A DNA stretch of 36,972 nucleotides from Nitrospinaceae bacterium. Lineage in GTDB: Bacteria; Nitrospinota; Nitrospinia; Nitrospinales; Nitrospinaceae. Positions within the stretch are counted from its first letter, which is position 1, and every line of letters starts with the position of its first letter. Below the pieces are notes generated by a model. That model saw only the letters and a program-made list of their open reading frames with translations. It did not search any database and was not told the origin of the DNA. This document shows positions 1 to 36,972 of this stretch, piece after piece. Location of the stretch: the NCBI GenBank assembly GCA_965223665.1, contig CBDCXH010000001.1:1-36972 (forward strand), written 5' to 3'. The translations under genes and the position numbers were made by a program.

Positions 1-1
1 G

Positions 2-409
2 AATAGTTGTGGATGCGGGTTTGTATTCACTGAGTTAAGAACCAATTGTTATGAACAACCCGACGCGATCGGGTGGCGGGACGGTCTTTCTATTTTGGTT
101 GAGTGTAAGGCAACGCGAAGTGATTTTTTAGCGGATAAGAAAAAGCCATTTCGCATTTGTCCTCCATTAGGAATGGGAAGTCATCGTTATTATTTAACGT
201 TGCCGGGCGTGATTAAACCGGAAGATTTGCCGGAGGGGTGGGGGTTGCTTTATTGCCATCCTAAAAAAATTGAGAAAGTGGTTTCACGGGTAAAAAGTAA
301 TATGTGGCATCCACCCGTTTTTAAAAGAAACCAGGGGGAAAGAGATTCGGATGATGTGTAGTGCTCTTAGACGTCTTGAACTTCGGGGGTACTTAGATTT
401 CTATTTATG
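2..409 (+). CDS. 5'-truncated PD-(D/E)XK-like (MmcB-like) phage nuclease, apparently frameshifted near 335-340
   Basis: Frame is open from base 2 (FVFTEL..EQPDAIGW...LVECKATRSDFLADKKKPFR...GMG..RYY...EDLPEGWGLL). The track ORF stops at 361, but an alternative frame continues as MMCSALRRLELRGYLD, a family-like C-terminus. Confidence 0.6.
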
Positions 410-440
410 AAAAATCCCTTTAAAGAAAGCCAGGTGAATC

Positions 441-1708
441 ATGAAATGGTTTAAACACGAATGTAATGAACGGAATGAGGAGTTTAGCTCCAAGTTAATC
501 GATCGCTTTGGTTTAGAGGGGTTATGCCCGTTGGAATCTTTTAAAAGAGGTTGTGGGGGAAAGCATGGATCGCCACTCGGACCGGCACCGAATTTCACTA
601 TCCTGGTCAGATTGGCAAAGTGAATTAAAAGGGTAAGAAAAATAAGCTCGAATTATTTTTTAAATTTCTACAAGAAAAAGGAAGAATTTCTTACTTTTTA
701 GATGGAAATATACTGACAATTCAAGTTCCTGAATTACTACAGAAACGGGATGAATATTCGAAAAAATCCAAGAAAGGAAAAGGAGATTCCCAGTTCATTT
801 CGGATTCATTCCGGAAACAAATCGGAAACGTTTCGGAAATGAATCGGAAACAAAATCAAAACGTTTCTAAAACCAATTCCTGTAACTCTTTACAAACAAA
901 AGATAATAATAAAAATTTGTCCGGACAGCCTCCGGACAATGTCCTTTCTAAGAAGGAAGAAGATAATTACTTACGTAATTATCTAAAGAGGGAAGAGGGA
1001 GAAAACAATAACTCCCCTCCTCCACCCTTGGAAAATAATTCAACCAAAAATCAAAACGGCTTGGGGGATCCATACGCGGGATTGAACGGTCACGCCATGC
1101 CCGTCCATTGGTTTTTGAGATTTGCCGAAATGTCTCACAAAAAAGTTAAGGGGTACGAGGTTTCGTTTAACTCCCAGGCGGATATACAGCGGGCTTTGAA
1201 TCTGGTCGACCGAGTGGCAGATCAAAAACTTTTGCGTGTGGCGTGGTGGGAATTCTTATTTCTTGAAAAACCTTGGCTGCAAAACAACGGCAAACCTAAG
1301 CCACGAAACTTGGTCATCTTCTCTAAATTTTTAGAGGACTGTTTGCCTCTGGCAGCAATACGAATGGAAGGGATACGAATTCGTCAAAAATTGGAACGAA
1401 CCACTGAAATTTCGACCCCATTACCGCAAAACATGAAACGAAATGATCATGATTGTATCGTTTGGCAGGCGGTTTTGGAGAAGATCGAGAAAAAGATTTT
1501 ACCGGAAAATTTTAACACTTGGTTCACTCCGATTTATCCGGCTGGCCGTGATGGGCCTAAGCTTCTTATTGCCGTCCCCAACCAATACTTTGAGCGTTGT
1601 TTAACCGAAAACTATCAAAAACAAATTGAGCAAACTTTACATGAAGTTGATCCCGACATCCAAAGCGTCGAATTTGTTCCCGGCACCCCGGAAGAAATCG
1701 AAGCGTAA
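441..1708 (+). CDS. Phage replication initiator (MKWFKH-type N-terminus, C-terminal DnaA domain I-like), split by two +1 homopolymer frameshifts
   Basis: Removing one base at G-run 518-521 and one at 627-633 joins ORFs 441 and 839 into ~421 aa: MKWFKH..FGLEGYARWNLLKEVV..ILTIQVPELLQKRDEYSKK.. The C-terminus VWQAVLEKIEKKILPENFNTWF..LLIAVPNQYF resembles DnaA_N. Confidence 0.7.
800..854 (+). repeat. Five tandem 11-bp iteron-like repeats inside the initiator gene (candidate origin)
   Basis: tcggattcatt/ccggaaacaaa/tcggaaacgtt/tcggaaatgaa/tcggaaacaaa, followed by an AT-rich tract and the palindrome tgtccggaca (918-927). Confidence 0.55.
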
Positions 1709-2165
1709 GCCCTACCGACAAATAGAGCATGATCACCAAGCCTCTTTGTTTCAATGGGCGGAAACGATGGAATTTTATTTTCCGGAATTAGAGTGGATGT
1801 TCGCGGTCCCTAATGGTGAACTTCGTCACCCTGTTGTGGCAAAGAGATTAAAAGCCGAGGGGGTTAAAGCCGGGGTATTGGATGTATTTTTATTGGAACC
1901 GCGTGGTGAGTATCCTGGCTTTGTCATGGAAAATAAAACACCCGATGGCCCTGTAAGCGATGAACAAAAGAGGTGGATTGCTTATTTCAAGCAGCGTGGT
2001 TTTAAAGTAGTCGTTTGCCGTAATGTGGATGAATCAAAAAAAGCGTTGATTGATTATCTCAACCTTCCACCACCACTCTTTGTGGATCTTACCCCAATTC
2101 CTAAACTTGACCCCAACCCCTACCGAAAAAGGAAACGCAAATGCAAGAAATCAACGGTGAAATAA
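1626..2165 (+). CDS. VRR-NUC domain endonuclease (start uncertain)
   Basis: EHDHQ..FAVPNG..R....AKRLKAEGVKAGVLD...ENK...G..S.EQ..W motif set. Confidence 0.85.
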   Translation: MSKLYMKLIPTSKASNLFPAPRKKSKRKPYRQIEHDHQASLFQWAETMEFYFPELEWMFAVPNGELRHPVVAKRLKAEGVKAGVLDVFLLEPRGEYPGFVMENKTPDGPVSDEQKRWIAYFKQRGFKVVVCRNVDESKKALIDYLNLPPPLFVDLTPIPKLDPNPYRKRKRKCKKSTVK

Positions 2166-2401
2166 AATTAGATCTCATTGAAGAAAAAATTGAACTTGAT
2201 GATTTCATCGGTAATCGAGCCTATCAATTTATTTTTAAACATCTTGGATCGAAAGGCGTGGTTGTCCTAGCAATGGCAAAGGTTTTATTTGGTGATCGCC
2301 TCCACCTTTTAGGTATTGATCATATAACTAGGAAGTCCCGCAAAAGACAATTTGAGAAAACAATTCCCGTTTCACGTGAAACGGGTAAGCCCTTACCCTA
2401 G
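2141..2401 (+). CDS. Hypothetical protein
   Basis: 86-aa ORF, ATG preceded by AAAGGA, co-oriented with the operon. Confidence 0.55.
   Translation: MQEINGEIKLDLIEEKIELDDFIGNRAYQFIFKHLGSKGVVVLAMAKVLFGDRLHLLGIDHITRKSRKRQFEKTIPVSRETGKPLP
2366..2385. promoter_or_regulatory. parS-like palindrome
   Basis: Perfect 20-bp palindrome CCCGTTTCACGTGAAACGGG. Its core matches 14/16 of the chromosomal parS consensus TGTTTCACGTGAAACA. Confidence 0.7.
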
Positions 2402-2437
2402 CTAATACCCCAAGCACTTACCCCAAGGCCTTACCCT
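2387..2437 (+). repeat. Four tandem 12-13 bp repeats (AAGc.cTTACCCy) upstream of the late operon
   Basis: aagcccttaccct/agctaatacccc/aagcacttacccc/aaggccttaccct. Confidence 0.65.
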
Positions 2438-2498
2438 TGTAGAAAATTTTAAAAAGGTCTAAATATTTAGGTGGTTAATAATATTTAGGCCAAACAAA

Positions 2499-3041
2499 GT
2501 GGAACTCATTGCAGTTAGCGTAAAGGATGAAACCGACAGGCTAATAAGATCGATGGGGCAAATCCCTCGGTTTATTGTTCCACGTGCCATTAATGCTGCG
2601 ATCAACAAAACATCCAGCAAAGTTCGAACGATAGTAATTAGAGAAGTTGCAAAAGAAACCGGACTAAAACAAAAAGAAGTTCGGCAATTTGTTTCTCTAA
2701 GAAAATCAAACCTTAGAACTTTTACTGGCATTATTCGAAGTATAGGACGAACACTAAACCTTATCCGCTTCAATGCCAGGCAAACCAAAGTTGGTGTATC
2801 TGCTAAGGCTTGGGGAGTGACAAGAGTTTACCGCGGCGCTTTCATAGCTAATCAAGGTAGGACTGTTTTCATTCGCATCTCTAGGAAGCGAGTACCCATT
2901 AGACCTCTACATGGTCCTAGTATTCCAAGGACAATTATCAATCAAAAGATTTACCCAGCACAAGACAAGGTAGTTAGAGCAGAACATCCAAAGAATTTAA
3001 GGCGAGAGTTTGAATTTAGAATTCAAAAGCTTAGGAATTAA
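2499..3041 (+). CDS. Lambda gpZ-like minor tail/tail completion protein
   Basis: Basic 180 aa with RAINAAINKT..VRT...REV and R.PI..LHGPSIP motifs. Confidence 0.75.
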   Translation: MELIAVSVKDETDRLIRSMGQIPRFIVPRAINAAINKTSSKVRTIVIREVAKETGLKQKEVRQFVSLRKSNLRTFTGIIRSIGRTLNLIRFNARQTKVGVSAKAWGVTRVYRGAFIANQGRTVFIRISRKRVPIRPLHGPSIPRTIINQKIYPAQDKVVRAEHPKNLRREFEFRIQKLRN

Positions 3042-3042
3042 T

Positions 3043-3086
3043 GGGTCCTTTCACGAAATTTTGTATTACGGGTCCGCAGCAGCTCG
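3043..3086 (+). other. Lambda-like cos site (cosQ plus cosN)
   Basis: GGGTCCT (identical to lambda cosQ) at 3043-3049, then TTTC..TTACG|GGTCCGCAGCAGCT|CG. Lambda has GGGTCCTTTCC..TTACG|GGGCGGCGACCT|CG. Lies just upstream of terS. Confidence 0.75.
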
Positions 3087-3209
3087 GAATTTCACCACAC
3101 TTTTGGCGAAAAAATTTGTTGACAGTTGACAAAAATAATATCGGATCAAAAGGGAGTCAATAAATGAAATTTAAAATAAACCTAAGATAAGGCGAATTAG
3201 CGGTGTTTT

Positions 3210-3791
3210 GTGGAATTAATATCACAAGCGGAATATGCAAGGCGGCGTGGAGTGTCTCGTCAACTTGTCAACAGGTTGACAAAACAAGAACGAATTCCAA
3301 CTCATAATGGAAAAATTAATCCAGTTGAAGCTGATCAAGTTTTGGATAGGGAGTTTGATGAAAAGGAATCCAAAAATGGTAGTAGCTCCAGTGAAAATAA
3401 TTTTTATAAGGAAAAAACTAGGCTCGAAAGTTTAAAGGCGGATTTATATGAAATTAAATTGGCAAGTGAAAGGAAGAAGGTTGTTCCCGTTGAAGTTGTG
3501 TTGGGGGAGTTTGAAAAACTTGTTAAAGCAGTTAAGCAAAGATTGGCAGGGATGGGTAAAAAATTATCTCTTTCGGTTGCCCATGAAACAGATCCAAAAA
3601 AAATTAAAGTCATTATTGATGACGCCATTTTAGAAGCATGCAGCGAGTTTAGACAGTATGACGCAAAAACCGGAAAATGCAGGAGTACTAGCCCTAAGAA
3701 GGGGAATCGAAAAGCTAGCCGCAAACATAAGTCCACCCGAAAAAATACAAATAAGCGAGTGGGCAAACAAACATCGGGTTTTGTCAAGTAA
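3210..3791 (+). CDS. terS: Terminase small subunit (Nu1-like)
   Basis: N-terminal wHTH (ISQAEYARRRGVSRQLV), coiled coil, position between cos and terL. Confidence 0.85.
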   Translation: MELISQAEYARRRGVSRQLVNRLTKQERIPTHNGKINPVEADQVLDREFDEKESKNGSSSSENNFYKEKTRLESLKADLYEIKLASERKKVVPVEVVLGEFEKLVKAVKQRLAGMGKKLSLSVAHETDPKKIKVIIDDAILEACSEFRQYDAKTGKCRSTSPKKGNRKASRKHKSTRKNTNKRVGKQTSGFVK

Positions 3792-5587
3792 TACAAGCGG
3801 CGAGTCTGGAAGGTTTTCCACCGCCCGTGCTCCATTTCAAAATGGGGTGATGGATGCTTTCACCGATCCCAAGGTCGAGGTCATTGTTTGGGTTGCATGT
3901 TCTCAAATTGGAAAGACTGAGACGTTTATTAATAACGTTATTGGTTATTACATCCAACATGATCCCTCGCCAATTATGGTTGTTCAACCAAATTATGACA
4001 TGGCCAAAGCCTGGTCCCAAAACCGTTTTGATTTAATGCTTCAAGACACACCGGTTCTAAGGGGGTTGGTTAAAGAGCCCAGAACCAAGGGAGCTAAAAA
4101 TACTGTTAAGAATAAAGTATTCCCGGACGGCCAATTAATTATTTCCTCTTCTAAATCTCCGTCTTCTTTATCAATGTATCCCATCCGGATTTTATTGTTC
4201 GACGAAGTCGGCCGATATGATGCGAGCGCCAGATCCGAGGGGGATCCTATTGCGCTAGGTAAAAAACGGACCACTACCTATTTCGATCGAAAAATTGGAA
4301 TGACATCAAGCCCGACTATTAAGAATCGATGTCGAATAACCCAGGAATATGAATTAACTGATCAAAGGCAATTTCAAGTTCCTTGTCCAATGTGCAATCA
4401 ACGCCAAGAATTACGGTTCGGTGGGAAAGACAAAGAGTATGGATTGAAATGGGAGTCCGGAAAACCTCACACAGTTTTTTATCTCTGTATTCATTGCCAA
4501 GGAAAAATATATCAGTATGACAAACAGCGAATGTTAACCCTTGGGGATTGGGTAGCCACTCAACCTTTTAATGGTCGAGCTGGTTTCAGAATCAATGAAC
4601 TTTATAGTCCCTGGGTTTCTTGGCAGGAATTAATTGAGAATTTTTTAATAGCAAAAAAAACTTCCGGAAACACTAAAGGTTTTTGTTAACACATCTTTAG
4701 CGGAAACCTGGGAGGAGGAAAGCGAAAAGTTGGAAGCGGATCCTTTGCTCGCAAGGCGCGAGCATTATGGTCCACAAATTCCAAATCAAGTATTGATTGT
4801 CACGGCTGGCATCGATGTCCAGGCCAATCGACTTGAGTGTACTTTTCTCGGTCACGGTACGGATAAAGAAAAGTGGTTACTGGATCACATTGTATTGCCC
4901 GGTGATCCCACAATGGAACCGGTTTGGGATGATTTAGAAAAACAATTGCTAAGGCATTTCGAAGCGGAAGACGGATCCAAACTTCGAGTTGTATCCGCAA
5001 TGATCGATTCCGGGTTTAATACCTTGGATGTTTATAAATTTGTTGGTCCCAGGGAAATTCGAAAAGTATTTGCCAGTAAAGGTGTAGCTACCAATAGCAC
5101 ACCATTTTTAAAACCGGGGACAGTTCGAAATAAGTACGGAGTGACACTTCAAATTATAGGGACCGACCAGGCGAAAGAAGAATTATACAGCCACCTTCGT
5201 TTAAAAAACCCAGGGCCTGGTTATTGCCATTTCCCATTCAAAGGTGTTTTTTCTGAAGAACCATTCAACCTGGAATATTTTAAGGGTCTTACCGCAGAAA
5301 AGAAAGAACGCAAACCAGATAAAAGGGGAAATTTTAAAGATATCTGGATCAAGGAATACAGGCGCAATGAACCATTGGATTGTTATCTGTTGGCGACTGC
5401 AGCGTTCTACATTCTAAAGGTAGATATGGATTCCATTGCGTCCCATCGTTTGGCTTATGTGGAAAAAAATCCTGCACTGGCGCCAAAAGTAAAAGGCAGG
5501 CGAACACTTTCAAAGGAGTGGAATTATAAACATGGCTCAAACCTTAGAACAAGTTCAAGCCCGTTTGCAATTGTACTACGACGCTGA
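3658..5587 (+). CDS. terL: Terminase large subunit, gpA family, split by a frameshift at A8 4653-4660
   Basis: Walker A CSQIGKTE, Walker B LLFDEV, EGDP, AGIDVQ. Removing one A restores AKKLPETLKVFVNTSLAETWEE. A second slip near 5512 would give the end RRTLSKGVEL* at about 5529. Confidence 0.92.
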
Positions 5588-5747
5588 GGCGGCAATTTTA
5601 TCAGGTCAATCTTATAGCTTAGGTAACAGATCTCTTTCAAGGCCGAATTTAAAAGAAGTTCAAGAGCAAATTACAAAACTAGAAAATGAGGAGTCCCGTT
5701 TAAAAGGTGGCGGTGGGCTCAAAGTTAGAAGGATTGTTCCTTTATGA
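5532..5747 (+). CDS. gpW-like head completion protein
   Basis: LQLYYDAEAAILSGQSYSLGNRSLSR; lies between terL and portal. Confidence 0.8.
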   Translation: MAQTLEQVQARLQLYYDAEAAILSGQSYSLGNRSLSRPNLKEVQEQITKLENEESRLKGGGGLKVRRIVPL

Positions 5748-7342
5748 ATTTAAAAAAAGAAATTCAACAAAAAGCACAACCCACAATTTTGGATAAAGCT
5801 ATTTCATATTTTGCCCCTGTGTATGGTGAGCGCCGGATGCGATCGCGTATGAATATGGCCATCACCAATGCTTACATGGGTGCATCGAAAAGTCGTAAGG
5901 CGCTGAAGGAATGGAAAACCCGGAGCGGTGATGCGGATTCCGATGCGAATCCAGATCTTCCATTGCTTCGTGAGCGATCCCGCGACTTAGTTCGAAATGC
6001 TCCATTGGCCCAAGGCGCAATTAACACGGTTTGCACAAATGTTATTGGTCCGGGCCTTCGTCTGTTTCCTCAAATAGATCGTGATGCCTTAAATCTTACG
6101 GAAAAACAAGCCGACCAATGGGAACGCGAAACAAAACGCCAATTTAATTGTTGGGCGGAATCTGAATTTTGTCATGTCCAACGCACACTCGATTTTTTCG
6201 AAATCCAGGATCTAATGTTTCGATCAACCCTGGAAAGCGGTGATTCTTTTTGCATGTTACCGATGGTAAAAATTCCAAAATGGGATTTTCGGTTGGCCCT
6301 GCAAATTATAGAATCCGACCGAGTAAGTAATCCACACAACCAAAGAGATACTCAATCTTTGAGCGCCGGGGTTGAAAAATCGAGCAAGGGTGTCCCGATC
6401 GCTTACCACGTATCACGCCATCATCCCGGAAATCTTACTTTGTTTAGCAAAGACAGGAAATGGGATCGAATTGAAAAATGGGGTAGCAAAACCAAACGAA
6501 AAAATGTGATTCATTTGTTTAGAACTCTTCGTCCTGGCCAAACCCGTGGGATCCCCTATTTATCACCTGTAATCGAGCCACTTAAACAGCTGCAGCGATA
6601 CACGGACGCAGAAATAATGGCTGCCCTGGTTTCTGGGATGTTTACTGTTTTTGTCACGACTGAAAAAACAACCTCAGATGCAAATCCGATTGTGGGTATG
6701 GATGGGACTAACCAAGATGATTATAAGCTTGGCACAGGATCTATGGTTGAAATGTCACCGGGTGAAAAGATTGAAACTGCAAACCCAGGTCGACCCAACA
6801 ATGCTTTTGACCCATTTGTGATGGCTGTCCTAAGACAAGTCGGCGTTTCACTTGAAATTCCATTTGAAATTTTAATCAAACATTTTACTGCTTCTTACAG
6901 TGCCGCCCGCGGTGCAATTTTAGAAGCCTGGAAATTTTTTAAAAGCCGACGCCAATGGATGGCGCGAAAGTTTTGTAACCCAATTTATGAAGCTTGGATG
7001 GAAGACAGAGTTTCTGCAGGTTTTATCGATGCGCCAGGGTTTCTCGATGATCCCATAATCCGAAAAGCCTGGCTAGGTGCCATTTGGATTGGACCGGCTA
7101 AAGGGATGATCGATGAGCAAAAAGAAATCAAAGCAGCTGAACTGCGATTGAAAAATGATCTTTCAACCCACGAACAAGAAACGATCGAACTTAACGGTGG
7201 TGACTTTGAAAACAATATTAAGCAATTAGGCAAAGAACGAAAGTTAAAGTCTGAATCCCGGCCACAACCGGATCCACCAGAAGAGGAAGAACCGGAACCC
7301 ATCGAACCCGATTTAACTCAAACCGAAGGGGAAGAAAAATGA
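5744..7342 (+). CDS. Portal protein, lambda family
   Basis: LRERSRDLVRNAPLA, RPGQTRGIP, SYSAARGA motifs. Confidence 0.95.
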   Translation: MNLKKEIQQKAQPTILDKAISYFAPVYGERRMRSRMNMAITNAYMGASKSRKALKEWKTRSGDADSDANPDLPLLRERSRDLVRNAPLAQGAINTVCTNVIGPGLRLFPQIDRDALNLTEKQADQWERETKRQFNCWAESEFCHVQRTLDFFEIQDLMFRSTLESGDSFCMLPMVKIPKWDFRLALQIIESDRVSNPHNQRDTQSLSAGVEKSSKGVPIAYHVSRHHPGNLTLFSKDRKWDRIEKWGSKTKRKNVIHLFRTLRPGQTRGIPYLSPVIEPLKQLQRYTDAEIMAALVSGMFTVFVTTEKTTSDANPIVGMDGTNQDDYKLGTGSMVEMSPGEKIETANPGRPNNAFDPFVMAVLRQVGVSLEIPFEILIKHFTASYSAARGAILEAWKFFKSRRQWMARKFCNPIYEAWMEDRVSAGFIDAPGFLDDPIIRKAWLGAIWIGPAKGMIDEQKEIKAAELRLKNDLSTHEQETIELNGGDFENNIKQLGKERKLKSESRPQPDPPEEEEPEPIEPDLTQTEGEEK

Positions 7343-8727
7343 AGCTTTTGGATATAGTCCAATCGCCTTGGTCTATTACTGAGGCAAAACTATTAGAGAT
7401 CCAATCAATTTATGCCTCTCATTTGAAGGGTGAAAAAATTGATATTGCTGCAGTAGAAGCTAGGATCGGCCGTCCTCTTGATAATAAGAGAAAGGATATT
7501 GAGATTGTTGACGGGGTTGCGTTGATTCCTATTGAAGGTGTAATCGCCAAAAAAATGAATCTGTTCATGGCAATTTCCGGCGGAACGTCAACCCAAATTG
7601 TGGGATCCCAAATTGAAAGTGCTTTAGAGGATCCGGAAGTTAAAGCCATTGTTTTGAACATCGATTCCCCAGGTGGCACTGTAGACGGTACCCAAGAATT
7701 AGCAGAGAAAGTTTTCTCAGTGCGCGGTAGAAAACCGATTATTTCATTTGTTGATGGTGGAATGTTTTCCGCAGCGTTTTGGATTGGGGCAGCTGCAGAT
7801 CAAATTATTATCAATGGACCGACTACTGCGGTGGGATCCGTCGGAGTGATTTCCACGCATACAGATTTTTCAAGGCAAGAGGAAGCTAGAGGAATCCGAA
7901 CCACACATATTGTGAGCGGTAAGTTTAAGGCTTCCACATCACCTCATCAACCACTTAGCGAAACTGGTCGGGAAGAAATGCAGGGAATTGTAGACCATTT
8001 GTTTTCTGTTTTTGTTCAGGATCTTGCTAGATTCCGAGGCCAAACTACAGAAGAAATTCAAAATGTATTAGGAGAAGCGCAAGTTTTAATAGGCCAACAG
8101 GCCTTAAACGCTGGAGTGGTGGACGGTGTTTCCACCTTGGACCAGCTGATAAAAACGCTGTCTGAAAGCGACGGTGATTCGCACACAGGCGGCGGCATGT
8201 CCAACTTAAATAAGAAAGGTGTTGCTATGTCAGAGAACAAAACGCAACCAACAACACCGGATATTACCGCCGAAACCCTCAGGGCGGATCATCCGGAATT
8301 GTACGAATCCATTAAAAGCGAAGCTTATAACCGAGGGTTGAAAGAGGGAGCGGAAAAAGAACGGTCCCGAATACAGGCTGTTAAGGATCAATCTATGCCA
8401 GGCCATGAAGGAATGGTTGAGCAGTTGATGTTTGACGGGAAAACCTCTGGTCCGGAAGCAGCCGTTCAAATCCTGGCTGCAGAAAAAAAGAAGAAAAAGG
8501 ATCATTCAGCATCCTTGGAAAGTGACTCACCAGATGTTCTAACGGATCCGGTTCCAGCTGAAGAGACTACCGAAGATGTTTCGCATTTACCTTTAGAGGA
8601 ACAGGCGAAACATAATTGGGAAAACAAAAAAGAGTTGCATGGGGAATTTAGTTCCTTGGAAATTTATAGCGCTTGGTTTAAGGCCGATAAAGAAGGTCGA
8701 ATAAAAGAGGGAAAGACTAAGAGGTAA
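7339..8727 (+). CDS. S49 (SppA/gpC-like) head maturation protease with C-terminal scaffold region
   Basis: IDSPGGTVDG, MFSAAFWI, VGSVGVI, GKFK motifs. Confidence 0.92.
   Translation: MKLLDIVQSPWSITEAKLLEIQSIYASHLKGEKIDIAAVEARIGRPLDNKRKDIEIVDGVALIPIEGVIAKKMNLFMAISGGTSTQIVGSQIESALEDPEVKAIVLNIDSPGGTVDGTQELAEKVFSVRGRKPIISFVDGGMFSAAFWIGAAADQIIINGPTTAVGSVGVISTHTDFSRQEEARGIRTTHIVSGKFKASTSPHQPLSETGREEMQGIVDHLFSVFVQDLARFRGQTTEEIQNVLGEAQVLIGQQALNAGVVDGVSTLDQLIKTLSESDGDSHTGGGMSNLNKKGVAMSENKTQPTTPDITAETLRADHPELYESIKSEAYNRGLKEGAEKERSRIQAVKDQSMPGHEGMVEQLMFDGKTSGPEAAVQILAAEKKKKKDHSASLESDSPDVLTDPVPAEETTEDVSHLPLEEQAKHNWENKKELHGEFSSLEIYSAWFKADKEGRIKEGKTKR
8227..8727 (+). CDS. Probable nested in-frame scaffolding protein (Nu3-like)
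   Basis: In-frame ATG at 8227 preceded by AGAAAGGT; ER.RI coiled-coil motif; same arrangement as lambda C/Nu3. Confidence 0.6.
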   Translation: MSENKTQPTTPDITAETLRADHPELYESIKSEAYNRGLKEGAEKERSRIQAVKDQSMPGHEGMVEQLMFDGKTSGPEAAVQILAAEKKKKKDHSASLESDSPDVLTDPVPAEETTEDVSHLPLEEQAKHNWENKKELHGEFSSLEIYSAWFKADKEGRIKEGKTKR

Positions 8728-8782
8728 TTCTTTTTTAGTTTTTCAAAAATATATGTTCAACCTCATATAAGGAAAAATCGTT

Positions 8783-9190
8783 ATGACAACGTTAGCAAAA
8801 AATACACCTCGGCCTTACGAATTGGGAGATATGAACAATCTTCCCGTTGTGGCCTCAGACATTATTTACGAAGGCGCCGCCGTAGGTATTGATTCCAATG
8901 GGTATGCACGGCCCTTGGTAGCCGGTGATAAGTTTGCCGGATTCTCAACCGAACATGTGGACAATTCCTCAGGTAACAACGGGGATAAAACTGTTCGCGT
9001 CCGTCGGCGTGGTGCCGTGGAATTGCCAATCGCTGCATTAGCAATCACCGACAATGGAGCGGCAGTTTATGCGTCCGACGATGACACTTTTACCTTAGTT
9101 TCAACTGCTAATTCCAGAATTGGAACTGTGGTTCGTTGGGAAGAAACCGGCGTTGGTTTAGTTGATTTCGAGGAATACAAAGGCGTTTAG
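8783..9190 (+). CDS. Head decoration/cement protein
   Basis: IIYEGAAVG..GYARPLVAGDKFAG, VYASDDDTF; precedes the capsid gene. Confidence 0.75.
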   Translation: MTTLAKNTPRPYELGDMNNLPVVASDIIYEGAAVGIDSNGYARPLVAGDKFAGFSTEHVDNSSGNNGDKTVRVRRRGAVELPIAALAITDNGAAVYASDDDTFTLVSTANSRIGTVVRWEETGVGLVDFEEYKGV

Positions 9191-9250
9191 TAATAATTAA
9201 TCCAAACTAAGAAACAACAAAGCGAAAGCTTTTTAATAGGAGGTTTTAAA

Positions 9251-10198
9251 ATGAGTGTAAAAAGTTTAGGTACGCGAGACATAATCGGTACTTTCTTTGC
9301 TCGCTTAGAGGCCGATCCGGCATTTGCCATTATTAATGCCCTTGCCTGGTTCAATAGGGACACCGACCAGGAAGTGGAAAAATACAAGTGGTTGGGCCAG
9401 GTTCCAATGATGCGGGAATGGATCGGTGGCCGTAAGGCGAAAGGCTTCAATGATTTTGGGTATGAAATCCAAAACAGAAAATACGAGGCCACTTTGGCGG
9501 TGGCCATTCCTGATATGGAAAGAGATAAAACCGCGCAGATCATGACCCGAATTCAGGAGCTAGCACAGGCTGCTAACTTGAATAAATGGTCTCTGCTAGC
9601 TGAATTAATTAAGCTTGGTGGCTCTAAGCTTTGTTATGACGGTCAATTCTTTTTTGATACGGATCATCAAGAGGGTGATTCCGGCGTTCAAAGTAATTCC
9701 ATTACCTATGATGTTGCTGACCCAGCAATCCCGACCGCAAAAGAAATGCAGCAAGCTATTTTTAACAGCATTTCCCAAATGTTGATGTTTAAAAACGATC
9801 AGGGTGAGCCCATGAATGAATTTGCAAAGTCATTCATGGTAATGGTGCCGATTCTTTATTTTCAGTCTGCCTTAGCTGCGGTAACCGCAACCCAGCTAGA
9901 TCAAGGGGAAACTAATCCTTTATCGAAACTAAAAGAAAACGGATATAACATTGATGTTGCACCGGCTCCACGTTTAGGGGTTGGGGTTGGACCTTGGACA
10001 GATAAGTTCGCAACCTTCCGAACTGATTCACCAATGAAGCCTTTTATCATCCAAGAGGAAAAACCATTATCAATGAAACACCTGGATGAAACTTCCGAAC
10101 ATGCAATTAAGGAGGATGAGGTTTTGTTCACTGTGGATAGTCGAGAAGGTGCGGGCTATGGCCTTTGGCAGTATGCAGTTCAAACCCAATTGAACTAA
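9251..10198 (+). CDS. Major capsid protein, Mu gpT-like
   Basis: YKWLGQVPMMREWIGGR, CYDGQFFFDTDH, AGYGLWQYA; RBS AGGAGG. Confidence 0.92.
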   Translation: MSVKSLGTRDIIGTFFARLEADPAFAIINALAWFNRDTDQEVEKYKWLGQVPMMREWIGGRKAKGFNDFGYEIQNRKYEATLAVAIPDMERDKTAQIMTRIQELAQAANLNKWSLLAELIKLGGSKLCYDGQFFFDTDHQEGDSGVQSNSITYDVADPAIPTAKEMQQAIFNSISQMLMFKNDQGEPMNEFAKSFMVMVPILYFQSALAAVTATQLDQGETNPLSKLKENGYNIDVAPAPRLGVGVGPWTDKFATFRTDSPMKPFIIQEEKPLSMKHLDETSEHAIKEDEVLFTVDSREGAGYGLWQYAVQTQLN

Positions 10199-10220
10199 AA
10201 AATTTTAGTTCTAAGAATTT

Positions 10221-10250
10221 AGGCGGGGTTTAAACTCCGCCTTAATTTAA
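10221..10250 (+). terminator. Probable intrinsic terminator after the capsid gene
   Basis: Hairpin AGGCGGGGTT-TA-AACTCCGCCT followed by an AT-rich tail. Confidence 0.65.
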
Positions 10251-10278
10251 AACCTAAATAACAATAAAGGAAAAGTTT

Positions 10279-10752
10279 ATGAACGTATACACAGTTTTTG
10301 ATCCAAGGGGAATGAATGTGGGCCCGGAAACAGTGGTTTATCTAACAAGAGGTCAAATTCAGAGGCGGAATGGATTGGTGGAAACCCCAAAGGATTATAA
10401 AAAAGAAAAAGGGGACAAGGAAAAAAATGATAAGCGGTTCAAATGTAAGCCTCTTATACAGTTGACTTTCAAAAAAGGTGAGCAAATTGGCATGAAAGAA
10501 AAACTCTCGCCTTATATGAATGCACGGACAACTGATCCGAATCCTCCGGAGGGGAAGCCAGCCCCTTTGCCAGGCGGATCCGAGGGCGGCGGATCATCCA
10601 CCCAGGGATCGGGTGGTTCTGATAATAACGATCCTAATCCTGATCCAAATAATCCGGGCGGCAATAACAACGATCCTAATCCAAATGACCCGGGCGAAGG
10701 TGGCGATAACGATAATCCGGATCCTAATTCCAACGATGAAGGTAACGGGTAA
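10279..10752 (+). CDS. Hypothetical head-associated protein with G/D/N/P low-complexity tail
   Basis: RBS AAGGA; C-terminal NNDPNP repeats; position after the capsid gene. Confidence 0.65.
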   Translation: MNVYTVFDPRGMNVGPETVVYLTRGQIQRRNGLVETPKDYKKEKGDKEKNDKRFKCKPLIQLTFKKGEQIGMKEKLSPYMNARTTDPNPPEGKPAPLPGGSEGGGSSTQGSGGSDNNDPNPDPNNPGGNNNDPNPNDPGEGGDNDNPDPNSNDEGNG

Positions 10753-10758
10753 AAGTTA

Positions 10759-11088
10759 ATGACTCTCAAAGATTCCATGAATAATGATTTGGATAACGTT
10801 TTCTTTAAAAATGATTCCGAATTTAACACCCAGGCGGTATTCACCGCGCTTTGTATTGGTGCACCGCCTAAGGAAATTTATGGGATCTTTGAAAAAGAGT
10901 TTGAGGATCCGGGCGGATCTTTCGAAGTTCCCGAGGGCGGAACCCAGCCGGTTTTTACTTGTAAATCTTCCGATGTGGAATACGCGCAACACGGAGATTC
11001 GTTATTTATCGAATCTAATTCTTATAAAGTTCTAAGGTCCCAACCGGATGGAACCGGATTGACCGTTTTAGTCTTGGAGAAATTATGA
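10759..11088 (+). CDS. Head-tail joining protein (gpFII-like)
   Basis: C-terminal Y.V...QPDGTGLTVLVL motif; synteny. Confidence 0.75.
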   Translation: MTLKDSMNNDLDNVFFKNDSEFNTQAVFTALCIGAPPKEIYGIFEKEFEDPGGSFEVPEGGTQPVFTCKSSDVEYAQHGDSLFIESNSYKVLRSQPDGTGLTVLVLEKL

Positions 11089-11567
11089 CCGATTATGTCG
11101 AAATTGCCGACGCCATTCACGACACCTTAAAAGCCGATTCATGGTTATCTGATACCAACAACTTAAAAGCCATTGAGGTGTTTGAGCGTGGGAACTCAGA
11201 ACAGGGTGATGAGGAAGTACGCCCCGTTATAAAGTCGGACGATTTACCCCTGGTTACCGTAGAGGTGAATATTTCTCCTAAAGAAGATTTGCTCGACAGT
11301 CCGGAGGAAGTCCGCGTTCGGGTAGCTTGTGCAGTCATTGCCCGCACCTCTAATAGGGATGCCCAAATTGGGCGACGTCTTCATTACGTTTATATCGATA
11401 AGATTGAGCAAGTTTTAGGAAGACAAAGGGATTCACAAAACGATTTTAGTATTGATGGGTTTGTAAGAGAGATTGGAACCACTGAATCCATTTTTAAGCA
11501 GGACAATATTTTTTATTTTGAATCAATCACCACGTTCACGATGGAAATCACACGAACGTTTAATTAG
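11085..11567 (+). CDS. Probable tail terminator/completion protein
   Basis: Acidic 160 aa, ATGA-coupled, directly before the tail tube; called mainly on synteny. Confidence 0.55.
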   Translation: MTDYVEIADAIHDTLKADSWLSDTNNLKAIEVFERGNSEQGDEEVRPVIKSDDLPLVTVEVNISPKEDLLDSPEEVRVRVACAVIARTSNRDAQIGRRLHYVYIDKIEQVLGRQRDSQNDFSIDGFVREIGTTESIFKQDNIFYFESITTFTMEITRTFN

Positions 11568-11578
11568 GAGTCTTCACG

Positions 11579-12616
11579 ATGGCACGAAAAACGGAAGCAT
11601 GGCGGGGTTATGGCCTGCAGAAAGAAACGTCTTATGGTGTGGGTGGAGGCACCTTTACCCGCCTATTTCATTCAAGTGGCCCTATTGATGTAAGGCCGAA
11701 TCATCAAGAAACCAACGAAGATGAAATCACCGGCTTTAATAGTCCCACACGGCGCGACATCTTAACCAAAATAGCAGAGTTCAGTCACGAACAACGGGCT
11801 ATGCCTCATAACCTGGCTTTGTTCATGTCTATGGTGATGGGGCAAATCATAAGTGACCAACCCGATAATGCGAACGATCCTAATGTTTATCGACATTACA
11901 TTCAACGATTGACCAATACCGATAAATTACAGTCCATCCCGGTGATTGAATTTGACGGCATCGATCAAAGGATGTACCCAGGGGCGGTTTGTAAATCTTT
12001 GGAAATGACTGCAGAACGCGAAGGATTTGTCCGTATCAATGCAGCCTTAATGGCTAGCGGTGCAGAAAGTATTGACGCCACCCCAGCGCCCGCCGTTGGC
12101 GGTGAAAGCTATATGAAATTTGGTGATATCAAAATTAACCGCGGTGGGAGTCTAAGTGGATCCGTAGGCACTCAGGATTTATCAATCTCCGGTGAAACTG
12201 AGATAAGTGCCAAAGTCCGATCGTTTAAATGGACTGTGGATAATGGCGGTCAGGCCAAATACCATTTAGGGGATCCTTCCGGTTTCGTGGGTGCTATGGA
12301 ACGTGGGGCGCGATGGCAGCACACTTTAGAAGCGCAAATCGAAATCGACGATGCCACGCACCACGATGTGTTGATCAATCAAACTCAATACGTCTTATTC
12401 GTTCCCATCTTGGGTGCGGTGATTCCAGGTGGTAGTGGATCCTTTAATTACAAAGCCGACATTTATTTTCCGTTAGTGGAATATGAAGAGGCGGCTAAAA
12501 GTTACGACGGTGATGGAAACACCATCATTGATACAAAATTCGTTGTCTTAGAAGATCAAACGCATGGGGATTTCATCGCCGAAGTTCATAACGAAGTGGC
12601 TGGATATCTTACTTAA
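11579..12616 (+). CDS. Major tail tube protein
   Basis: G..KETSYG N-terminal motif, 345 aa, upstream of the chaperones and tape measure. Confidence 0.75.
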   Translation: MARKTEAWRGYGLQKETSYGVGGGTFTRLFHSSGPIDVRPNHQETNEDEITGFNSPTRRDILTKIAEFSHEQRAMPHNLALFMSMVMGQIISDQPDNANDPNVYRHYIQRLTNTDKLQSIPVIEFDGIDQRMYPGAVCKSLEMTAEREGFVRINAALMASGAESIDATPAPAVGGESYMKFGDIKINRGGSLSGSVGTQDLSISGETEISAKVRSFKWTVDNGGQAKYHLGDPSGFVGAMERGARWQHTLEAQIEIDDATHHDVLINQTQYVLFVPILGAVIPGGSGSFNYKADIYFPLVEYEEAAKSYDGDGNTIIDTKFVVLEDQTHGDFIAEVHNEVAGYLT

Positions 12617-12652
12617 TTTGTAATTTTTAATTTGAATTAAAAAGGAGTTGTT

Positions 12653-13051
12653 ATGGGATTGTGTATTAACCCGACGAAAAAAATTCGGGTCAACGTTTCC
12701 GGTGGGTATTTTGTCTTTACCGTTCGTCAACCCACCACCCAAGAATTTCTCGACTATAAAAAAAACCGTTTAGGAAATATGAATTCCAAAAACGGGAAAG
12801 TTTCGATGGAATCTGAGATCGAAAGACACGCGATTGATTTCGTCGATAAATTATTAATTGATGTCAAAGCATTCGACGAAAAAGACAATCCGCAACCGGT
12901 TGAATATGACGATGGCACGGGAAAAGCGCAAGAACTTAAAAATGATGTCAAAAATTGGCAGCAATACATCCCAGCCAATATCCGTTTTCAAGTTTGTACC
13001 GTTGCGGAATATGTCGACGTTCAATTGGAGGAAACTGCACTAAAAAACTAA
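12653..13051 (+). CDS. Tail assembly chaperone G
   Basis: Synteny; ends in the slippery sequence A AAA AAC TAA. Confidence 0.75.
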   Translation: MGLCINPTKKIRVNVSGGYFVFTVRQPTTQEFLDYKKNRLGNMNSKNGKVSMESEIERHAIDFVDKLLIDVKAFDEKDNPQPVEYDDGTGKAQELKNDVKNWQQYIPANIRFQVCTVAEYVDVQLEETALKN

Positions 13052-13359
13052 TAACCTTTCTCCAGGAAGACATTCCCGCATTGGAGGAAGATTATAACAA
13101 TACACTGTTTGAAGCAGAGCGGGACGGGCAGGATTTAGATTTTGCCCGGGAGAATCACAGGTATTACAAATTCATTGATCAGTTTACCGATGAATTTAAA
13201 AACTGGGTTCACTGGATACATCGATGTGTATTTTTAAAAAGAGGCGGCTATCCATTCGAGAAAAACGATTTAGACATGAAAGATTGGTTGGCAATGGGAA
13301 TTTTAGAAAACCATTTGGAAGGTAAAAAACAGCAAGCATTTTTTGGGATTAATAAGTAA
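13042..13359 (+). CDS. Tail chaperone GT extension made by -1 programmed frameshift
   Basis: Heptamer AAAAAAC (13042-13048); the -1 frame (KLITFLQEDIP...) stays open to the tape-measure start. Confidence 0.75.
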   Translation, partial: KKLITFLQEDIPALEEDYNNTLFEAERDGQDLDFARENHRYYKFIDQFTDEFKNWVHWIHRCVFLKRGGYPFEKNDLDMKDWLAMGILENHLEGKKQQAFFGINK

Positions 13360-15758
13360 TGATCGTCAACCGTGCAGATTATTTAGTAACCAGTAAACAT
13401 AAAGACGAACTCACCCGGGAAGGGAAAAAGGCGTTTGACCAGTTCAGGGGGAACGCCCAAAAATCCCTTAACGCTGTTAAGAATGCCCTGGGGGCGGTGG
13501 CATTGGCTTTTGGTGGATTACAAATTGGTCGGGCTACAAGGGAAGCGTTTGAATTTGCCGATACCATTGGGAAAGCTGCCGATCGAATCGGTTTGGGTAC
13601 TACTCAATTGCAACAATGGCAATTTGCTTTGGATCTCGCTGGGGTGGCTCAACAATCCACCAACCAGGGATTATTGACTTTCTCAAAACGGTTAGGAAAA
13701 GCGCAAGAGGAAACCGGCGCCTTGAATGAATTTTTAAAACGCGGGAACCAGAATTTATTGGACCGACTAAAAGCCACCGACAATGTCAACGATGCGTTGG
13801 AAATTTATGTTAGCGAATTAGATAAAACTAATTCTGCCACGGAAAGGGCCGCGCTGTTGGATGCAGCATTTGGGGGACAAGGTTTGCAAATGGCAGCGGC
13901 GTTTAAGAACGGTGCCGATAGTTTTAACCAGGCGCGGAGGCAAGCGGTTGAACTTGGTTTGGTGTTGGATGAAAAGCTGATTCGTGGTGCTGAAAAAACC
14001 AATGATATGTTCAACATCCTAAGCCGTCAAATGGGAACTCGGTTTAAAAATGCGGTGTTGGAATCGGCTCCGGCCTTGCAACAAATAGCACAGTTTCTTT
14101 CCGATTTGATTCCTAAAGCCGCCCGCGCATTTAACCAAGCCTTTATTGGAATTCAAAAAACTTTGATAGGGACCCAACTTTTCTATGCGAAATTTGTAGG
14201 TGCCGTTCAAAGTTTAATGACAAGCTTTTTGCTTTCCCTTGCAGAAACGGCGGATGCCATTGGTTTAAGCTTTGATTTATTAAACAGTGTTCTTAAGGGA
14301 ATGCTTTTAGTTCAAGAGGAAAACCGCCAAAAAATAAGAGGCTTGATCAAGGAACTGCAGTTGTTAGAAAAAGGGTTAAATCGGTCTGCAGAAGCGGTTA
14401 ACAAATTTCCTAGGGGTGAACCATTTAAGGTCATTAATAAAAATATAAAAACATCGAACGATCTTTTGATTGATTATGAAGATCGATGGAAACGTATTAT
14501 TCAGGTTTTAAAACTTGCCGAGGATCCCGCTGAGGATTTTAGATCTCAACTGCAAGACATTGAAAACTTGTTACAGGAAGGAAGCCCGGAAAAAGCACGT
14601 GCGTTGGAAGGTCTGGCTAAAAAGTTTGGGATCAATTTAGAACAACAAAATCCTTTGGAGGGCGCTGCAAAAAAACAAGCCGAAACGTTAGAAAAGTTCT
14701 TAGATAGAATTAAGACCTTGTCAGAGCAAGCGCAGAGCCCACTTAAAGAATTAAAGCTTCAGTTAAAAGCAATTCGGCAAATTGTCCGTGATCAAGGGTT
14801 CGGTGATTTGGATGAAAATGCCATTCTTCCGGATGACGCAAAGACGGAAAAATTTAGAAGGGTATTGGATCTTTGGATTGATCTTTCTCAACGTGGCGGC
14901 CTGAACCTGGATCAACAATTAACCATCGCCCCTAAAACACAACAGGATTTAGATAAGTTAGAAGAAAATTTAAACCGCCAAGCCGACCTTTATCAAAGAA
15001 TCAGAGATCCCCTTAAAAATTTCCGATCGGAATATCGGGCGTTAGTAGCATTGCAAAGGAAAGGGTCAATCACAGTTGAAGAATACAACCTTGCATTAAA
15101 TGACCTTAACGCTCGCGCCCGTCAATTTCTATCCGGACAAGATCAAACTCTGGCACTAATCGAACGCTTGGGCAGTGGGACCGAACAGAGTATTGCAGAT
15201 TTGTTTGATGGCCTGACCGACAAATCAAAGTCTTTTGTCGATACATTTGTGGACTTAATGAAAATTGTCAGGCGGGAGTTGATTCGAGCCTTTATTGCAA
15301 AGCCAATTTCTAAACTTTTATTTAATGCGGTGGGTGGTTTAGTTTCCGGCGGGTTTGGGGGATTAGGTTCAAATAGTAATGTGGTTTTTGATGCAGAAGG
15401 CGCCCAGATTATCGATACCGTTTTTTCTGAACAAGGGTTTGCAAGAGGTGGATCCTTTATTGTCCCGGGTAAATCCGGAATCGATAAAAACCTGGTTCAA
15501 TTCATGGCATCCCGAGGCGAAAAGGTCACAGTAGAAACTTCCGACCAACAAAAGCGATCGGGCACGGTGGTTAATTTAAATATTATCAATAACACAAACG
15601 CCCAGGTGACCGCCCAACAACGAACTAATGATCAAGGTGGTGTGGATTTAGAACTTATGATTAATCAAACTGTCGCAAAAAGCATCCGGAATGGCGGTCC
15701 TATAAGAAATCAATTGATCAGTAGTTTTAATTTAAATCCTGCAGTGGAACGGGGGTGA
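13359..15758 (+). CDS. Tail tape measure protein
   Basis: 799 aa, helical, A/L/Q-rich; C-terminal FARGGSF.V.G..G.D...F.ASRGE.V.V motif. Confidence 0.92.
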   Translation: MIVNRADYLVTSKHKDELTREGKKAFDQFRGNAQKSLNAVKNALGAVALAFGGLQIGRATREAFEFADTIGKAADRIGLGTTQLQQWQFALDLAGVAQQSTNQGLLTFSKRLGKAQEETGALNEFLKRGNQNLLDRLKATDNVNDALEIYVSELDKTNSATERAALLDAAFGGQGLQMAAAFKNGADSFNQARRQAVELGLVLDEKLIRGAEKTNDMFNILSRQMGTRFKNAVLESAPALQQIAQFLSDLIPKAARAFNQAFIGIQKTLIGTQLFYAKFVGAVQSLMTSFLLSLAETADAIGLSFDLLNSVLKGMLLVQEENRQKIRGLIKELQLLEKGLNRSAEAVNKFPRGEPFKVINKNIKTSNDLLIDYEDRWKRIIQVLKLAEDPAEDFRSQLQDIENLLQEGSPEKARALEGLAKKFGINLEQQNPLEGAAKKQAETLEKFLDRIKTLSEQAQSPLKELKLQLKAIRQIVRDQGFGDLDENAILPDDAKTEKFRRVLDLWIDLSQRGGLNLDQQLTIAPKTQQDLDKLEENLNRQADLYQRIRDPLKNFRSEYRALVALQRKGSITVEEYNLALNDLNARARQFLSGQDQTLALIERLGSGTEQSIADLFDGLTDKSKSFVDTFVDLMKIVRRELIRAFIAKPISKLLFNAVGGLVSGGFGGLGSNSNVVFDAEGAQIIDTVFSEQGFARGGSFIVPGKSGIDKNLVQFMASRGEKVTVETSDQQKRSGTVVNLNIINNTNAQVTAQQRTNDQGGVDLELMINQTVAKSIRNGGPIRNQLISSFNLNPAVERG

Positions 15759-15762
15759 TTGA

Positions 15763-16116
15763 ATGCCTGATCTATGGCCAGCAAGCTTACCTCAGGAATT
15801 TAGCAGCAATGGGTATTCAGAAAAAGAACCTGAAACTGCCATTCACACGGAAATGGATGCGGGTCCACCAAAAAGCCGTCAACGCTTCACGGCTGGAACT
15901 CGTGAGATCACCACGACACTTAGAATCGATTCCACTCAAAAAGTTACGTTAAGCGAATTTTTTAGAAACACACTTGGTGGCGGGTCATTAACATTTGACT
16001 GGGTCGAACCTGGAACCGTCTCCATAGCCACTTATAAATTTAAAGAGCCGCCCTCTTATGATCCGTTACCAGGGGGTTGGTGGACCGTAAACCTTACTCT
16101 TTTACAAATGCCATGA
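15763..16116 (+). CDS. Distal tail protein (gpM-like)
   Basis: WPASLP, TEMDAGPPK.RQRFT, GGSL.FDW.P motifs. Confidence 0.8.
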   Translation: MPDLWPASLPQEFSSNGYSEKEPETAIHTEMDAGPPKSRQRFTAGTREITTTLRIDSTQKVTLSEFFRNTLGGGSLTFDWVEPGTVSIATYKFKEPPSYDPLPGGWWTVNLTLLQMP

Positions 16117-16589
16117 CGGGAAGAAGTTTTTCAACCAATGCAATGAAGGCCATGATGGGCCAGGAAACCAAAGAGGCTTTTATTACCTTGCTCACTCTTT
16201 CACATGCCGATTTGGCAGAACCGATTCGCGTTTGCGATGACAAGGTGAACCAGGTTTCCAACGGGAACACGTTCCTGGCCTTTCCCTTTGAATTGCCATT
16301 ACCTAACGAAAGTGAAGACCGGCCGCCGGTGGCCACACTCACGATTGGAAACGTCGATCGACAAATCGTTCAGGCTTTGCGCAGTATCACCTCGGCGGTG
16401 GACGTGTTGATCGAGATCGTATTGGCCAGCACACCGGACACGGTCGAAATGTCTTTACCGGATTTTAAATTGAAGGAAGCGGATTACAACGAATTGGTGG
16501 TTACGGGTGAATTGACGGTGGAGCATTTGGAATCCAAACCCTTCCCACCCCATGCGTTTGTGCCAAGTGGATTTCCCGCTCTGTTTTGA
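16113..16589 (+). CDS. Tail tip protein, DUF1833/gpL-like
   Basis: ATGA overlap at 16113; FLAFPFEL.LP, IGNVDR, F.PSGFPALF. Confidence 0.8.
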   Translation: MTGRSFSTNAMKAMMGQETKEAFITLLTLSHADLAEPIRVCDDKVNQVSNGNTFLAFPFELPLPNESEDRPPVATLTIGNVDRQIVQALRSITSAVDVLIEIVLASTPDTVEMSLPDFKLKEADYNELVVTGELTVEHLESKPFPPHAFVPSGFPALF

Positions 16590-17083
16590 TTATGGAACTT
16601 TATGGATGGAAAACCGGGTCGGTATATTCTGATTGGATAGAACAATATATCGGTATCCCATTTAAAGAACGCGGACGCGATCGTGACGGCTGCGACTGCT
16701 ACGGCCTGTGCCGGTTGATTTGGAAAGAGCAATTTGGACTCGAACTTCCCGATTATTTAACCACCTACGAATCGGCTAAATCCGGCGTCGAGGTTCAAGC
16801 CACGTTGACCGACAACTGTTTGCGCAATCCGGAATGGAATCTGATTCCATACGGTAAAGAGCGACTGGGGGATGTTGCGTTGATGAAAGGGTATTACAAA
16901 ATGGAAGGTAAGTTGATGGCAGCTGAAATGCACGTCGGCTTAATACTTTCACCCGGGTTTTTGATTCATACCGAAGCCGGGATCGATTCCAGCATTGCCA
17001 ATTATTACCAACGCTTGTTTAAAAACCGGATCGTTAATTTTTATCGCCATGAAAGGTTACTGGATGGAAGTCTTAGCACCTGA
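16586..17083 (+). CDS. NlpC/P60 tail tip protein (gpK-like)
   Basis: YIGIPF..RGRDRDGCDCYGL and HVGL...LIH. Confidence 0.88.
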   Translation: MIMELYGWKTGSVYSDWIEQYIGIPFKERGRDRDGCDCYGLCRLIWKEQFGLELPDYLTTYESAKSGVEVQATLTDNCLRNPEWNLIPYGKERLGDVALMKGYYKMEGKLMAAEMHVGLILSPGFLIHTEAGIDSSIANYYQRLFKNRIVNFYRHERLLDGSLST

Positions 17084-20000
17084 AACAGAACCGATACAGG
17101 TTTTTTCCTGTCCGCATCCGTTCAAGGTGGAACGTAACGATTTGACCTTGCCCGCCGGGTTGACCGTGTTGGATATTTTATTTAGGGTGCAACCGGATCC
17201 GGTATTGCGGCGCCATGCCCATATATTCGTAGGCGATCAATACATACCTCAGGATTATTGGGGCCAGGTGAAACCCAAGCCGGGAATGACCCTGACTATC
17301 CGCGTGGTTCCTTCCGGAGGGGAAGGGAAAGACCCGCTCCGAACCGTTTTATCGATTGCCATTATTGCCGCCGCTGCGTTTGCCGGTCCGGCGGCTGCGG
17401 GGGCTTTGGGTTTAGTAAAAGGATCCACTGCTTTTTCTTTAGTATCCGCCGGTATTACCGCCGCCGTTGGTGTTGGTGGCCAACTTTTACTCAACGCCAT
17501 CATTCCACCTTCACGGCCGAAGTTGGACACTCTCACCGGTACCAGTAAAAAAAGTAATTCCATTTCCGGTGCCGGGAATTTTGAAACTCCGTTTGGTCCT
17601 ATTCCTGTCGTCTTGGGGGAACATCGCCATTTCCCTCCATTGGGCGCAAAGACCTATACCGAGATTGTAGGCGATGATCAATATTTTCGGATGCTTTTGA
17701 TTTGGGGGTACGGCCCGCTTGATATATCCAATCAGAAAATTGGCCAAACCGACATTAGCGAATTTGAAGATGTGGAAATCGAAACGGTCCAGGGATTCGA
17801 CTCGGATCCAGCCCTCACCCTATTCACGGACCAGGTCTTTGAAGAAACTTTGCAAATCACCGTCCACCAGGTGGACGATTGGATCCTTCGCACCACCCAA
17901 CCCGATTGTGATGAAATCTCTTTTGATCTTACTTTTCCACGCGGAATCCAAATGGAATTTGGGTTTTTAAAGTTTCACCCGGCAGCATTAACCGAAATAG
18001 AATTTGAAATCGAAACCAGTCCCACCGGCGCCGGAACCTGGACCCAGCATCCCAATTTAGCCGTTTCAGCCAATCAGGTGACCCTGTTTCGTAAAGGGCA
18101 ACGGATTAAAATGCCGAGCCGCGGTCAATACGATATACGGATCCGCAGGATCACGCCCGATCCCACCGATGTCAATCTCCACCCAGGTGTGGCCATGTGG
18201 ACTGCGCTCCGCACCTTTACCAACGAAAACCCGATTCAATTCCATAAAAACGTTGCCGCCACGGCTTTGCGCATCCGTGCTACCAACCAACTTTCAGGCG
18301 TGATCGATAAATACAGCGCCACGGTGAAATCCATTGTCAAGGACTGGAATGGATCCGCCTGGGTGGAGCAAGTGAGTAATAACCCAAGTTCATTGGCTCG
18401 CCACGTTTGGCAGTTCCCGGGGGACGATTCTCCTTTACCCGACACCCGTGTGGATATTGCAGGTCTTCAAGCGTTTCACGATTATTGTGTGGCCAAAGGA
18501 TTCACTTTCAACATAGTGGTGGATTTCCAATCCAGCGTAGGAGAAATGGTTCGCGATATCCTGGCCGCTGGCCGTGCATCACCCACGAACCGTGATGGGA
18601 AATGGAGTGTGGTCATTGACCAACCGCAGACCATTCCGTGTCAAATGTTCACCCCGCGCAATATGTTAAAGGGAAGCTTTAGCGGAAAGATTGTCTACAG
18701 TGATAAACCCCACGGGTTTCGAGTTCGTTTCATCAATGAAGAAAAAGAATTTACCCAGGACGAACGGATCGTTTACGACGACGGGTTCGACGAAACCAAT
18801 GCCACCAAGTTTGCCACCATGGAATTCACCGGCGTTACTAATCCGGAACAAATTTGGAAGCTTGCCCGATACCACATCGCCACGTTGAGATTACGTCCGG
18901 AAATTTATACTTTTTCTGCAGACGTGGAAAACCTGGTTTGCCGTCGTGGAGATCTCATTCGAGCCGTTCATGATGTTCCGCTCTGGGGAATTGCCCAGGG
19001 CCGGGTGAAACAGGTCATCGATGACACGGTCAATGTAACTCAAATTGTGCTCGATGAGAAAATGACCATGCTCACGGGAAAAAGTTATTCAATTCGTGGA
19101 AGGTTGGAAGACAACACCCAGGTCAATTTGGGTTTATCCACTGTGCCCGGGACCTCTAAAACTGTGAACCTTTCACCCCTGGTACCGATCGCCACTGCGC
19201 CAAAGGTGGGCGACCTGGTCGCCTTTGGCCAAACCGGATTAGAAACGGTAGAACTATTGGTCAAAGAGATCCAACCGCTTGGGGGAAAAAATGCCAGGCT
19301 CGTGTGTGTGAATCATTCCCCGGCCATTCAGGATGCCGACAGTGGAGTGATTCCCAATCACAACAGCCAAATTACTCCGGAGCAAGTTTTAACCGAACCT
19401 TTTGTCGCCCAGGTGAAAAGTGATGAATCTGTGATGGTATTGGCACCTTCCGGTATTTTAGAACCCCGCATTATGATTTCCTTATCACTCACCCAAAATA
19501 TTCCATCGAATGCCACGGCCATTGAAGGAAGGATTCGACCCGCAGGGACCAACGGCCGGTGGACCTGGATCCCGCCGGTTGCTGCAGATGCCAGAGAAAT
19601 AGAAATTCGCAACATCATTGAAAAGGAAGTTTATGATATCCATTTGCGGTTTAAGTATGAGGACGAAACGTTTAGTCCATTCAGTAAAATCAACAACTAT
19701 TTTGTGATTGGTGGATCCACGCCACCCGGTGACATTCAAAACCTCACCTTGAATATTATCGATCACAGTGTGGTGCTCAGTTGGGATCCTGTAACGGACA
19801 TCGATGTCACCAACGGGGGACGGATCCGCGTTCGCCATTCCTCTAAAACCAGCGGAGCGACTTGGGCGTCGGCCGTGGATATTGGTCCGGAAGTTCCACC
19901 TAATAACACCCAGGTTACCTTACCGCTTTTGCCCGGAACTTATTTAGTGAAAGCGATCGATTTGGGTGGGAACGCTTCGGTCAATGCGGCCGCTGCGGTT

Positions 20001-20729
20001 TCTCAAACCGGGGAGATTCCTTTTCTCCACCTGGCCGTGGAAAGTGATGAATCCGGAGGAGGGTTCCTTGGAACCAAAACCGATTGCAGTGTCAACGCCA
20101 CCAAGCTGGAAATAGATCTCGATGGGAATAGCGAAGTGATCCCGCTGGCCACTTACGATTTTCAAGGTGTGGTGGACTTAGAGAACGTGTATGAAAACAT
20201 TCGCCTGGCGTTCGAAATTGACGCCGTCACTTTTTTGCAAAGCGATTTGATAGATTCGGAAGATTTGGTCGACAGTCCCGAATTGTGGGATGGGGAAGAC
20301 GCGGATCGAGCCAACATTCAAATGCAATTCCGCTATACGGAGGACGATCCCGGATCCGGTCCGACCTGGTCCGCATGGCAGAACTTCCTGGTCAGCGACT
20401 TTAAAGCCAGGGCCATTCAAACCCGAATGTTACTCATTTCCAACGCCGTGGATCAAAACGTCAGCGTGTCCGTTTTAAAGCAGCATGTCTATTTAAAGAA
20501 GCGGACCGAAACTAAAAAAGGTCTTACCGCACAGGTCGGGGGAACATCGTTTAATTTTGATCGGCCCTTTTATGTAGAGCCTAATTTTGCCGTGCTCACT
20601 TATGACAATAGCAGTGGGGAAACTCACCAAATAACCAACGCCACCAACAGTGGATTCACTGTCCAGTTTTTTGATTCCAGCCAGGTCAGTATCCAAAAAT
20701 CATTTAATTATCACGTGGAGGGATTTTAA
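17064..20729 (+). CDS. Tail tip/host-specificity protein (gpI-J-like fusion, FN3 domains)
   Basis: Likely start MEVLAP at 17064 (RBS GAAAGG); FGPIPVVLG, GQYDIRIRR, NNPS motifs; about 1220 aa. Confidence 0.9.
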   Translation: MEVLAPETEPIQVFSCPHPFKVERNDLTLPAGLTVLDILFRVQPDPVLRRHAHIFVGDQYIPQDYWGQVKPKPGMTLTIRVVPSGGEGKDPLRTVLSIAIIAAAAFAGPAAAGALGLVKGSTAFSLVSAGITAAVGVGGQLLLNAIIPPSRPKLDTLTGTSKKSNSISGAGNFETPFGPIPVVLGEHRHFPPLGAKTYTEIVGDDQYFRMLLIWGYGPLDISNQKIGQTDISEFEDVEIETVQGFDSDPALTLFTDQVFEETLQITVHQVDDWILRTTQPDCDEISFDLTFPRGIQMEFGFLKFHPAALTEIEFEIETSPTGAGTWTQHPNLAVSANQVTLFRKGQRIKMPSRGQYDIRIRRITPDPTDVNLHPGVAMWTALRTFTNENPIQFHKNVAATALRIRATNQLSGVIDKYSATVKSIVKDWNGSAWVEQVSNNPSSLARHVWQFPGDDSPLPDTRVDIAGLQAFHDYCVAKGFTFNIVVDFQSSVGEMVRDILAAGRASPTNRDGKWSVVIDQPQTIPCQMFTPRNMLKGSFSGKIVYSDKPHGFRVRFINEEKEFTQDERIVYDDGFDETNATKFATMEFTGVTNPEQIWKLARYHIATLRLRPEIYTFSADVENLVCRRGDLIRAVHDVPLWGIAQGRVKQVIDDTVNVTQIVLDEKMTMLTGKSYSIRGRLEDNTQVNLGLSTVPGTSKTVNLSPLVPIATAPKVGDLVAFGQTGLETVELLVKEIQPLGGKNARLVCVNHSPAIQDADSGVIPNHNSQITPEQVLTEPFVAQVKSDESVMVLAPSGILEPRIMISLSLTQNIPSNATAIEGRIRPAGTNGRWTWIPPVAADAREIEIRNIIEKEVYDIHLRFKYEDETFSPFSKINNYFVIGGSTPPGDIQNLTLNIIDHSVVLSWDPVTDIDVTNGGRIRVRHSSKTSGATWASAVDIGPEVPPNNTQVTLPLLPGTYLVKAIDLGGNASVNAAAAVSQTGEIPFLHLAVESDESGGGFLGTKTDCSVNATKLEIDLDGNSEVIPLATYDFQGVVDLENVYENIRLAFEIDAVTFLQSDLIDSEDLVDSPELWDGEDADRANIQMQFRYTEDDPGSGPTWSAWQNFLVSDFKARAIQTRMLLISNAVDQNVSVSVLKQHVYLKKRTETKKGLTAQVGGTSFNFDRPFYVEPNFAVLTYDNSSGETHQITNATNSGFTVQFFDSSQVSIQKSFNYHVEGF

Positions 20730-21997
20730 TGACCACGCCAAACATGTTTATTCAAAATATTTCCCGGGCACTTTTCCGTCAGCAAAACAACGATATCAAC
20801 GACGCCTTGGTGACAATGTTTGATGGGACGGATGAGCCCAACCCGGCTTATCCGGGTATGTGGTGGCGAAATAGAAACGTCAATGAACTCTGGAAACGTA
20901 ATGGAGCGAATACCGCTTGGAATAAAGTTGGGACTCTTGATGCGGATTATTTAAATTTGTTACCGAACCAAAATGGAATTATTACCACCGTTTTGATCCT
21001 GGATGATGCGGTCACCTTGGCAAAAATCGCTCATGGGACGGCGGGGGGTCTTTTAGTCTACGATCTCAACGGAGTTCCCATCGATTTAGGTGCCGGTGTG
21101 GCTGGGCAAATTTTAAAAAGCGCGGGTCCAAATCAAACCGCAGTGTGGGACGATCTCATACCACCGGCTGCCAGCGTAAATCAAAACTCTTTAAAAACGG
21201 CCGTCGGTGAGGTGTCGACAGCTTTCCTTGGTTTGCCGGGTGTTAATTTAACCCTACCCGGTGGAGAATATGGGTTTTATCCGCAAATTAAACATAGCAC
21301 TAACGGTCAACCGGTGAATGCACAATTGTCTGGTTCTCTAACAGCTTTACCATCTACTTATACGACCGTGATCCATATGTATATTGATTATCAGGGTGGC
21401 TCTGTAGGTACAGCTGATGCTCAACAACGTTACATTCAAGCGTCCCCACCATATCGATTGAGTCAGGGCGATGGCGACGTGCATGGGTTTTTATTTGCCC
21501 TGGTCGAAAACGGATCGGGAAAGATCGAAGCCATGTACCACGCTCCGGAACCACCGTGGGCCAACAATGGCCCAACCAAAATTCGTCCGGACCGAATCGA
21601 TCCAATCACCAAAAAGAAATTTATTAAACAGTATGAGAACAAACCCACATTGGAAGAAACCAAGAACGCACCTCTATTGCTTGATCGCCTGGTCAATGGG
21701 GGATTGTTGGCAAAGGATGAAAAGTTTGATTGGGTGGAAATCAATCATTCCATCAAAAATGCGGACATGAATTTAATTCCCCATCCGTTCATGAATAACG
21801 ACCTCACCGGCAAAACGGTGGTGCTAGTGGATCCGCTTTCAGACTTTGTCCGGCAGTTGGGGCAAATGCAAGCGGATGGTGAAAACACTTTGCAATTGTT
21901 TCACGGAAACTACGTGGATTTAGATAATCAGGAACTTTCCCGCGGTGCGCCCGCCGGGGTGAGTTGTTTTAAAGCAAAACTTAAAAACTCTCAATAA
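20729..21997 (+). CDS. Tail fibre-like protein
   Basis: P.PAYPGMWW, ILDDAVTLAKIA and GQILKSAG fibre motifs; follows J. Confidence 0.7.
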   Translation: MTTPNMFIQNISRALFRQQNNDINDALVTMFDGTDEPNPAYPGMWWRNRNVNELWKRNGANTAWNKVGTLDADYLNLLPNQNGIITTVLILDDAVTLAKIAHGTAGGLLVYDLNGVPIDLGAGVAGQILKSAGPNQTAVWDDLIPPAASVNQNSLKTAVGEVSTAFLGLPGVNLTLPGGEYGFYPQIKHSTNGQPVNAQLSGSLTALPSTYTTVIHMYIDYQGGSVGTADAQQRYIQASPPYRLSQGDGDVHGFLFALVENGSGKIEAMYHAPEPPWANNGPTKIRPDRIDPITKKKFIKQYENKPTLEETKNAPLLLDRLVNGGLLAKDEKFDWVEINHSIKNADMNLIPHPFMNNDLTGKTVVLVDPLSDFVRQLGQMQADGENTLQLFHGNYVDLDNQELSRGAPAGVSCFKAKLKNSQ

Positions 21998-22009
21998 GGA
22001 GGTATTACT

Positions 22010-22465
22010 ATGGGTGGAGTAACCAATCGAGGGAAATATAAATTCTTAGAAGAAAAGTTCCGTGGAGTGGCCGCTCCTACGAATTATTACATTGCTTTGG
22101 CGGATGATTCCGTGGTCCCGGGTCCGGATACGAATTTGGTGAGTGACATTGCGGAAATTCCGGGAGGAAATGGTTATACAACCGGGGGAATTTCATTAGC
22201 TAAAAACGCCACCGACTTTGACGTGCTCACGGAAGATGATACCAACGACCGCGCCTTGATCCAGATTAAGGATATTGTGTGGACGGCTGGAGGCGGTCCA
22301 ATACCATCAAGCGGTAGCGGCGCCCGTTATGCTTATTTAACAGATGATAACGTGACAGTAGCCAATCGCGAAATTATTGCCTGGTTCGACCTCGGATCAA
22401 ACCGTATCGTTAGTGACACTCAACCGCTCACACTTCAAGATAGTGAATTGCGTTTGACTGAGTAA
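22010..22465 (+). CDS. Virion structural/fibre assembly protein
   Basis: EI.GGNGYTTGG and VWTA.GGPI motifs; RBS AAGGAGG. Confidence 0.65.
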   Translation: MGGVTNRGKYKFLEEKFRGVAAPTNYYIALADDSVVPGPDTNLVSDIAEIPGGNGYTTGGISLAKNATDFDVLTEDDTNDRALIQIKDIVWTAGGGPIPSSGSGARYAYLTDDNVTVANREIIAWFDLGSNRIVSDTQPLTLQDSELRLTE

Positions 22466-22522
22466 TCAACCACTAAGTTAAGGAAAAATTATTTAACAAT
22501 TAAGCATTTATACGGAGGCGTT

Positions 22523-22846
22523 ATGTTTCAAATCAAATTACCGGACTGGATCAAAGTCAATGAAGATACCAAGGAAAAAGTTAGTTTAACCATCGACACC
22601 GAAACGGCTTACGACTTGTATTTGCAAAAATACAATTTTAAGGAAGTGGATCAATTTGCTTTGGAAGTCGTGCGGCGTTGTTTAACCGAAGATCTTAAAA
22701 AGATTTTCAACAAGCCGATGCACTTGACATTGAATCGGTGCGAAAAATACAAATTATCAGAATACAAACCAGGCAAAGGCGAAGCGGCTGCCAACCTGGA
22801 ATGGAAAAAGTTTTACAAGCCGATGCCTAAAACTGCGGTGGCTTAA
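22523..22846 (+). CDS. Hypothetical protein
   Basis: 107 aa, RBS GGAGG. Confidence 0.65.
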   Translation: MFQIKLPDWIKVNEDTKEKVSLTIDTETAYDLYLQKYNFKEVDQFALEVVRRCLTEDLKKIFNKPMHLTLNRCEKYKLSEYKPGKGEAAANLEWKKFYKPMPKTAVA

Positions 22847-23160
22847 TGCCTGTCCGCAAGATTGAAAGAACCAAAGCAGGAATTATGGTCGATGGCCAGT
22901 CCATCGACTATTCCCTTTTGCCCGGAAGCAACAACACCCAAAAGGCTGCAGCATTACAAATCGGGTTGCAGGCTATCATCGATTACAAAATAGATATTAG
23001 CCAAATTGAAGACGGAGACCCGCGAAAAACTTCGGACCCTAAAAAACTAAAAGAGTTTTATGAGGGGGACAAAATAGTTTTTCGCTCCGATACCGTCACC
23101 GTGACCTGGAACACCGAAAGAAACGACTTTGATATTGACATCAACCCCATAAAAGAATAA
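22846..23160 (+). CDS. Hypothetical protein
   Basis: 104 aa, TAATG-coupled on both sides. Confidence 0.65.
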   Translation: MPVRKIERTKAGIMVDGQSIDYSLLPGSNNTQKAAALQIGLQAIIDYKIDISQIEDGDPRKTSDPKKLKEFYEGDKIVFRSDTVTVTWNTERNDFDIDINPIKE

Positions 23161-25859
23161 TGGCTTTCACCCTAAATCAGATCTTTGCTTTTTTAACGCA
23201 GGATTTAACCGATGTCACAAACGGTATTACAAATACACCTGTCGTTTCCCTAGTAGGAAGTGATTATGAATTAGTATGTGAACAGGGGGACCGCGCCCGG
23301 TTTTTAGTTTTCGATGCCGTAGCCAAGGCGGGGGACAACCATGTGGTCATTGGGTATTACACCCGGGTCAATTCCGGTCACACCGGCGATTCGGATATCA
23401 TCAATATAATTGATTCCGGTGGAAGTTTAATTTTAGAACTGCGCGTGATTCATTCTACGGGCGATGTCCAGGTCATCGATTCTAGGGCTGCAGTCAAAGA
23501 CACCATCACCAACCCATTCACCCTTGGGCAAAAACACCGCTTAAAAATTTATTTCGAAAATGCCAACAGCGGCGCCTTTAAAATGGAAGTCGATGGCACC
23601 GAGGTTTCTAATATTACCGCCTGTGATTTCAAAACCGGGAATAATACCGTCGATTATTTAGAACTTAAAACTTCCGGCGGGGGTAAAACTCAGAGGTTTT
23701 CTAAGTGGGTTTGGTACAGCGACGCCACCGACATTACCAACGGGCCCGCGGGGGACATCGATGTGTTGATGTACCAAAAAACCGATGGCGGCACCCAGGA
23801 TCAGGGCGACGCGTTTGACGTGGGCGATTGGGGCAAGGCTTCACAAGCACCGTTCACCACAGGCGCGGGAAACCGAGGGGAATACACGGGGGATCCAAGA
23901 TCGGGTGAAATGATCACCAACAGCGGAACGCGGTCCGGTCCAAGTGGCGATTCCAACGCAAGTGGCACCAACGTCCTGGGTTGTAAAATCATTGGCGATT
24001 TTTCTGCAGGAACCGGCGGCGCTACAAGCTTTTTTATGCGTTATGGAAACGATGTGGACGCCCTCACGGAAGTTGCAGTCACAGTTAATGCCACCAATAC
24101 GATTCTAATGGAAGTGTCGGAATCAGCCAGTGTGGTGCCAACCCTTTCCCAATATTTCCAATTGGGCGGTCGTGTATCCGGACCGGCGGATCTCAGAATC
24201 GAAAACATGGCCGCTTATTTGTTAGTGGAACCGTCTAGTGGTGTGACGGTCACACCCGGACCGGCGGCGGCAAAAGGCGCAGTGGTTGATCCCACCACGG
24301 TGTTGGGTGGCATAACTATTAATGCAGGGAATTCCAGTGCAAGTTCGTTAGTTGTGGATCCTACGGTTCAATTAGGCGGAATTACAATCACCGCCAACCC
24401 GGCCGCAACTCGCGCACTAAATTTCGACCCGAATGTTATTTTGGGAGGAATAACTATTGGGGGAGAAATAGCAGCTGCCAGCGCGGTGGGTGTTGATCCT
24501 CAAGTGGTATTCGGTGGAATCCTGGTCAACCCATCGATCGCGTCGGCCATTGCGGCCGCACTCAACCCACAAGTGGTTTTAGGCGGGATCACTTTAAATG
24601 GTGGATCCGCAGCGGCCATGGCTTTGGGGTTGGATCCGGGTGTGGTGTTGGGTGGAATCACGATTATTTCAACCACCGCAGTTGCCCGGGCATTAGTCAT
24701 CGATCCCAACGTCGATACAAGTTTAGTTTTAAATCCGGATCCGGCCGGAGCTCGCGCATTAATTATTGACCCGAATGTTGTTTTGGGAGGAATCACCATT
24801 GTGGGTGAAATAGCAGCCGCCAGCGCAGCGGGTGTGGATCCACAGGTGGTGTTGGGCGGGATCTTGGTCAACCCATCGATCGCGTCGGCCATTGCGGCCG
24901 CACTCAACCCACAGGTGGTGGTGGGTGGAATTACTTTAAATGGTGGATCCGCAGCGGCCATGGCTTTGGGGTTGGATCCGGGTGTGGTGTTGGGTGGAAT
25001 CACGATCATTTCAACCACCGCAGCTACCCGGGCATTAGTCATCGATCCCAACGTCGACACAAGTTTGGTTTTAAATCCGGATCCGGCCGGAGCTCGCGCA
25101 TTAACTATTGACCCGCAAATTACTTTAGGTGGAATTACAATTAGTGGTGAGGTTGCCAGAGCAAGCGCCTTGGTCGTGGATCCTGGAACGGTGTTAGGGG
25201 GATTAACCATCAATCCGGGATTCGCGGCCGCCATCGCCAATGCTTTGGATGGCAATCCCATTCTGGGCGGCGTGGTCGTCTTTCCAGCATCGGCCAACGC
25301 TAAATCTAATGCGCAAAACCCTGTATTAGAATTAGGCGGGATTACACTGAATGGCGGAATCGCATCGGCCATCGCTCAATCCCTTGATCCGAGTTTAGAA
25401 ACCGGGGGAATCAATATCACGCCGAATCCGGCCGTCCATCGAGCGTTGGTGAATGATCCCGTGATCAGTTTGGGAGGGTTGTCAATTTCACCGAATCCCG
25501 CAGCGGTCCGCGTGTTGGCACTCGACCCGCAAATCGGGTTCGGTGGGATCACTATAAACCCCAACCCGGCAATCGCTCGGACTCTGGTAATGGACCCTAA
25601 TGCCTTCGCCGGAGGAATTTTAATCACTGCCATACCCGCCGGAGCTCGCGCAAACAGTATTGACCCGAATATTATTTTAGGACCGGTGACATTAACTCCG
25701 ACACCGGCGGCTGCCAGGGCATTAGGGATAGATCCAAACACTTTATTGGTTTGGATTTTAGATGTGGATCCACTTCGCACTTACAAGGTTCCCAAAGAGA
25801 TCCGGAAATATGTAATTCCATATGAAAATCGTATTTATAAAGTTGAGGTGAATCAATGA
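23160..25859 (+). CDS. Repetitive fibre protein: beta-rich N-terminal domain plus about 25 ~19-20-aa (DPxVxLGGITI) repeats
   Basis: Repeats are visible in the translation; short C-terminal anchor-like segment RTYKVP..R.YVIP.ENR. Confidence 0.75.
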   Translation: MAFTLNQIFAFLTQDLTDVTNGITNTPVVSLVGSDYELVCEQGDRARFLVFDAVAKAGDNHVVIGYYTRVNSGHTGDSDIINIIDSGGSLILELRVIHSTGDVQVIDSRAAVKDTITNPFTLGQKHRLKIYFENANSGAFKMEVDGTEVSNITACDFKTGNNTVDYLELKTSGGGKTQRFSKWVWYSDATDITNGPAGDIDVLMYQKTDGGTQDQGDAFDVGDWGKASQAPFTTGAGNRGEYTGDPRSGEMITNSGTRSGPSGDSNASGTNVLGCKIIGDFSAGTGGATSFFMRYGNDVDALTEVAVTVNATNTILMEVSESASVVPTLSQYFQLGGRVSGPADLRIENMAAYLLVEPSSGVTVTPGPAAAKGAVVDPTTVLGGITINAGNSSASSLVVDPTVQLGGITITANPAATRALNFDPNVILGGITIGGEIAAASAVGVDPQVVFGGILVNPSIASAIAAALNPQVVLGGITLNGGSAAAMALGLDPGVVLGGITIISTTAVARALVIDPNVDTSLVLNPDPAGARALIIDPNVVLGGITIVGEIAAASAAGVDPQVVLGGILVNPSIASAIAAALNPQVVVGGITLNGGSAAAMALGLDPGVVLGGITIISTTAATRALVIDPNVDTSLVLNPDPAGARALTIDPQITLGGITISGEVARASALVVDPGTVLGGLTINPGFAAAIANALDGNPILGGVVVFPASANAKSNAQNPVLELGGITLNGGIASAIAQSLDPSLETGGINITPNPAVHRALVNDPVISLGGLSISPNPAAVRVLALDPQIGFGGITINPNPAIARTLVMDPNAFAGGILITAIPAGARANSIDPNIILGPVTLTPTPAAARALGIDPNTLLVWILDVDPLRTYKVPKEIRKYVIPYENRIYKVEVNQ
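24409..25115 (+). repeat. 342-bp (114-aa) internal tandem duplication
   Basis: gtggatccgcagcggccatgg at 24601 and 24943; ctcgcgca..gacccg at about 24409, 24751 and 25093. Confidence 0.9.
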
Positions 25860-26167
25860 CTACAACTGGTTTTTTCCAAGATAAAACCCGTGGCCCCACA
25901 ATTTTTAAGGATCCCGATTCCACGCTGGATTATACGTTCGATTGGAACGATTGGCTGGATGATGGGCAAACCATCTTAAGTGCCAACGCCACACCGGAGC
26001 CAAACGGTGTCACCAAAGATCAACCGGAGCAAATTTCAAACGGTTTGGTTACGGTCCGGGTGAGCGGTGGACTTGTCGGAAACGTGCACGGCCTTACTTG
26101 TAGAATTACGACCAATAATGGTCAAGTGGATGAACGCACCATTTACTTTGAAATCATCGAGCGATAA
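25856..26167 (+). CDS. Fibre-tail adaptor-like protein
   Basis: KDPDSTLDYTFDW..WL and V.VSGG..G....TC.ITT..G..DERT motifs. Confidence 0.75.
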   Translation: MTTTGFFQDKTRGPTIFKDPDSTLDYTFDWNDWLDDGQTILSANATPEPNGVTKDQPEQISNGLVTVRVSGGLVGNVHGLTCRITTNNGQVDERTIYFEIIER

Positions 26168-27523
26168 ATGACTTATTGGGTGGCAAATGGCGGATCCGTT
26201 GCGCCGGGTCCCGGTGGAGGTGAGGTCAACGACCTGGATAACCTTGGTGTGGGTCATGGTTGGTACTCGCACAAAGACGGCCTCATCATGTACCTTAAAT
26301 CGTTATTGGCCGGGACTAACATCAATATTGATGTTCTGACCAATGAACTCCGGATCAATGCGATTTCACCGTTCGCCCATATCTACAATGTAATGGATTA
26401 CGGCGCCGTTGGCGACGGCGTGGCCGATGATCGTGGGGCCATTCAAGCGGCGATCGACGCGGCCGTGGCGGATCCAAAGGGTGGTAAAGTTTACATGCCA
26501 CCTGGGAAATATAAGATCGTCGGGCTTCCCACGGCCACAGAAATCTGGGAAGGCAAAACGCTGGAAAACGGAATCCACATTCCGGATTATAGAAACACCA
26601 TCACCACCACCGAACCTCGTGTCCAATTATTAGGCGCCGGTCCGGGACTCACCCATTTAATTCCGGTAAGAAGTAACACTGCCAACGCAATGTTCACCGT
26701 CCGTTGTGAATTGGCTTATGCAGAGGTGGGCGGTTTTTCTATTAACGGTGAGATCCCCAACACCAACACCACCGACCACGTGATTGGCCTGGCCGTAGTT
26801 CCCAACCATGTCAATAGCCCCACCCAGGTAGCCCGTTACTCCTACGGGTTTTACCACAGCATAAAAATGGAGCGATGTTCCGAGGGAATCTTAATGATGG
26901 GGGGATGGGACGGAGTTTCAGGCGATCGCGGCCAGCATTATTGGTGCACGTTTATGAACATCATCATGCGCCGTGGACGTCGAGGCATTTACCTAGCTGA
27001 TAAAATTAGCGGCGCATCCATTGTTAACAGTAATTTATTTATTCAGTGCCAGGTACAGCACAGTAATGCCGCTTATTATATCGAGGGTGGCGACACCAAC
27101 ACCTTTGTTCATTGCACTGCGGACAATATTCAGTTCGGCACCTTCCCGCTCGCCACACCAACGGGAACTTACATTCTTAGAACCCCACCGGTAAACACGC
27201 AATTTGGCAATGAGCAAAACCGCTTTTATTCCTGTCCTAATGAAGACAGCACCCGGAACGCCTGGATTGACGGCCGCGGAACAGAAATTTACGGGTACAC
27301 CTGGGAGTCTAGCAAGAACGATTTCTTTTGCGATGATATGTCGATATGGACCAGCCATTGGTTCAAGCCGGTGGGTTGGACTGCAAGCGAACGCGATTTC
27401 TTATGGCCTAATGGTGCACCGTTTGGGGGGTTGACCTTTTACAACACAACCGACGGCCGGTTGGAAACCTGGGATGGTTCCGCGAACTGGAAATCCGGAA
27501 ACACCATTGTGCACACACCTTAA
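26168..27523 (+). CDS. Tailspike/depolymerase, pectate-lyase-like beta-helix
   Basis: NVMDYGAVGDGVADDRGAIQAAIDAA..GGKVYMPPGKY, followed by Asn-rich beta-helix-like repeats. Confidence 0.85.
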   Translation: MTYWVANGGSVAPGPGGGEVNDLDNLGVGHGWYSHKDGLIMYLKSLLAGTNINIDVLTNELRINAISPFAHIYNVMDYGAVGDGVADDRGAIQAAIDAAVADPKGGKVYMPPGKYKIVGLPTATEIWEGKTLENGIHIPDYRNTITTTEPRVQLLGAGPGLTHLIPVRSNTANAMFTVRCELAYAEVGGFSINGEIPNTNTTDHVIGLAVVPNHVNSPTQVARYSYGFYHSIKMERCSEGILMMGGWDGVSGDRGQHYWCTFMNIIMRRGRRGIYLADKISGASIVNSNLFIQCQVQHSNAAYYIEGGDTNTFVHCTADNIQFGTFPLATPTGTYILRTPPVNTQFGNEQNRFYSCPNEDSTRNAWIDGRGTEIYGYTWESSKNDFFCDDMSIWTSHWFKPVGWTASERDFLWPNGAPFGGLTFYNTTDGRLETWDGSANWKSGNTIVHTP

Positions 27524-27540
27524 TTTGGAAAGGGAATTAT

Positions 27541-27804
27541 GTGGCGAATTCTAAAAACTCTAGCTCTGGTAATGGTAATGGCCTGGCGATATCTGGGCGA
27601 TTGGTTGCACAGTGTCTTGTCTTGGCGATAGTGGGGATCCTCACCTGGGCGGTGGTGAGTGTCAATGAACTCCAAGTGGAACATTCCAAACTAGATACCC
27701 GTGTTTCTGAATTTCATAAGAGGTATTACATCGACAACCAAAGACATCAATTTAGGCATGATCAATTGAATCGAAAAGTCGATGACCTATGGAATAGACG
27801 GTAA
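27541..27804 (+). CDS. Small single-TM plus coiled-coil protein, holin-like
   Basis: TM segment LVAQCLVLAIVGILTWAVVSV; last gene of the late operon. Confidence 0.5.
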   Translation: MANSKNSSSGNGNGLAISGRLVAQCLVLAIVGILTWAVVSVNELQVEHSKLDTRVSEFHKRYYIDNQRHQFRHDQLNRKVDDLWNRR

Positions 27805-27830
27805 TCATAGGCAAATTGAAGGTAATGAAT

Positions 27831-28550
27831 CTAACCTTTTTCTTCTTTTTTTTCGTCTGCAATTTTAATAATCTCGTTTAGGTTTTGTTGTCTTTCTTCC
27901 CTGTGGACATACCATTCTTTAAAAAGAAACTCTAAAAGTTGAATTAATTTTTCGGCTTCCCCGGGTTCTACATTAATAATTAGATCTACATCTTTTTCCA
28001 TGTGAGCACCAATATTTCCTATATTCCGGACGGCATCAATGGCTTGCCACGTGGTGGAATCGATCCGGTCTTTTAAAGCGTCGATTTCTTGTTTTAAGGT
28101 GTACTTATCAGTTATTTCCCAAAAATCTCTTATCATACCTTGTAGTGCCCGACGGCATAACGTGGCTGCAGCCTTGGGGCTTTTATCTAAAATGCTACAG
28201 GCTTCGTAATAGTCTTCTCTAATTTGCTCAGGAACACAAGCAGGTTGAGGTTTTGATTTAGAATCAGGACGAAGCAACCAATGATTGGAGGTTACAATTA
28301 TCGAACCTCTACCGCCACCTTGACGGTCCACCCAAACCAGTGAGGATTCTAATACTATTTCTCTGCACTTTTTATTGGGGCAAACTATCGCTTTGTTTGC
28401 AATATACATTTGTTTTTCAAAGCTACTATATTCAGATTCTTTAATTACAGTCCTAACGTAGGTTTCAATTTCCTCGGTTATGGTTGCATGGCCACCACAA
28501 AAAGGACACTCCCACGGATAACTTTTTTTTGGATCTAATATTTTTGTCAT
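27831..28550 (-). CDS. DUF4145 (HEPN-like) protein with N-terminal Zn-ribbon
   Basis: CPFC..CPNKKC; DYYEA......SPKAAATLCRRALQ; RNIGNIGAH. Confidence 0.85.
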   Translation of the reverse strand: MTKILDPKKSYPWECPFCGGHATITEEIETYVRTVIKESEYSSFEKQMYIANKAIVCPNKKCREIVLESSLVWVDRQGGGRGSIIVTSNHWLLRPDSKSKPQPACVPEQIREDYYEACSILDKSPKAAATLCRRALQGMIRDFWEITDKYTLKQEIDALKDRIDSTTWQAIDAVRNIGNIGAHMEKDVDLIINVEPGEAEKLIQLLEFLFKEWYVHREERQQNLNEIIKIADEKKEEKG

Positions 28551-28594
28551 CTACCCAACTCCCAATGCGGCTAAAACTTCTTGGTGATCCATTC
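28551..28594 (-). repeat. Displaced copy of the lipoprotein gene's 3' end (MDHQEVLAALGVG*)
   Basis: 28558-28594 is identical (37 bp) to 29288-29324; the last codons differ only synonymously. Confidence 0.95.
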
Positions 28595-28595
28595 T

Positions 28596-29276
28596 TTAAT
28601 TATTTTCTTCTTTTGGTTTGCTGGGATTCGTCACCCCTAACAAAGATCGGAATTCAGCCTCTATTTTATCCATTAACCCCGGAACAACCTCAGTCAAGGC
28701 ATTTAAAGCCTCTCGCCAAGCTTCGCCTGTTTTGTCAGAGGGTCTACCGCTTAATTCTTCGGTAGTTCGCCAAAATCTTAATCTATCAGCAGGTTCAATG
28801 GCCTGAAATATAAGTTCTTCAATTTCCCTACATAGTTTCTCAGGAAAATAAATTTTTTTTGTATTATAAAACTTTTTAAAAACAAAATAATTTTTATTAA
28901 AATCCGTATTTTCTTCATTTCCTGTTTGGATGAAACTATTTGTTGAGTTCAATAAATTTACTAAAAATGAGTATAATTCGCCAATAATTTCTAACCTTTT
29001 TTCCACAAGCAAAGTTTTGCTTTGTTTGTATTCTAAACTATTTATCTGAAGGTCATGGCTGGCTTTTTGGATTTCAAGTTTACTTTCTGTTTCTAACTCA
29101 TTTTTAAATGCTTCTTTTTCCTTATCAAGCTCAGACTTATATTTTGCTAAATTTTTCGATAATGAGTTTTCAATTATTTGTTTTGCAAAAAATTTAGCCG
29201 CACCAATTATTGCTCCGACAACAACTGAAATACCACCTAATGTTTTTATTACACTCCAAATATCCGCCAAATCCAT
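28596..29276 (-). CDS. N-terminally membrane-anchored coiled-coil protein, unknown function
   Basis: TM segment LGGISVVVGAIIGAA, then a K/E-rich coil; very AT-rich. Confidence 0.8.
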   Translation of the reverse strand: MDLADIWSVIKTLGGISVVVGAIIGAAKFFAKQIIENSLSKNLAKYKSELDKEKEAFKNELETESKLEIQKASHDLQINSLEYKQSKTLLVEKRLEIIGELYSFLVNLLNSTNSFIQTGNEENTDFNKNYFVFKKFYNTKKIYFPEKLCREIEELIFQAIEPADRLRFWRTTEELSGRPSDKTGEAWREALNALTEVVPGLMDKIEAEFRSLLGVTNPSKPKEENN

Positions 29277-29280
29277 ACTC

Positions 29281-29841
29281 TCATCCCACTCCCAATGCGG
29301 CTAAAACTTCTTGGTGATCCATTCCTTTTTTGTTTTCCATTAATTCAGTGCCGGTTTGAATTTCCCAGCAACCCGGGCACGATTGTATTTTTTTTAAAAT
29401 TCCTTTATCCATGACCATCGCTTGATCGGGTTGGTACAATAAAATTTCGTGAGTGTTATCCCATACAAAACGTTTTGGGGGACCCATCGCATAAAACAGT
29501 TTATACACGTCATCCCCAGGTTGAATCTTTTTTTGATCCAGTCGACTTAATGTTTCCGGATCCCATTTTTTTTTCTTTTGCAGCGTATTCCATCGAAACG
29601 CATAGGCAATATTATAGTTCTTTTGGTTCACCTCATATTTTTTCACTTCTGGGAATTGCTTATAAAAATCAAACCAGTTTTGCGGAGTTAGTTGATTGTC
29701 AAGGTATGCAGCAATTGGGACACCATTATATTGATTAACCTCCGATGCACTTTTAAAGCCAACCGGTTTGTAATAATATTCCGTGCCCGCGCAACCAATC
29801 AGGAATAATAAGGGTATTGAAATAAAAAGAAATCGATTCAT
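29281..29841 (-). CDS. Lipoprotein B (paralog of 32088-32675)
   Basis: Start MNRFLF at 29841 (RBS GAGGAG); lipobox LIGC; CxxC near the C-terminus. Confidence 0.85.
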   Translation of the reverse strand: MNRFLFISIPLLFLIGCAGTEYYYKPVGFKSASEVNQYNGVPIAAYLDNQLTPQNWFDFYKQFPEVKKYEVNQKNYNIAYAFRWNTLQKKKKWDPETLSRLDQKKIQPGDDVYKLFYAMGPPKRFVWDNTHEILLYQPDQAMVMDKGILKKIQSCPGCWEIQTGTELMENKKGMDHQEVLAALGVG

Positions 29842-29860
29842 GGAATACTCCTCTTTATGA

Positions 29861-29923
29861 TGGATTTCTTTAAACCTTATTAAATTCCGCTTAGGCAATC
29901 AAGAAAATTTTGACATATCGAAT
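29861..29923 (-). promoter_or_regulatory. Promoter repeat R5
   Basis: Minus strand TTGATT(29902-29897)-17 bp-TAAGGT(29879-29874). Confidence 0.8.
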
Positions 29924-30084
29924 ATTTTTATAGTAAAAGGGACTATCGATTAAGCGAAAAAACTTTATTGTTTCGTCAATGACCGGAAAATCAAACTTGT
30001 GGGGGTTGCCGGACACCAATAAATAACAGGAGCTAGGGCATTCTTAATTTTCACTAGAGATACTGAACTGGGAGGATATTTATT

Positions 30085-30762
30085 ATGAAAGCTACCACGT
30101 TAGCAGTTATGTCAGGCGGGTTGGATTCAACAGTGCTAGGCCAAAAACTTAAGTCGGAAGGTGTTCCATTTCGAGCGATATATTTCGACATTGGTTACCT
30201 TCCGCGGGTAGCAGAAAGAAACGCTGCTAAATATGCTTGTTTCCAATTAGATACGCCGTTAGAAATCGTCAATCTAAGTGGAATGTTTGAAATGGTTTCA
30301 GGTTTCGTTCCAAATGAAATGCTTGGTTTGGATGAGGCTGATAAAGGACAGCCAAAATCGGAAGTACACATTCCCGGTGATCCAGATTATGTAAGTGGGT
30401 TTCATTGTATAACTTCCCTTGCTTCATACTATGCCTTACTAGCGGAAATTGAAACTATCAGTGTTGGGTTGATTCGTAATCAAGTAGATTACAATGATCG
30501 TTTAAAAAACTTCATCGCAGAGTTTCCAGCTTGCGCAGGCCACTTAAACCCAAGTCGTAATTTTCGACTGGAAGCACCATTTGCTGGAATGTATAAATCG
30601 GAAGTTGTAGAACTCGGCGTAAAGCTTGGTGTAAATTTAGAGCGTACTTGGAGTTGCTATAATGGTGGTAGGCAACATTGTGGTGTTTGCCCCGGATGTA
30701 ATGGCCGTAAGCAGGCGTTTCAGGATGCTAAAGTCGATGATCTCACAAGTTATGACGAATGA
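30085..30762 (+). CDS. Divergent QueC-family (PP-loop, Zn-binding) protein
   Basis: SGGLDS PP-loop; K.EVVELG..LGV..E.TWSCY...HCGVCPGC..R; RBS GGAGG. Confidence 0.88.
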   Translation: MKATTLAVMSGGLDSTVLGQKLKSEGVPFRAIYFDIGYLPRVAERNAAKYACFQLDTPLEIVNLSGMFEMVSGFVPNEMLGLDEADKGQPKSEVHIPGDPDYVSGFHCITSLASYYALLAEIETISVGLIRNQVDYNDRLKNFIAEFPACAGHLNPSRNFRLEAPFAGMYKSEVVELGVKLGVNLERTWSCYNGGRQHCGVCPGCNGRKQAFQDAKVDDLTSYDE

Positions 30763-30818
30763 AAATTGCGTCATTCTGAAGATATCGATCATTAACTTTT
30801 ATCCATAAGTTAATATTC

Positions 30819-30852
30819 AGGCAATCAAGAAAAATTTGGCGTATTAAATCAA
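30819..30852 (-). repeat. Truncated promoter repeat R4 (-35 half only)
   Basis: aggcaatcaagaaaaatttggcgtattaaatcaa; similarity stops before the -10 element. Confidence 0.85.
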
Positions 30853-30888
30853 GTGGTCCGGAGGGTATTGTTTTAACAGTTGGTTGTA
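30844..30888 (-). pseudogene. 3' remnant of a homolog of ORF 34776-34997
   Basis: Translates YNQLLKQYPPDHLI* versus YGKLLKQSRQGKLI*, in the same register to the repeat. Confidence 0.7.
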
Positions 30889-30934
30889 TTATGGAAAAAA
30901 CATGAATTAAATTTATTTATAGGTTTAACTTCCA

Positions 30935-31366
30935 TTAGTTTGTACAAGGAAAAGCTTCCGAAATTGCCTTAATAACTAACGCTGCGGCGTCCAAATGAAG
31001 TTTTTCTGGGTGATCATTTAACCATTTTTTTACAATTTTTTCCATTTGGCCAGCGGTGTAACCTAAGGGGAGATCAATACAAATATTTTTAAAACCTTCC
31101 TTACTTTGTTTACCTGGGTTAAAAGAGGAAAATTCGTGTGTATGAGTAAGGTTTCCTTTAAAATCAGCCATAAACTTAATAGAAGAAGTAATCCCAAAAA
31201 TATACCCTGTGCAGTAAGCACTATTCTGAAACTTTATGGGTTCACGGGTGTCAGTGCATATATTTTGCAACGTATTTCCAGAAAAACCATTCCCACTTTC
31301 ACCCAAATCAGCAAAAGAAAAGAATACAATAAGCCCTAATACAGCTATTGACGTTGATGGTTTCAT
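30935..31366 (-). CDS. Rap1a/Tai-family immunity-like exported protein
   Basis: Signal peptide from ATG 31366; GN.L...C, C.GYI.G, IC..P......Q...IV.KWL..HPE.LH..AA.LV..A...AFPC. Confidence 0.85.
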   Translation of the reverse strand: MKPSTSIAVLGLIVFFSFADLGESGNGFSGNTLQNICTDTREPIKFQNSAYCTGYIFGITSSIKFMADFKGNLTHTHEFSSFNPGKQSKEGFKNICIDLPLGYTAGQMEKIVKKWLNDHPEKLHLDAAALVIKAISEAFPCTN

Positions 31367-31393
31367 GATTTCTTCTCGCAAAAATTTTTTAAA

Positions 31394-31452
31394 GATTTTC
31401 CCCAACCTAATCCATTCAGCTAAGGCAATCAAAAAAAATTGGGAACATTAAA
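31394..31452 (-). promoter_or_regulatory. Promoter repeat R3
   Basis: TTGATT(31432-31427)-17 bp-TAGGTT(31409-31404). Confidence 0.8.
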
Positions 31453-31596
31453 GGTTTTGCTCGGGGTCATCGGCGAGTTTAAAAGCATACGGTTTCCCGC
31501 CACCGTGGCACAGCCAGTCTTAATCCAACCCACGCAGGCATGTGGGCTTTGAGGAGCAGTCTTTCCAGTCGGGTGCCAAACGTTGTCTTTCTCCCT

Positions 31597-32064
31597 TCAA
31601 TCAAGGTTTGCTAATTTGTTCATCTTATCTATTAGGGGTTGCACAGGTTTCAAACCTTTTCCACTCCCTAACATTATAGATTGTGCTTGAATCTGAGCAC
31701 TGAGCGCGTTTAGTTTAGCCGTGACTTCCATAGAATGTACTTGTTTAGATAATGCCTCCTCTGCTTTTTCCTGGGCATCGGCAAACCTTTTCATTTCTTT
31801 TCTTTGAGCTTCTAGTTCTTCCCTTTGATAGACCAACTCTTGTCTTTGAAGTAAGATTGCGAAAATTACCCCAGCAAATGCAAAGCCTGAGAAAAGAGAG
31901 TTCAATCCTCCAAACATATCACCCCAAACACCAGCATTTTCTGCTTTACCTATAAAAGTAACTACTAGGCACCAATAAATAAGCCATACAGCGAAAACTC
32001 CTAAAATAAACAACAGGAAATGTTTCATTGAAAAAACTGTCTCACTTGATTTCGTGTTGCTCAT
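31597..32064 (-). CDS. Two-TM plus coiled-coil protein resembling the N-terminal module of 'putative abortive infection' proteins
   Basis: GVWGDMFGGLNSLFSGFAFAGVIFAILLQRQEL..QREEL motif; likely start ATG 32064 (RBS GAGGAG). Confidence 0.7.
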   Translation of the reverse strand: MSNTKSSETVFSMKHFLLFILGVFAVWLIYWCLVVTFIGKAENAGVWGDMFGGLNSLFSGFAFAGVIFAILLQRQELVYQREELEAQRKEMKRFADAQEKAEEALSKQVHSMEVTAKLNALSAQIQAQSIMLGSGKGLKPVQPLIDKMNKLANLD

Positions 32065-32087
32065 TATATTCTCCTCTTGTCCCATAT

Positions 32088-32675
32088 TCACCCCACTCCC
32101 AAAGCGGTTAATACTTCCGGTTCTGCCATGCCGCGCCTATCACCCATCATTTCGTCACCCGAAGGAAGTTGCCAACACCCCTTACAGGATCGAATTTCTT
32201 TTAGGACTCCATGGTCCATAATCAATGCTTTGTCCGGTTCATAGATTAGAATTTCATGATCATTATTCCAAATAATTCGCCTTGGGGGGCCGAGTGCATA
32301 AATAGCTTTGAAGTGATTATCACCTGGTTGAGTTTTATTTTTATCCAACCGTTGAACTGTGGTTTTGTCCCATTGTTGTTTTCGTTTTAAAGTGGTCCAT
32401 CGCCAGGCGTAGGCGGTGTAATAAGGATGATACTCCATAGTGTTTCCAAATTGATTGGCCTGTTGGATATCGTTCCAATACTCCGGAAACTCTTTATAAA
32501 ACGTCCGCCATTCTTCCCGGGATAATTGTAGGGCTAAATAATGAGTGGTCGGGTATTGAATGTAAGGCTTTACTTCATCAATCGTATTAAACCCTGCCGG
32601 TTTAAAATTCCGCTCTAGGTTGACACAACCAAAAATGAAAAATAATATTGTTATCAAAGAAACTATTCGCTTCAT
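32088..32675 (-). CDS. Lipoprotein A
   Basis: Lipobox IFGC; colinear with lipoprotein B, ending EVLTALGVG*. Confidence 0.85.
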   Translation of the reverse strand: MKRIVSLITILFFIFGCVNLERNFKPAGFNTIDEVKPYIQYPTTHYLALQLSREEWRTFYKEFPEYWNDIQQANQFGNTMEYHPYYTAYAWRWTTLKRKQQWDKTTVQRLDKNKTQPGDNHFKAIYALGPPRRIIWNNDHEILIYEPDKALIMDHGVLKEIRSCKGCWQLPSGDEMMGDRRGMAEPEVLTALGVG

Positions 32676-32689
32676 TTTTAACTCACTTT

Positions 32690-32986
32690 TTATAATTCAA
32701 TCCTTTTTAAAACTTCGACAGGTCCATCTAATTGAAACCCTTCGGCTTCAATTTCGTCCGGAGTCAACTCTATATAATCCACACAATCGGACCAAGGGGA
32801 AGGGGGGATTTCTGCTCCAACATTTTTTGGGTTTGACGGTATCCAATGACTATAATCTTCTGCAAATGTTTGAGCAGTTTTTTCGCTAGCTGCTCTTATG
32901 AAGAGTCCAATAGCCCCAGATTTACAGTGTCCCCATCTTTCATCGTTTTTTTTTGATTGAATAGGAGTTACTTTAAAAATTTTCAT
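32690..32986 (-). CDS. Hypothetical protein (98 aa)
   Basis: Likely start MKIFKV at 32986 with RBS GGAG. Confidence 0.65.
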   Translation of the reverse strand: MKIFKVTPIQSKKNDERWGHCKSGAIGLFIRAASEKTAQTFAEDYSHWIPSNPKNVGAEIPPSPWSDCVDYIELTPDEIEAEGFQLDGPVEVLKRIEL

Positions 32987-33005
32987 AATACTTCTCCAAT
33001 GAGAT

Positions 33006-33281
33006 TCACCACTTTTTTTCTTTGGGGATTTGGGATTCGCGCATCCCACCATTTCTGCTTATTCTGGGTTCTCGCAAATATTGAGCTAGTTCCTGTAAAA
33101 TTATATTTTGTTTCTGAACATTTTCATTAGTCCGCTTTACGTACACTTTGATTCGGTACACAAACCAGGGCAAAAAGATCGCCAACACAAATAAAACGAT
33201 GGCGACAATCCAAACTAAAAGCAATCCGCTTCCCGCACCTAATACATCTAACGAGTCATCAAACTTATAAGGAGAATTCAT
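33006..33281 (-). CDS. Small single-TM protein
   Basis: Hydrophobic LLLVWIVAIVLFVLAIFLPWFV; first gene after R2. Confidence 0.7.
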   Translation of the reverse strand: MNSPYKFDDSLDVLGAGSGLLLVWIVAIVLFVLAIFLPWFVYRIKVYVKRTNENVQKQNIILQELAQYLREPRISRNGGMRESQIPKEKKW

Positions 33282-33297
33282 AAGTCACCTGTTTTTA

Positions 33298-33364
33298 TGG
33301 ATTTTCCCTCAACCCTAATCCATTCCGTTTAGGCAATCAAGAAAAATTTGGCATGTTAAATTAG
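33298..33364 (-). promoter_or_regulatory. Promoter repeat R2
   Basis: TTGATT(33340-33335)-17 bp-TAGGGT(33317-33312); nearly identical to R1. Confidence 0.85.
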
Positions 33365-33434
33365 TTTTCCGCTTCGCAAAGGTTTTCGATTATCTTGTTT
33401 TCCCTGAACGGCGCCTATCGGCCATAAGCGGACA

Positions 33435-34643
33435 TTAACCCGCATATATTTTTGACATCTGATTTTTCAAACGTTGTAGCAACTCATCATAAGTCATTAC
33501 TTCAACATTTTTTAAAGATGTCCTTAATATTCTAAAATCCGCCTCTTTCTCAGGTGTGTCTAGCTGGTCTGTATGTCCCATAATTACAACAGCCCTTGGT
33601 CTAACAACAGAAACTACCACTCCTCGTTCTCTCGCAACATCTTCTGCAAGATTTGACGCTTTTCTTTCAGCATTGAATAAATATTTTTCTGCTTGCATAA
33701 GTGCCTTAACAGCGTCAGAGCTCCAATAGAAATTACCTCTGTCAGTCGTTGCGGAGAGCAACTTCGTTACTGGCTTTTTGATTTCAAATAGGTCTAGGTA
33801 TCCCTGCGAATCTACTAAACCAAAATCCACTTTACGCTGACTGCCTAAAACCACATTCAATTCATGAATTACGGAAATATATTTCGAGTCGATCAGATAT
33901 AAATGTTTTTGAAGAAAGTCACCCCATTTCGCTTCTGTCTCGTTCTTTACGAGCATCCTTTTATAAGTGTTGATTGTTTCTTTTAGAGCTACTTCGTCGA
34001 CTTTTAGCTTTGCAGCACCAAACAGTTTTCTTCTTCGAGCAGCGGAAGAGTATTTACCAGAAAGCAAACTCTCCATAAAATCGAGGTATTTTTCAACATC
34101 ATCTGCTTCTAAGTGTTCAATGATGCTGGGATCAAGATTACGAGTCACACGAGCCGCGCGTTGACGCCCAGGAAGCTCAGCTTTATGAAATTTTGAAGGA
34201 AACTCCTGATGGAAAAATTCATCTACAGCTAAACTTCTTTCCCTTTTATTTTCGTTTGATAGCTCTGTTAGTCGACTTTTGAGCTGTTTTAGTCCGTCAT
34301 ATCCCAGAATAAATGTGAGCTTTCCACCATATGAACGGAGTGTGCTAGTACCATTTTTTACAACGCGAAAGACTTTAACTTCCTTACCTTGAAATTTTTT
34401 TACGAAATAGTAGCTCAGACCGGCTTTAAAATAGCCAAGCTCAGAAATCTCGGGGGGAATTCTTTTAAATCCGATAATTTCTACTTTATTTGTAATGAAT
34501 TCATGGCGAGGATAGAAATCAATCTTTTCATTTTCAGCATCTATTGTAAATGTAAGATGACGCTCTCCTGGTTTCTCAGTGTCGATTATATAAACTGATT
34601 CTGTACCATCATCATGTATTTCTTTATCTGTTTCTAATGGCAT
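33435..34643 (-). CDS. sduA: Shedu (DUF4263) anti-phage nuclease
   Basis: E..W..FL, VDF..VD..G..DLFEIKKP, W.S...KA..Q..KY, RPRAVVIMG, FR..R..L..VEVMTYDELL.R. Confidence 0.9.
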   Translation of the reverse strand: MPLETDKEIHDDGTESVYIIDTEKPGERHLTFTIDAENEKIDFYPRHEFITNKVEIIGFKRIPPEISELGYFKAGLSYYFVKKFQGKEVKVFRVVKNGTSTLRSYGGKLTFILGYDGLKQLKSRLTELSNENKRERSLAVDEFFHQEFPSKFHKAELPGRQRAARVTRNLDPSIIEHLEADDVEKYLDFMESLLSGKYSSAARRRKLFGAAKLKVDEVALKETINTYKRMLVKNETEAKWGDFLQKHLYLIDSKYISVIHELNVVLGSQRKVDFGLVDSQGYLDLFEIKKPVTKLLSATTDRGNFYWSSDAVKALMQAEKYLFNAERKASNLAEDVARERGVVVSVVRPRAVVIMGHTDQLDTPEKEADFRILRTSLKNVEVMTYDELLQRLKNQMSKIYAG

Positions 34644-34720
34644 TGTGGAATTCCGATCCTATTAATCCAATACTCTCTTCAGTGTCCGCTTTGGGTCGAA
34701 AGCCGTCACATTTTTTTTCG

Positions 34721-34784
34721 TGGATTCCCCAACCCTAATCTATTCCGTTTAGGCAATCAAGAAATATTTGGCATATTAAATCAA
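34721..34784 (-). promoter_or_regulatory. Promoter repeat R1
   Basis: TTGATT(34760-34755)-17 bp-TAGGGT(34737-34732); overlaps the stop of ORF 34776-34997. Confidence 0.85.
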
Positions 34785-34997
34785 CTTACCTTGGCGGGAC
34801 TGTTTCAGTAATTTCCCATAAAGCCCGGAGTTAAAGAATTTCGTTTGGCTTTTTGAGTTTCGAAGTAATGGGCATGGCTCGTATTCCATCATTACCTCTT
34901 CCACGCTTTCTTTAGTTTTAATATCAATAACTTTTGATTCTGGGGGTGGTGCCGGTTTTACGATCGCGGTATTGTTTTTTTTGGCCTTGCGCGTCAA
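34776..34997 (-). CDS. 73-aa hypothetical protein coupled to the repressor
   Basis: TTG start overlaps the repressor's TGA; its C-terminus is conserved at protein level in two displaced remnants. Confidence 0.65.
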   Translation of the reverse strand: MTRKAKKNNTAIVKPAPPPESKVIDIKTKESVEEVMMEYEPCPLLRNSKSQTKFFNSGLYGKLLKQSRQGKLI

Positions 34998-35449
34998 CCC
35001 TGAGCGAAATTTTGGCTTTTCGCTTTGGCAAGTTCTTCTTTTAGGTGGGCATTTTCCTTCCTCAGTTCTTTTACCTCAACCTTTAAATTTGAAACGTCCT
35101 CTATTAAATCTTTGATCAATTGGCGCATATTCTCCCCCTCTTCAACCTTCGAATTTTCAATAGCATTCGATTCTATCTTTTGAGACTGGTTTTCTTCAAG
35201 AGGGTTATAGGGATATTTTCCTAATTTTTCCCTAATAATGTTTGGGTTGTCAAATAATTCACTGACAGAACATTTGAATATAATTGATAATTTTTTCAGT
35301 TTTTTCGCATCAAGTTTTTTAGGGGGATTATTCTCCCATGTGTTTATCGTTTGATAAGAAACTCCAATAAAATCAGCTAGTTGAGTCTGTGACAACCTCA
35401 TGTATTTTCTTATTAACTGGACGTTTTCTTTAAAGTTTTCTATATTCAC
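34994..35449 (-). CDS. XRE-family HTH repressor (CI-like) with C-terminal coiled coil
   Basis: IRKYMRLSQTQLADFIGVSYQTINTWEN; divergent from the early operon; no S24 peptidase domain seen. Confidence 0.9.
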   Translation of the reverse strand: MNIENFKENVQLIRKYMRLSQTQLADFIGVSYQTINTWENNPPKKLDAKKLKKLSIIFKCSVSELFDNPNIIREKLGKYPYNPLEENQSQKIESNAIENSKVEEGENMRQLIKDLIEDVSNLKVEVKELRKENAHLKEELAKAKSQNFAQG

Positions 35450-35482
35450 TTGAAAATTTTATATAGTTTAATTGATATTTTG

Positions 35483-35513
35483 CTTGACAATTTTTATCAA
35501 GTAATACTATATT
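35483..35513 (+). promoter_or_regulatory. Rightward early promoter overlapped by an operator-like palindrome
   Basis: TTGACA(35484)-18 bp-TATATT; dyad CTTGAcAA-N3-TTaTCAAG at 35483-35501. Confidence 0.65.
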
Positions 35514-35724
35514 CATAATTACCACCCAGATTCGGTGGTTGTGGCCTAGACGCAATTCAGGCCTACGAAATAAATGCTAGTTCATAAACTTTAACTTCAG
35601 GGGAACTATGCACCGTAACATAAAATTCCAATTCGATCAATTTTGCCCGAGGTTGGGGACCCCTGAAGCCCTAAACTTGGGTATTTTTTTGACCTCGGCC
35701 AACCCCGAAGTCAAAAGTCTTTGC

Positions 35725-35779
35725 GCCCGGATTATTGCTTACCTCCTCAAGGAATCAGTAATCCGGGTTTCTTTTTTTT
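35725..35779 (+). terminator. Intrinsic terminator
   Basis: Stem CCCGGATTATTG/CAGTAATCCGGG followed by TTTCTTTTTTTT. Confidence 0.8.
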
Positions 35780-35791
35780 ATGGTGAATTCA

Positions 35792-36274
35792 ATGTGTAAC
35801 CGCAAACCACCAAAACAAAAAGAGAAGGAATTATTCAAAGAGTATCCCACAGGGGGACTTGGTTGGGTGTTTGCTGTATTGGTTGTGTTTTGGGTATTAA
35901 TGATTTACTTAATTGCTTCCTGCGATCTAGCCTTTGGTGCCGAACGTAAAAAAGAAAGTCATTACTCTAAAAACTTTTGTGAATGGCAACGTGGCCAACC
36001 CGAAGTCCGACTCACCACGAAATTTAATAAAACACCTTTATATTTCCGGGCCGATTGTGTGAACTCCCGCCTGGCTTATGAAGTGGATTTCGCCAAAAAG
36101 TTCTACGAGGCTATTGGCCAATCTTTGCTGTATGCGTACTTGACTGATAAACGACCGGCCATTGGTTTGATCATACAAACCAGTAAAGATTGGAAACGTT
36201 ATTACTTAATGTGGGAAGTCATCAAGCATTACAACTTGCCCATCGAGATATTTTTTATTTTCAGGTATCAGTGA
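35792..36274 (+). CDS. Membrane-anchored/exported protein with restriction-endonuclease-like motif
   Basis: TM helix, then E.RL...RADC......EVDFA.K..EAIGQ.L.YA..T.K.P. Confidence 0.65.
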   Translation: MCNRKPPKQKEKELFKEYPTGGLGWVFAVLVVFWVLMIYLIASCDLAFGAERKKESHYSKNFCEWQRGQPEVRLTTKFNKTPLYFRADCVNSRLAYEVDFAKKFYEAIGQSLLYAYLTDKRPAIGLIIQTSKDWKRYYLMWEVIKHYNLPIEIFFIFRYQ

Positions 36275-36371
36275 CACCCGGCCCTGGTTAATGGGCATAC
36301 TCGTGTAGAGTGCGGCCCGTGTCGAAACCCCCTCCCTTCGGCACGGGCCAAAATTACTTTTAGGAGGGAAT

Positions 36372-36497
36372 TTGGAATTTTGGATATGGATCAAACAAAA
36401 ACTGTTTGGAATTTTAGTATCAATACTTTTTCTTTTGATCGTCCTTGCAGTTTGGGGCTTTGATCAAATCGTCAAAAAATGGAGTGGTAAACCATGA
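36372..36497 (+). CDS. 41-aa hydrophobic peptide (not in the ORF track)
   Basis: AGGAGG (36362) then TTG; MEFWIWIKQKLFGILVSILFLLIVLAVWGFDQIVKKWSGKP*; ATGA overlap with the next ORF. Confidence 0.6.
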   Translation: MEFWIWIKQKLFGILVSILFLLIVLAVWGFDQIVKKWSGKP

Positions 36498-36685
36498 ACT
36501 TTTTTAACTGGATGGATTATTGGGGGATGAATGTTTTGTCCACGTTTATTCAAGAGCATCCTTACCTTTTGATGTGGGGATCCATTGCCATATCCACCGC
36601 GGCCGCCTCAATGTGTATTTTAGAAATTTCAGGGGACTTGGAAGATGTTTCAACAAAAAAATACAAAAACAACCAAAAGCAGTAA
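36494..36685 (+). CDS. Small membrane protein
   Basis: 63 aa with a hydrophobic segment; translationally coupled. Confidence 0.5.
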   Translation: MNFFNWMDYWGMNVLSTFIQEHPYLLMWGSIAISTAAASMCILEISGDLEDVSTKKYKNNQKQ

Positions 36686-36972
36686 ACCGAAAAAGCGTTC
36701 CATCTATTACCGCTTGGTGGACGCGGAACAAATTAAATTGTCGGAATCCGGCAAAGCTGTTCAGGTGCGGGTCAATTTGGTGAAACCGGACGGAAGCCGG
36801 CGGACTTGGAACTTATATTTTCCGGAGAAAAGAATCTCGATCAAACCGGATGGAGTTTTCGTTCCGCAATGGATGTTGGAATTAAAAAACAAAGAGCTTG
36901 TGGAAAATGCGATGAAGTTTTTTAAGATCGATTCGGAAGATAAATTGCGGGAACAAAATCGATTTGAAGAAA
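36645..36972 (+). CDS. 3'-truncated hypothetical protein
   Basis: ATG at 36645, open to the window end (MFQQKN..SESGKAVQV..FVPQWML..). Confidence 0.6.
   Translation, partial: MFQQKNTKTTKSSKPKKRSIYYRLVDAEQIKLSESGKAVQVRVNLVKPDGSRRTWNLYFPEKRISIKPDGVFVPQWMLELKNKELVENAMKFFKIDSEDKLREQNRFEE

What the first reader, a model, noticed from the sequence alone, without database searches (positions are those of the whole stretch)
27831..34997. Integron-like defence/exclusion cassette array delimited by five copies of a promoter repeat
Seen: five direct copies of a ~60-bp element (R1 34721, R2 33298, R3 31394, truncated R4 30819, R5 29861) with an invariant AGGCAATCAA. On the minus strand four of them read TTGATT-17 bp-TA(G/A)G(G/T)T. 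They separate 0.6-1.9 kb blocks of unrelated AT-rich cargo: Shedu | TM protein, hypothetical, lipoprotein A, Abi-like membrane protein | Rap1a-like | QueC-like | lipoprotein B, coiled-coil protein, DUF4145. Known: morons carry their own promoters, and T4-type PeSL repeats shuffle genes. Inference: one promoter next to the repressor serves as both expression signal and repeated entry point for cargo, making an expandable lysogen-expressed defence array with no recombinase visible in the window.
Basis: partly seen in the sequence, partly recalled or inferred. Interest (0 to 1): 0.9.

Follow-up and report, generated by a model that had tools for sequence, protein, structure and literature searches.

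The report
Portable promoter heading swappable phage defence genes
A temperate phage of a marine nitrite-oxidiser relative carries several accessory and defence gene blocks, each behind a copy of one short promoter-like sequence that also fronts defence genes on the host chromosome, and related DNA has different genes behind the same sequence.

Summary
The five repeats are real: AGGCAATCAA occurs 5 times against 0.12 expected. There are four ~79-nt copies and one truncated copy. On the minus strand the full copies read T-tract, TTGATT, 17 nt, TA(G/A)G(G/T)T. Each lies 30-88 nt before a co-oriented start codon.

The element is not phage-specific. The host chromosome, two integrative elements and the one same-genus genome hold about 17 more copies. 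They front SIR2-HerA, three Shedu subtypes, TIR proteins, PDC-M48B and TPR/NACHT genes, and also non-defence genes.

Conservation peaks at TTG and TA...T with a fixed 17-nt spacer. That is the pattern of a sigma-70-type promoter.

A sister prophage in the same genome shares the tail genes and the R1 block but none of the 7.2 kb of cargo. Three syntenic chromosomal hot spots keep the element while the cargo behind it is unrelated.

No integron integrase, attC-like fold or excision joint was found.

Best reading: a portable promoter that also serves as a homology anchor for cargo exchange, PeSL-like and not an integron. Transcription is untested. This scan has noted similar border elements in other prophages.

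The parts
34994..35449 (-). cI-type HTH repressor (151 aa) with a C-terminal coiled coil, at the head of the minus-strand block
   Evidence: HTH_3 8.9e-11. PHROG transcriptional repressor/regulator families. 39% identical to the sister prophage repressor, with a divergent HTH and a near-identical C-terminus.
34712..34790 (-). R1, full promoter-like repeat (-35 TTGATT 34755-34760, -10 TAGGGT 34732-34737)
   Evidence: 81% identical to C1:2242086-2242184 and 90.5% to C1:3031628-3031722 together with the leader.
34683..34699 (-). M2 motif (TCGACCCAAAGCGGACA) in the leader between R1 and Shedu, part of the ~97-nt block shared by three mobile elements
33435..34643 (-). Shedu (SduA) nuclease, 402 aa, first cargo block
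   Evidence: SduA_C 6e-31. PADLOC SduA 4e-34.
33418..33434 (+). Inverted, diverged copy of the M2 motif directly after the Shedu stop codon
   Evidence: Inverted repeat I4. 3-mismatch hit.
33292..33370 (-). R2, full promoter-like repeat (-35 33335-33340, -10 33312-33317)
31597..33281 (-). Second cargo block of four genes: 91-aa membrane protein (33006-33281), small ORF (32690-32985; this 98-aa start is my reading, the ORF listing lists 32690-33052), lipoprotein A (32088-32675), 164-aa membrane/coiled-coil protein (31597-32091)
   Evidence: ORFs, sequence. No family over threshold. Lipoprotein A is 45% identical to lipoprotein B.
31489..31506 (-). Terminator-like hairpin between block 2 and R3
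   Evidence: a pattern match only.
31384..31462 (-). R3, full promoter-like repeat (-35 31427-31432, -10 TAGGTT 31404-31409)
30935..31366 (-). Rap1a-like secreted protein (type VI immunity family), third cargo block
   Evidence: Rap1a 1.9e-16. Start codon read.
30816..30873 (-). R4, truncated repeat. It keeps the upstream half through TTGATTGCCT, lacks the -10 half, and has no co-oriented gene behind it
30085..30762 (+). QueC-like PP-loop ATPase on the opposite strand
   Evidence: QueC 8e-28. PADLOC QueC 3e-18. phrog_1550.
29854..29932 (-). R5, full promoter-like repeat (-35 29897-29902, -10 TAAGGT 29874-29879)
27831..29841 (-). Last cargo block: lipoprotein B (29281-29841), 226-aa membrane-anchored coiled-coil protein (28596-29276), DUF4145 / PD-T7-4-like protein (27831-28550)
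   Evidence: DUF4145 1.6e-13. PD-T7-4 2.2e-15. phrog_1305 4e-40..
28555..28607 (-). 53-nt remnant of a lipoprotein-gene 3' end, 91% identical to 29285-29337, between the coiled-coil gene and DUF4145. It is a recombination scar
   Evidence: Direct repeat D3. Reading. Short-read contigs break at this repeat.
27524..34683 (.). Variable cargo region as a whole. It has no nucleotide similarity to the sister prophage, is bounded by the tail-fibre stop and the R1 leader, and has GC 0.35-0.40 against 0.43-0.54 in most virion-gene bins (9 kb onward)

Best explanation
R is a portable sigma-70-type promoter module of about 55-60 bp: a T-rich tract, TTGATT, exactly 17 bp, TAGGGT, then TG-G-AAA. It is specific to this bacterial genus. 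It has been re-used in front of many unrelated accessory genes, often anti-phage genes, on the chromosome, on integrative islands and in temperate phages. In this phage, four full copies start four leftward transcription units in the moron region between the tail-fibre gene and the repressor: Shedu; a four-gene membrane/lipoprotein block; Rap1a-like; lipoprotein-coiled-coil-DUF4145. A fifth copy is a dead remnant left by a rearrangement that brought in the oppositely oriented QueC-like gene. Because every copy offers 50-100 bp of shared sequence flanked by unrelated DNA, ordinary homologous recombination between copies can replace, add or delete whatever lies downstream. Such recombination could occur between co-resident prophages, islands and the chromosome. 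The array then grows as a stack of promoter-plus-cargo units without a dedicated recombinase. Shown: the repeats, their geometry, their genus-wide distribution, and cargo replacement at them. Inferred: that they fire as promoters, that recombination at them is homologous, and that the cargo is expressed in lysogens and protects.
For: (1) Position. In all 21 copies examined (4 full in the window, 11 elsewhere in G000, 6 in G001) the -10-like hexamer lies 30-151 nt upstream of a co-oriented ORF start. (2) The spacer is exactly 17 nt in all 21, while its sequence varies between subfamilies. Information content is highest at the -35 hexamer and at T1, A2 and T6 of the -10, and lower at the inner GGG. 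These are the positions that matter most for sigma-70 (established knowledge). (3) Strict TTGATT-N17-TAGGGT occurs 9 times in the genome against 2 and 1 for reversed and swapped controls. 7 of the 9 also carry the flanking T-tract. nhmmer finds 5 chromosomal copies at E below 1e-4. (4) Genus-specific: G000 has 13 matches against 1 control match and same-genus G001 has 7 against 0. The other 39 relatives have 0-4 matches each, close to their controls. (5) The cargo behind it is diverse and defence-rich: SIR2+HerA, Shedu x3 subtypes, TIR effector, TIR_2, PDC-M48B, TPR+NACHT. It also includes DUF2130, DUF937 and a CBM96 protein. (6) The sister prophage on C1 shares the tail genes at 80-90% nucleotide identity up to the tail-fibre stop (27524) and the R1+leader block (34683-34779, 81%). 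It shares nothing in between, and its cargo is AbiJ-like, Endonuclease I, a different Shedu (26% identity), Dcm-Vsr-EcoRII and 2 TPR proteins. (7) The three G000/G001 locus pairs with conserved flanks on both sides (of the 10 G000 loci compared with the 6 G001 loci) keep R, and in two of them about 100 nt upstream of it, while the cargo has no BLASTP similarity; the one hit among all cargo pairs compared is a single decayed NACHT fragment. Homology ends 2-12 nt past the -10. (8) R plus DUF2130 is conserved as one unit at different loci in the two genomes. (9) A chromosomal paralogue of the phage lipoprotein + membrane-protein pair uses a canonical TTGATA-16-TATAAT promoter and not R, so R was grafted onto the phage copies.
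Against: There are no transcription data, because no RNA run holds this DNA. R matches the TTGACA/TATAAT consensus at only 7 of 12 positions and is not flagged by the consensus scan. The host's tRNA genes and the phage early promoter use near-consensus sites, so R may be weak or may need a factor. Only two genomes of the genus are available and they are kin, so the 21 copies are not independent. No relative shares some but not all of the phage's cassettes, so R2, R3 and R5 are not themselves shown to be breakpoints. Only the R1 block, the truncated R4 and the chromosomal copies are. About half of the cargo has no recognisable defence function.
Confidence: 0.6

Rival explanations
1. R is the cis-element of a dedicated regulon. 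A genus-specific activator, repressor or alternative sigma factor recognises the whole ~55-bp element and switches many accessory and defence genes on together, for example on infection or stress. The phage has plugged its cargo into that host circuit. Cargo turnover at R is then secondary.
For: Conservation extends beyond the two hexamers: CCCAAATTTT upstream, GAAT-N3 before the -10 and TTG-G-AAA after it. The non-consensus bases (TTGATT, TAGGGT) are the same in about 20 copies, whereas housekeeping promoters here look canonical. The G-rich stretch after the -10 would be unusual for a constitutive promoter (inference). Cargo is enriched in defence genes.
Against: No candidate regulator was found. 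The one extra ECF sigma gene beside an R locus is broken in G001, which still keeps R. Shared non-consensus bases are equally explained by common descent of the copies. Subfamilies share upstream flanks, which points to copying and not to convergence. Not all cargo is defence.
Confidence: 0.2
2. R is an attachment site for a site-specific recombinase. In that case the array is a true integron-like cassette system, with an enzyme encoded elsewhere inserting and excising promoter-plus-gene cassettes.
For: The repeats sit between blocks of unrelated cargo. The GTTG(R)G(R) after the -10 loosely resembles the integron core GTTRRRY (my reading; the consensus is recalled). All chromosomal copies between 1.41 and 3.03 Mb lie on one strand, opposite to their flanking genes.
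Against: No integron integrase scores over cut-off in the genome (best 82.8 bits against a cut-off of 265). None of the 13 tyrosine-recombinase hits lies in the window. R has no conserved hairpin or dyad (0 predicted pairs in 19 sequences) and no Rfam match. Homology breakpoints differ: inside the spacer for R4, 2-12 nt past the -10 at the chromosomal loci, and about 60 nt downstream in the three mobile elements. The blocks hold 1-4 genes.
Confidence: 0.07
3. R is a selfish miniature repeat (MITE/REPIN-like) that spreads in intergenic DNA and has no role in expression. Its position before genes reflects only where insertions are tolerated.
For: The genus is rich in dispersed intergenic repeats. 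Three queries gave 104-165 BLAST hits each, and the hits of the one query mapped lie concentrated in C1 1.4-2.3 Mb, where most chromosomal R copies lie. R is sometimes flanked by the REP-like M2 motif, once as an inverted pair.
Against: 21 of 21 copies point toward the next ORF at 30-151 nt. The spacer length is invariant and conservation follows the sigma-70 contact pattern, not the ends of the element. R has no terminal inverted repeats of its own. No Y1/RAYT transposase was found in the genome.
Confidence: 0.08
4. The repeats are operators of the phage repressor, so that all cargo is controlled by the immunity protein.
For: R1 lies about 200 nt downstream of the repressor gene on the same strand.
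Against: The same element fronts chromosomal genes far from any prophage and occurs in G001, which lacks this phage. The sister prophage has a repressor with a different HTH (39% identity) yet the same R. R has no dyad symmetry.
Confidence: 0.03

Closest known systems
PeSLs (promoter-early stem-loops) of T4-type phages (Arbiol et al. 2010, PMC2839356; Comeau et al. 2014, PMC4122927; abstracts read)
   Same: A short conserved regulatory cassette is repeated between non-essential genes in a hyperplastic region. Close relatives differ by insertion, deletion or replacement of the genes between copies. The proposed mechanism is homologous recombination at the repeats.
   Different: PeSLs combine a strong sigma-70 promoter with a terminator stem-loop and occur in lytic T4-like myoviruses. 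R has a weaker consensus match (7 of 12), no conserved stem-loop, sits in a temperate siphovirus, and is shared with the host chromosome and islands. PeSL mini-circles were shown physically; none is seen here.
Mobile or re-used promoters (Nijveen, Matus-Garcia and van Passel 2012, PMC3575422; abstract and opening paragraph read)
   Same: Highly similar upstream sequences stand in front of non-homologous genes within and between genomes.
   Different: That work is a general survey. Here the family is tied to prophage and defence cargo, is stacked 4-5 times within 7 kb, and coincides with cargo-replacement boundaries.
Phage morons and prophage defence hot spots (P2/P4 hot spots, Rousset et al. 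2022, PMC9122126, listing and abstract start only; the moron concept is recalled)
   Same: Extra, AT-rich, self-expressed genes lie between conserved phage genes, on the repressor strand and next to the tail genes. Content differs between close relatives and is rich in anti-phage systems.
   Different: Morons normally have individual promoters. Here one promoter sequence is re-used for every unit and is also the host's own element for chromosomal defence loci.
Integrons carrying anti-phage cassettes (bioRxiv 10.1101/2024.07.02.601686 and 10.1101/2024.07.02.601719; listing and abstract starts only)
   Same: Arrays of unrelated defence genes are separated by a repeated site.
   Different: Integrons need IntI, attI and 3' palindromic attC sites, and mostly promoterless single-gene cassettes read from one Pc. 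None of these is met here.

Membership tests
Integron / attC cassette array | Integron integrase (IntI) next to the array | tested here: not met
   TIGR02249 over the whole genome: best hit 82.8 bits against a cut-off of 265, none over cut-off. None of the 13 PF00589 hits lies in contig C2.
Integron / attC cassette array | Imperfect palindromic attC site at the 3' end of each cassette | tested here: not met
   RNAalifold on 19 copies predicts 0 pairs. R lies 5' of each block and points into it. No Rfam family hit in 27000-36972.
Integron / attC cassette array | One invariant crossover point | tested here: not met
   Breakpoints lie inside the spacer (R4), 2-12 nt past the -10 and after the leader.
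PeSL regulatory cassette | Strong sigma-70-like promoter | tested here: inconclusive
   TTGATT-17-TAGGGT keeps TTG and TA...T but matches only 7 of 12 consensus positions. The consensus scan does not list it. Activity was not measured.
PeSL regulatory cassette | Adjacent stem-loop terminator as part of the repeat | tested here: not met
   No consensus structure. Only R3 has a terminator-like hairpin upstream, and R2 has an M2 copy upstream.
PeSL regulatory cassette | Indels and replacements between close relatives bounded by the repeats | tested here: met
   Sister prophage and three chromosomal hot spots.
PeSL regulatory cassette | Circular products of repeat-repeat recombination | tested here: inconclusive
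   Contigs of 4 DNA runs from one sample at word depth 2-6 show no joints. The depth is too low to decide.
Phage moron | Extra genes between conserved phage genes, absent from a close relative, with deviant base composition | tested here: met
   27524-34683 is absent from the sister prophage. GC is 0.35-0.40 against 0.43-0.54 in most virion-gene bins (9 kb onward).
Phage moron | Own promoter active in the lysogen | not testable with these tools
   No RNA run holds the stretch.
Mobile / re-used promoter | Homologous upstream sequence before non-homologous genes | tested here: met
   21 copies aligned. Downstream proteins belong to different families, and there is no BLASTP similarity between the cargo of syntenic loci.
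Shedu defence system (first cargo gene) | SduA C-terminal nuclease domain (DUF4263) | tested here: met
   PF14082 6e-31, residues 235-389. 23 PADLOC SduA models, best 4e-34. Activity not tested.

The most novel reading that the evidence does not exclude
R is a genus-wide 'socket' for immunity genes: one regulated promoter that host chromosome, islands and temperate phages all use. Any defence module placed behind it is expressed under the same control. The shared 55-100 bp lets phage and host trade defence cargo by plain homologous recombination. That would be a recombinase-free functional analogue of an integron, spanning virus and host.
Probability: 0.22. Interest if true: 0.75.

Novelty: new variant of a known kind. 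Interest (0 to 1): 0.5.

Why it matters
If R fires as a promoter, it shows in a little-studied phylum how a temperate phage and its host share one expression signal for defence genes. It also shows how that signal marks the places where cargo is exchanged. That gives a simple sequence handle (search for R) to list the accessory and defence genes of this genus, including unannotated ones such as the lipoprotein + membrane-protein pairs and the 332-aa + TIR pair. It would extend the PeSL idea from lytic T4-like phages to temperate phages and bacterial chromosomes. It also tempers the 'integron-like' label, because no dedicated recombination machinery is indicated.

Tried and rejected
1. A first loose pattern (TTGATTGCCTNANCNGAAT) in IMG/VR and in genome contigs gave 43 and 118+ single-copy hits across unrelated phyla.

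2. A tighter phage-type pattern gave 0 hits in JGI metagenomes and 0 in IMG/VR.

3. Relatives of the phage were sought with the 899-aa tail protein, the repressor (IMG/VR) and a tail-fibre alignment (metagenomes). None was found. G001 has no copy of this phage.

4. A distant prophage in G040 (J protein 45% identical) has no comparable repeat family in the 20 kb examined beside its tail genes.

5. No RNA holder is listed for the stretch, so TSS mapping was not possible.

6. Contigs of 4 DNA runs of one sample were laid on 20000-36972. There were no joints, word depth was only 2-6, and one contig spans 31145-36444 across R3, R2 and R1. This says nothing for or against excision circles.

7. Rfam: 0 matches at E up to 1 in 27000-36972.

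8. Consensus fold of 19 copies: none.

9. An extra ECF sigma beside the SIR2-HerA locus was considered as a candidate factor. Its conserved paralogue is present across the order, and the extra copy is a broken fragment in G001, so it was dropped.

10. Y1/RAYT transposase as a mobiliser of the M2 motif: none found.

11. M2 was considered as the real cassette boundary. It also lies next to housekeeping genes (Na/H exchanger, SUI1), so it is a general REP-like motif.

12. A search for the missing half of R4 in inverted orientation beside the QueC gene, by eye, found nothing.

Full report
OBSERVATION

The invariant decamer AGGCAATCAA occurs five times in the window (29893, 30819, 31423, 33331, 34751). 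0.12 occurrences are expected, and none of 100 shuffles reaches five. The repeat finder returns a four-copy family of 79 nt at 29854-29932 (R5), 31384-31462 (R3), 33292-33370 (R2) and 34712-34790 (R1). It also returns a truncated copy at 30816-30873 (R4) that shares only the upstream half.

Read on the minus strand, the full copies are a T-rich tract, TTGATT, 17 nt, then TAGGGT (R1, R2), TAGGTT (R3) or TAAGGT (R5). The window is a whole 36,972-bp contig (C2) of a six-contig, 4.35-Mb genome. Earlier notes of this scan call the genome a marine Nitrospinaceae; I did not verify that.

The rest of the contig encodes a lambda-like siphovirus: terminase, portal, protease, capsid, tape measure and a J-like tail fibre, all on the + strand.

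ANATOMY OF THE ARRAY

The minus-strand block starts with a cI-type repressor (35449-34994; HTH_3 9e-11). It then contains the following units.

- R1 and a leader, then Shedu (34643-33435; SduA_C 6e-31).
- R2, then four genes: a 91-aa membrane protein, a small ORF, lipoprotein A and a 164-aa membrane/coiled-coil protein.
- R3, then a Rap1a-like protein (1.9e-16).
- The truncated R4.
- A QueC-like gene (30085-30762; 8e-28) on the opposite strand.
- R5, then lipoprotein B, a 226-aa coiled-coil protein and a DUF4145 / PD-T7-4-like protein.

The -10-like hexamer lies 88, 30, 37 and 32 nt before the first start codon of the four units. R4 drives nothing. It diverges from the family four bases into the spacer, and what follows is the 3' end of the convergent QueC gene.

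The label 'Abi-like' for the 164-aa protein has no support. Lipoproteins A and B are paralogues, 45% identical. A 53-nt copy of a lipoprotein-gene 3' end (28555-28607, 91% identical to 29285-29337) lies stranded before DUF4145. So recombination has also used homology other than R.

Cargo GC is 0.35-0.40, against 0.43-0.54 in most virion-gene bins (9 kb onward).

R IS NOT PHAGE-SPECIFIC

A profile of the four copies finds the element on the host chromosome C1 at 3031628 (E 1e-13), 1455579 (8e-9), 2242086 (4e-7), 1949853 (8e-7) and 1412017 (5e-5), with weaker matches elsewhere.

The strict bipartite pattern TTGATT-N17-TAGGGT occurs 9 times in the genome, against 2 and 1 for the reversed and swapped controls. 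7 of the 9 carry the same flanks.

With up to 2 mismatches, the extended pattern gives 13 matches in G000 (control 1) and 7 in G001, the only same-genus genome (control 0). It gives 0-4 matches in each of the 39 other relatives, similar to their controls. The element is therefore a property of this genus.

Genes behind the chromosomal G000 copies:

- a TIR effector-like protein
- a membrane protein plus PDC-M48B (4e-55)
- SIR2 + HerA
- DUF2130
- two unknowns
- a CBM96 protein
- Shedu of another subtype (4e-130)
- a 332-aa unknown plus a TIR_2 protein
- TPR + NACHT
- DUF937
- a 490-aa unknown on contig C3

Genes behind the G001 copies:

- a third Shedu subtype (5e-149)
- the DUF2130 orthologue
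- a TPR protein
- an AAA + HEAT pair
- two sets of unknowns

By these hits, 6 of the 11 G000 loci outside the window and 2 of the 6 G001 loci carry recognisable defence proteins. The rest do not.

WHAT KIND OF ELEMENT IT IS

I aligned 21 copies anchored on TTGATT.

- The spacer is 17 nt in every one, while its sequence differs between subfamilies.
- Information content is maximal over the -35 hexamer and at T1, A2 and T6 of the -10. It is lower at the inner GGG.
- It is also high over the upstream CCCAAATTTT and the downstream TTG-G-AAA.

TTG and TA...T at 17-bp spacing are the positions that matter most for sigma-70 holoenzyme (established knowledge). All 21 copies point at an ORF that starts 30-151 nt downstream. 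This is the signature of a promoter, but not a consensus one. R matches TTGACA/TATAAT at 7 of 12 positions and the generic scan does not list it.

The host does use canonical sites. tRNA genes carry TTGACA with TATAAT-like boxes, and none of the 44 tRNA upstream regions scores 10 or more of 12 for R. The phage's rightward early promoter is TTGACA-18-TATATT.

R has no conserved secondary structure (0 pairs in 19 sequences) and no Rfam match. Because the same non-consensus bases and flanks recur, the copies are homologous. They are one sequence copied many times, not independent promoters.

A chromosomal paralogue of the phage lipoprotein + membrane-protein pair (C1 2055829-2056992) has a canonical TTGATA-16-TATAAT upstream and no R. 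So R was grafted onto the phage copies.

COMPARATIVE EVIDENCE FOR CARGO EXCHANGE AT R

(a) Sister prophage. The same genome holds a sister prophage on C1, about 2238703-2279075, abutting tRNA-Lys. Its tail genes match the window at 80-90% nucleotide identity up to the stop of the tail-fibre gene (window 27524). The next similarity is the R1 + leader block (34683-34779, 81%), then the 3' end of the repressor gene. The 7.2 kb between has no counterpart.

The sister's cargo, in order:

- repressor
- AbiJ-like/PDC-S32 (3.5e-99)
- Endonuclease I
- R
- Shedu, only 26% identical to the window's
- a 250-aa unknown
- HTH-Dcm, Vsr, EcoRII
- two TPR proteins

The two repressors are 39% identical, with different HTH regions.

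(b) A shared block in three mobile elements. A ~97-nt block runs from ATATGCC through R to the motif TCGACCCAAAGCGGACA. It is shared by the window, the sister prophage and an integrase-bearing island at C1 3.027-3.036 Mb (90.5% to R1). Unrelated sequence lies on both sides in all three.

(c) Syntenic chromosomal hot spots. Three chromosomal loci are syntenic between G000 and G001, with conserved flanks on both sides (L171/L216, L173/L218, L179/L217). All six carry R, and the cargo proteins have no BLASTP similarity apart from one decayed NACHT fragment. Where nucleotide similarity spans R (L171/L216 and L179/L217, plus the L172/L215 pair, where only the promoter block and short downstream patches match), it ends 2-12 nt past the -10 hexamer.

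(d) R plus DUF2130 is conserved as one unit (80% over 1.34 kb, starting about 10 nt before TTGATT) but lies at different loci in the two genomes.

R therefore behaves both as a fixed 5' border behind which cargo changes and as the head of a unit that moves with its gene.

MECHANISM

I tested the integron reading.

- No integron integrase scores over cut-off.
- No tyrosine recombinase hit lies in the window.
- R has no attC-like fold.
- R lies 5' of blocks of 1-4 genes.
- Breakpoints are not at one nucleotide.

The simplest mechanism consistent with all this is homologous recombination between copies of a short shared regulatory sequence, as proposed for PeSLs in T4-type phages (PMC2839356, PMC4122927; abstracts). 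It also fits the general notion of re-used promoters (PMC3575422). R differs from PeSLs in four ways: it lacks the terminator stem-loop, it is a weaker consensus match, it sits in a temperate phage, and it is shared with the host chromosome.

Whether R needs a specific factor remains open. The only local candidate, an extra ECF sigma gene beside the SIR2-HerA locus, is broken in G001.

LIMITS

- No RNA data exist for this DNA.
- The DNA runs are low-depth contigs of one sample and show no joints.
- No other relative of the phage was found in IMG/VR or JGI metagenomes.
- A distant prophage in another genus has no such repeat.
- Only two genomes of the genus were available.
- The supplements of the cited papers were not consulted.

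VERDICT

It is wrong in calling it integron-like and phage-private.

This is a new variant of a known kind, a PeSL-like or mobile-promoter linker at moron borders. The same scan has noted comparable border elements in other prophages (e1-2645866, e1-5353858, e1-5348396). What is unusual here is that one promoter module is common to phage, islands and chromosomal defence hot spots across a genus.

Noticed in passing
G000 C1 about 1.4-2.3 Mb (e.g. L170:392-2043, 4485-4834, 5721-6216): Intergenic DNA around the chromosomal R loci is packed with dispersed 40-200-nt repeats, many with short palindromes. Three queries gave 104-165 BLAST hits each. The hits of the one query that was mapped lie almost only in this 0.9-Mb stretch. 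The same families occur in the G001 loci. Their nature is unexplained.
   Followed up: partly
window 34683-34699 (-) and 33418-33434 (+); C1 2241965, 2242168, 2243437, 3027205-3031706, 1536664-1562681; C4 4409: A second short dispersed motif, TCGACCCAAAGCGGACA, has 16 copies at up to 2 mismatches against 0 for the reversed control. It flanks the phage Shedu gene as an inverted pair and also lies beside housekeeping genes. It is REP-like, but no Y1/RAYT transposase was found.
   Followed up: partly
G000 C1 1412032-3031643: All eight well-supported chromosomal R copies are on the + strand, while the genes flanking each cassette are on the - strand. Cumulative GC skew peaks at 0.65 Mb and bottoms at 2.85 Mb, so most of these cassettes are head-on to replication. 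No explanation yet.
   Followed up: no
window 3658-4689 and 4730-5587: The large terminase subunit is split into two ORFs that match successive parts of phrog_15 (positions 334-673 and 693-950). This could be a frameshift, an intein/intron-type interruption or a real split.
   Followed up: no
G000 C1 2258520-2262251 (-): The J-like tail protein of the sister prophage is 96% identical to the window's but carries one in-frame TAG. The head-gene region of the two phages has no nucleotide similarity (window 1675-15588), so the two are mosaics.
   Followed up: no
G000 C1 1605883-1606527 (-): An extra ECF sigma paralogue (57% identical to the order-wide copy at C1 2290226) sits next to the R-headed SIR2-HerA and DUF2130 units. 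In G001 only a broken fragment remains at the syntenic place.
   Followed up: partly
G000 C1 2055829-2056992: This is a chromosomal paralogue (35-37% identical) of the phage lipoproteins, again followed by a small membrane protein. 'Lipoprotein + membrane partner' is therefore a recurring two-gene module of unknown function. It may be a surface-exclusion pair.
   Followed up: partly
G000 C1 3027242-3036037: An integrase-bearing island about 6 kb from a tRNA-Thr gene (C1 3021167) carries a PIF1-like helicase, a trypsin-like protease, DUF4238, and an R-headed trio (332-aa unknown, TIR_2 protein, 186-aa unknown). The trio is a candidate uncharacterised TIR defence system.
   Followed up: partly

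Follow-up and report, generated by a model that had tools for sequence, protein, structure and literature searches.

A duplicated lipoprotein gene end around an orphan gene in a phage accessory operon: a candidate recombination scar of gene gain

The analysed window, i.e. the whole stretch of 36,972 nucleotides at the start of a contig from a Nitrospinaceae bacterium, is a lambda-like siphovirus according to PHROG and Pfam scans, and its portal protein is at most 48% identical to that of any isolated phage. Between 27.8 and 35.4 kb, genes lie on the minus strand and the GC content drops from 45% to 38.5%; this block is a phage defence/accessory island. No tRNAs or Rfam families were detected in the window scans, and an integrase or recombinase domain was found by the Pfam scan in none of the 38 window proteins. 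The features discussed below are collected in Table 1.

The island looks visibly modular, as an array of cassettes each headed by a promoter. Five copies of one promoter/operator-like element, with the core AAATTTTTCTTGATTGCCTAA, are all found on the minus strand, one before each cassette; one of them, at 30817-30837, breaks off after the core and is aimed into the 3' end of the QueC-like gene, which has the opposite orientation. The copy upstream of the lipoprotein B gene (lipoB) is the presumed promoter of a single minus-strand operon, composed of lipoB, an ORF of 226 amino acids and a DUF4145 gene. No terminator-like site was found between these three genes (28500-29350). The 226-aa ORF, a 13-codon mini-ORF following it and the DUF4145 ORF share one common reading frame. 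Stop-codon recoding was considered as the reason for this arrangement and rejected, TAA, TAG and TGA all ending well-supported genes of the island; the DUF4145 gene itself ends in TAG.

Table 1. Coordinates of the features of the window
Feature	Position	Strand	Remarks
Structural genes: split large terminase, portal, protease, capsid, tape measure, J-like central fibre, pectate-lyase-type spike	~2.5-27.5 kb	plus	PHROG/Pfam
Island genes: DUF4145 (PADLOC PD-T7-4 match), QueC-like (plus strand), Rap1a-type immunity protein, Shedu SduA, HTH repressor	27.8-35.4 kb		Pfam/PADLOC
DUF4145 / RAZR (PD-T7-4)-like gene, 239 aa	27831..28550	minus	putative zinc ribbon and HEPN-like RNase domain
Displaced lipoprotein 3' end, 13-codon relic MDHQEVLAALGVG plus stop	28551..28592	minus	carries GGGAG
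37-nt repeat, downstream copy	28558..28594	minus	exact repeat of 29288..29324
226-aa ORF	28596..29276	minus	between the 37-nt repeat copies
37-nt repeat, upstream copy	29288..29324	minus	within working 3' end of lipoprotein B
Lipoprotein B gene (lipoB), 186 aa	29281..29841	minus	ATG at 29841; ORF list extends to TTG at 29898
Promoter/operator-like element upstream of lipoprotein B	29854..29932	minus	one of five island copies (repeat families D4, D5)
Membrane/coiled-coil protein of 164 aa, coupled to lipoprotein A	31597..32091	minus	phrog_8999, 5e-08
Lipoprotein A gene (lipoA), paralogue of B, 45% identical	32088..32675	minus	third tail at 32092-32144

The last gene of the operon encodes a protein matching the DUF4145 family (PF13643, E = 1.6e-13, 50.9 bits against a cut-off of 23.1), the PADLOC PD-T7-4 profile (2.2e-15) and phrog_1305 (4.3e-40). 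It also matches the 24-chain PDB entry 9y9c (E = 3.2e-5), the active-site R and H being aligned (RNIGNIGAH vs RIVGNQAVH). According to the account of RAZR in PMC13017515, where the R...H motif of the HEPN-like domain is described, this zinc-finger and HEPN-like RNase assembles on phage ring proteins and then aborts infection. For the putative N-terminal Cys4 zinc ribbon, the translation contains CPFC and CPNKKC; the match to Lar_restr_allev is weak and below cut-off, and the zinc-ribbon stretch gives no significant alignment to 9y9c. We regard the protein as a homologue of the RAZR (PD-T7-4) anti-phage RNase, its activity being predicted. The family is very large and scattered (3628 matches, the best at 52% identity) and is also found in Streptococcus prophages.

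The first gene, lipoB, is preceded by a GAGGAG Shine-Dalgarno site (-8.6 kcal/mol); its product features a signal peptide with lipobox LIGC and ends in ...GMDHQEVLAALGVG before the stop. Lipoboxes can be read in the translations of both lipoproteins of the island (LLFLIGC in B, FFIFGC in A), and the cysteine at this position is aligned in most members of the lipoprotein family, which comprises 32 representative clusters among 1.84 billion. Since the family alignment shows the C-terminal motif GMxDxEVLxxLGL(xRPxY) to be conserved throughout and the tail forms a confident terminal helix (residues 176-183) in the AlphaFold model (pLDDT 90.9), the tail is to be considered a real part of the lipoprotein.

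As to function, lipoB has no Pfam, NCBIfam or PADLOC family and no match in a PDB profile search. Fold comparison found nothing at E<=0.001, either in the PDB, where the best match was BamE (E = 0.19), or in BFVD, where the best was at 2.2e-3 and small phage lipoproteins followed at 3.3e-3 and 1.2e-2; what the modelled fold suggests about function is a lead only. A search for homologous proteins returned lipoB itself only, no matches to the lipoprotein were found in phages or plasmids, and blastn gave one match only, irrelevant, of 123 nt. Two scans of genome contigs were made: the first yielded no relatives among 92 pattern matches, while in the second 1 of 36 was confirmed. In this sole related locus, which belongs to a symbiont genome of 56% GC, the lipoprotein is a single gene of 38% GC placed directly behind glmS; no downstream gene is coupled to it and no repeats flank it.

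The 226-aa protein matches only itself among 5.8 billion proteins and belongs to no family in Pfam, PADLOC, PHROG and further family scans. A structure model (pLDDT 67.6) predicts an all-helical protein, look-alikes of which in the atlas are unnamed clusters, and the hydrophobic stretch at its N-terminus is read by us as a membrane helix. Its C-terminus (..EFRSLLGVTNPSKP..) looked by eye like a full-length tail of the lipoprotein family, but was missed by a tail HMM built from 21 members, and this candidate was dropped. The gene has the lowest GC content of the island (32.0%, with a GC3 of 24.7%), both flanking genes being at 38.3%; elsewhere in this heterogeneous island the Rap1a-like gene has 35.6% and the HTH gene 33.8%. 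It has no promoter or terminator of its own and depends on the lipoprotein operon.

The 226-aa gene was initially annotated as closely bracketed by a perfect 37-bp direct repeat, and a search for maximal exact repeats returns just that: 37 nt, 28558-28594 being identical to 29288-29324, with the copies 730 nt apart, 1 nt separating the stop codon of the 226-aa gene from the downstream copy and 11 nt separating its ATG from the upstream one. A 32-nt core of the repeat occurs at 2 places in the window, whereas 100 shuffles give an expectation of 0. Exact direct repeats of at least 18 nt number 7 in the window; the other repeats of at least 31 nt (n = 4) all fall in the tandem array inside the tail-fibre gene (24.5-25.1 kb), outside which the 37-nt repeat is the longest exact one. 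An extended version of 53 nt at 91% identity (repeat family D7) was discarded, since its upstream side is meaningless: 9 of 16 nt match there, in A-rich sequence, and 310 of the 7603 16-mers of the island (4%) match equally well. No attC-like or terminator hairpin was detected in the repeat, the fold z-scores being 0.00 and 0.69 with respect to shuffled sequences. Terminal inverted repeats are absent at 28595 and 29287, where only AT-rich chance inverted repeats occur, and no transposase was found in Pfam and other family scans.

Both copies translate to MDHQEVLAALGVG followed by a stop, and the homology reaches 44 nt when followed through the stop codon. Reading along the minus strand, lipoB ends in ...ENKKGMDHQEVLAALGVG-TGA, followed by GAGT and the ATG of the 226-aa gene; this gene ends in KPKEENN-TAA, after which come AGA, ATG GAT CAC ... 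GGA GTT GGG TAG and the ATG of the DUF4145 gene. The 44 nt contain four differences, all of which fall within the last 7 nt (hypergeometric P = 2.6e-4), so that ancestry changes at a sharp boundary, right after GGGAGT. The differences, GTG/GTT, GGA/GGG and TGA/TAG, are all synonymous, the change from one stop to the other needing two substitutions; the final codons of the downstream copy are thus GTT GGG TAG and those of lipoB GTG GGA TGA, lipoprotein A ending in GTG GGG TGA, as was noted at the outset.

The downstream copy had been taken for a displaced 3' end of the lipoprotein gene, and this proposal holds. Its 13 codons read as a tail typical of the family and, when compared with a tail HMM based on 21 further members of the family, rank first of 1691 six-frame peptides, albeit with an E-value of only about 1. 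A freely drifting relic would not accumulate differences that are all silent, and both ends must have diverged while closing working lipoprotein genes. The silent differences indicate that one lipoprotein allele once directly preceded the DUF4145 gene, and another the 226-aa gene.

The relic carries translation signals. Its TAG (28551-28553) is immediately followed by the DUF4145 start codon (ATG, 28548-28550), and the GGGAG contained in it, 7-8 nt upstream of this ATG (-6.8 kcal/mol, spacing 7), is the only Shine-Dalgarno site of that gene. In the same way, the GGGAG of the lipoB tail serves the 226-aa gene (-6.9 kcal/mol, spacing 9), and a site embedded in the tail also precedes the first ATG after lipoprotein A. 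If a downstream gene moved along with the signals for its translation, part of the tail would go with it, which is a simple reason for the shape of the scar. Of the earlier suggestion that the insertion preserved both a ribosome-binding site and translational coupling, the first part stands, together with the stop/start junction; the second, casting the mini-ORF as a coupling device, is not supported, since the mini-ORF lacks its own Shine-Dalgarno site (-1.8 kcal/mol) and therefore looks like a relic.

This result also bears on a further possibility, namely that the 13-codon ORF has been maintained, as a leader peptide or a coupling device serving a toxic RNase gene. It lies in frame 3 nt after the TAA of the 226-aa gene, and its stop touches the next start; yet its sequence is that of a plain lipoprotein tail, it is poorly equipped for initiation, as just described, and no special RNA fold is present in the region. 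We hold a maintained function of this kind to be extremely unlikely.

A third tail closes lipoprotein A, and each of the three tails ending in LGVG is followed by a different gene, as had been pointed out; the proteins following B and A, of 226 and 164 amino acids, are unrelated (E = 2.6). The initial annotation went on to see here a hotspot, with the same insertion at a second target. This is not supported. The lipoprotein A tail differs at 11 of 44 nt and is accounted for by paralogy, rather than by a scar, because the two lipoproteins are 45% identical and the tail motif is conserved in the whole family; besides, no displaced tail follows the 164-aa gene, the matches being three in all.

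Our preferred reading, which we would give about an even chance, sees in the segment a scar left when a phage defence/accessory operon gained a gene by recombination, in a one-off event; it is not a proven mobile element. Two versions of one lipoprotein gene would once have existed: the first, ending in ...GGAGTT GGG TAG-ATG, would have had the RAZR-like DUF4145 gene directly after it, and the second, ending in ...GGAGTG GGA TGA-GAGT-ATG, the 226-aa gene. Recombination through the common 3' end would have placed the two downstream modules in tandem, leaving the lipoprotein frame intact through one tail and reducing the other to the 13-codon relic, which would now serve only to give the DUF4145 gene its Shine-Dalgarno site and start context. 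One junction would be homologous, and thus invisible within the tail or lipoB; the other would be illegitimate, between TAAA and GAATGG. All three genes would now be transcribed from the promoter-like element upstream of lipoB, and repeat-mediated recombination between the 37-nt copies could delete the 226-aa gene, leaving a clean lipoB-DUF4145 junction. The analysis demonstrates the repeat with its significance, the mosaic boundary, that the relic is of coding nature, where the ribosome-binding sites lie and how the operon is laid out; we infer the direction, mechanism and timing of these steps, as well as any circular intermediate. The 226-aa gene is the more likely newcomer, because it is the compositional outlier and has no relatives.

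In terms of age, the event can be called recent only in relative terms. The tail repeat is 100% identical and the promoter-like copies are 67-81% alike, from which it follows that the tail duplication is younger than the cassette array; the absence of differences in 37 nt bounds divergence only to below roughly 8%. The identity could also be due to gene conversion or to selection on the ribosome-binding site. Some points weigh against the preferred reading: by itself, a single simple event does not explain 0 of 37 differences next to 4 of 7, the GC contrast of the 226-aa gene is modest within such a heterogeneous island, none of the 38 window proteins scanned is a recombinase, and comparative support is absent, lipoB and the 226-aa protein having self matches only and the lipoprotein one distant locus.

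Gene gain might also have proceeded in the opposite direction, lipoB and the 226-aa gene being the native module and the DUF4145 gene a later arrival, which would have dragged along 44 nt of the end of a near-identical lipoprotein gene because its ribosome-binding site lies there. The position of the DUF4145 Shine-Dalgarno site within the relic fits this order of events. So does the fact that both lipoproteins precede a protein with a membrane segment and a long helix, the pair of lipoprotein A and the 164-aa protein suggesting a parallel native pair in lipoB and the 226-aa protein, to which DUF4145 was added; moreover, DUF4145/RAZR genes make up a huge stand-alone family with a widely scattered distribution (the 3628 matches mentioned above). 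However, the 226-aa and 164-aa proteins are unrelated to each other, the compositional outlier is the 226-aa gene and not the DUF4145 one, and a donor lipoprotein identical over 37 nt would still be needed. On balance we judge this direction unlikely, but a rival to be taken seriously.

A deletion could produce a similar layout, if two full cassettes had been present, one with lipoB and the 226-aa gene and the other with a third lipoprotein gene and the DUF4145 gene, and the second promoter had been lost, along with all of that third lipoprotein gene except its last 13 codons. An island which is an array of promoter-headed cassettes, and in which two lipoprotein paralogues already coexist, is a suitable setting for such a loss. 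The identity pattern is not: a paralogue as diverged as lipoprotein A (11/44) would not match at 37 of 37 positions, and one duplicated recently would not show 4 differences in the last 7 nt, so that an additional step of gene conversion must be invoked. We consider an origin by deletion quite improbable.

We also see a slim chance for a dedicated cassette system: promoterless single-gene cassettes, travelling as circles of about 0.7 kb, would dock at the 37-mer as an att-like site and excise from it again, the recombinase being encoded elsewhere. Integrative elements that restore the 3' end of a target gene leave behind a block of identity with a diverged, synonymous gene end after it, and the sharp ancestry boundary is indeed present. 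No recombinase is found in the window, though, nor a hairpin or attC-like fold (z about 0), nor terminal inverted repeats, and a single instance is known. It is just as doubtful that the last 37-44 nt of the lipoprotein gene would regularly take up cassettes bringing a substitute end and start context, and expressed by operon coupling.

An assembly product, with a population variant or a small molecule sharing the repeat threaded in at the common 37-mer, might be suspected from the contig occurring once in the contig counts of the protein collection; it is hardly to be credited, as both junctions leave three intact ORFs in the same frame with sensible ribosome-binding sites, the tail ends differ, hence the second copy is no simple k-mer loop, and 37 nt is, by our own inference, shorter than the final k of common assemblers.

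The preferred reading, a scar of gene gain, can be compared with several known systems. Integrative elements residing in the 3' end of icd, such as e14 and phage 21, supply a substitute gene end, are kilobases long and encode an integrase. The likeness lies in the identical core at both junctions, in the ORF kept by a synonymous end borne by the element and in the displaced end found at the far junction; the unit described here, in contrast, is 730 nt long and consists of one gene not encoding a recombinase, none having been found by the Pfam scan of the window proteins. Classical morons of lambdoid phages bring their own promoter and terminator. The 226-aa gene resembles them in being a surplus gene of distinct composition, located in the late/accessory region of a lambda-like phage, but lacks such signals and relies on the lipoprotein operon. 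IS elements and transposons differ from the segment by their terminal inverted repeats and transposase, both missing here.

In T4-type phages, the shuffling of PeSL cassettes, as summarized by Arbiol et al. 2010 (PMC2839356), involves the loss and gain of orphan ORFs flanked by short conserved cassettes, and these ORFs can form mini-circles. On the terms of that summary, several features are shared: a plastic phage region contains an orphan ORF with a short conserved sequence repeated directly on either side, the ORF would be deleted or released as a small circle if the two copies recombined, and the insertion is harmless and placed at an expressed site. The flanks differ, being made in T4-type phages, by the same account, of a promoter and a stem-loop terminator of about 100 bp, and in our case of the coding 3' end of a lipoprotein gene with a ribosome-binding site, devoid of hairpin and terminator. 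As far as that description goes, the five promoter-like repeats of the island are a closer analogue, but they do not flank the 226-aa gene.

Orphan modules of rhs and cdiA genes, as reported by Koskiniemi et al. 2014 (PMC3967940), share homology over hundreds of bp (522 bp at 95%); what is swapped there is the toxin tip together with its immunity gene. In both situations, to follow that report, a fragment of the conserved end of the upstream gene persists downstream, before a different module, resembling a displaced gene end and offering homology for later recombination. The homology is here of 44 nt, the lipoprotein tail is unchanged and it is whole downstream genes that differ; lipoB, furthermore, is not a recognised toxin of the Rhs/CdiA type, the architecture alone being alike. 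Gene cassettes of integrons, which according to PMC9892861 have been reported also in phages, are likewise promoterless single genes that lie between repeated sites and owe their expression to a promoter further upstream; here no attC-type palindrome was found at the boundaries and no integron integrase among the window proteins scanned. The segment is not a member of the PeSL, rhs orphan module or icd-type groups, because its flank is neither promoter nor terminator, the upstream gene is no polymorphic toxin and no integrase is encoded. In the literature searched, we came across no report of a phage accessory operon in which a duplicated coding 3' end flanks a gene, which is no proof of absence.

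As a single instance without relatives, the locus is an anecdote, and its value lies less in discovery than in providing a search pattern, i.e. a gene end duplicated before the next gene. Should the lipoprotein gene end truly act as a docking site, a phage defence island would harbour an integron-like capture platform working without an integron integrase, with the 3' end of a gene and its ribosome-binding site as the recombination site. If instead the segment is the scar of a single gain, it would be a clean, dated case in which a phage enlarged a defence operon by one gene and left both neighbours unbroken. Through the duplicated end, the lipoprotein would stay whole and the potentially toxic RAZR-like RNase gene would retain its ribosome-binding site, and the newcomer would remain flanked by repeats permitting its precise loss. 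Short-homology cassette shuffling would thereby extend from promoter and terminator motifs to the coding 3' ends of genes.

The defence/immunity island of this phage genome occupies the position that int and att usually hold in lambda-like phages, and no integrase was found within the window. Among its products, the Rap1a-type protein belongs to a class of type VI secretion immunity proteins. Five copies of one promoter/operator-like sequence of about 60–80 nt, characterized by a TTGATT box and an inverted repeat ATGGATT..AATCCAT, are distributed over the island, all on the minus strand and one per cassette head. The copy at 30817 breaks off after the core, and is directed into the 3' end of the QueC-like gene, which lies in opposite orientation; the QueC-like gene is arranged as if it had been inserted between two promoter copies.

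Promoter/operator-like repeats and gene content of the island
Feature	Position	Strand	Remark
Promoter/operator-like element, copy 1	29891-29911	-	heads island cassette
Promoter/operator-like element, copy 2	30817-30837	-	truncated after core
Promoter/operator-like element, copy 3	31421-31441	-	heads island cassette
Promoter/operator-like element, copy 4	33329-33349	-	heads island cassette
Promoter/operator-like element, copy 5	34749-34769	-	heads island cassette
Island genes	27831-35449		RAZR/PD-T7-4-like, lone QueC-like, Rap1a-type, Shedu SduA, two paralogous lipoproteins

The 226-aa ORF, the 13-codon relic of the displaced lipoprotein 3' end and the DUF4145 ORF share one frame (28539-28643, minus strand), with nothing but TAA-AGA between the first two and TAG between the last two. 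Such a coincidence is expected by chance in about 1 in 9 cases, and no sign of stop-codon recoding was seen.

Elsewhere in the window, the tail-fibre gene (23160-25859) contains internal tandem repeats at 24399-25380 that measure 342 nt, are 89% identical and are made of 69-nt units; they account for exact repeats as long as 74 nt. Six tandem 11-nt units, CGGAAACnnnn, at 801-877 look like replication-origin iterons; the array extends into the start of the 839-1708 gene, whose product carries a DnaA N-terminal domain. The large terminase subunit is found in two frames, 3658-4689 and 4730-5587, covering phrog_15 positions 334-673 and 693-950 and overlapping around an A8 run (4653-4660); possible explanations for this split are a sequencing error in the homopolymer, a defective-prophage pseudogene or a programmed shift.

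Just one homologue of the lipoprotein was found in genomes, at 5977-6582 of locus L001 in a tubeworm-symbiont genome, and it has no detectable flanking repeats. Being a single gene of 38% GC directly 3' of glmS, in a genome of 56% GC, it suggests that the lipoprotein gene itself moves horizontally.

Follow-up and report, generated by a model that had tools for sequence, protein, structure and literature searches.

The morons of lambdoid phages such as HK97 and HK022 are independent transcription units inserted between phage genes, and their literature reportedly includes the title 'The moron comes of age'. In lambda, the accessory and defence locus rexAB lies downstream of the prophage repressor. 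Integrons build arrays of cassettes, and other elements integrate into the 3′ ends of genes, with the gene end being restored by attP.

The region downstream of cI (cI-N) is described as a hotspot, where bstA of phage BTP1 is found (PMC8585504), and hotspots of antiviral systems are reported in P2-like phages and P4-like satellites (PMC9122126). Putative mobile promoters, or promoter reuse, have also been put forward (PMC3575422), and temperate phages are described as recombining with defective prophages at diverged homology, by relaxed (homeologous) recombination (PMC3945230).

Here we analyze a stack of morons in which two copies of a repeated promoter are preceded by short stretches that, as the sequence evidence supports, behave like relics of coding sequence. 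These stretches are probably real mosaic scars, and the pattern fits ordinary phage gene shuffling rather than a dedicated insertion machine.

A stack of cassettes with separate putative promoters

The window, by which we mean the whole stretch of 36,972 nt that was analyzed, is the complete contig of a lambda-like temperate phage. It carries genes for a gpA terminase, a lambda-type portal, an S49 protease, and a repressor (Pfam, PHROG), as well as the defence genes SduA, PD-T7-4-like, and QueC (PADLOC). Separately promoted accessory cassettes (morons) are stacked 3′ of the CI-like repressor on the same strand, and the GC content of this accessory block is 0.26-0.43 vs. 0.48-0.55 in the adjoining structural genes.

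The repressor (151 aa, 34994-35449, minus strand) matches Pfam HTH_3 (8.9e-11) and PHROG transcriptional repressor families, and a chromosomal repressor homologue shares 87% identity with its 3′ end over 69 nt. Behind it, a 73-aa ORF (34776-34997, minus strand) begins with a TTG that overlaps the repressor stop (TTGA) and ends in ...YGKLLKQSRQGKLI, with a TAA at 34776-34778 that abuts the first promoter repeat. The ORF, which has no family match in Pfam and PHROG, is co-transcribed with the repressor and predicted to be translated, and the ancestral place of the promoter unit would be directly behind its stop.

The promoter unit, sigma-70-like and ~45-60 nt long, begins upstream with an A/T-rich part, followed by TTGATT and, after a spacer of 17 nt, by TAGGGT or a near match to it. 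One copy of this putative promoter heads each cassette. The repeats number five and not four, R1 to R5 (cores at 34751, 33331, 31423, 30819, and 29893); the window gives 5 matches vs. 0 in 100 shuffles.

All five copies are on the minus strand. R1 (34732-34775) has the A/T-rich part, TTGATT at 34755-34760, the 17-nt spacer, and TAGGGT at 34732-34737. It heads a Shedu (SduA) defence gene of 402 aa (33435-34643, minus strand; Pfam SduA_C 6e-31, PADLOC SduA 4.2e-34). Between R1 and the Shedu start, a genome search places a dispersed 21-nt REP-like element (34683-34703), with 20 genome matches at no more than 4 mismatches vs. 1 for the reversed control; an inverted, diverged copy just 3′ of the Shedu stop (33406-33434) aligns with the inverted arm upstream of the chromosome copy C1a. 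Next comes R2 (33312-33355; TTGATT 33335-33340, TAGGGT 33312-33317), followed in the ORF list by a four-gene membrane/lipoprotein unit (31597-33281, minus strand) of a 91-aa ORF, a 120-aa ORF, a 195-aa lipoprotein-like ORF, and a 164-aa membrane/coiled-coil ORF, none with a confident family in the Pfam and PADLOC searches, and by a terminator-like hairpin at 31489-31506. R3 (31404-31450; TTGATT 31427-31432, TAGGTT 31404-31409) heads a Rap1a-like gene (30935-31366, minus strand; Pfam Rap1a 1.9e-16), whose start codon is uncertain. R4 (30800-30843; TTGATT 30823-30828) is an orphan, lacking both a TAnnnT at 17 nt and any ORF of at least 60 aa within 260 nt, and it faces the 3′ end of a convergent QueC-like gene that lies between R4 and R5 (30085-30762, plus strand; Pfam QueC 8.2e-28, PADLOC QueC). 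Last in the stack, R5 (29874-29917; TTGATT 29897-29902, TAAGGT 29874-29879) heads a unit, all on the minus strand, of a lipoprotein-like gene (29281-29841), paralogous to that at 32088-32675, a 226-aa ORF (28596-29276), and the final member of the minus-strand block, a DUF4145/PD-T7-4-like gene (27831-28550; Pfam DUF4145 1.6e-13, PADLOC PD-T7-4 2.2e-15).

The TTGATT-TAnnnT spacing is exactly 17 nt in 10 of the 11 copies found in phage and chromosome, including those with a diverged spacer, and in those same 10 the start codon of an ORF of at least 60 aa follows 22-101 nt downstream; R4 is the exception on both counts. TTGACA/TATAAT and Shine-Dalgarno motifs are enriched upstream of long ORFs in the host genome, and a simple sigma-70 scan listed none of the five repeats.

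The promoter is not confined to the phage: it also heads defence genes in host chromosomal islands, where the copies have no tail relic. Within the phage, identity among the promoter parts is 85-92%. R1 matches the chromosome copy C1:3031628, which heads a 332-aa/TIR pair, at 90.5% identity over 95 nt, and another copy, in front of a different Shedu, at 81% over 99 nt.

Candidate gene-end relics before R2 and R4

The TAA register of the 73-aa ORF is kept in four of the five phage copies (R1, R2, R3, and R4). Before R2, the relic (33356-33388, minus strand) reads ...RKPLRSGKLI (33359-33388) and then TAA (33356-33358), in register with the R1 stop. Before R4, the relic (30844-30888, minus strand) reads YNQLLKQYPPDHLI (30847-30888) and then TAA (30844-30846), and in its frame a stop codon stands immediately upstream of the Y. 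The part that resembles the ORF tail is 6-9 codons long at R2 and 14 codons long at R4. R3 has the in-register TAA and no tail relic, and R5 has neither.

In an anchored test, the best-suffix BLOSUM62 score was compared with those of 47,059 stop-terminated frames drawn at random from the genome; it is 26 for R2 (P=6e-5) and 27 for R4 (P=4e-5), while R3 gives P=0.34. The last two codons and the stop add no independent weight because they are inside the DNA repeat; when the last two residues are dropped, P is 1.3e-3 for R2 and 7.7e-4 for R4. The anchored tests thus give P of about 1e-3 to 1e-5 per site, and composition-preserving shuffles give 0.003/0.009 for R2 and 2e-4/2e-5 for R4. When the 11 promoter copies are scored at 5 offsets each, high scores appear only at R2 and R4, and only at offset 0; R3, R5, and five chromosomal copies score 7 at most, with no likeness to the tail. 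That the ORF ends at R1 and that tail-like stretches stand in the same register at R2 and R4, as had been read from the DNA at the start, is confirmed by the sequence and by these tests.

Could this likeness be a matter of repeat extension and chance? The DNA repeat would then reach 9-12 nt further upstream, the 73-aa ORF would happen to run into it, and the rest would be composition and luck. The last two codons and the stop are indeed nearly identical DNA in R1, R2, and R4, and the tests that do not rely on the anchor also favor chance. Unanchored local alignment of the DNA gives no significant match, and when the R2 spacer is aligned globally with the R1 tail at the DNA level, 57 of 1000 shuffles do equally well. 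The comparison of the remnants with a homologue profile, as originally suggested, failed for both relics when unanchored: with a profile built from the phage tail and the tail of an in-genome homologue (C3, below), and 271,690 six-frame fragments ranked, the R4 relic ranks 1747th of 271,690 (3.9 bits), the R2 relic is absent among the 5,079 matches listed, and both are outscored by an out-of-frame chance match inside a chromosomal gene (17.5 bits). Against the C3 tail alone, P is 0.71 and 0.16. On the other hand, chance has to contend with the anchored P that persists without the last two residues, with the shuffles, with the low scores of R3, R5, and the five chromosomal copies, with the improbability of two such sites among four candidates, and with a signal that is specific to the reading frame. 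We consider chance unlikely, although it keeps an appreciable share of our belief.

The stretches also behave like former coding sequence in their frame specificity, although they are very short and their window lengths were picked after seeing the data. Nucleotide identity between relic and ORF tail is 55% at R4 (14 codons) and 56% at R2 (9 codons). The correct frame scores 27 and 26 and the two others 14/8 and 5/-5, a simulation of random substitution gives P=0.009 and 0.0007, and the identical residues use different codons in 4 of 7 cases at R4 and 4 of 6 at R2. The early impression that conservation is clearer in protein than in DNA is therefore borne out.

The same numbers bear on a second alternative, that the phage's own tail-plus-promoter was copied locally, by slipped or unequal recombination for instance, and then drifted, with no import. 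It would explain why the relics resemble the phage's own tail and not the C3 tail, and why the promoter parts are so alike within the phage. But drift to ~50% nucleotide identity should erase the likeness equally in all frames, and here the correct frame stands out, with identical residues encoded by different codons; nor is the sharp drop from ~90% to ~50% identity at the stop codon like uniform drift. We find local duplication improbable, and we infer import from other phages instead.

The upstream stretch might also be no scar at all, having been kept because it works. It could serve as an upstream promoter element or a binding site, or be translated as a short leader that influences the promoter by terminating at the TAA. 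Two features would suit a functional element: an ORF of 29 codons with an ATG, which extends from the stop of Shedu into the relic at R2, and the conserved TAA register. However, the likeness is missing at R3, at R5, and at all five chromosomal copies, and six of these seven still keep the boxes and a downstream gene; and the R4 relic, which lacks a start codon and is immediately preceded by a stop, stands before a degenerate promoter. Such a function seems very improbable to us.

Relatives of the module and a proposed origin

Three decayed relics of the module formed by repressor end, 73-aa ORF, and promoter are present in the same genome. In C3, the three parts are colinear (121/166 nt, z=17.3, 0/1000 shuffles). 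C3 holds the sole full-length homologue of the ORF, which bears no resemblance to the R2 and R4 relics; since this copy carries frame-breaking indels and stops, its conservation could be non-coding. In C1, behind a homologous repressor, come 28 codons homologous to the ORF start (z=9.2) and then AbiJ, and a further fragment (L017:8283-8317) retains the repressor end and the ORF start. Conservation of the 73-aa ORF region is thus seen in mobile-element relics of this genome (C3, C1), and no external homologue was found in any collection searched.

Segments shared by the phage and these decayed relatives are 66-91% identical. The joints fall inside or beside the 73-aa gene, and five relics have five different break points, which answers in favor of scatter the question of whether crossovers cluster or scatter and argues for homeologous or illegitimate recombination.

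The same array contains a displaced 3′ end that is clearer than the relics at R2 and R4. The last 60 nt of the lipoprotein-like gene behind R5 (copy A, 29281-29340) recur at 28551-28610 on the minus strand (copy B), with 49 of 60 nt identical, in the same frame, and with one internal TAA. Copies A and B flank the 226-aa ORF, whose last codons are inside copy B, and copy B is directly upstream of the ATG of the next gene. This second displaced end is observed directly, as are the anatomy of the locus, the statistics of both relics, and the in-genome relatives.

The best explanation of the whole, to which we give an even chance of being right, is that the R2 and R4 stretches are allele-end scars from the joining of cassettes by recombination. 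They would be the ends of other alleles of the 73-aa ORF, left attached to their promoter when the cassettes were joined. The partners may have been related phages and prophage relics of the same host, with one side of the joint homologous or homeologous, in the conserved segment of repressor end, ORF, and promoter, and the other side illegitimate. What speaks against this reading is that promoter parts 85-92% identical adjoin tails only ~50% identical, a difference that needs selection or gene conversion as an explanation. The initial proposal that incoming DNA recombined inside the 73-aa gene gains from the coding-like relics, from conservation of the ORF region in C3 and C1, from joints in or next to the gene, and from the clearer displaced 3′ end in the array, and loses from the dissimilarity of the C3 homologue. 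As to the putative order of events, that the newest cassette would be nearest the repressor is a consequence of the model alone.

As the joints scatter, a site-specific recombinase is not needed. Capture at the 3′ end of the 73-aa gene by an integrase or integron-like enzyme, with the gene end restored as at attP/attB, would account for the form (intact gene end, insert, old gene end) and for the register kept in R1, R2, R3, and R4, and integrases do exist elsewhere in the genome, beside chromosomal islands and on C3. Yet none of the 13 genome hits for tyrosine integrase is on the phage contig, the duplicated tails are ~50% identical instead of being near-identical cores, the relic lengths differ, and the C1 and C3 joints are at other positions; we give such capture hardly any credence. 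The analogy with attP-style restoration made at the outset survives in form only, given the scattered break points and a contig without tyrosine integrase.

Comparison with known systems

With integrons and attP, the locus shares ordered cassettes stacked beside a fixed platform, as well as an old gene end that now lies displaced beyond the insert. It differs in that its contig has no tyrosine integrase, its repeat is a 5′ promoter and not a 3′ attC, and its duplicated ends are ~50% identical and not identical cores.

Like bstA (PMC8585504) and rexAB, the defence genes follow cI directly and on the same strand. Those loci, as bstA is described, share the repressor promoter, whereas here only the 73-aa ORF is so placed and every cargo is headed by a repeated promoter of its own; the chromosomal C1 relic, with AbiJ directly behind the truncated ORF, comes closer to the bstA arrangement. 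The hotspots of P2-like phages and P4-like satellites (PMC9122126) are likewise fixed temperate-phage sites with variable defence cargo, although our site is known from a single phage, and the title and abstract opening of that report do not mention repeated promoters or gene-end relics.

As described for mobile promoters (PMC3575422), highly similar promoter DNA stands upstream of unrelated genes. Here, it is shared between the phage and the chromosomal defence islands of one genome, and the promoter unit is linked to a REP-like element. The setting described for relaxed recombination (PMC3945230) is matched by a phage and its decayed relatives in one genome, with 66-91% identical segments and scattered joints; the difference is that exchange is here read from sequence alone, and no single-strand-annealing recombinase was recognized among the 10 early ORFs scanned on the contig.

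The cassettes resemble morons in having their own promoter, a base composition unlike that of their neighbors, and a place in the lysogenic-conversion arm. They differ in that five consecutive units, known from one phage, use one promoter sequence that is common to chromosomal defence islands, and in that two of them retain an end relic of the upstream gene.

The phage contig and its putative promoter repeats

The contig is one whole piece of 36,972 bp with a GC content of 0.435, in a genome of 4.35 Mb whose main chromosome has a GC content of 0.382. Because it carries a gpA-type large terminase, a lambda-type portal, an S49 protease and a small terminase, we take it to be a lambda-like temperate phage. 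None of the 13 tyrosine integrase matches (PF00589) in the genome falls on it. Its ends showed no terminal overlap, and ORFs run open at both of them (36645-36971 and 2-361), the second matching phrog_631 from profile position 39 onward. An 11-nt-periodic repeat is present in four overlapping copies at 801-877, just ahead of an ORF with a DnaA N-terminal domain (839-1708) and reaching past its start; these are possibly iterons of the origin at which the phage replicates. Within an 899-aa ORF (23160-25859) are nested repeats, 69 nt and 342 nt long (24299-25751), and its product is probably a repetitive protein of the tail-fibre or collagen-like type. Neither an Rfam nor a tRNA scan of the window gave a match.

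The accessory block on the minus strand (27831-35449) starts with a CI-like HTH repressor (34994-35449). Then come the 73-aa ORF (34776-34997), Shedu, four ORFs with no assigned family, a Rap1a-like gene, a QueC-like gene on the opposite strand, a lipoprotein-like gene, a 226-aa ORF and a DUF4145/PD-T7-4-like gene. Shedu, the first cassette, matches the SduA C-terminal predicted nuclease domain, PF14082, at residues 235-389 (6e-31).

The core of the promoter-like repeat occurs five times in the window, always on the minus strand (R1 to R5, at 34751, 33331, 31423, 30819 and 29893), and not once in 100 shuffles. The initial annotation counted four. A profile of the five phage copies finds five chromosomal copies with E-values of 4e-4 or better, and the chromosomal matches begin only at model positions 11-18, no earlier than the phage ORF's stop codon. 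Contig C3 carries a decayed eleventh copy. Ten of the 11 copies have TTGATT and TAnnnT spaced by exactly 17 nt, even where the spacer has diverged, and an ORF of at least 60 aa begins 22-101 nt further on. R4 has neither TAnnnT at that spacing nor an ORF of that size downstream, and with the QueC-like gene converging on it, 3′ end first, it is an orphan. Where the two converge, a hairpin (30762-30800) spans the QueC-like stop codon and is possibly a two-way terminator. Another hairpin, terminator-like (31489-31506), lies in a G+C-rich spacer of 145 nt (31452-31596) that runs from a 164-aa ORF to R3 and has no Rfam or tRNA match.

Upstream signals in the host are ordinary TTGACA/TATAAT boxes with a Shine-Dalgarno sequence, and a simple sigma-70 scan lists none of the five phage repeats. 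Since that scan omits them, we infer the promoter status of the repeats from their form and position. A Bacteroidetes-type promoter (TAnnTTTG) was rejected, as the long ORFs of the host show no enrichment of that motif in front of them. We saw no operator motifs common to the repressor's control region and the repeats. The core pattern gave 3, 0 and 4 single matches in public collections, with no likeness past the 22-nt core, and a 9.2-kb query against 20 other genomes of the family gave no match at any of the repeats.

Shared units in chromosomal defence islands

In both the five phage copies and the five chromosomal copies, a similar putative promoter heads unrelated cargos. R1 together with the element behind it is 90.5% identical over 95 nt to the chromosomal copy that heads a 332-aa ORF and a TIR-domain ORF, and 81% over 99 nt to the one in front of a chromosomal Shedu. 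On these comparisons, the putative promoter unit is not the phage's own. The former copy is the best of the chromosomal ones. It comes after a PIF1-like helicase, a trypsin-like peptidase and a DUF4238 protein in a second chromosomal island (C1:3025000-3038000, at 2243-8703 of this segment).

A chromosomal relic related to the phage immunity region lies at about 2.239 Mb (C1:2236000-2249000, at 2600-9700 of this segment), with integrases adjoining the island just upstream of the relic. It begins with a 150-aa repressor whose 3′ end is 87% identical to that of the phage repressor. This leads through the same TTGA overlap into a 28-codon homologue of the first part of the 73-aa ORF (z = 9.2), with AbiJ immediately behind. 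Past AbiJ come Endonuclease I, a copy of the promoter, a different Shedu that has an SduA_N domain, a 242-aa ORF and an HTH-C5 methylase. The island also holds an extra fragment consisting of a repressor end and an ORF start.

The element behind R1 is a dispersed REP-like sequence of 21 nt, with 20 matches at up to 4 mismatches vs. 1 for a reversed control. It flanks defence genes in the chromosomal islands, often as inverted pairs between them. An inverted pair brackets the phage Shedu (34683-34703 and 33406-33434), the only gene of the array so flanked. Other sites are at C1 ~1.457-1.563 Mb, 2.242 Mb and 3.029-3.032 Mb, and at C4:4405. The element may be a cassette-border mark or an RNA hairpin.

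Probable displaced gene ends

The initial annotation proposed that R2 and R4 are preceded by displaced, diverged 3′ ends of the 73-aa gene. The three peptide ends, at R1, R2 (33356-33388) and R4 (30844-30888), are found where it placed them, and their TAA codons keep one register with respect to the repeat. For relic stretches this short, with alignment lengths picked after the fact, scores anchored on that register against 47,059 random stop-terminated frames of the genome give P = 6e-5 for R2 and P = 4e-5 for R4. When the last two residues, which fall within the DNA repeat, are left out, the anchored values become 1.3e-3 and 7.7e-4. Shuffles that keep composition give P = 0.003-0.009 for R2 and 2e-5 to 2e-4 for R4. 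Over the 11 copies and five offsets, R2 and R4 alone stand out, and they do so at the exact register. There is no tail relic at R3 (anchored P = 0.34), at R5, which has no stop in register, or at the five chromosomal copies, all of which score 7 or less.

The signal is in the protein more than in the DNA, as had been claimed. The relics are just 55-56% identical in DNA to the tail of the 73-aa ORF, while the correct frame scores 27 and 26 vs. 14/8 and 5/-5 in the other frames. The same number of random base substitutions reaches the observed score in only 0.9% and 0.07% of trials, and at 4 of 7 and 4 of 6 identical residues the codons differ. Given the anchored P values, the register specificity, the frame scores and the codon differences, we consider the observation confirmed.

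By a homologue profile, the test in which remnants no better than shuffled sequence would count against the proposal, the relics fare weakly; by the register-specific test they fare well. When a two-sequence profile of the tail is run against 271,690 six-frame genome fragments, the R4 relic ranks 1747, the R2 relic is absent among the 5,079 matches listed, and an out-of-frame chance match in a chromosomal gene far outscores both. Neither the unanchored DNA local alignment of the relics nor their comparison with the only independent full-length homologue, on C3, is significant. The spacer of one chromosomal copy (C1c) has a marginal DNA likeness to C3 (21/500 shuffles). Sequencing runs, as four contig sets from one study, showed no variant array. 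A joint from 33434 to 34683, with 21 nt on its shorter side, was considered as a Shedu-less phage and rejected, as its source contig matches a chromosomal promoter copy.

In its general form, the idea of displaced gene ends gains from another and clearer case. The lipoprotein-like gene has its last 60 nt (29281-29340) repeated at 28551-28610, with 49/60 nt identical, in the same frame and with one internal TAA. The 226-aa ORF sits between the two copies and terminates inside the second, and the stop of this relic leads immediately into the ATG of the next gene. Three different genes of the array each stand directly behind such a lipoprotein end. Genes of the array tend to retain the end of the gene that used to lie upstream of them, together with the expression signals it carries.

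As for the 73-aa ORF, it is conserved inside the genome and not in what we searched outside it. C3 is colinear with the phage over the last ~45 nt of the repressor gene, a decayed whole ORF and the promoter copy (121/166 nt identical, z = 17.3, 0/1000 shuffles). Its ORF copy has two in-frame stops and frame-breaking indels. This region (C3 5615-7437) continues into a large ORF with a signal-peptide-like start, of 460 aa when read from ATG. Directly upstream of the region is a gene for a P27-like small terminase, and C3 also carries an integrase. Outside, a word-indexed protein search returned no candidate. The sole match in a HMMER scan of 1.84 billion representatives, an 858-aa tandem-repeat protein that matched residues 27-49 of the ORF sixteen times, was judged spurious. 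Six-frame searches found the ORF in 0/20 other genomes of the family and 0/119 others of the phylum, tblastn against GenBank phages gave no match, and none of 33 pattern matches in IMG/VR was confirmed. Neither were 129 pattern matches for the repressor in genome_contigs, 10 for the repressor in viral_contigs, or 9 for the portal in viral_contigs. A blastn search of 33280-35460 against phages gave no match, and these collections yielded no relative of the phage.

Proposed recombination scars and known systems

The junction in which the ORF stop is followed by the putative promoter is ancestral, because it is common to the phage and C3. Each of the five relics breaks at a different point: about 45 nt and about 9 nt ahead of the end of the repressor gene, and at codon 28, about codon 59 (R4) and about codons 64-67 (R2) of the 73-aa ORF. 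A site-specific event at one position, one outcome that had been foreseen, is not what we find; the break points scatter, which favours homeologous or illegitimate recombination. The promoter parts are 85-92% identical, the tails only about 50%. This drop and the frame-specific signal, taken together, modestly favour the ends of different alleles, diverged as coding sequence, over local duplication followed by drift. That incoming DNA left these ends as scars of recombination is the best of the readings, and we judge it an even call.

A more ambitious proposal, which we consider rather improbable as a whole, is that tail plus promoter would be a portable homology handle for an integron-like, integrase-free capture of cassettes by looped-out circles. 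Cargo would loop out as circles between neighbouring promoter copies, and a circle would re-enter any copy by a single homologous crossover, duplicating the handle. Such a pattern appears twice, in the 73-aa tails and in the lipoprotein end. Phage, prophage relics and chromosomal defence islands would share the handle, so that defence genes move between them, and the array would record its own history, with the newest cassette beside the repressor.

If the relics are real, they are datable scars, and they would reveal the way in which a temperate phage assembles its series of defence and conversion genes. A cassette would bring along its former neighbour's expression signals, either promoter and gene end or a ribosome-binding gene end. 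One promoter sequence would be a common currency of phage and host defence islands, and Shedu-like defence genes would have a concrete, testable route between chromosome and phage. Current views of phage mosaicism would stand, and would gain a clear worked example in a host lineage that is poorly sampled.

The attP-style analogy of the initial annotation is not borne out. Unlike att-type integration at gene 3′ ends, with its near-identical cores, the tails here are 55-56% identical and the lipoprotein-end pair 49/60, the joints scatter, and there is no integrase match (PF00589) on the contig. Unlike an integron, the array has no IntI-type tyrosine recombinase by it (PF00589, 0/13 on the contig), and in contrast to promoterless cassettes ending in attC, the repeat unit stands 5′ of each cargo and has the form of a promoter. 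Both readings fail on integrase, repeat position and repeat identity.

Closer likenesses are found elsewhere. As in a moron, base composition differs from that of the flanking phage genes (GC 0.26-0.43 in 27600-35600 vs. 0.48-0.55 in the adjoining structural genes, 26000-27600). The own promoter of a moron would correspond to the candidate TTGATT-17 nt-TAnnnT unit with its ORF (10/11 copies; none of the five phage repeats in the simple sigma-70 scan). The site downstream of cI is described as a hotspot, with bstA located there, in PMC8585504; likewise, the known defence genes here, SduA (4.2e-34) and PD-T7-4 (2.2e-15), lie downstream of cI on the same strand. Cargo also differs between related elements, as in prophage hotspots: in a single comparison, the chromosomal relic with a homologous repressor has AbiJ, Endonuclease I and a different Shedu at the equivalent place. 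The general phenomena are covered by morons, by P2/P4 hotspots (PMC9122126) and by relaxed recombination with defective prophages (PMC3945230). Finally, the array resembles the putative mobile promoter, a case of promoter reuse described in PMC3575422, in that a highly similar putative promoter stands upstream of non-homologous genes.
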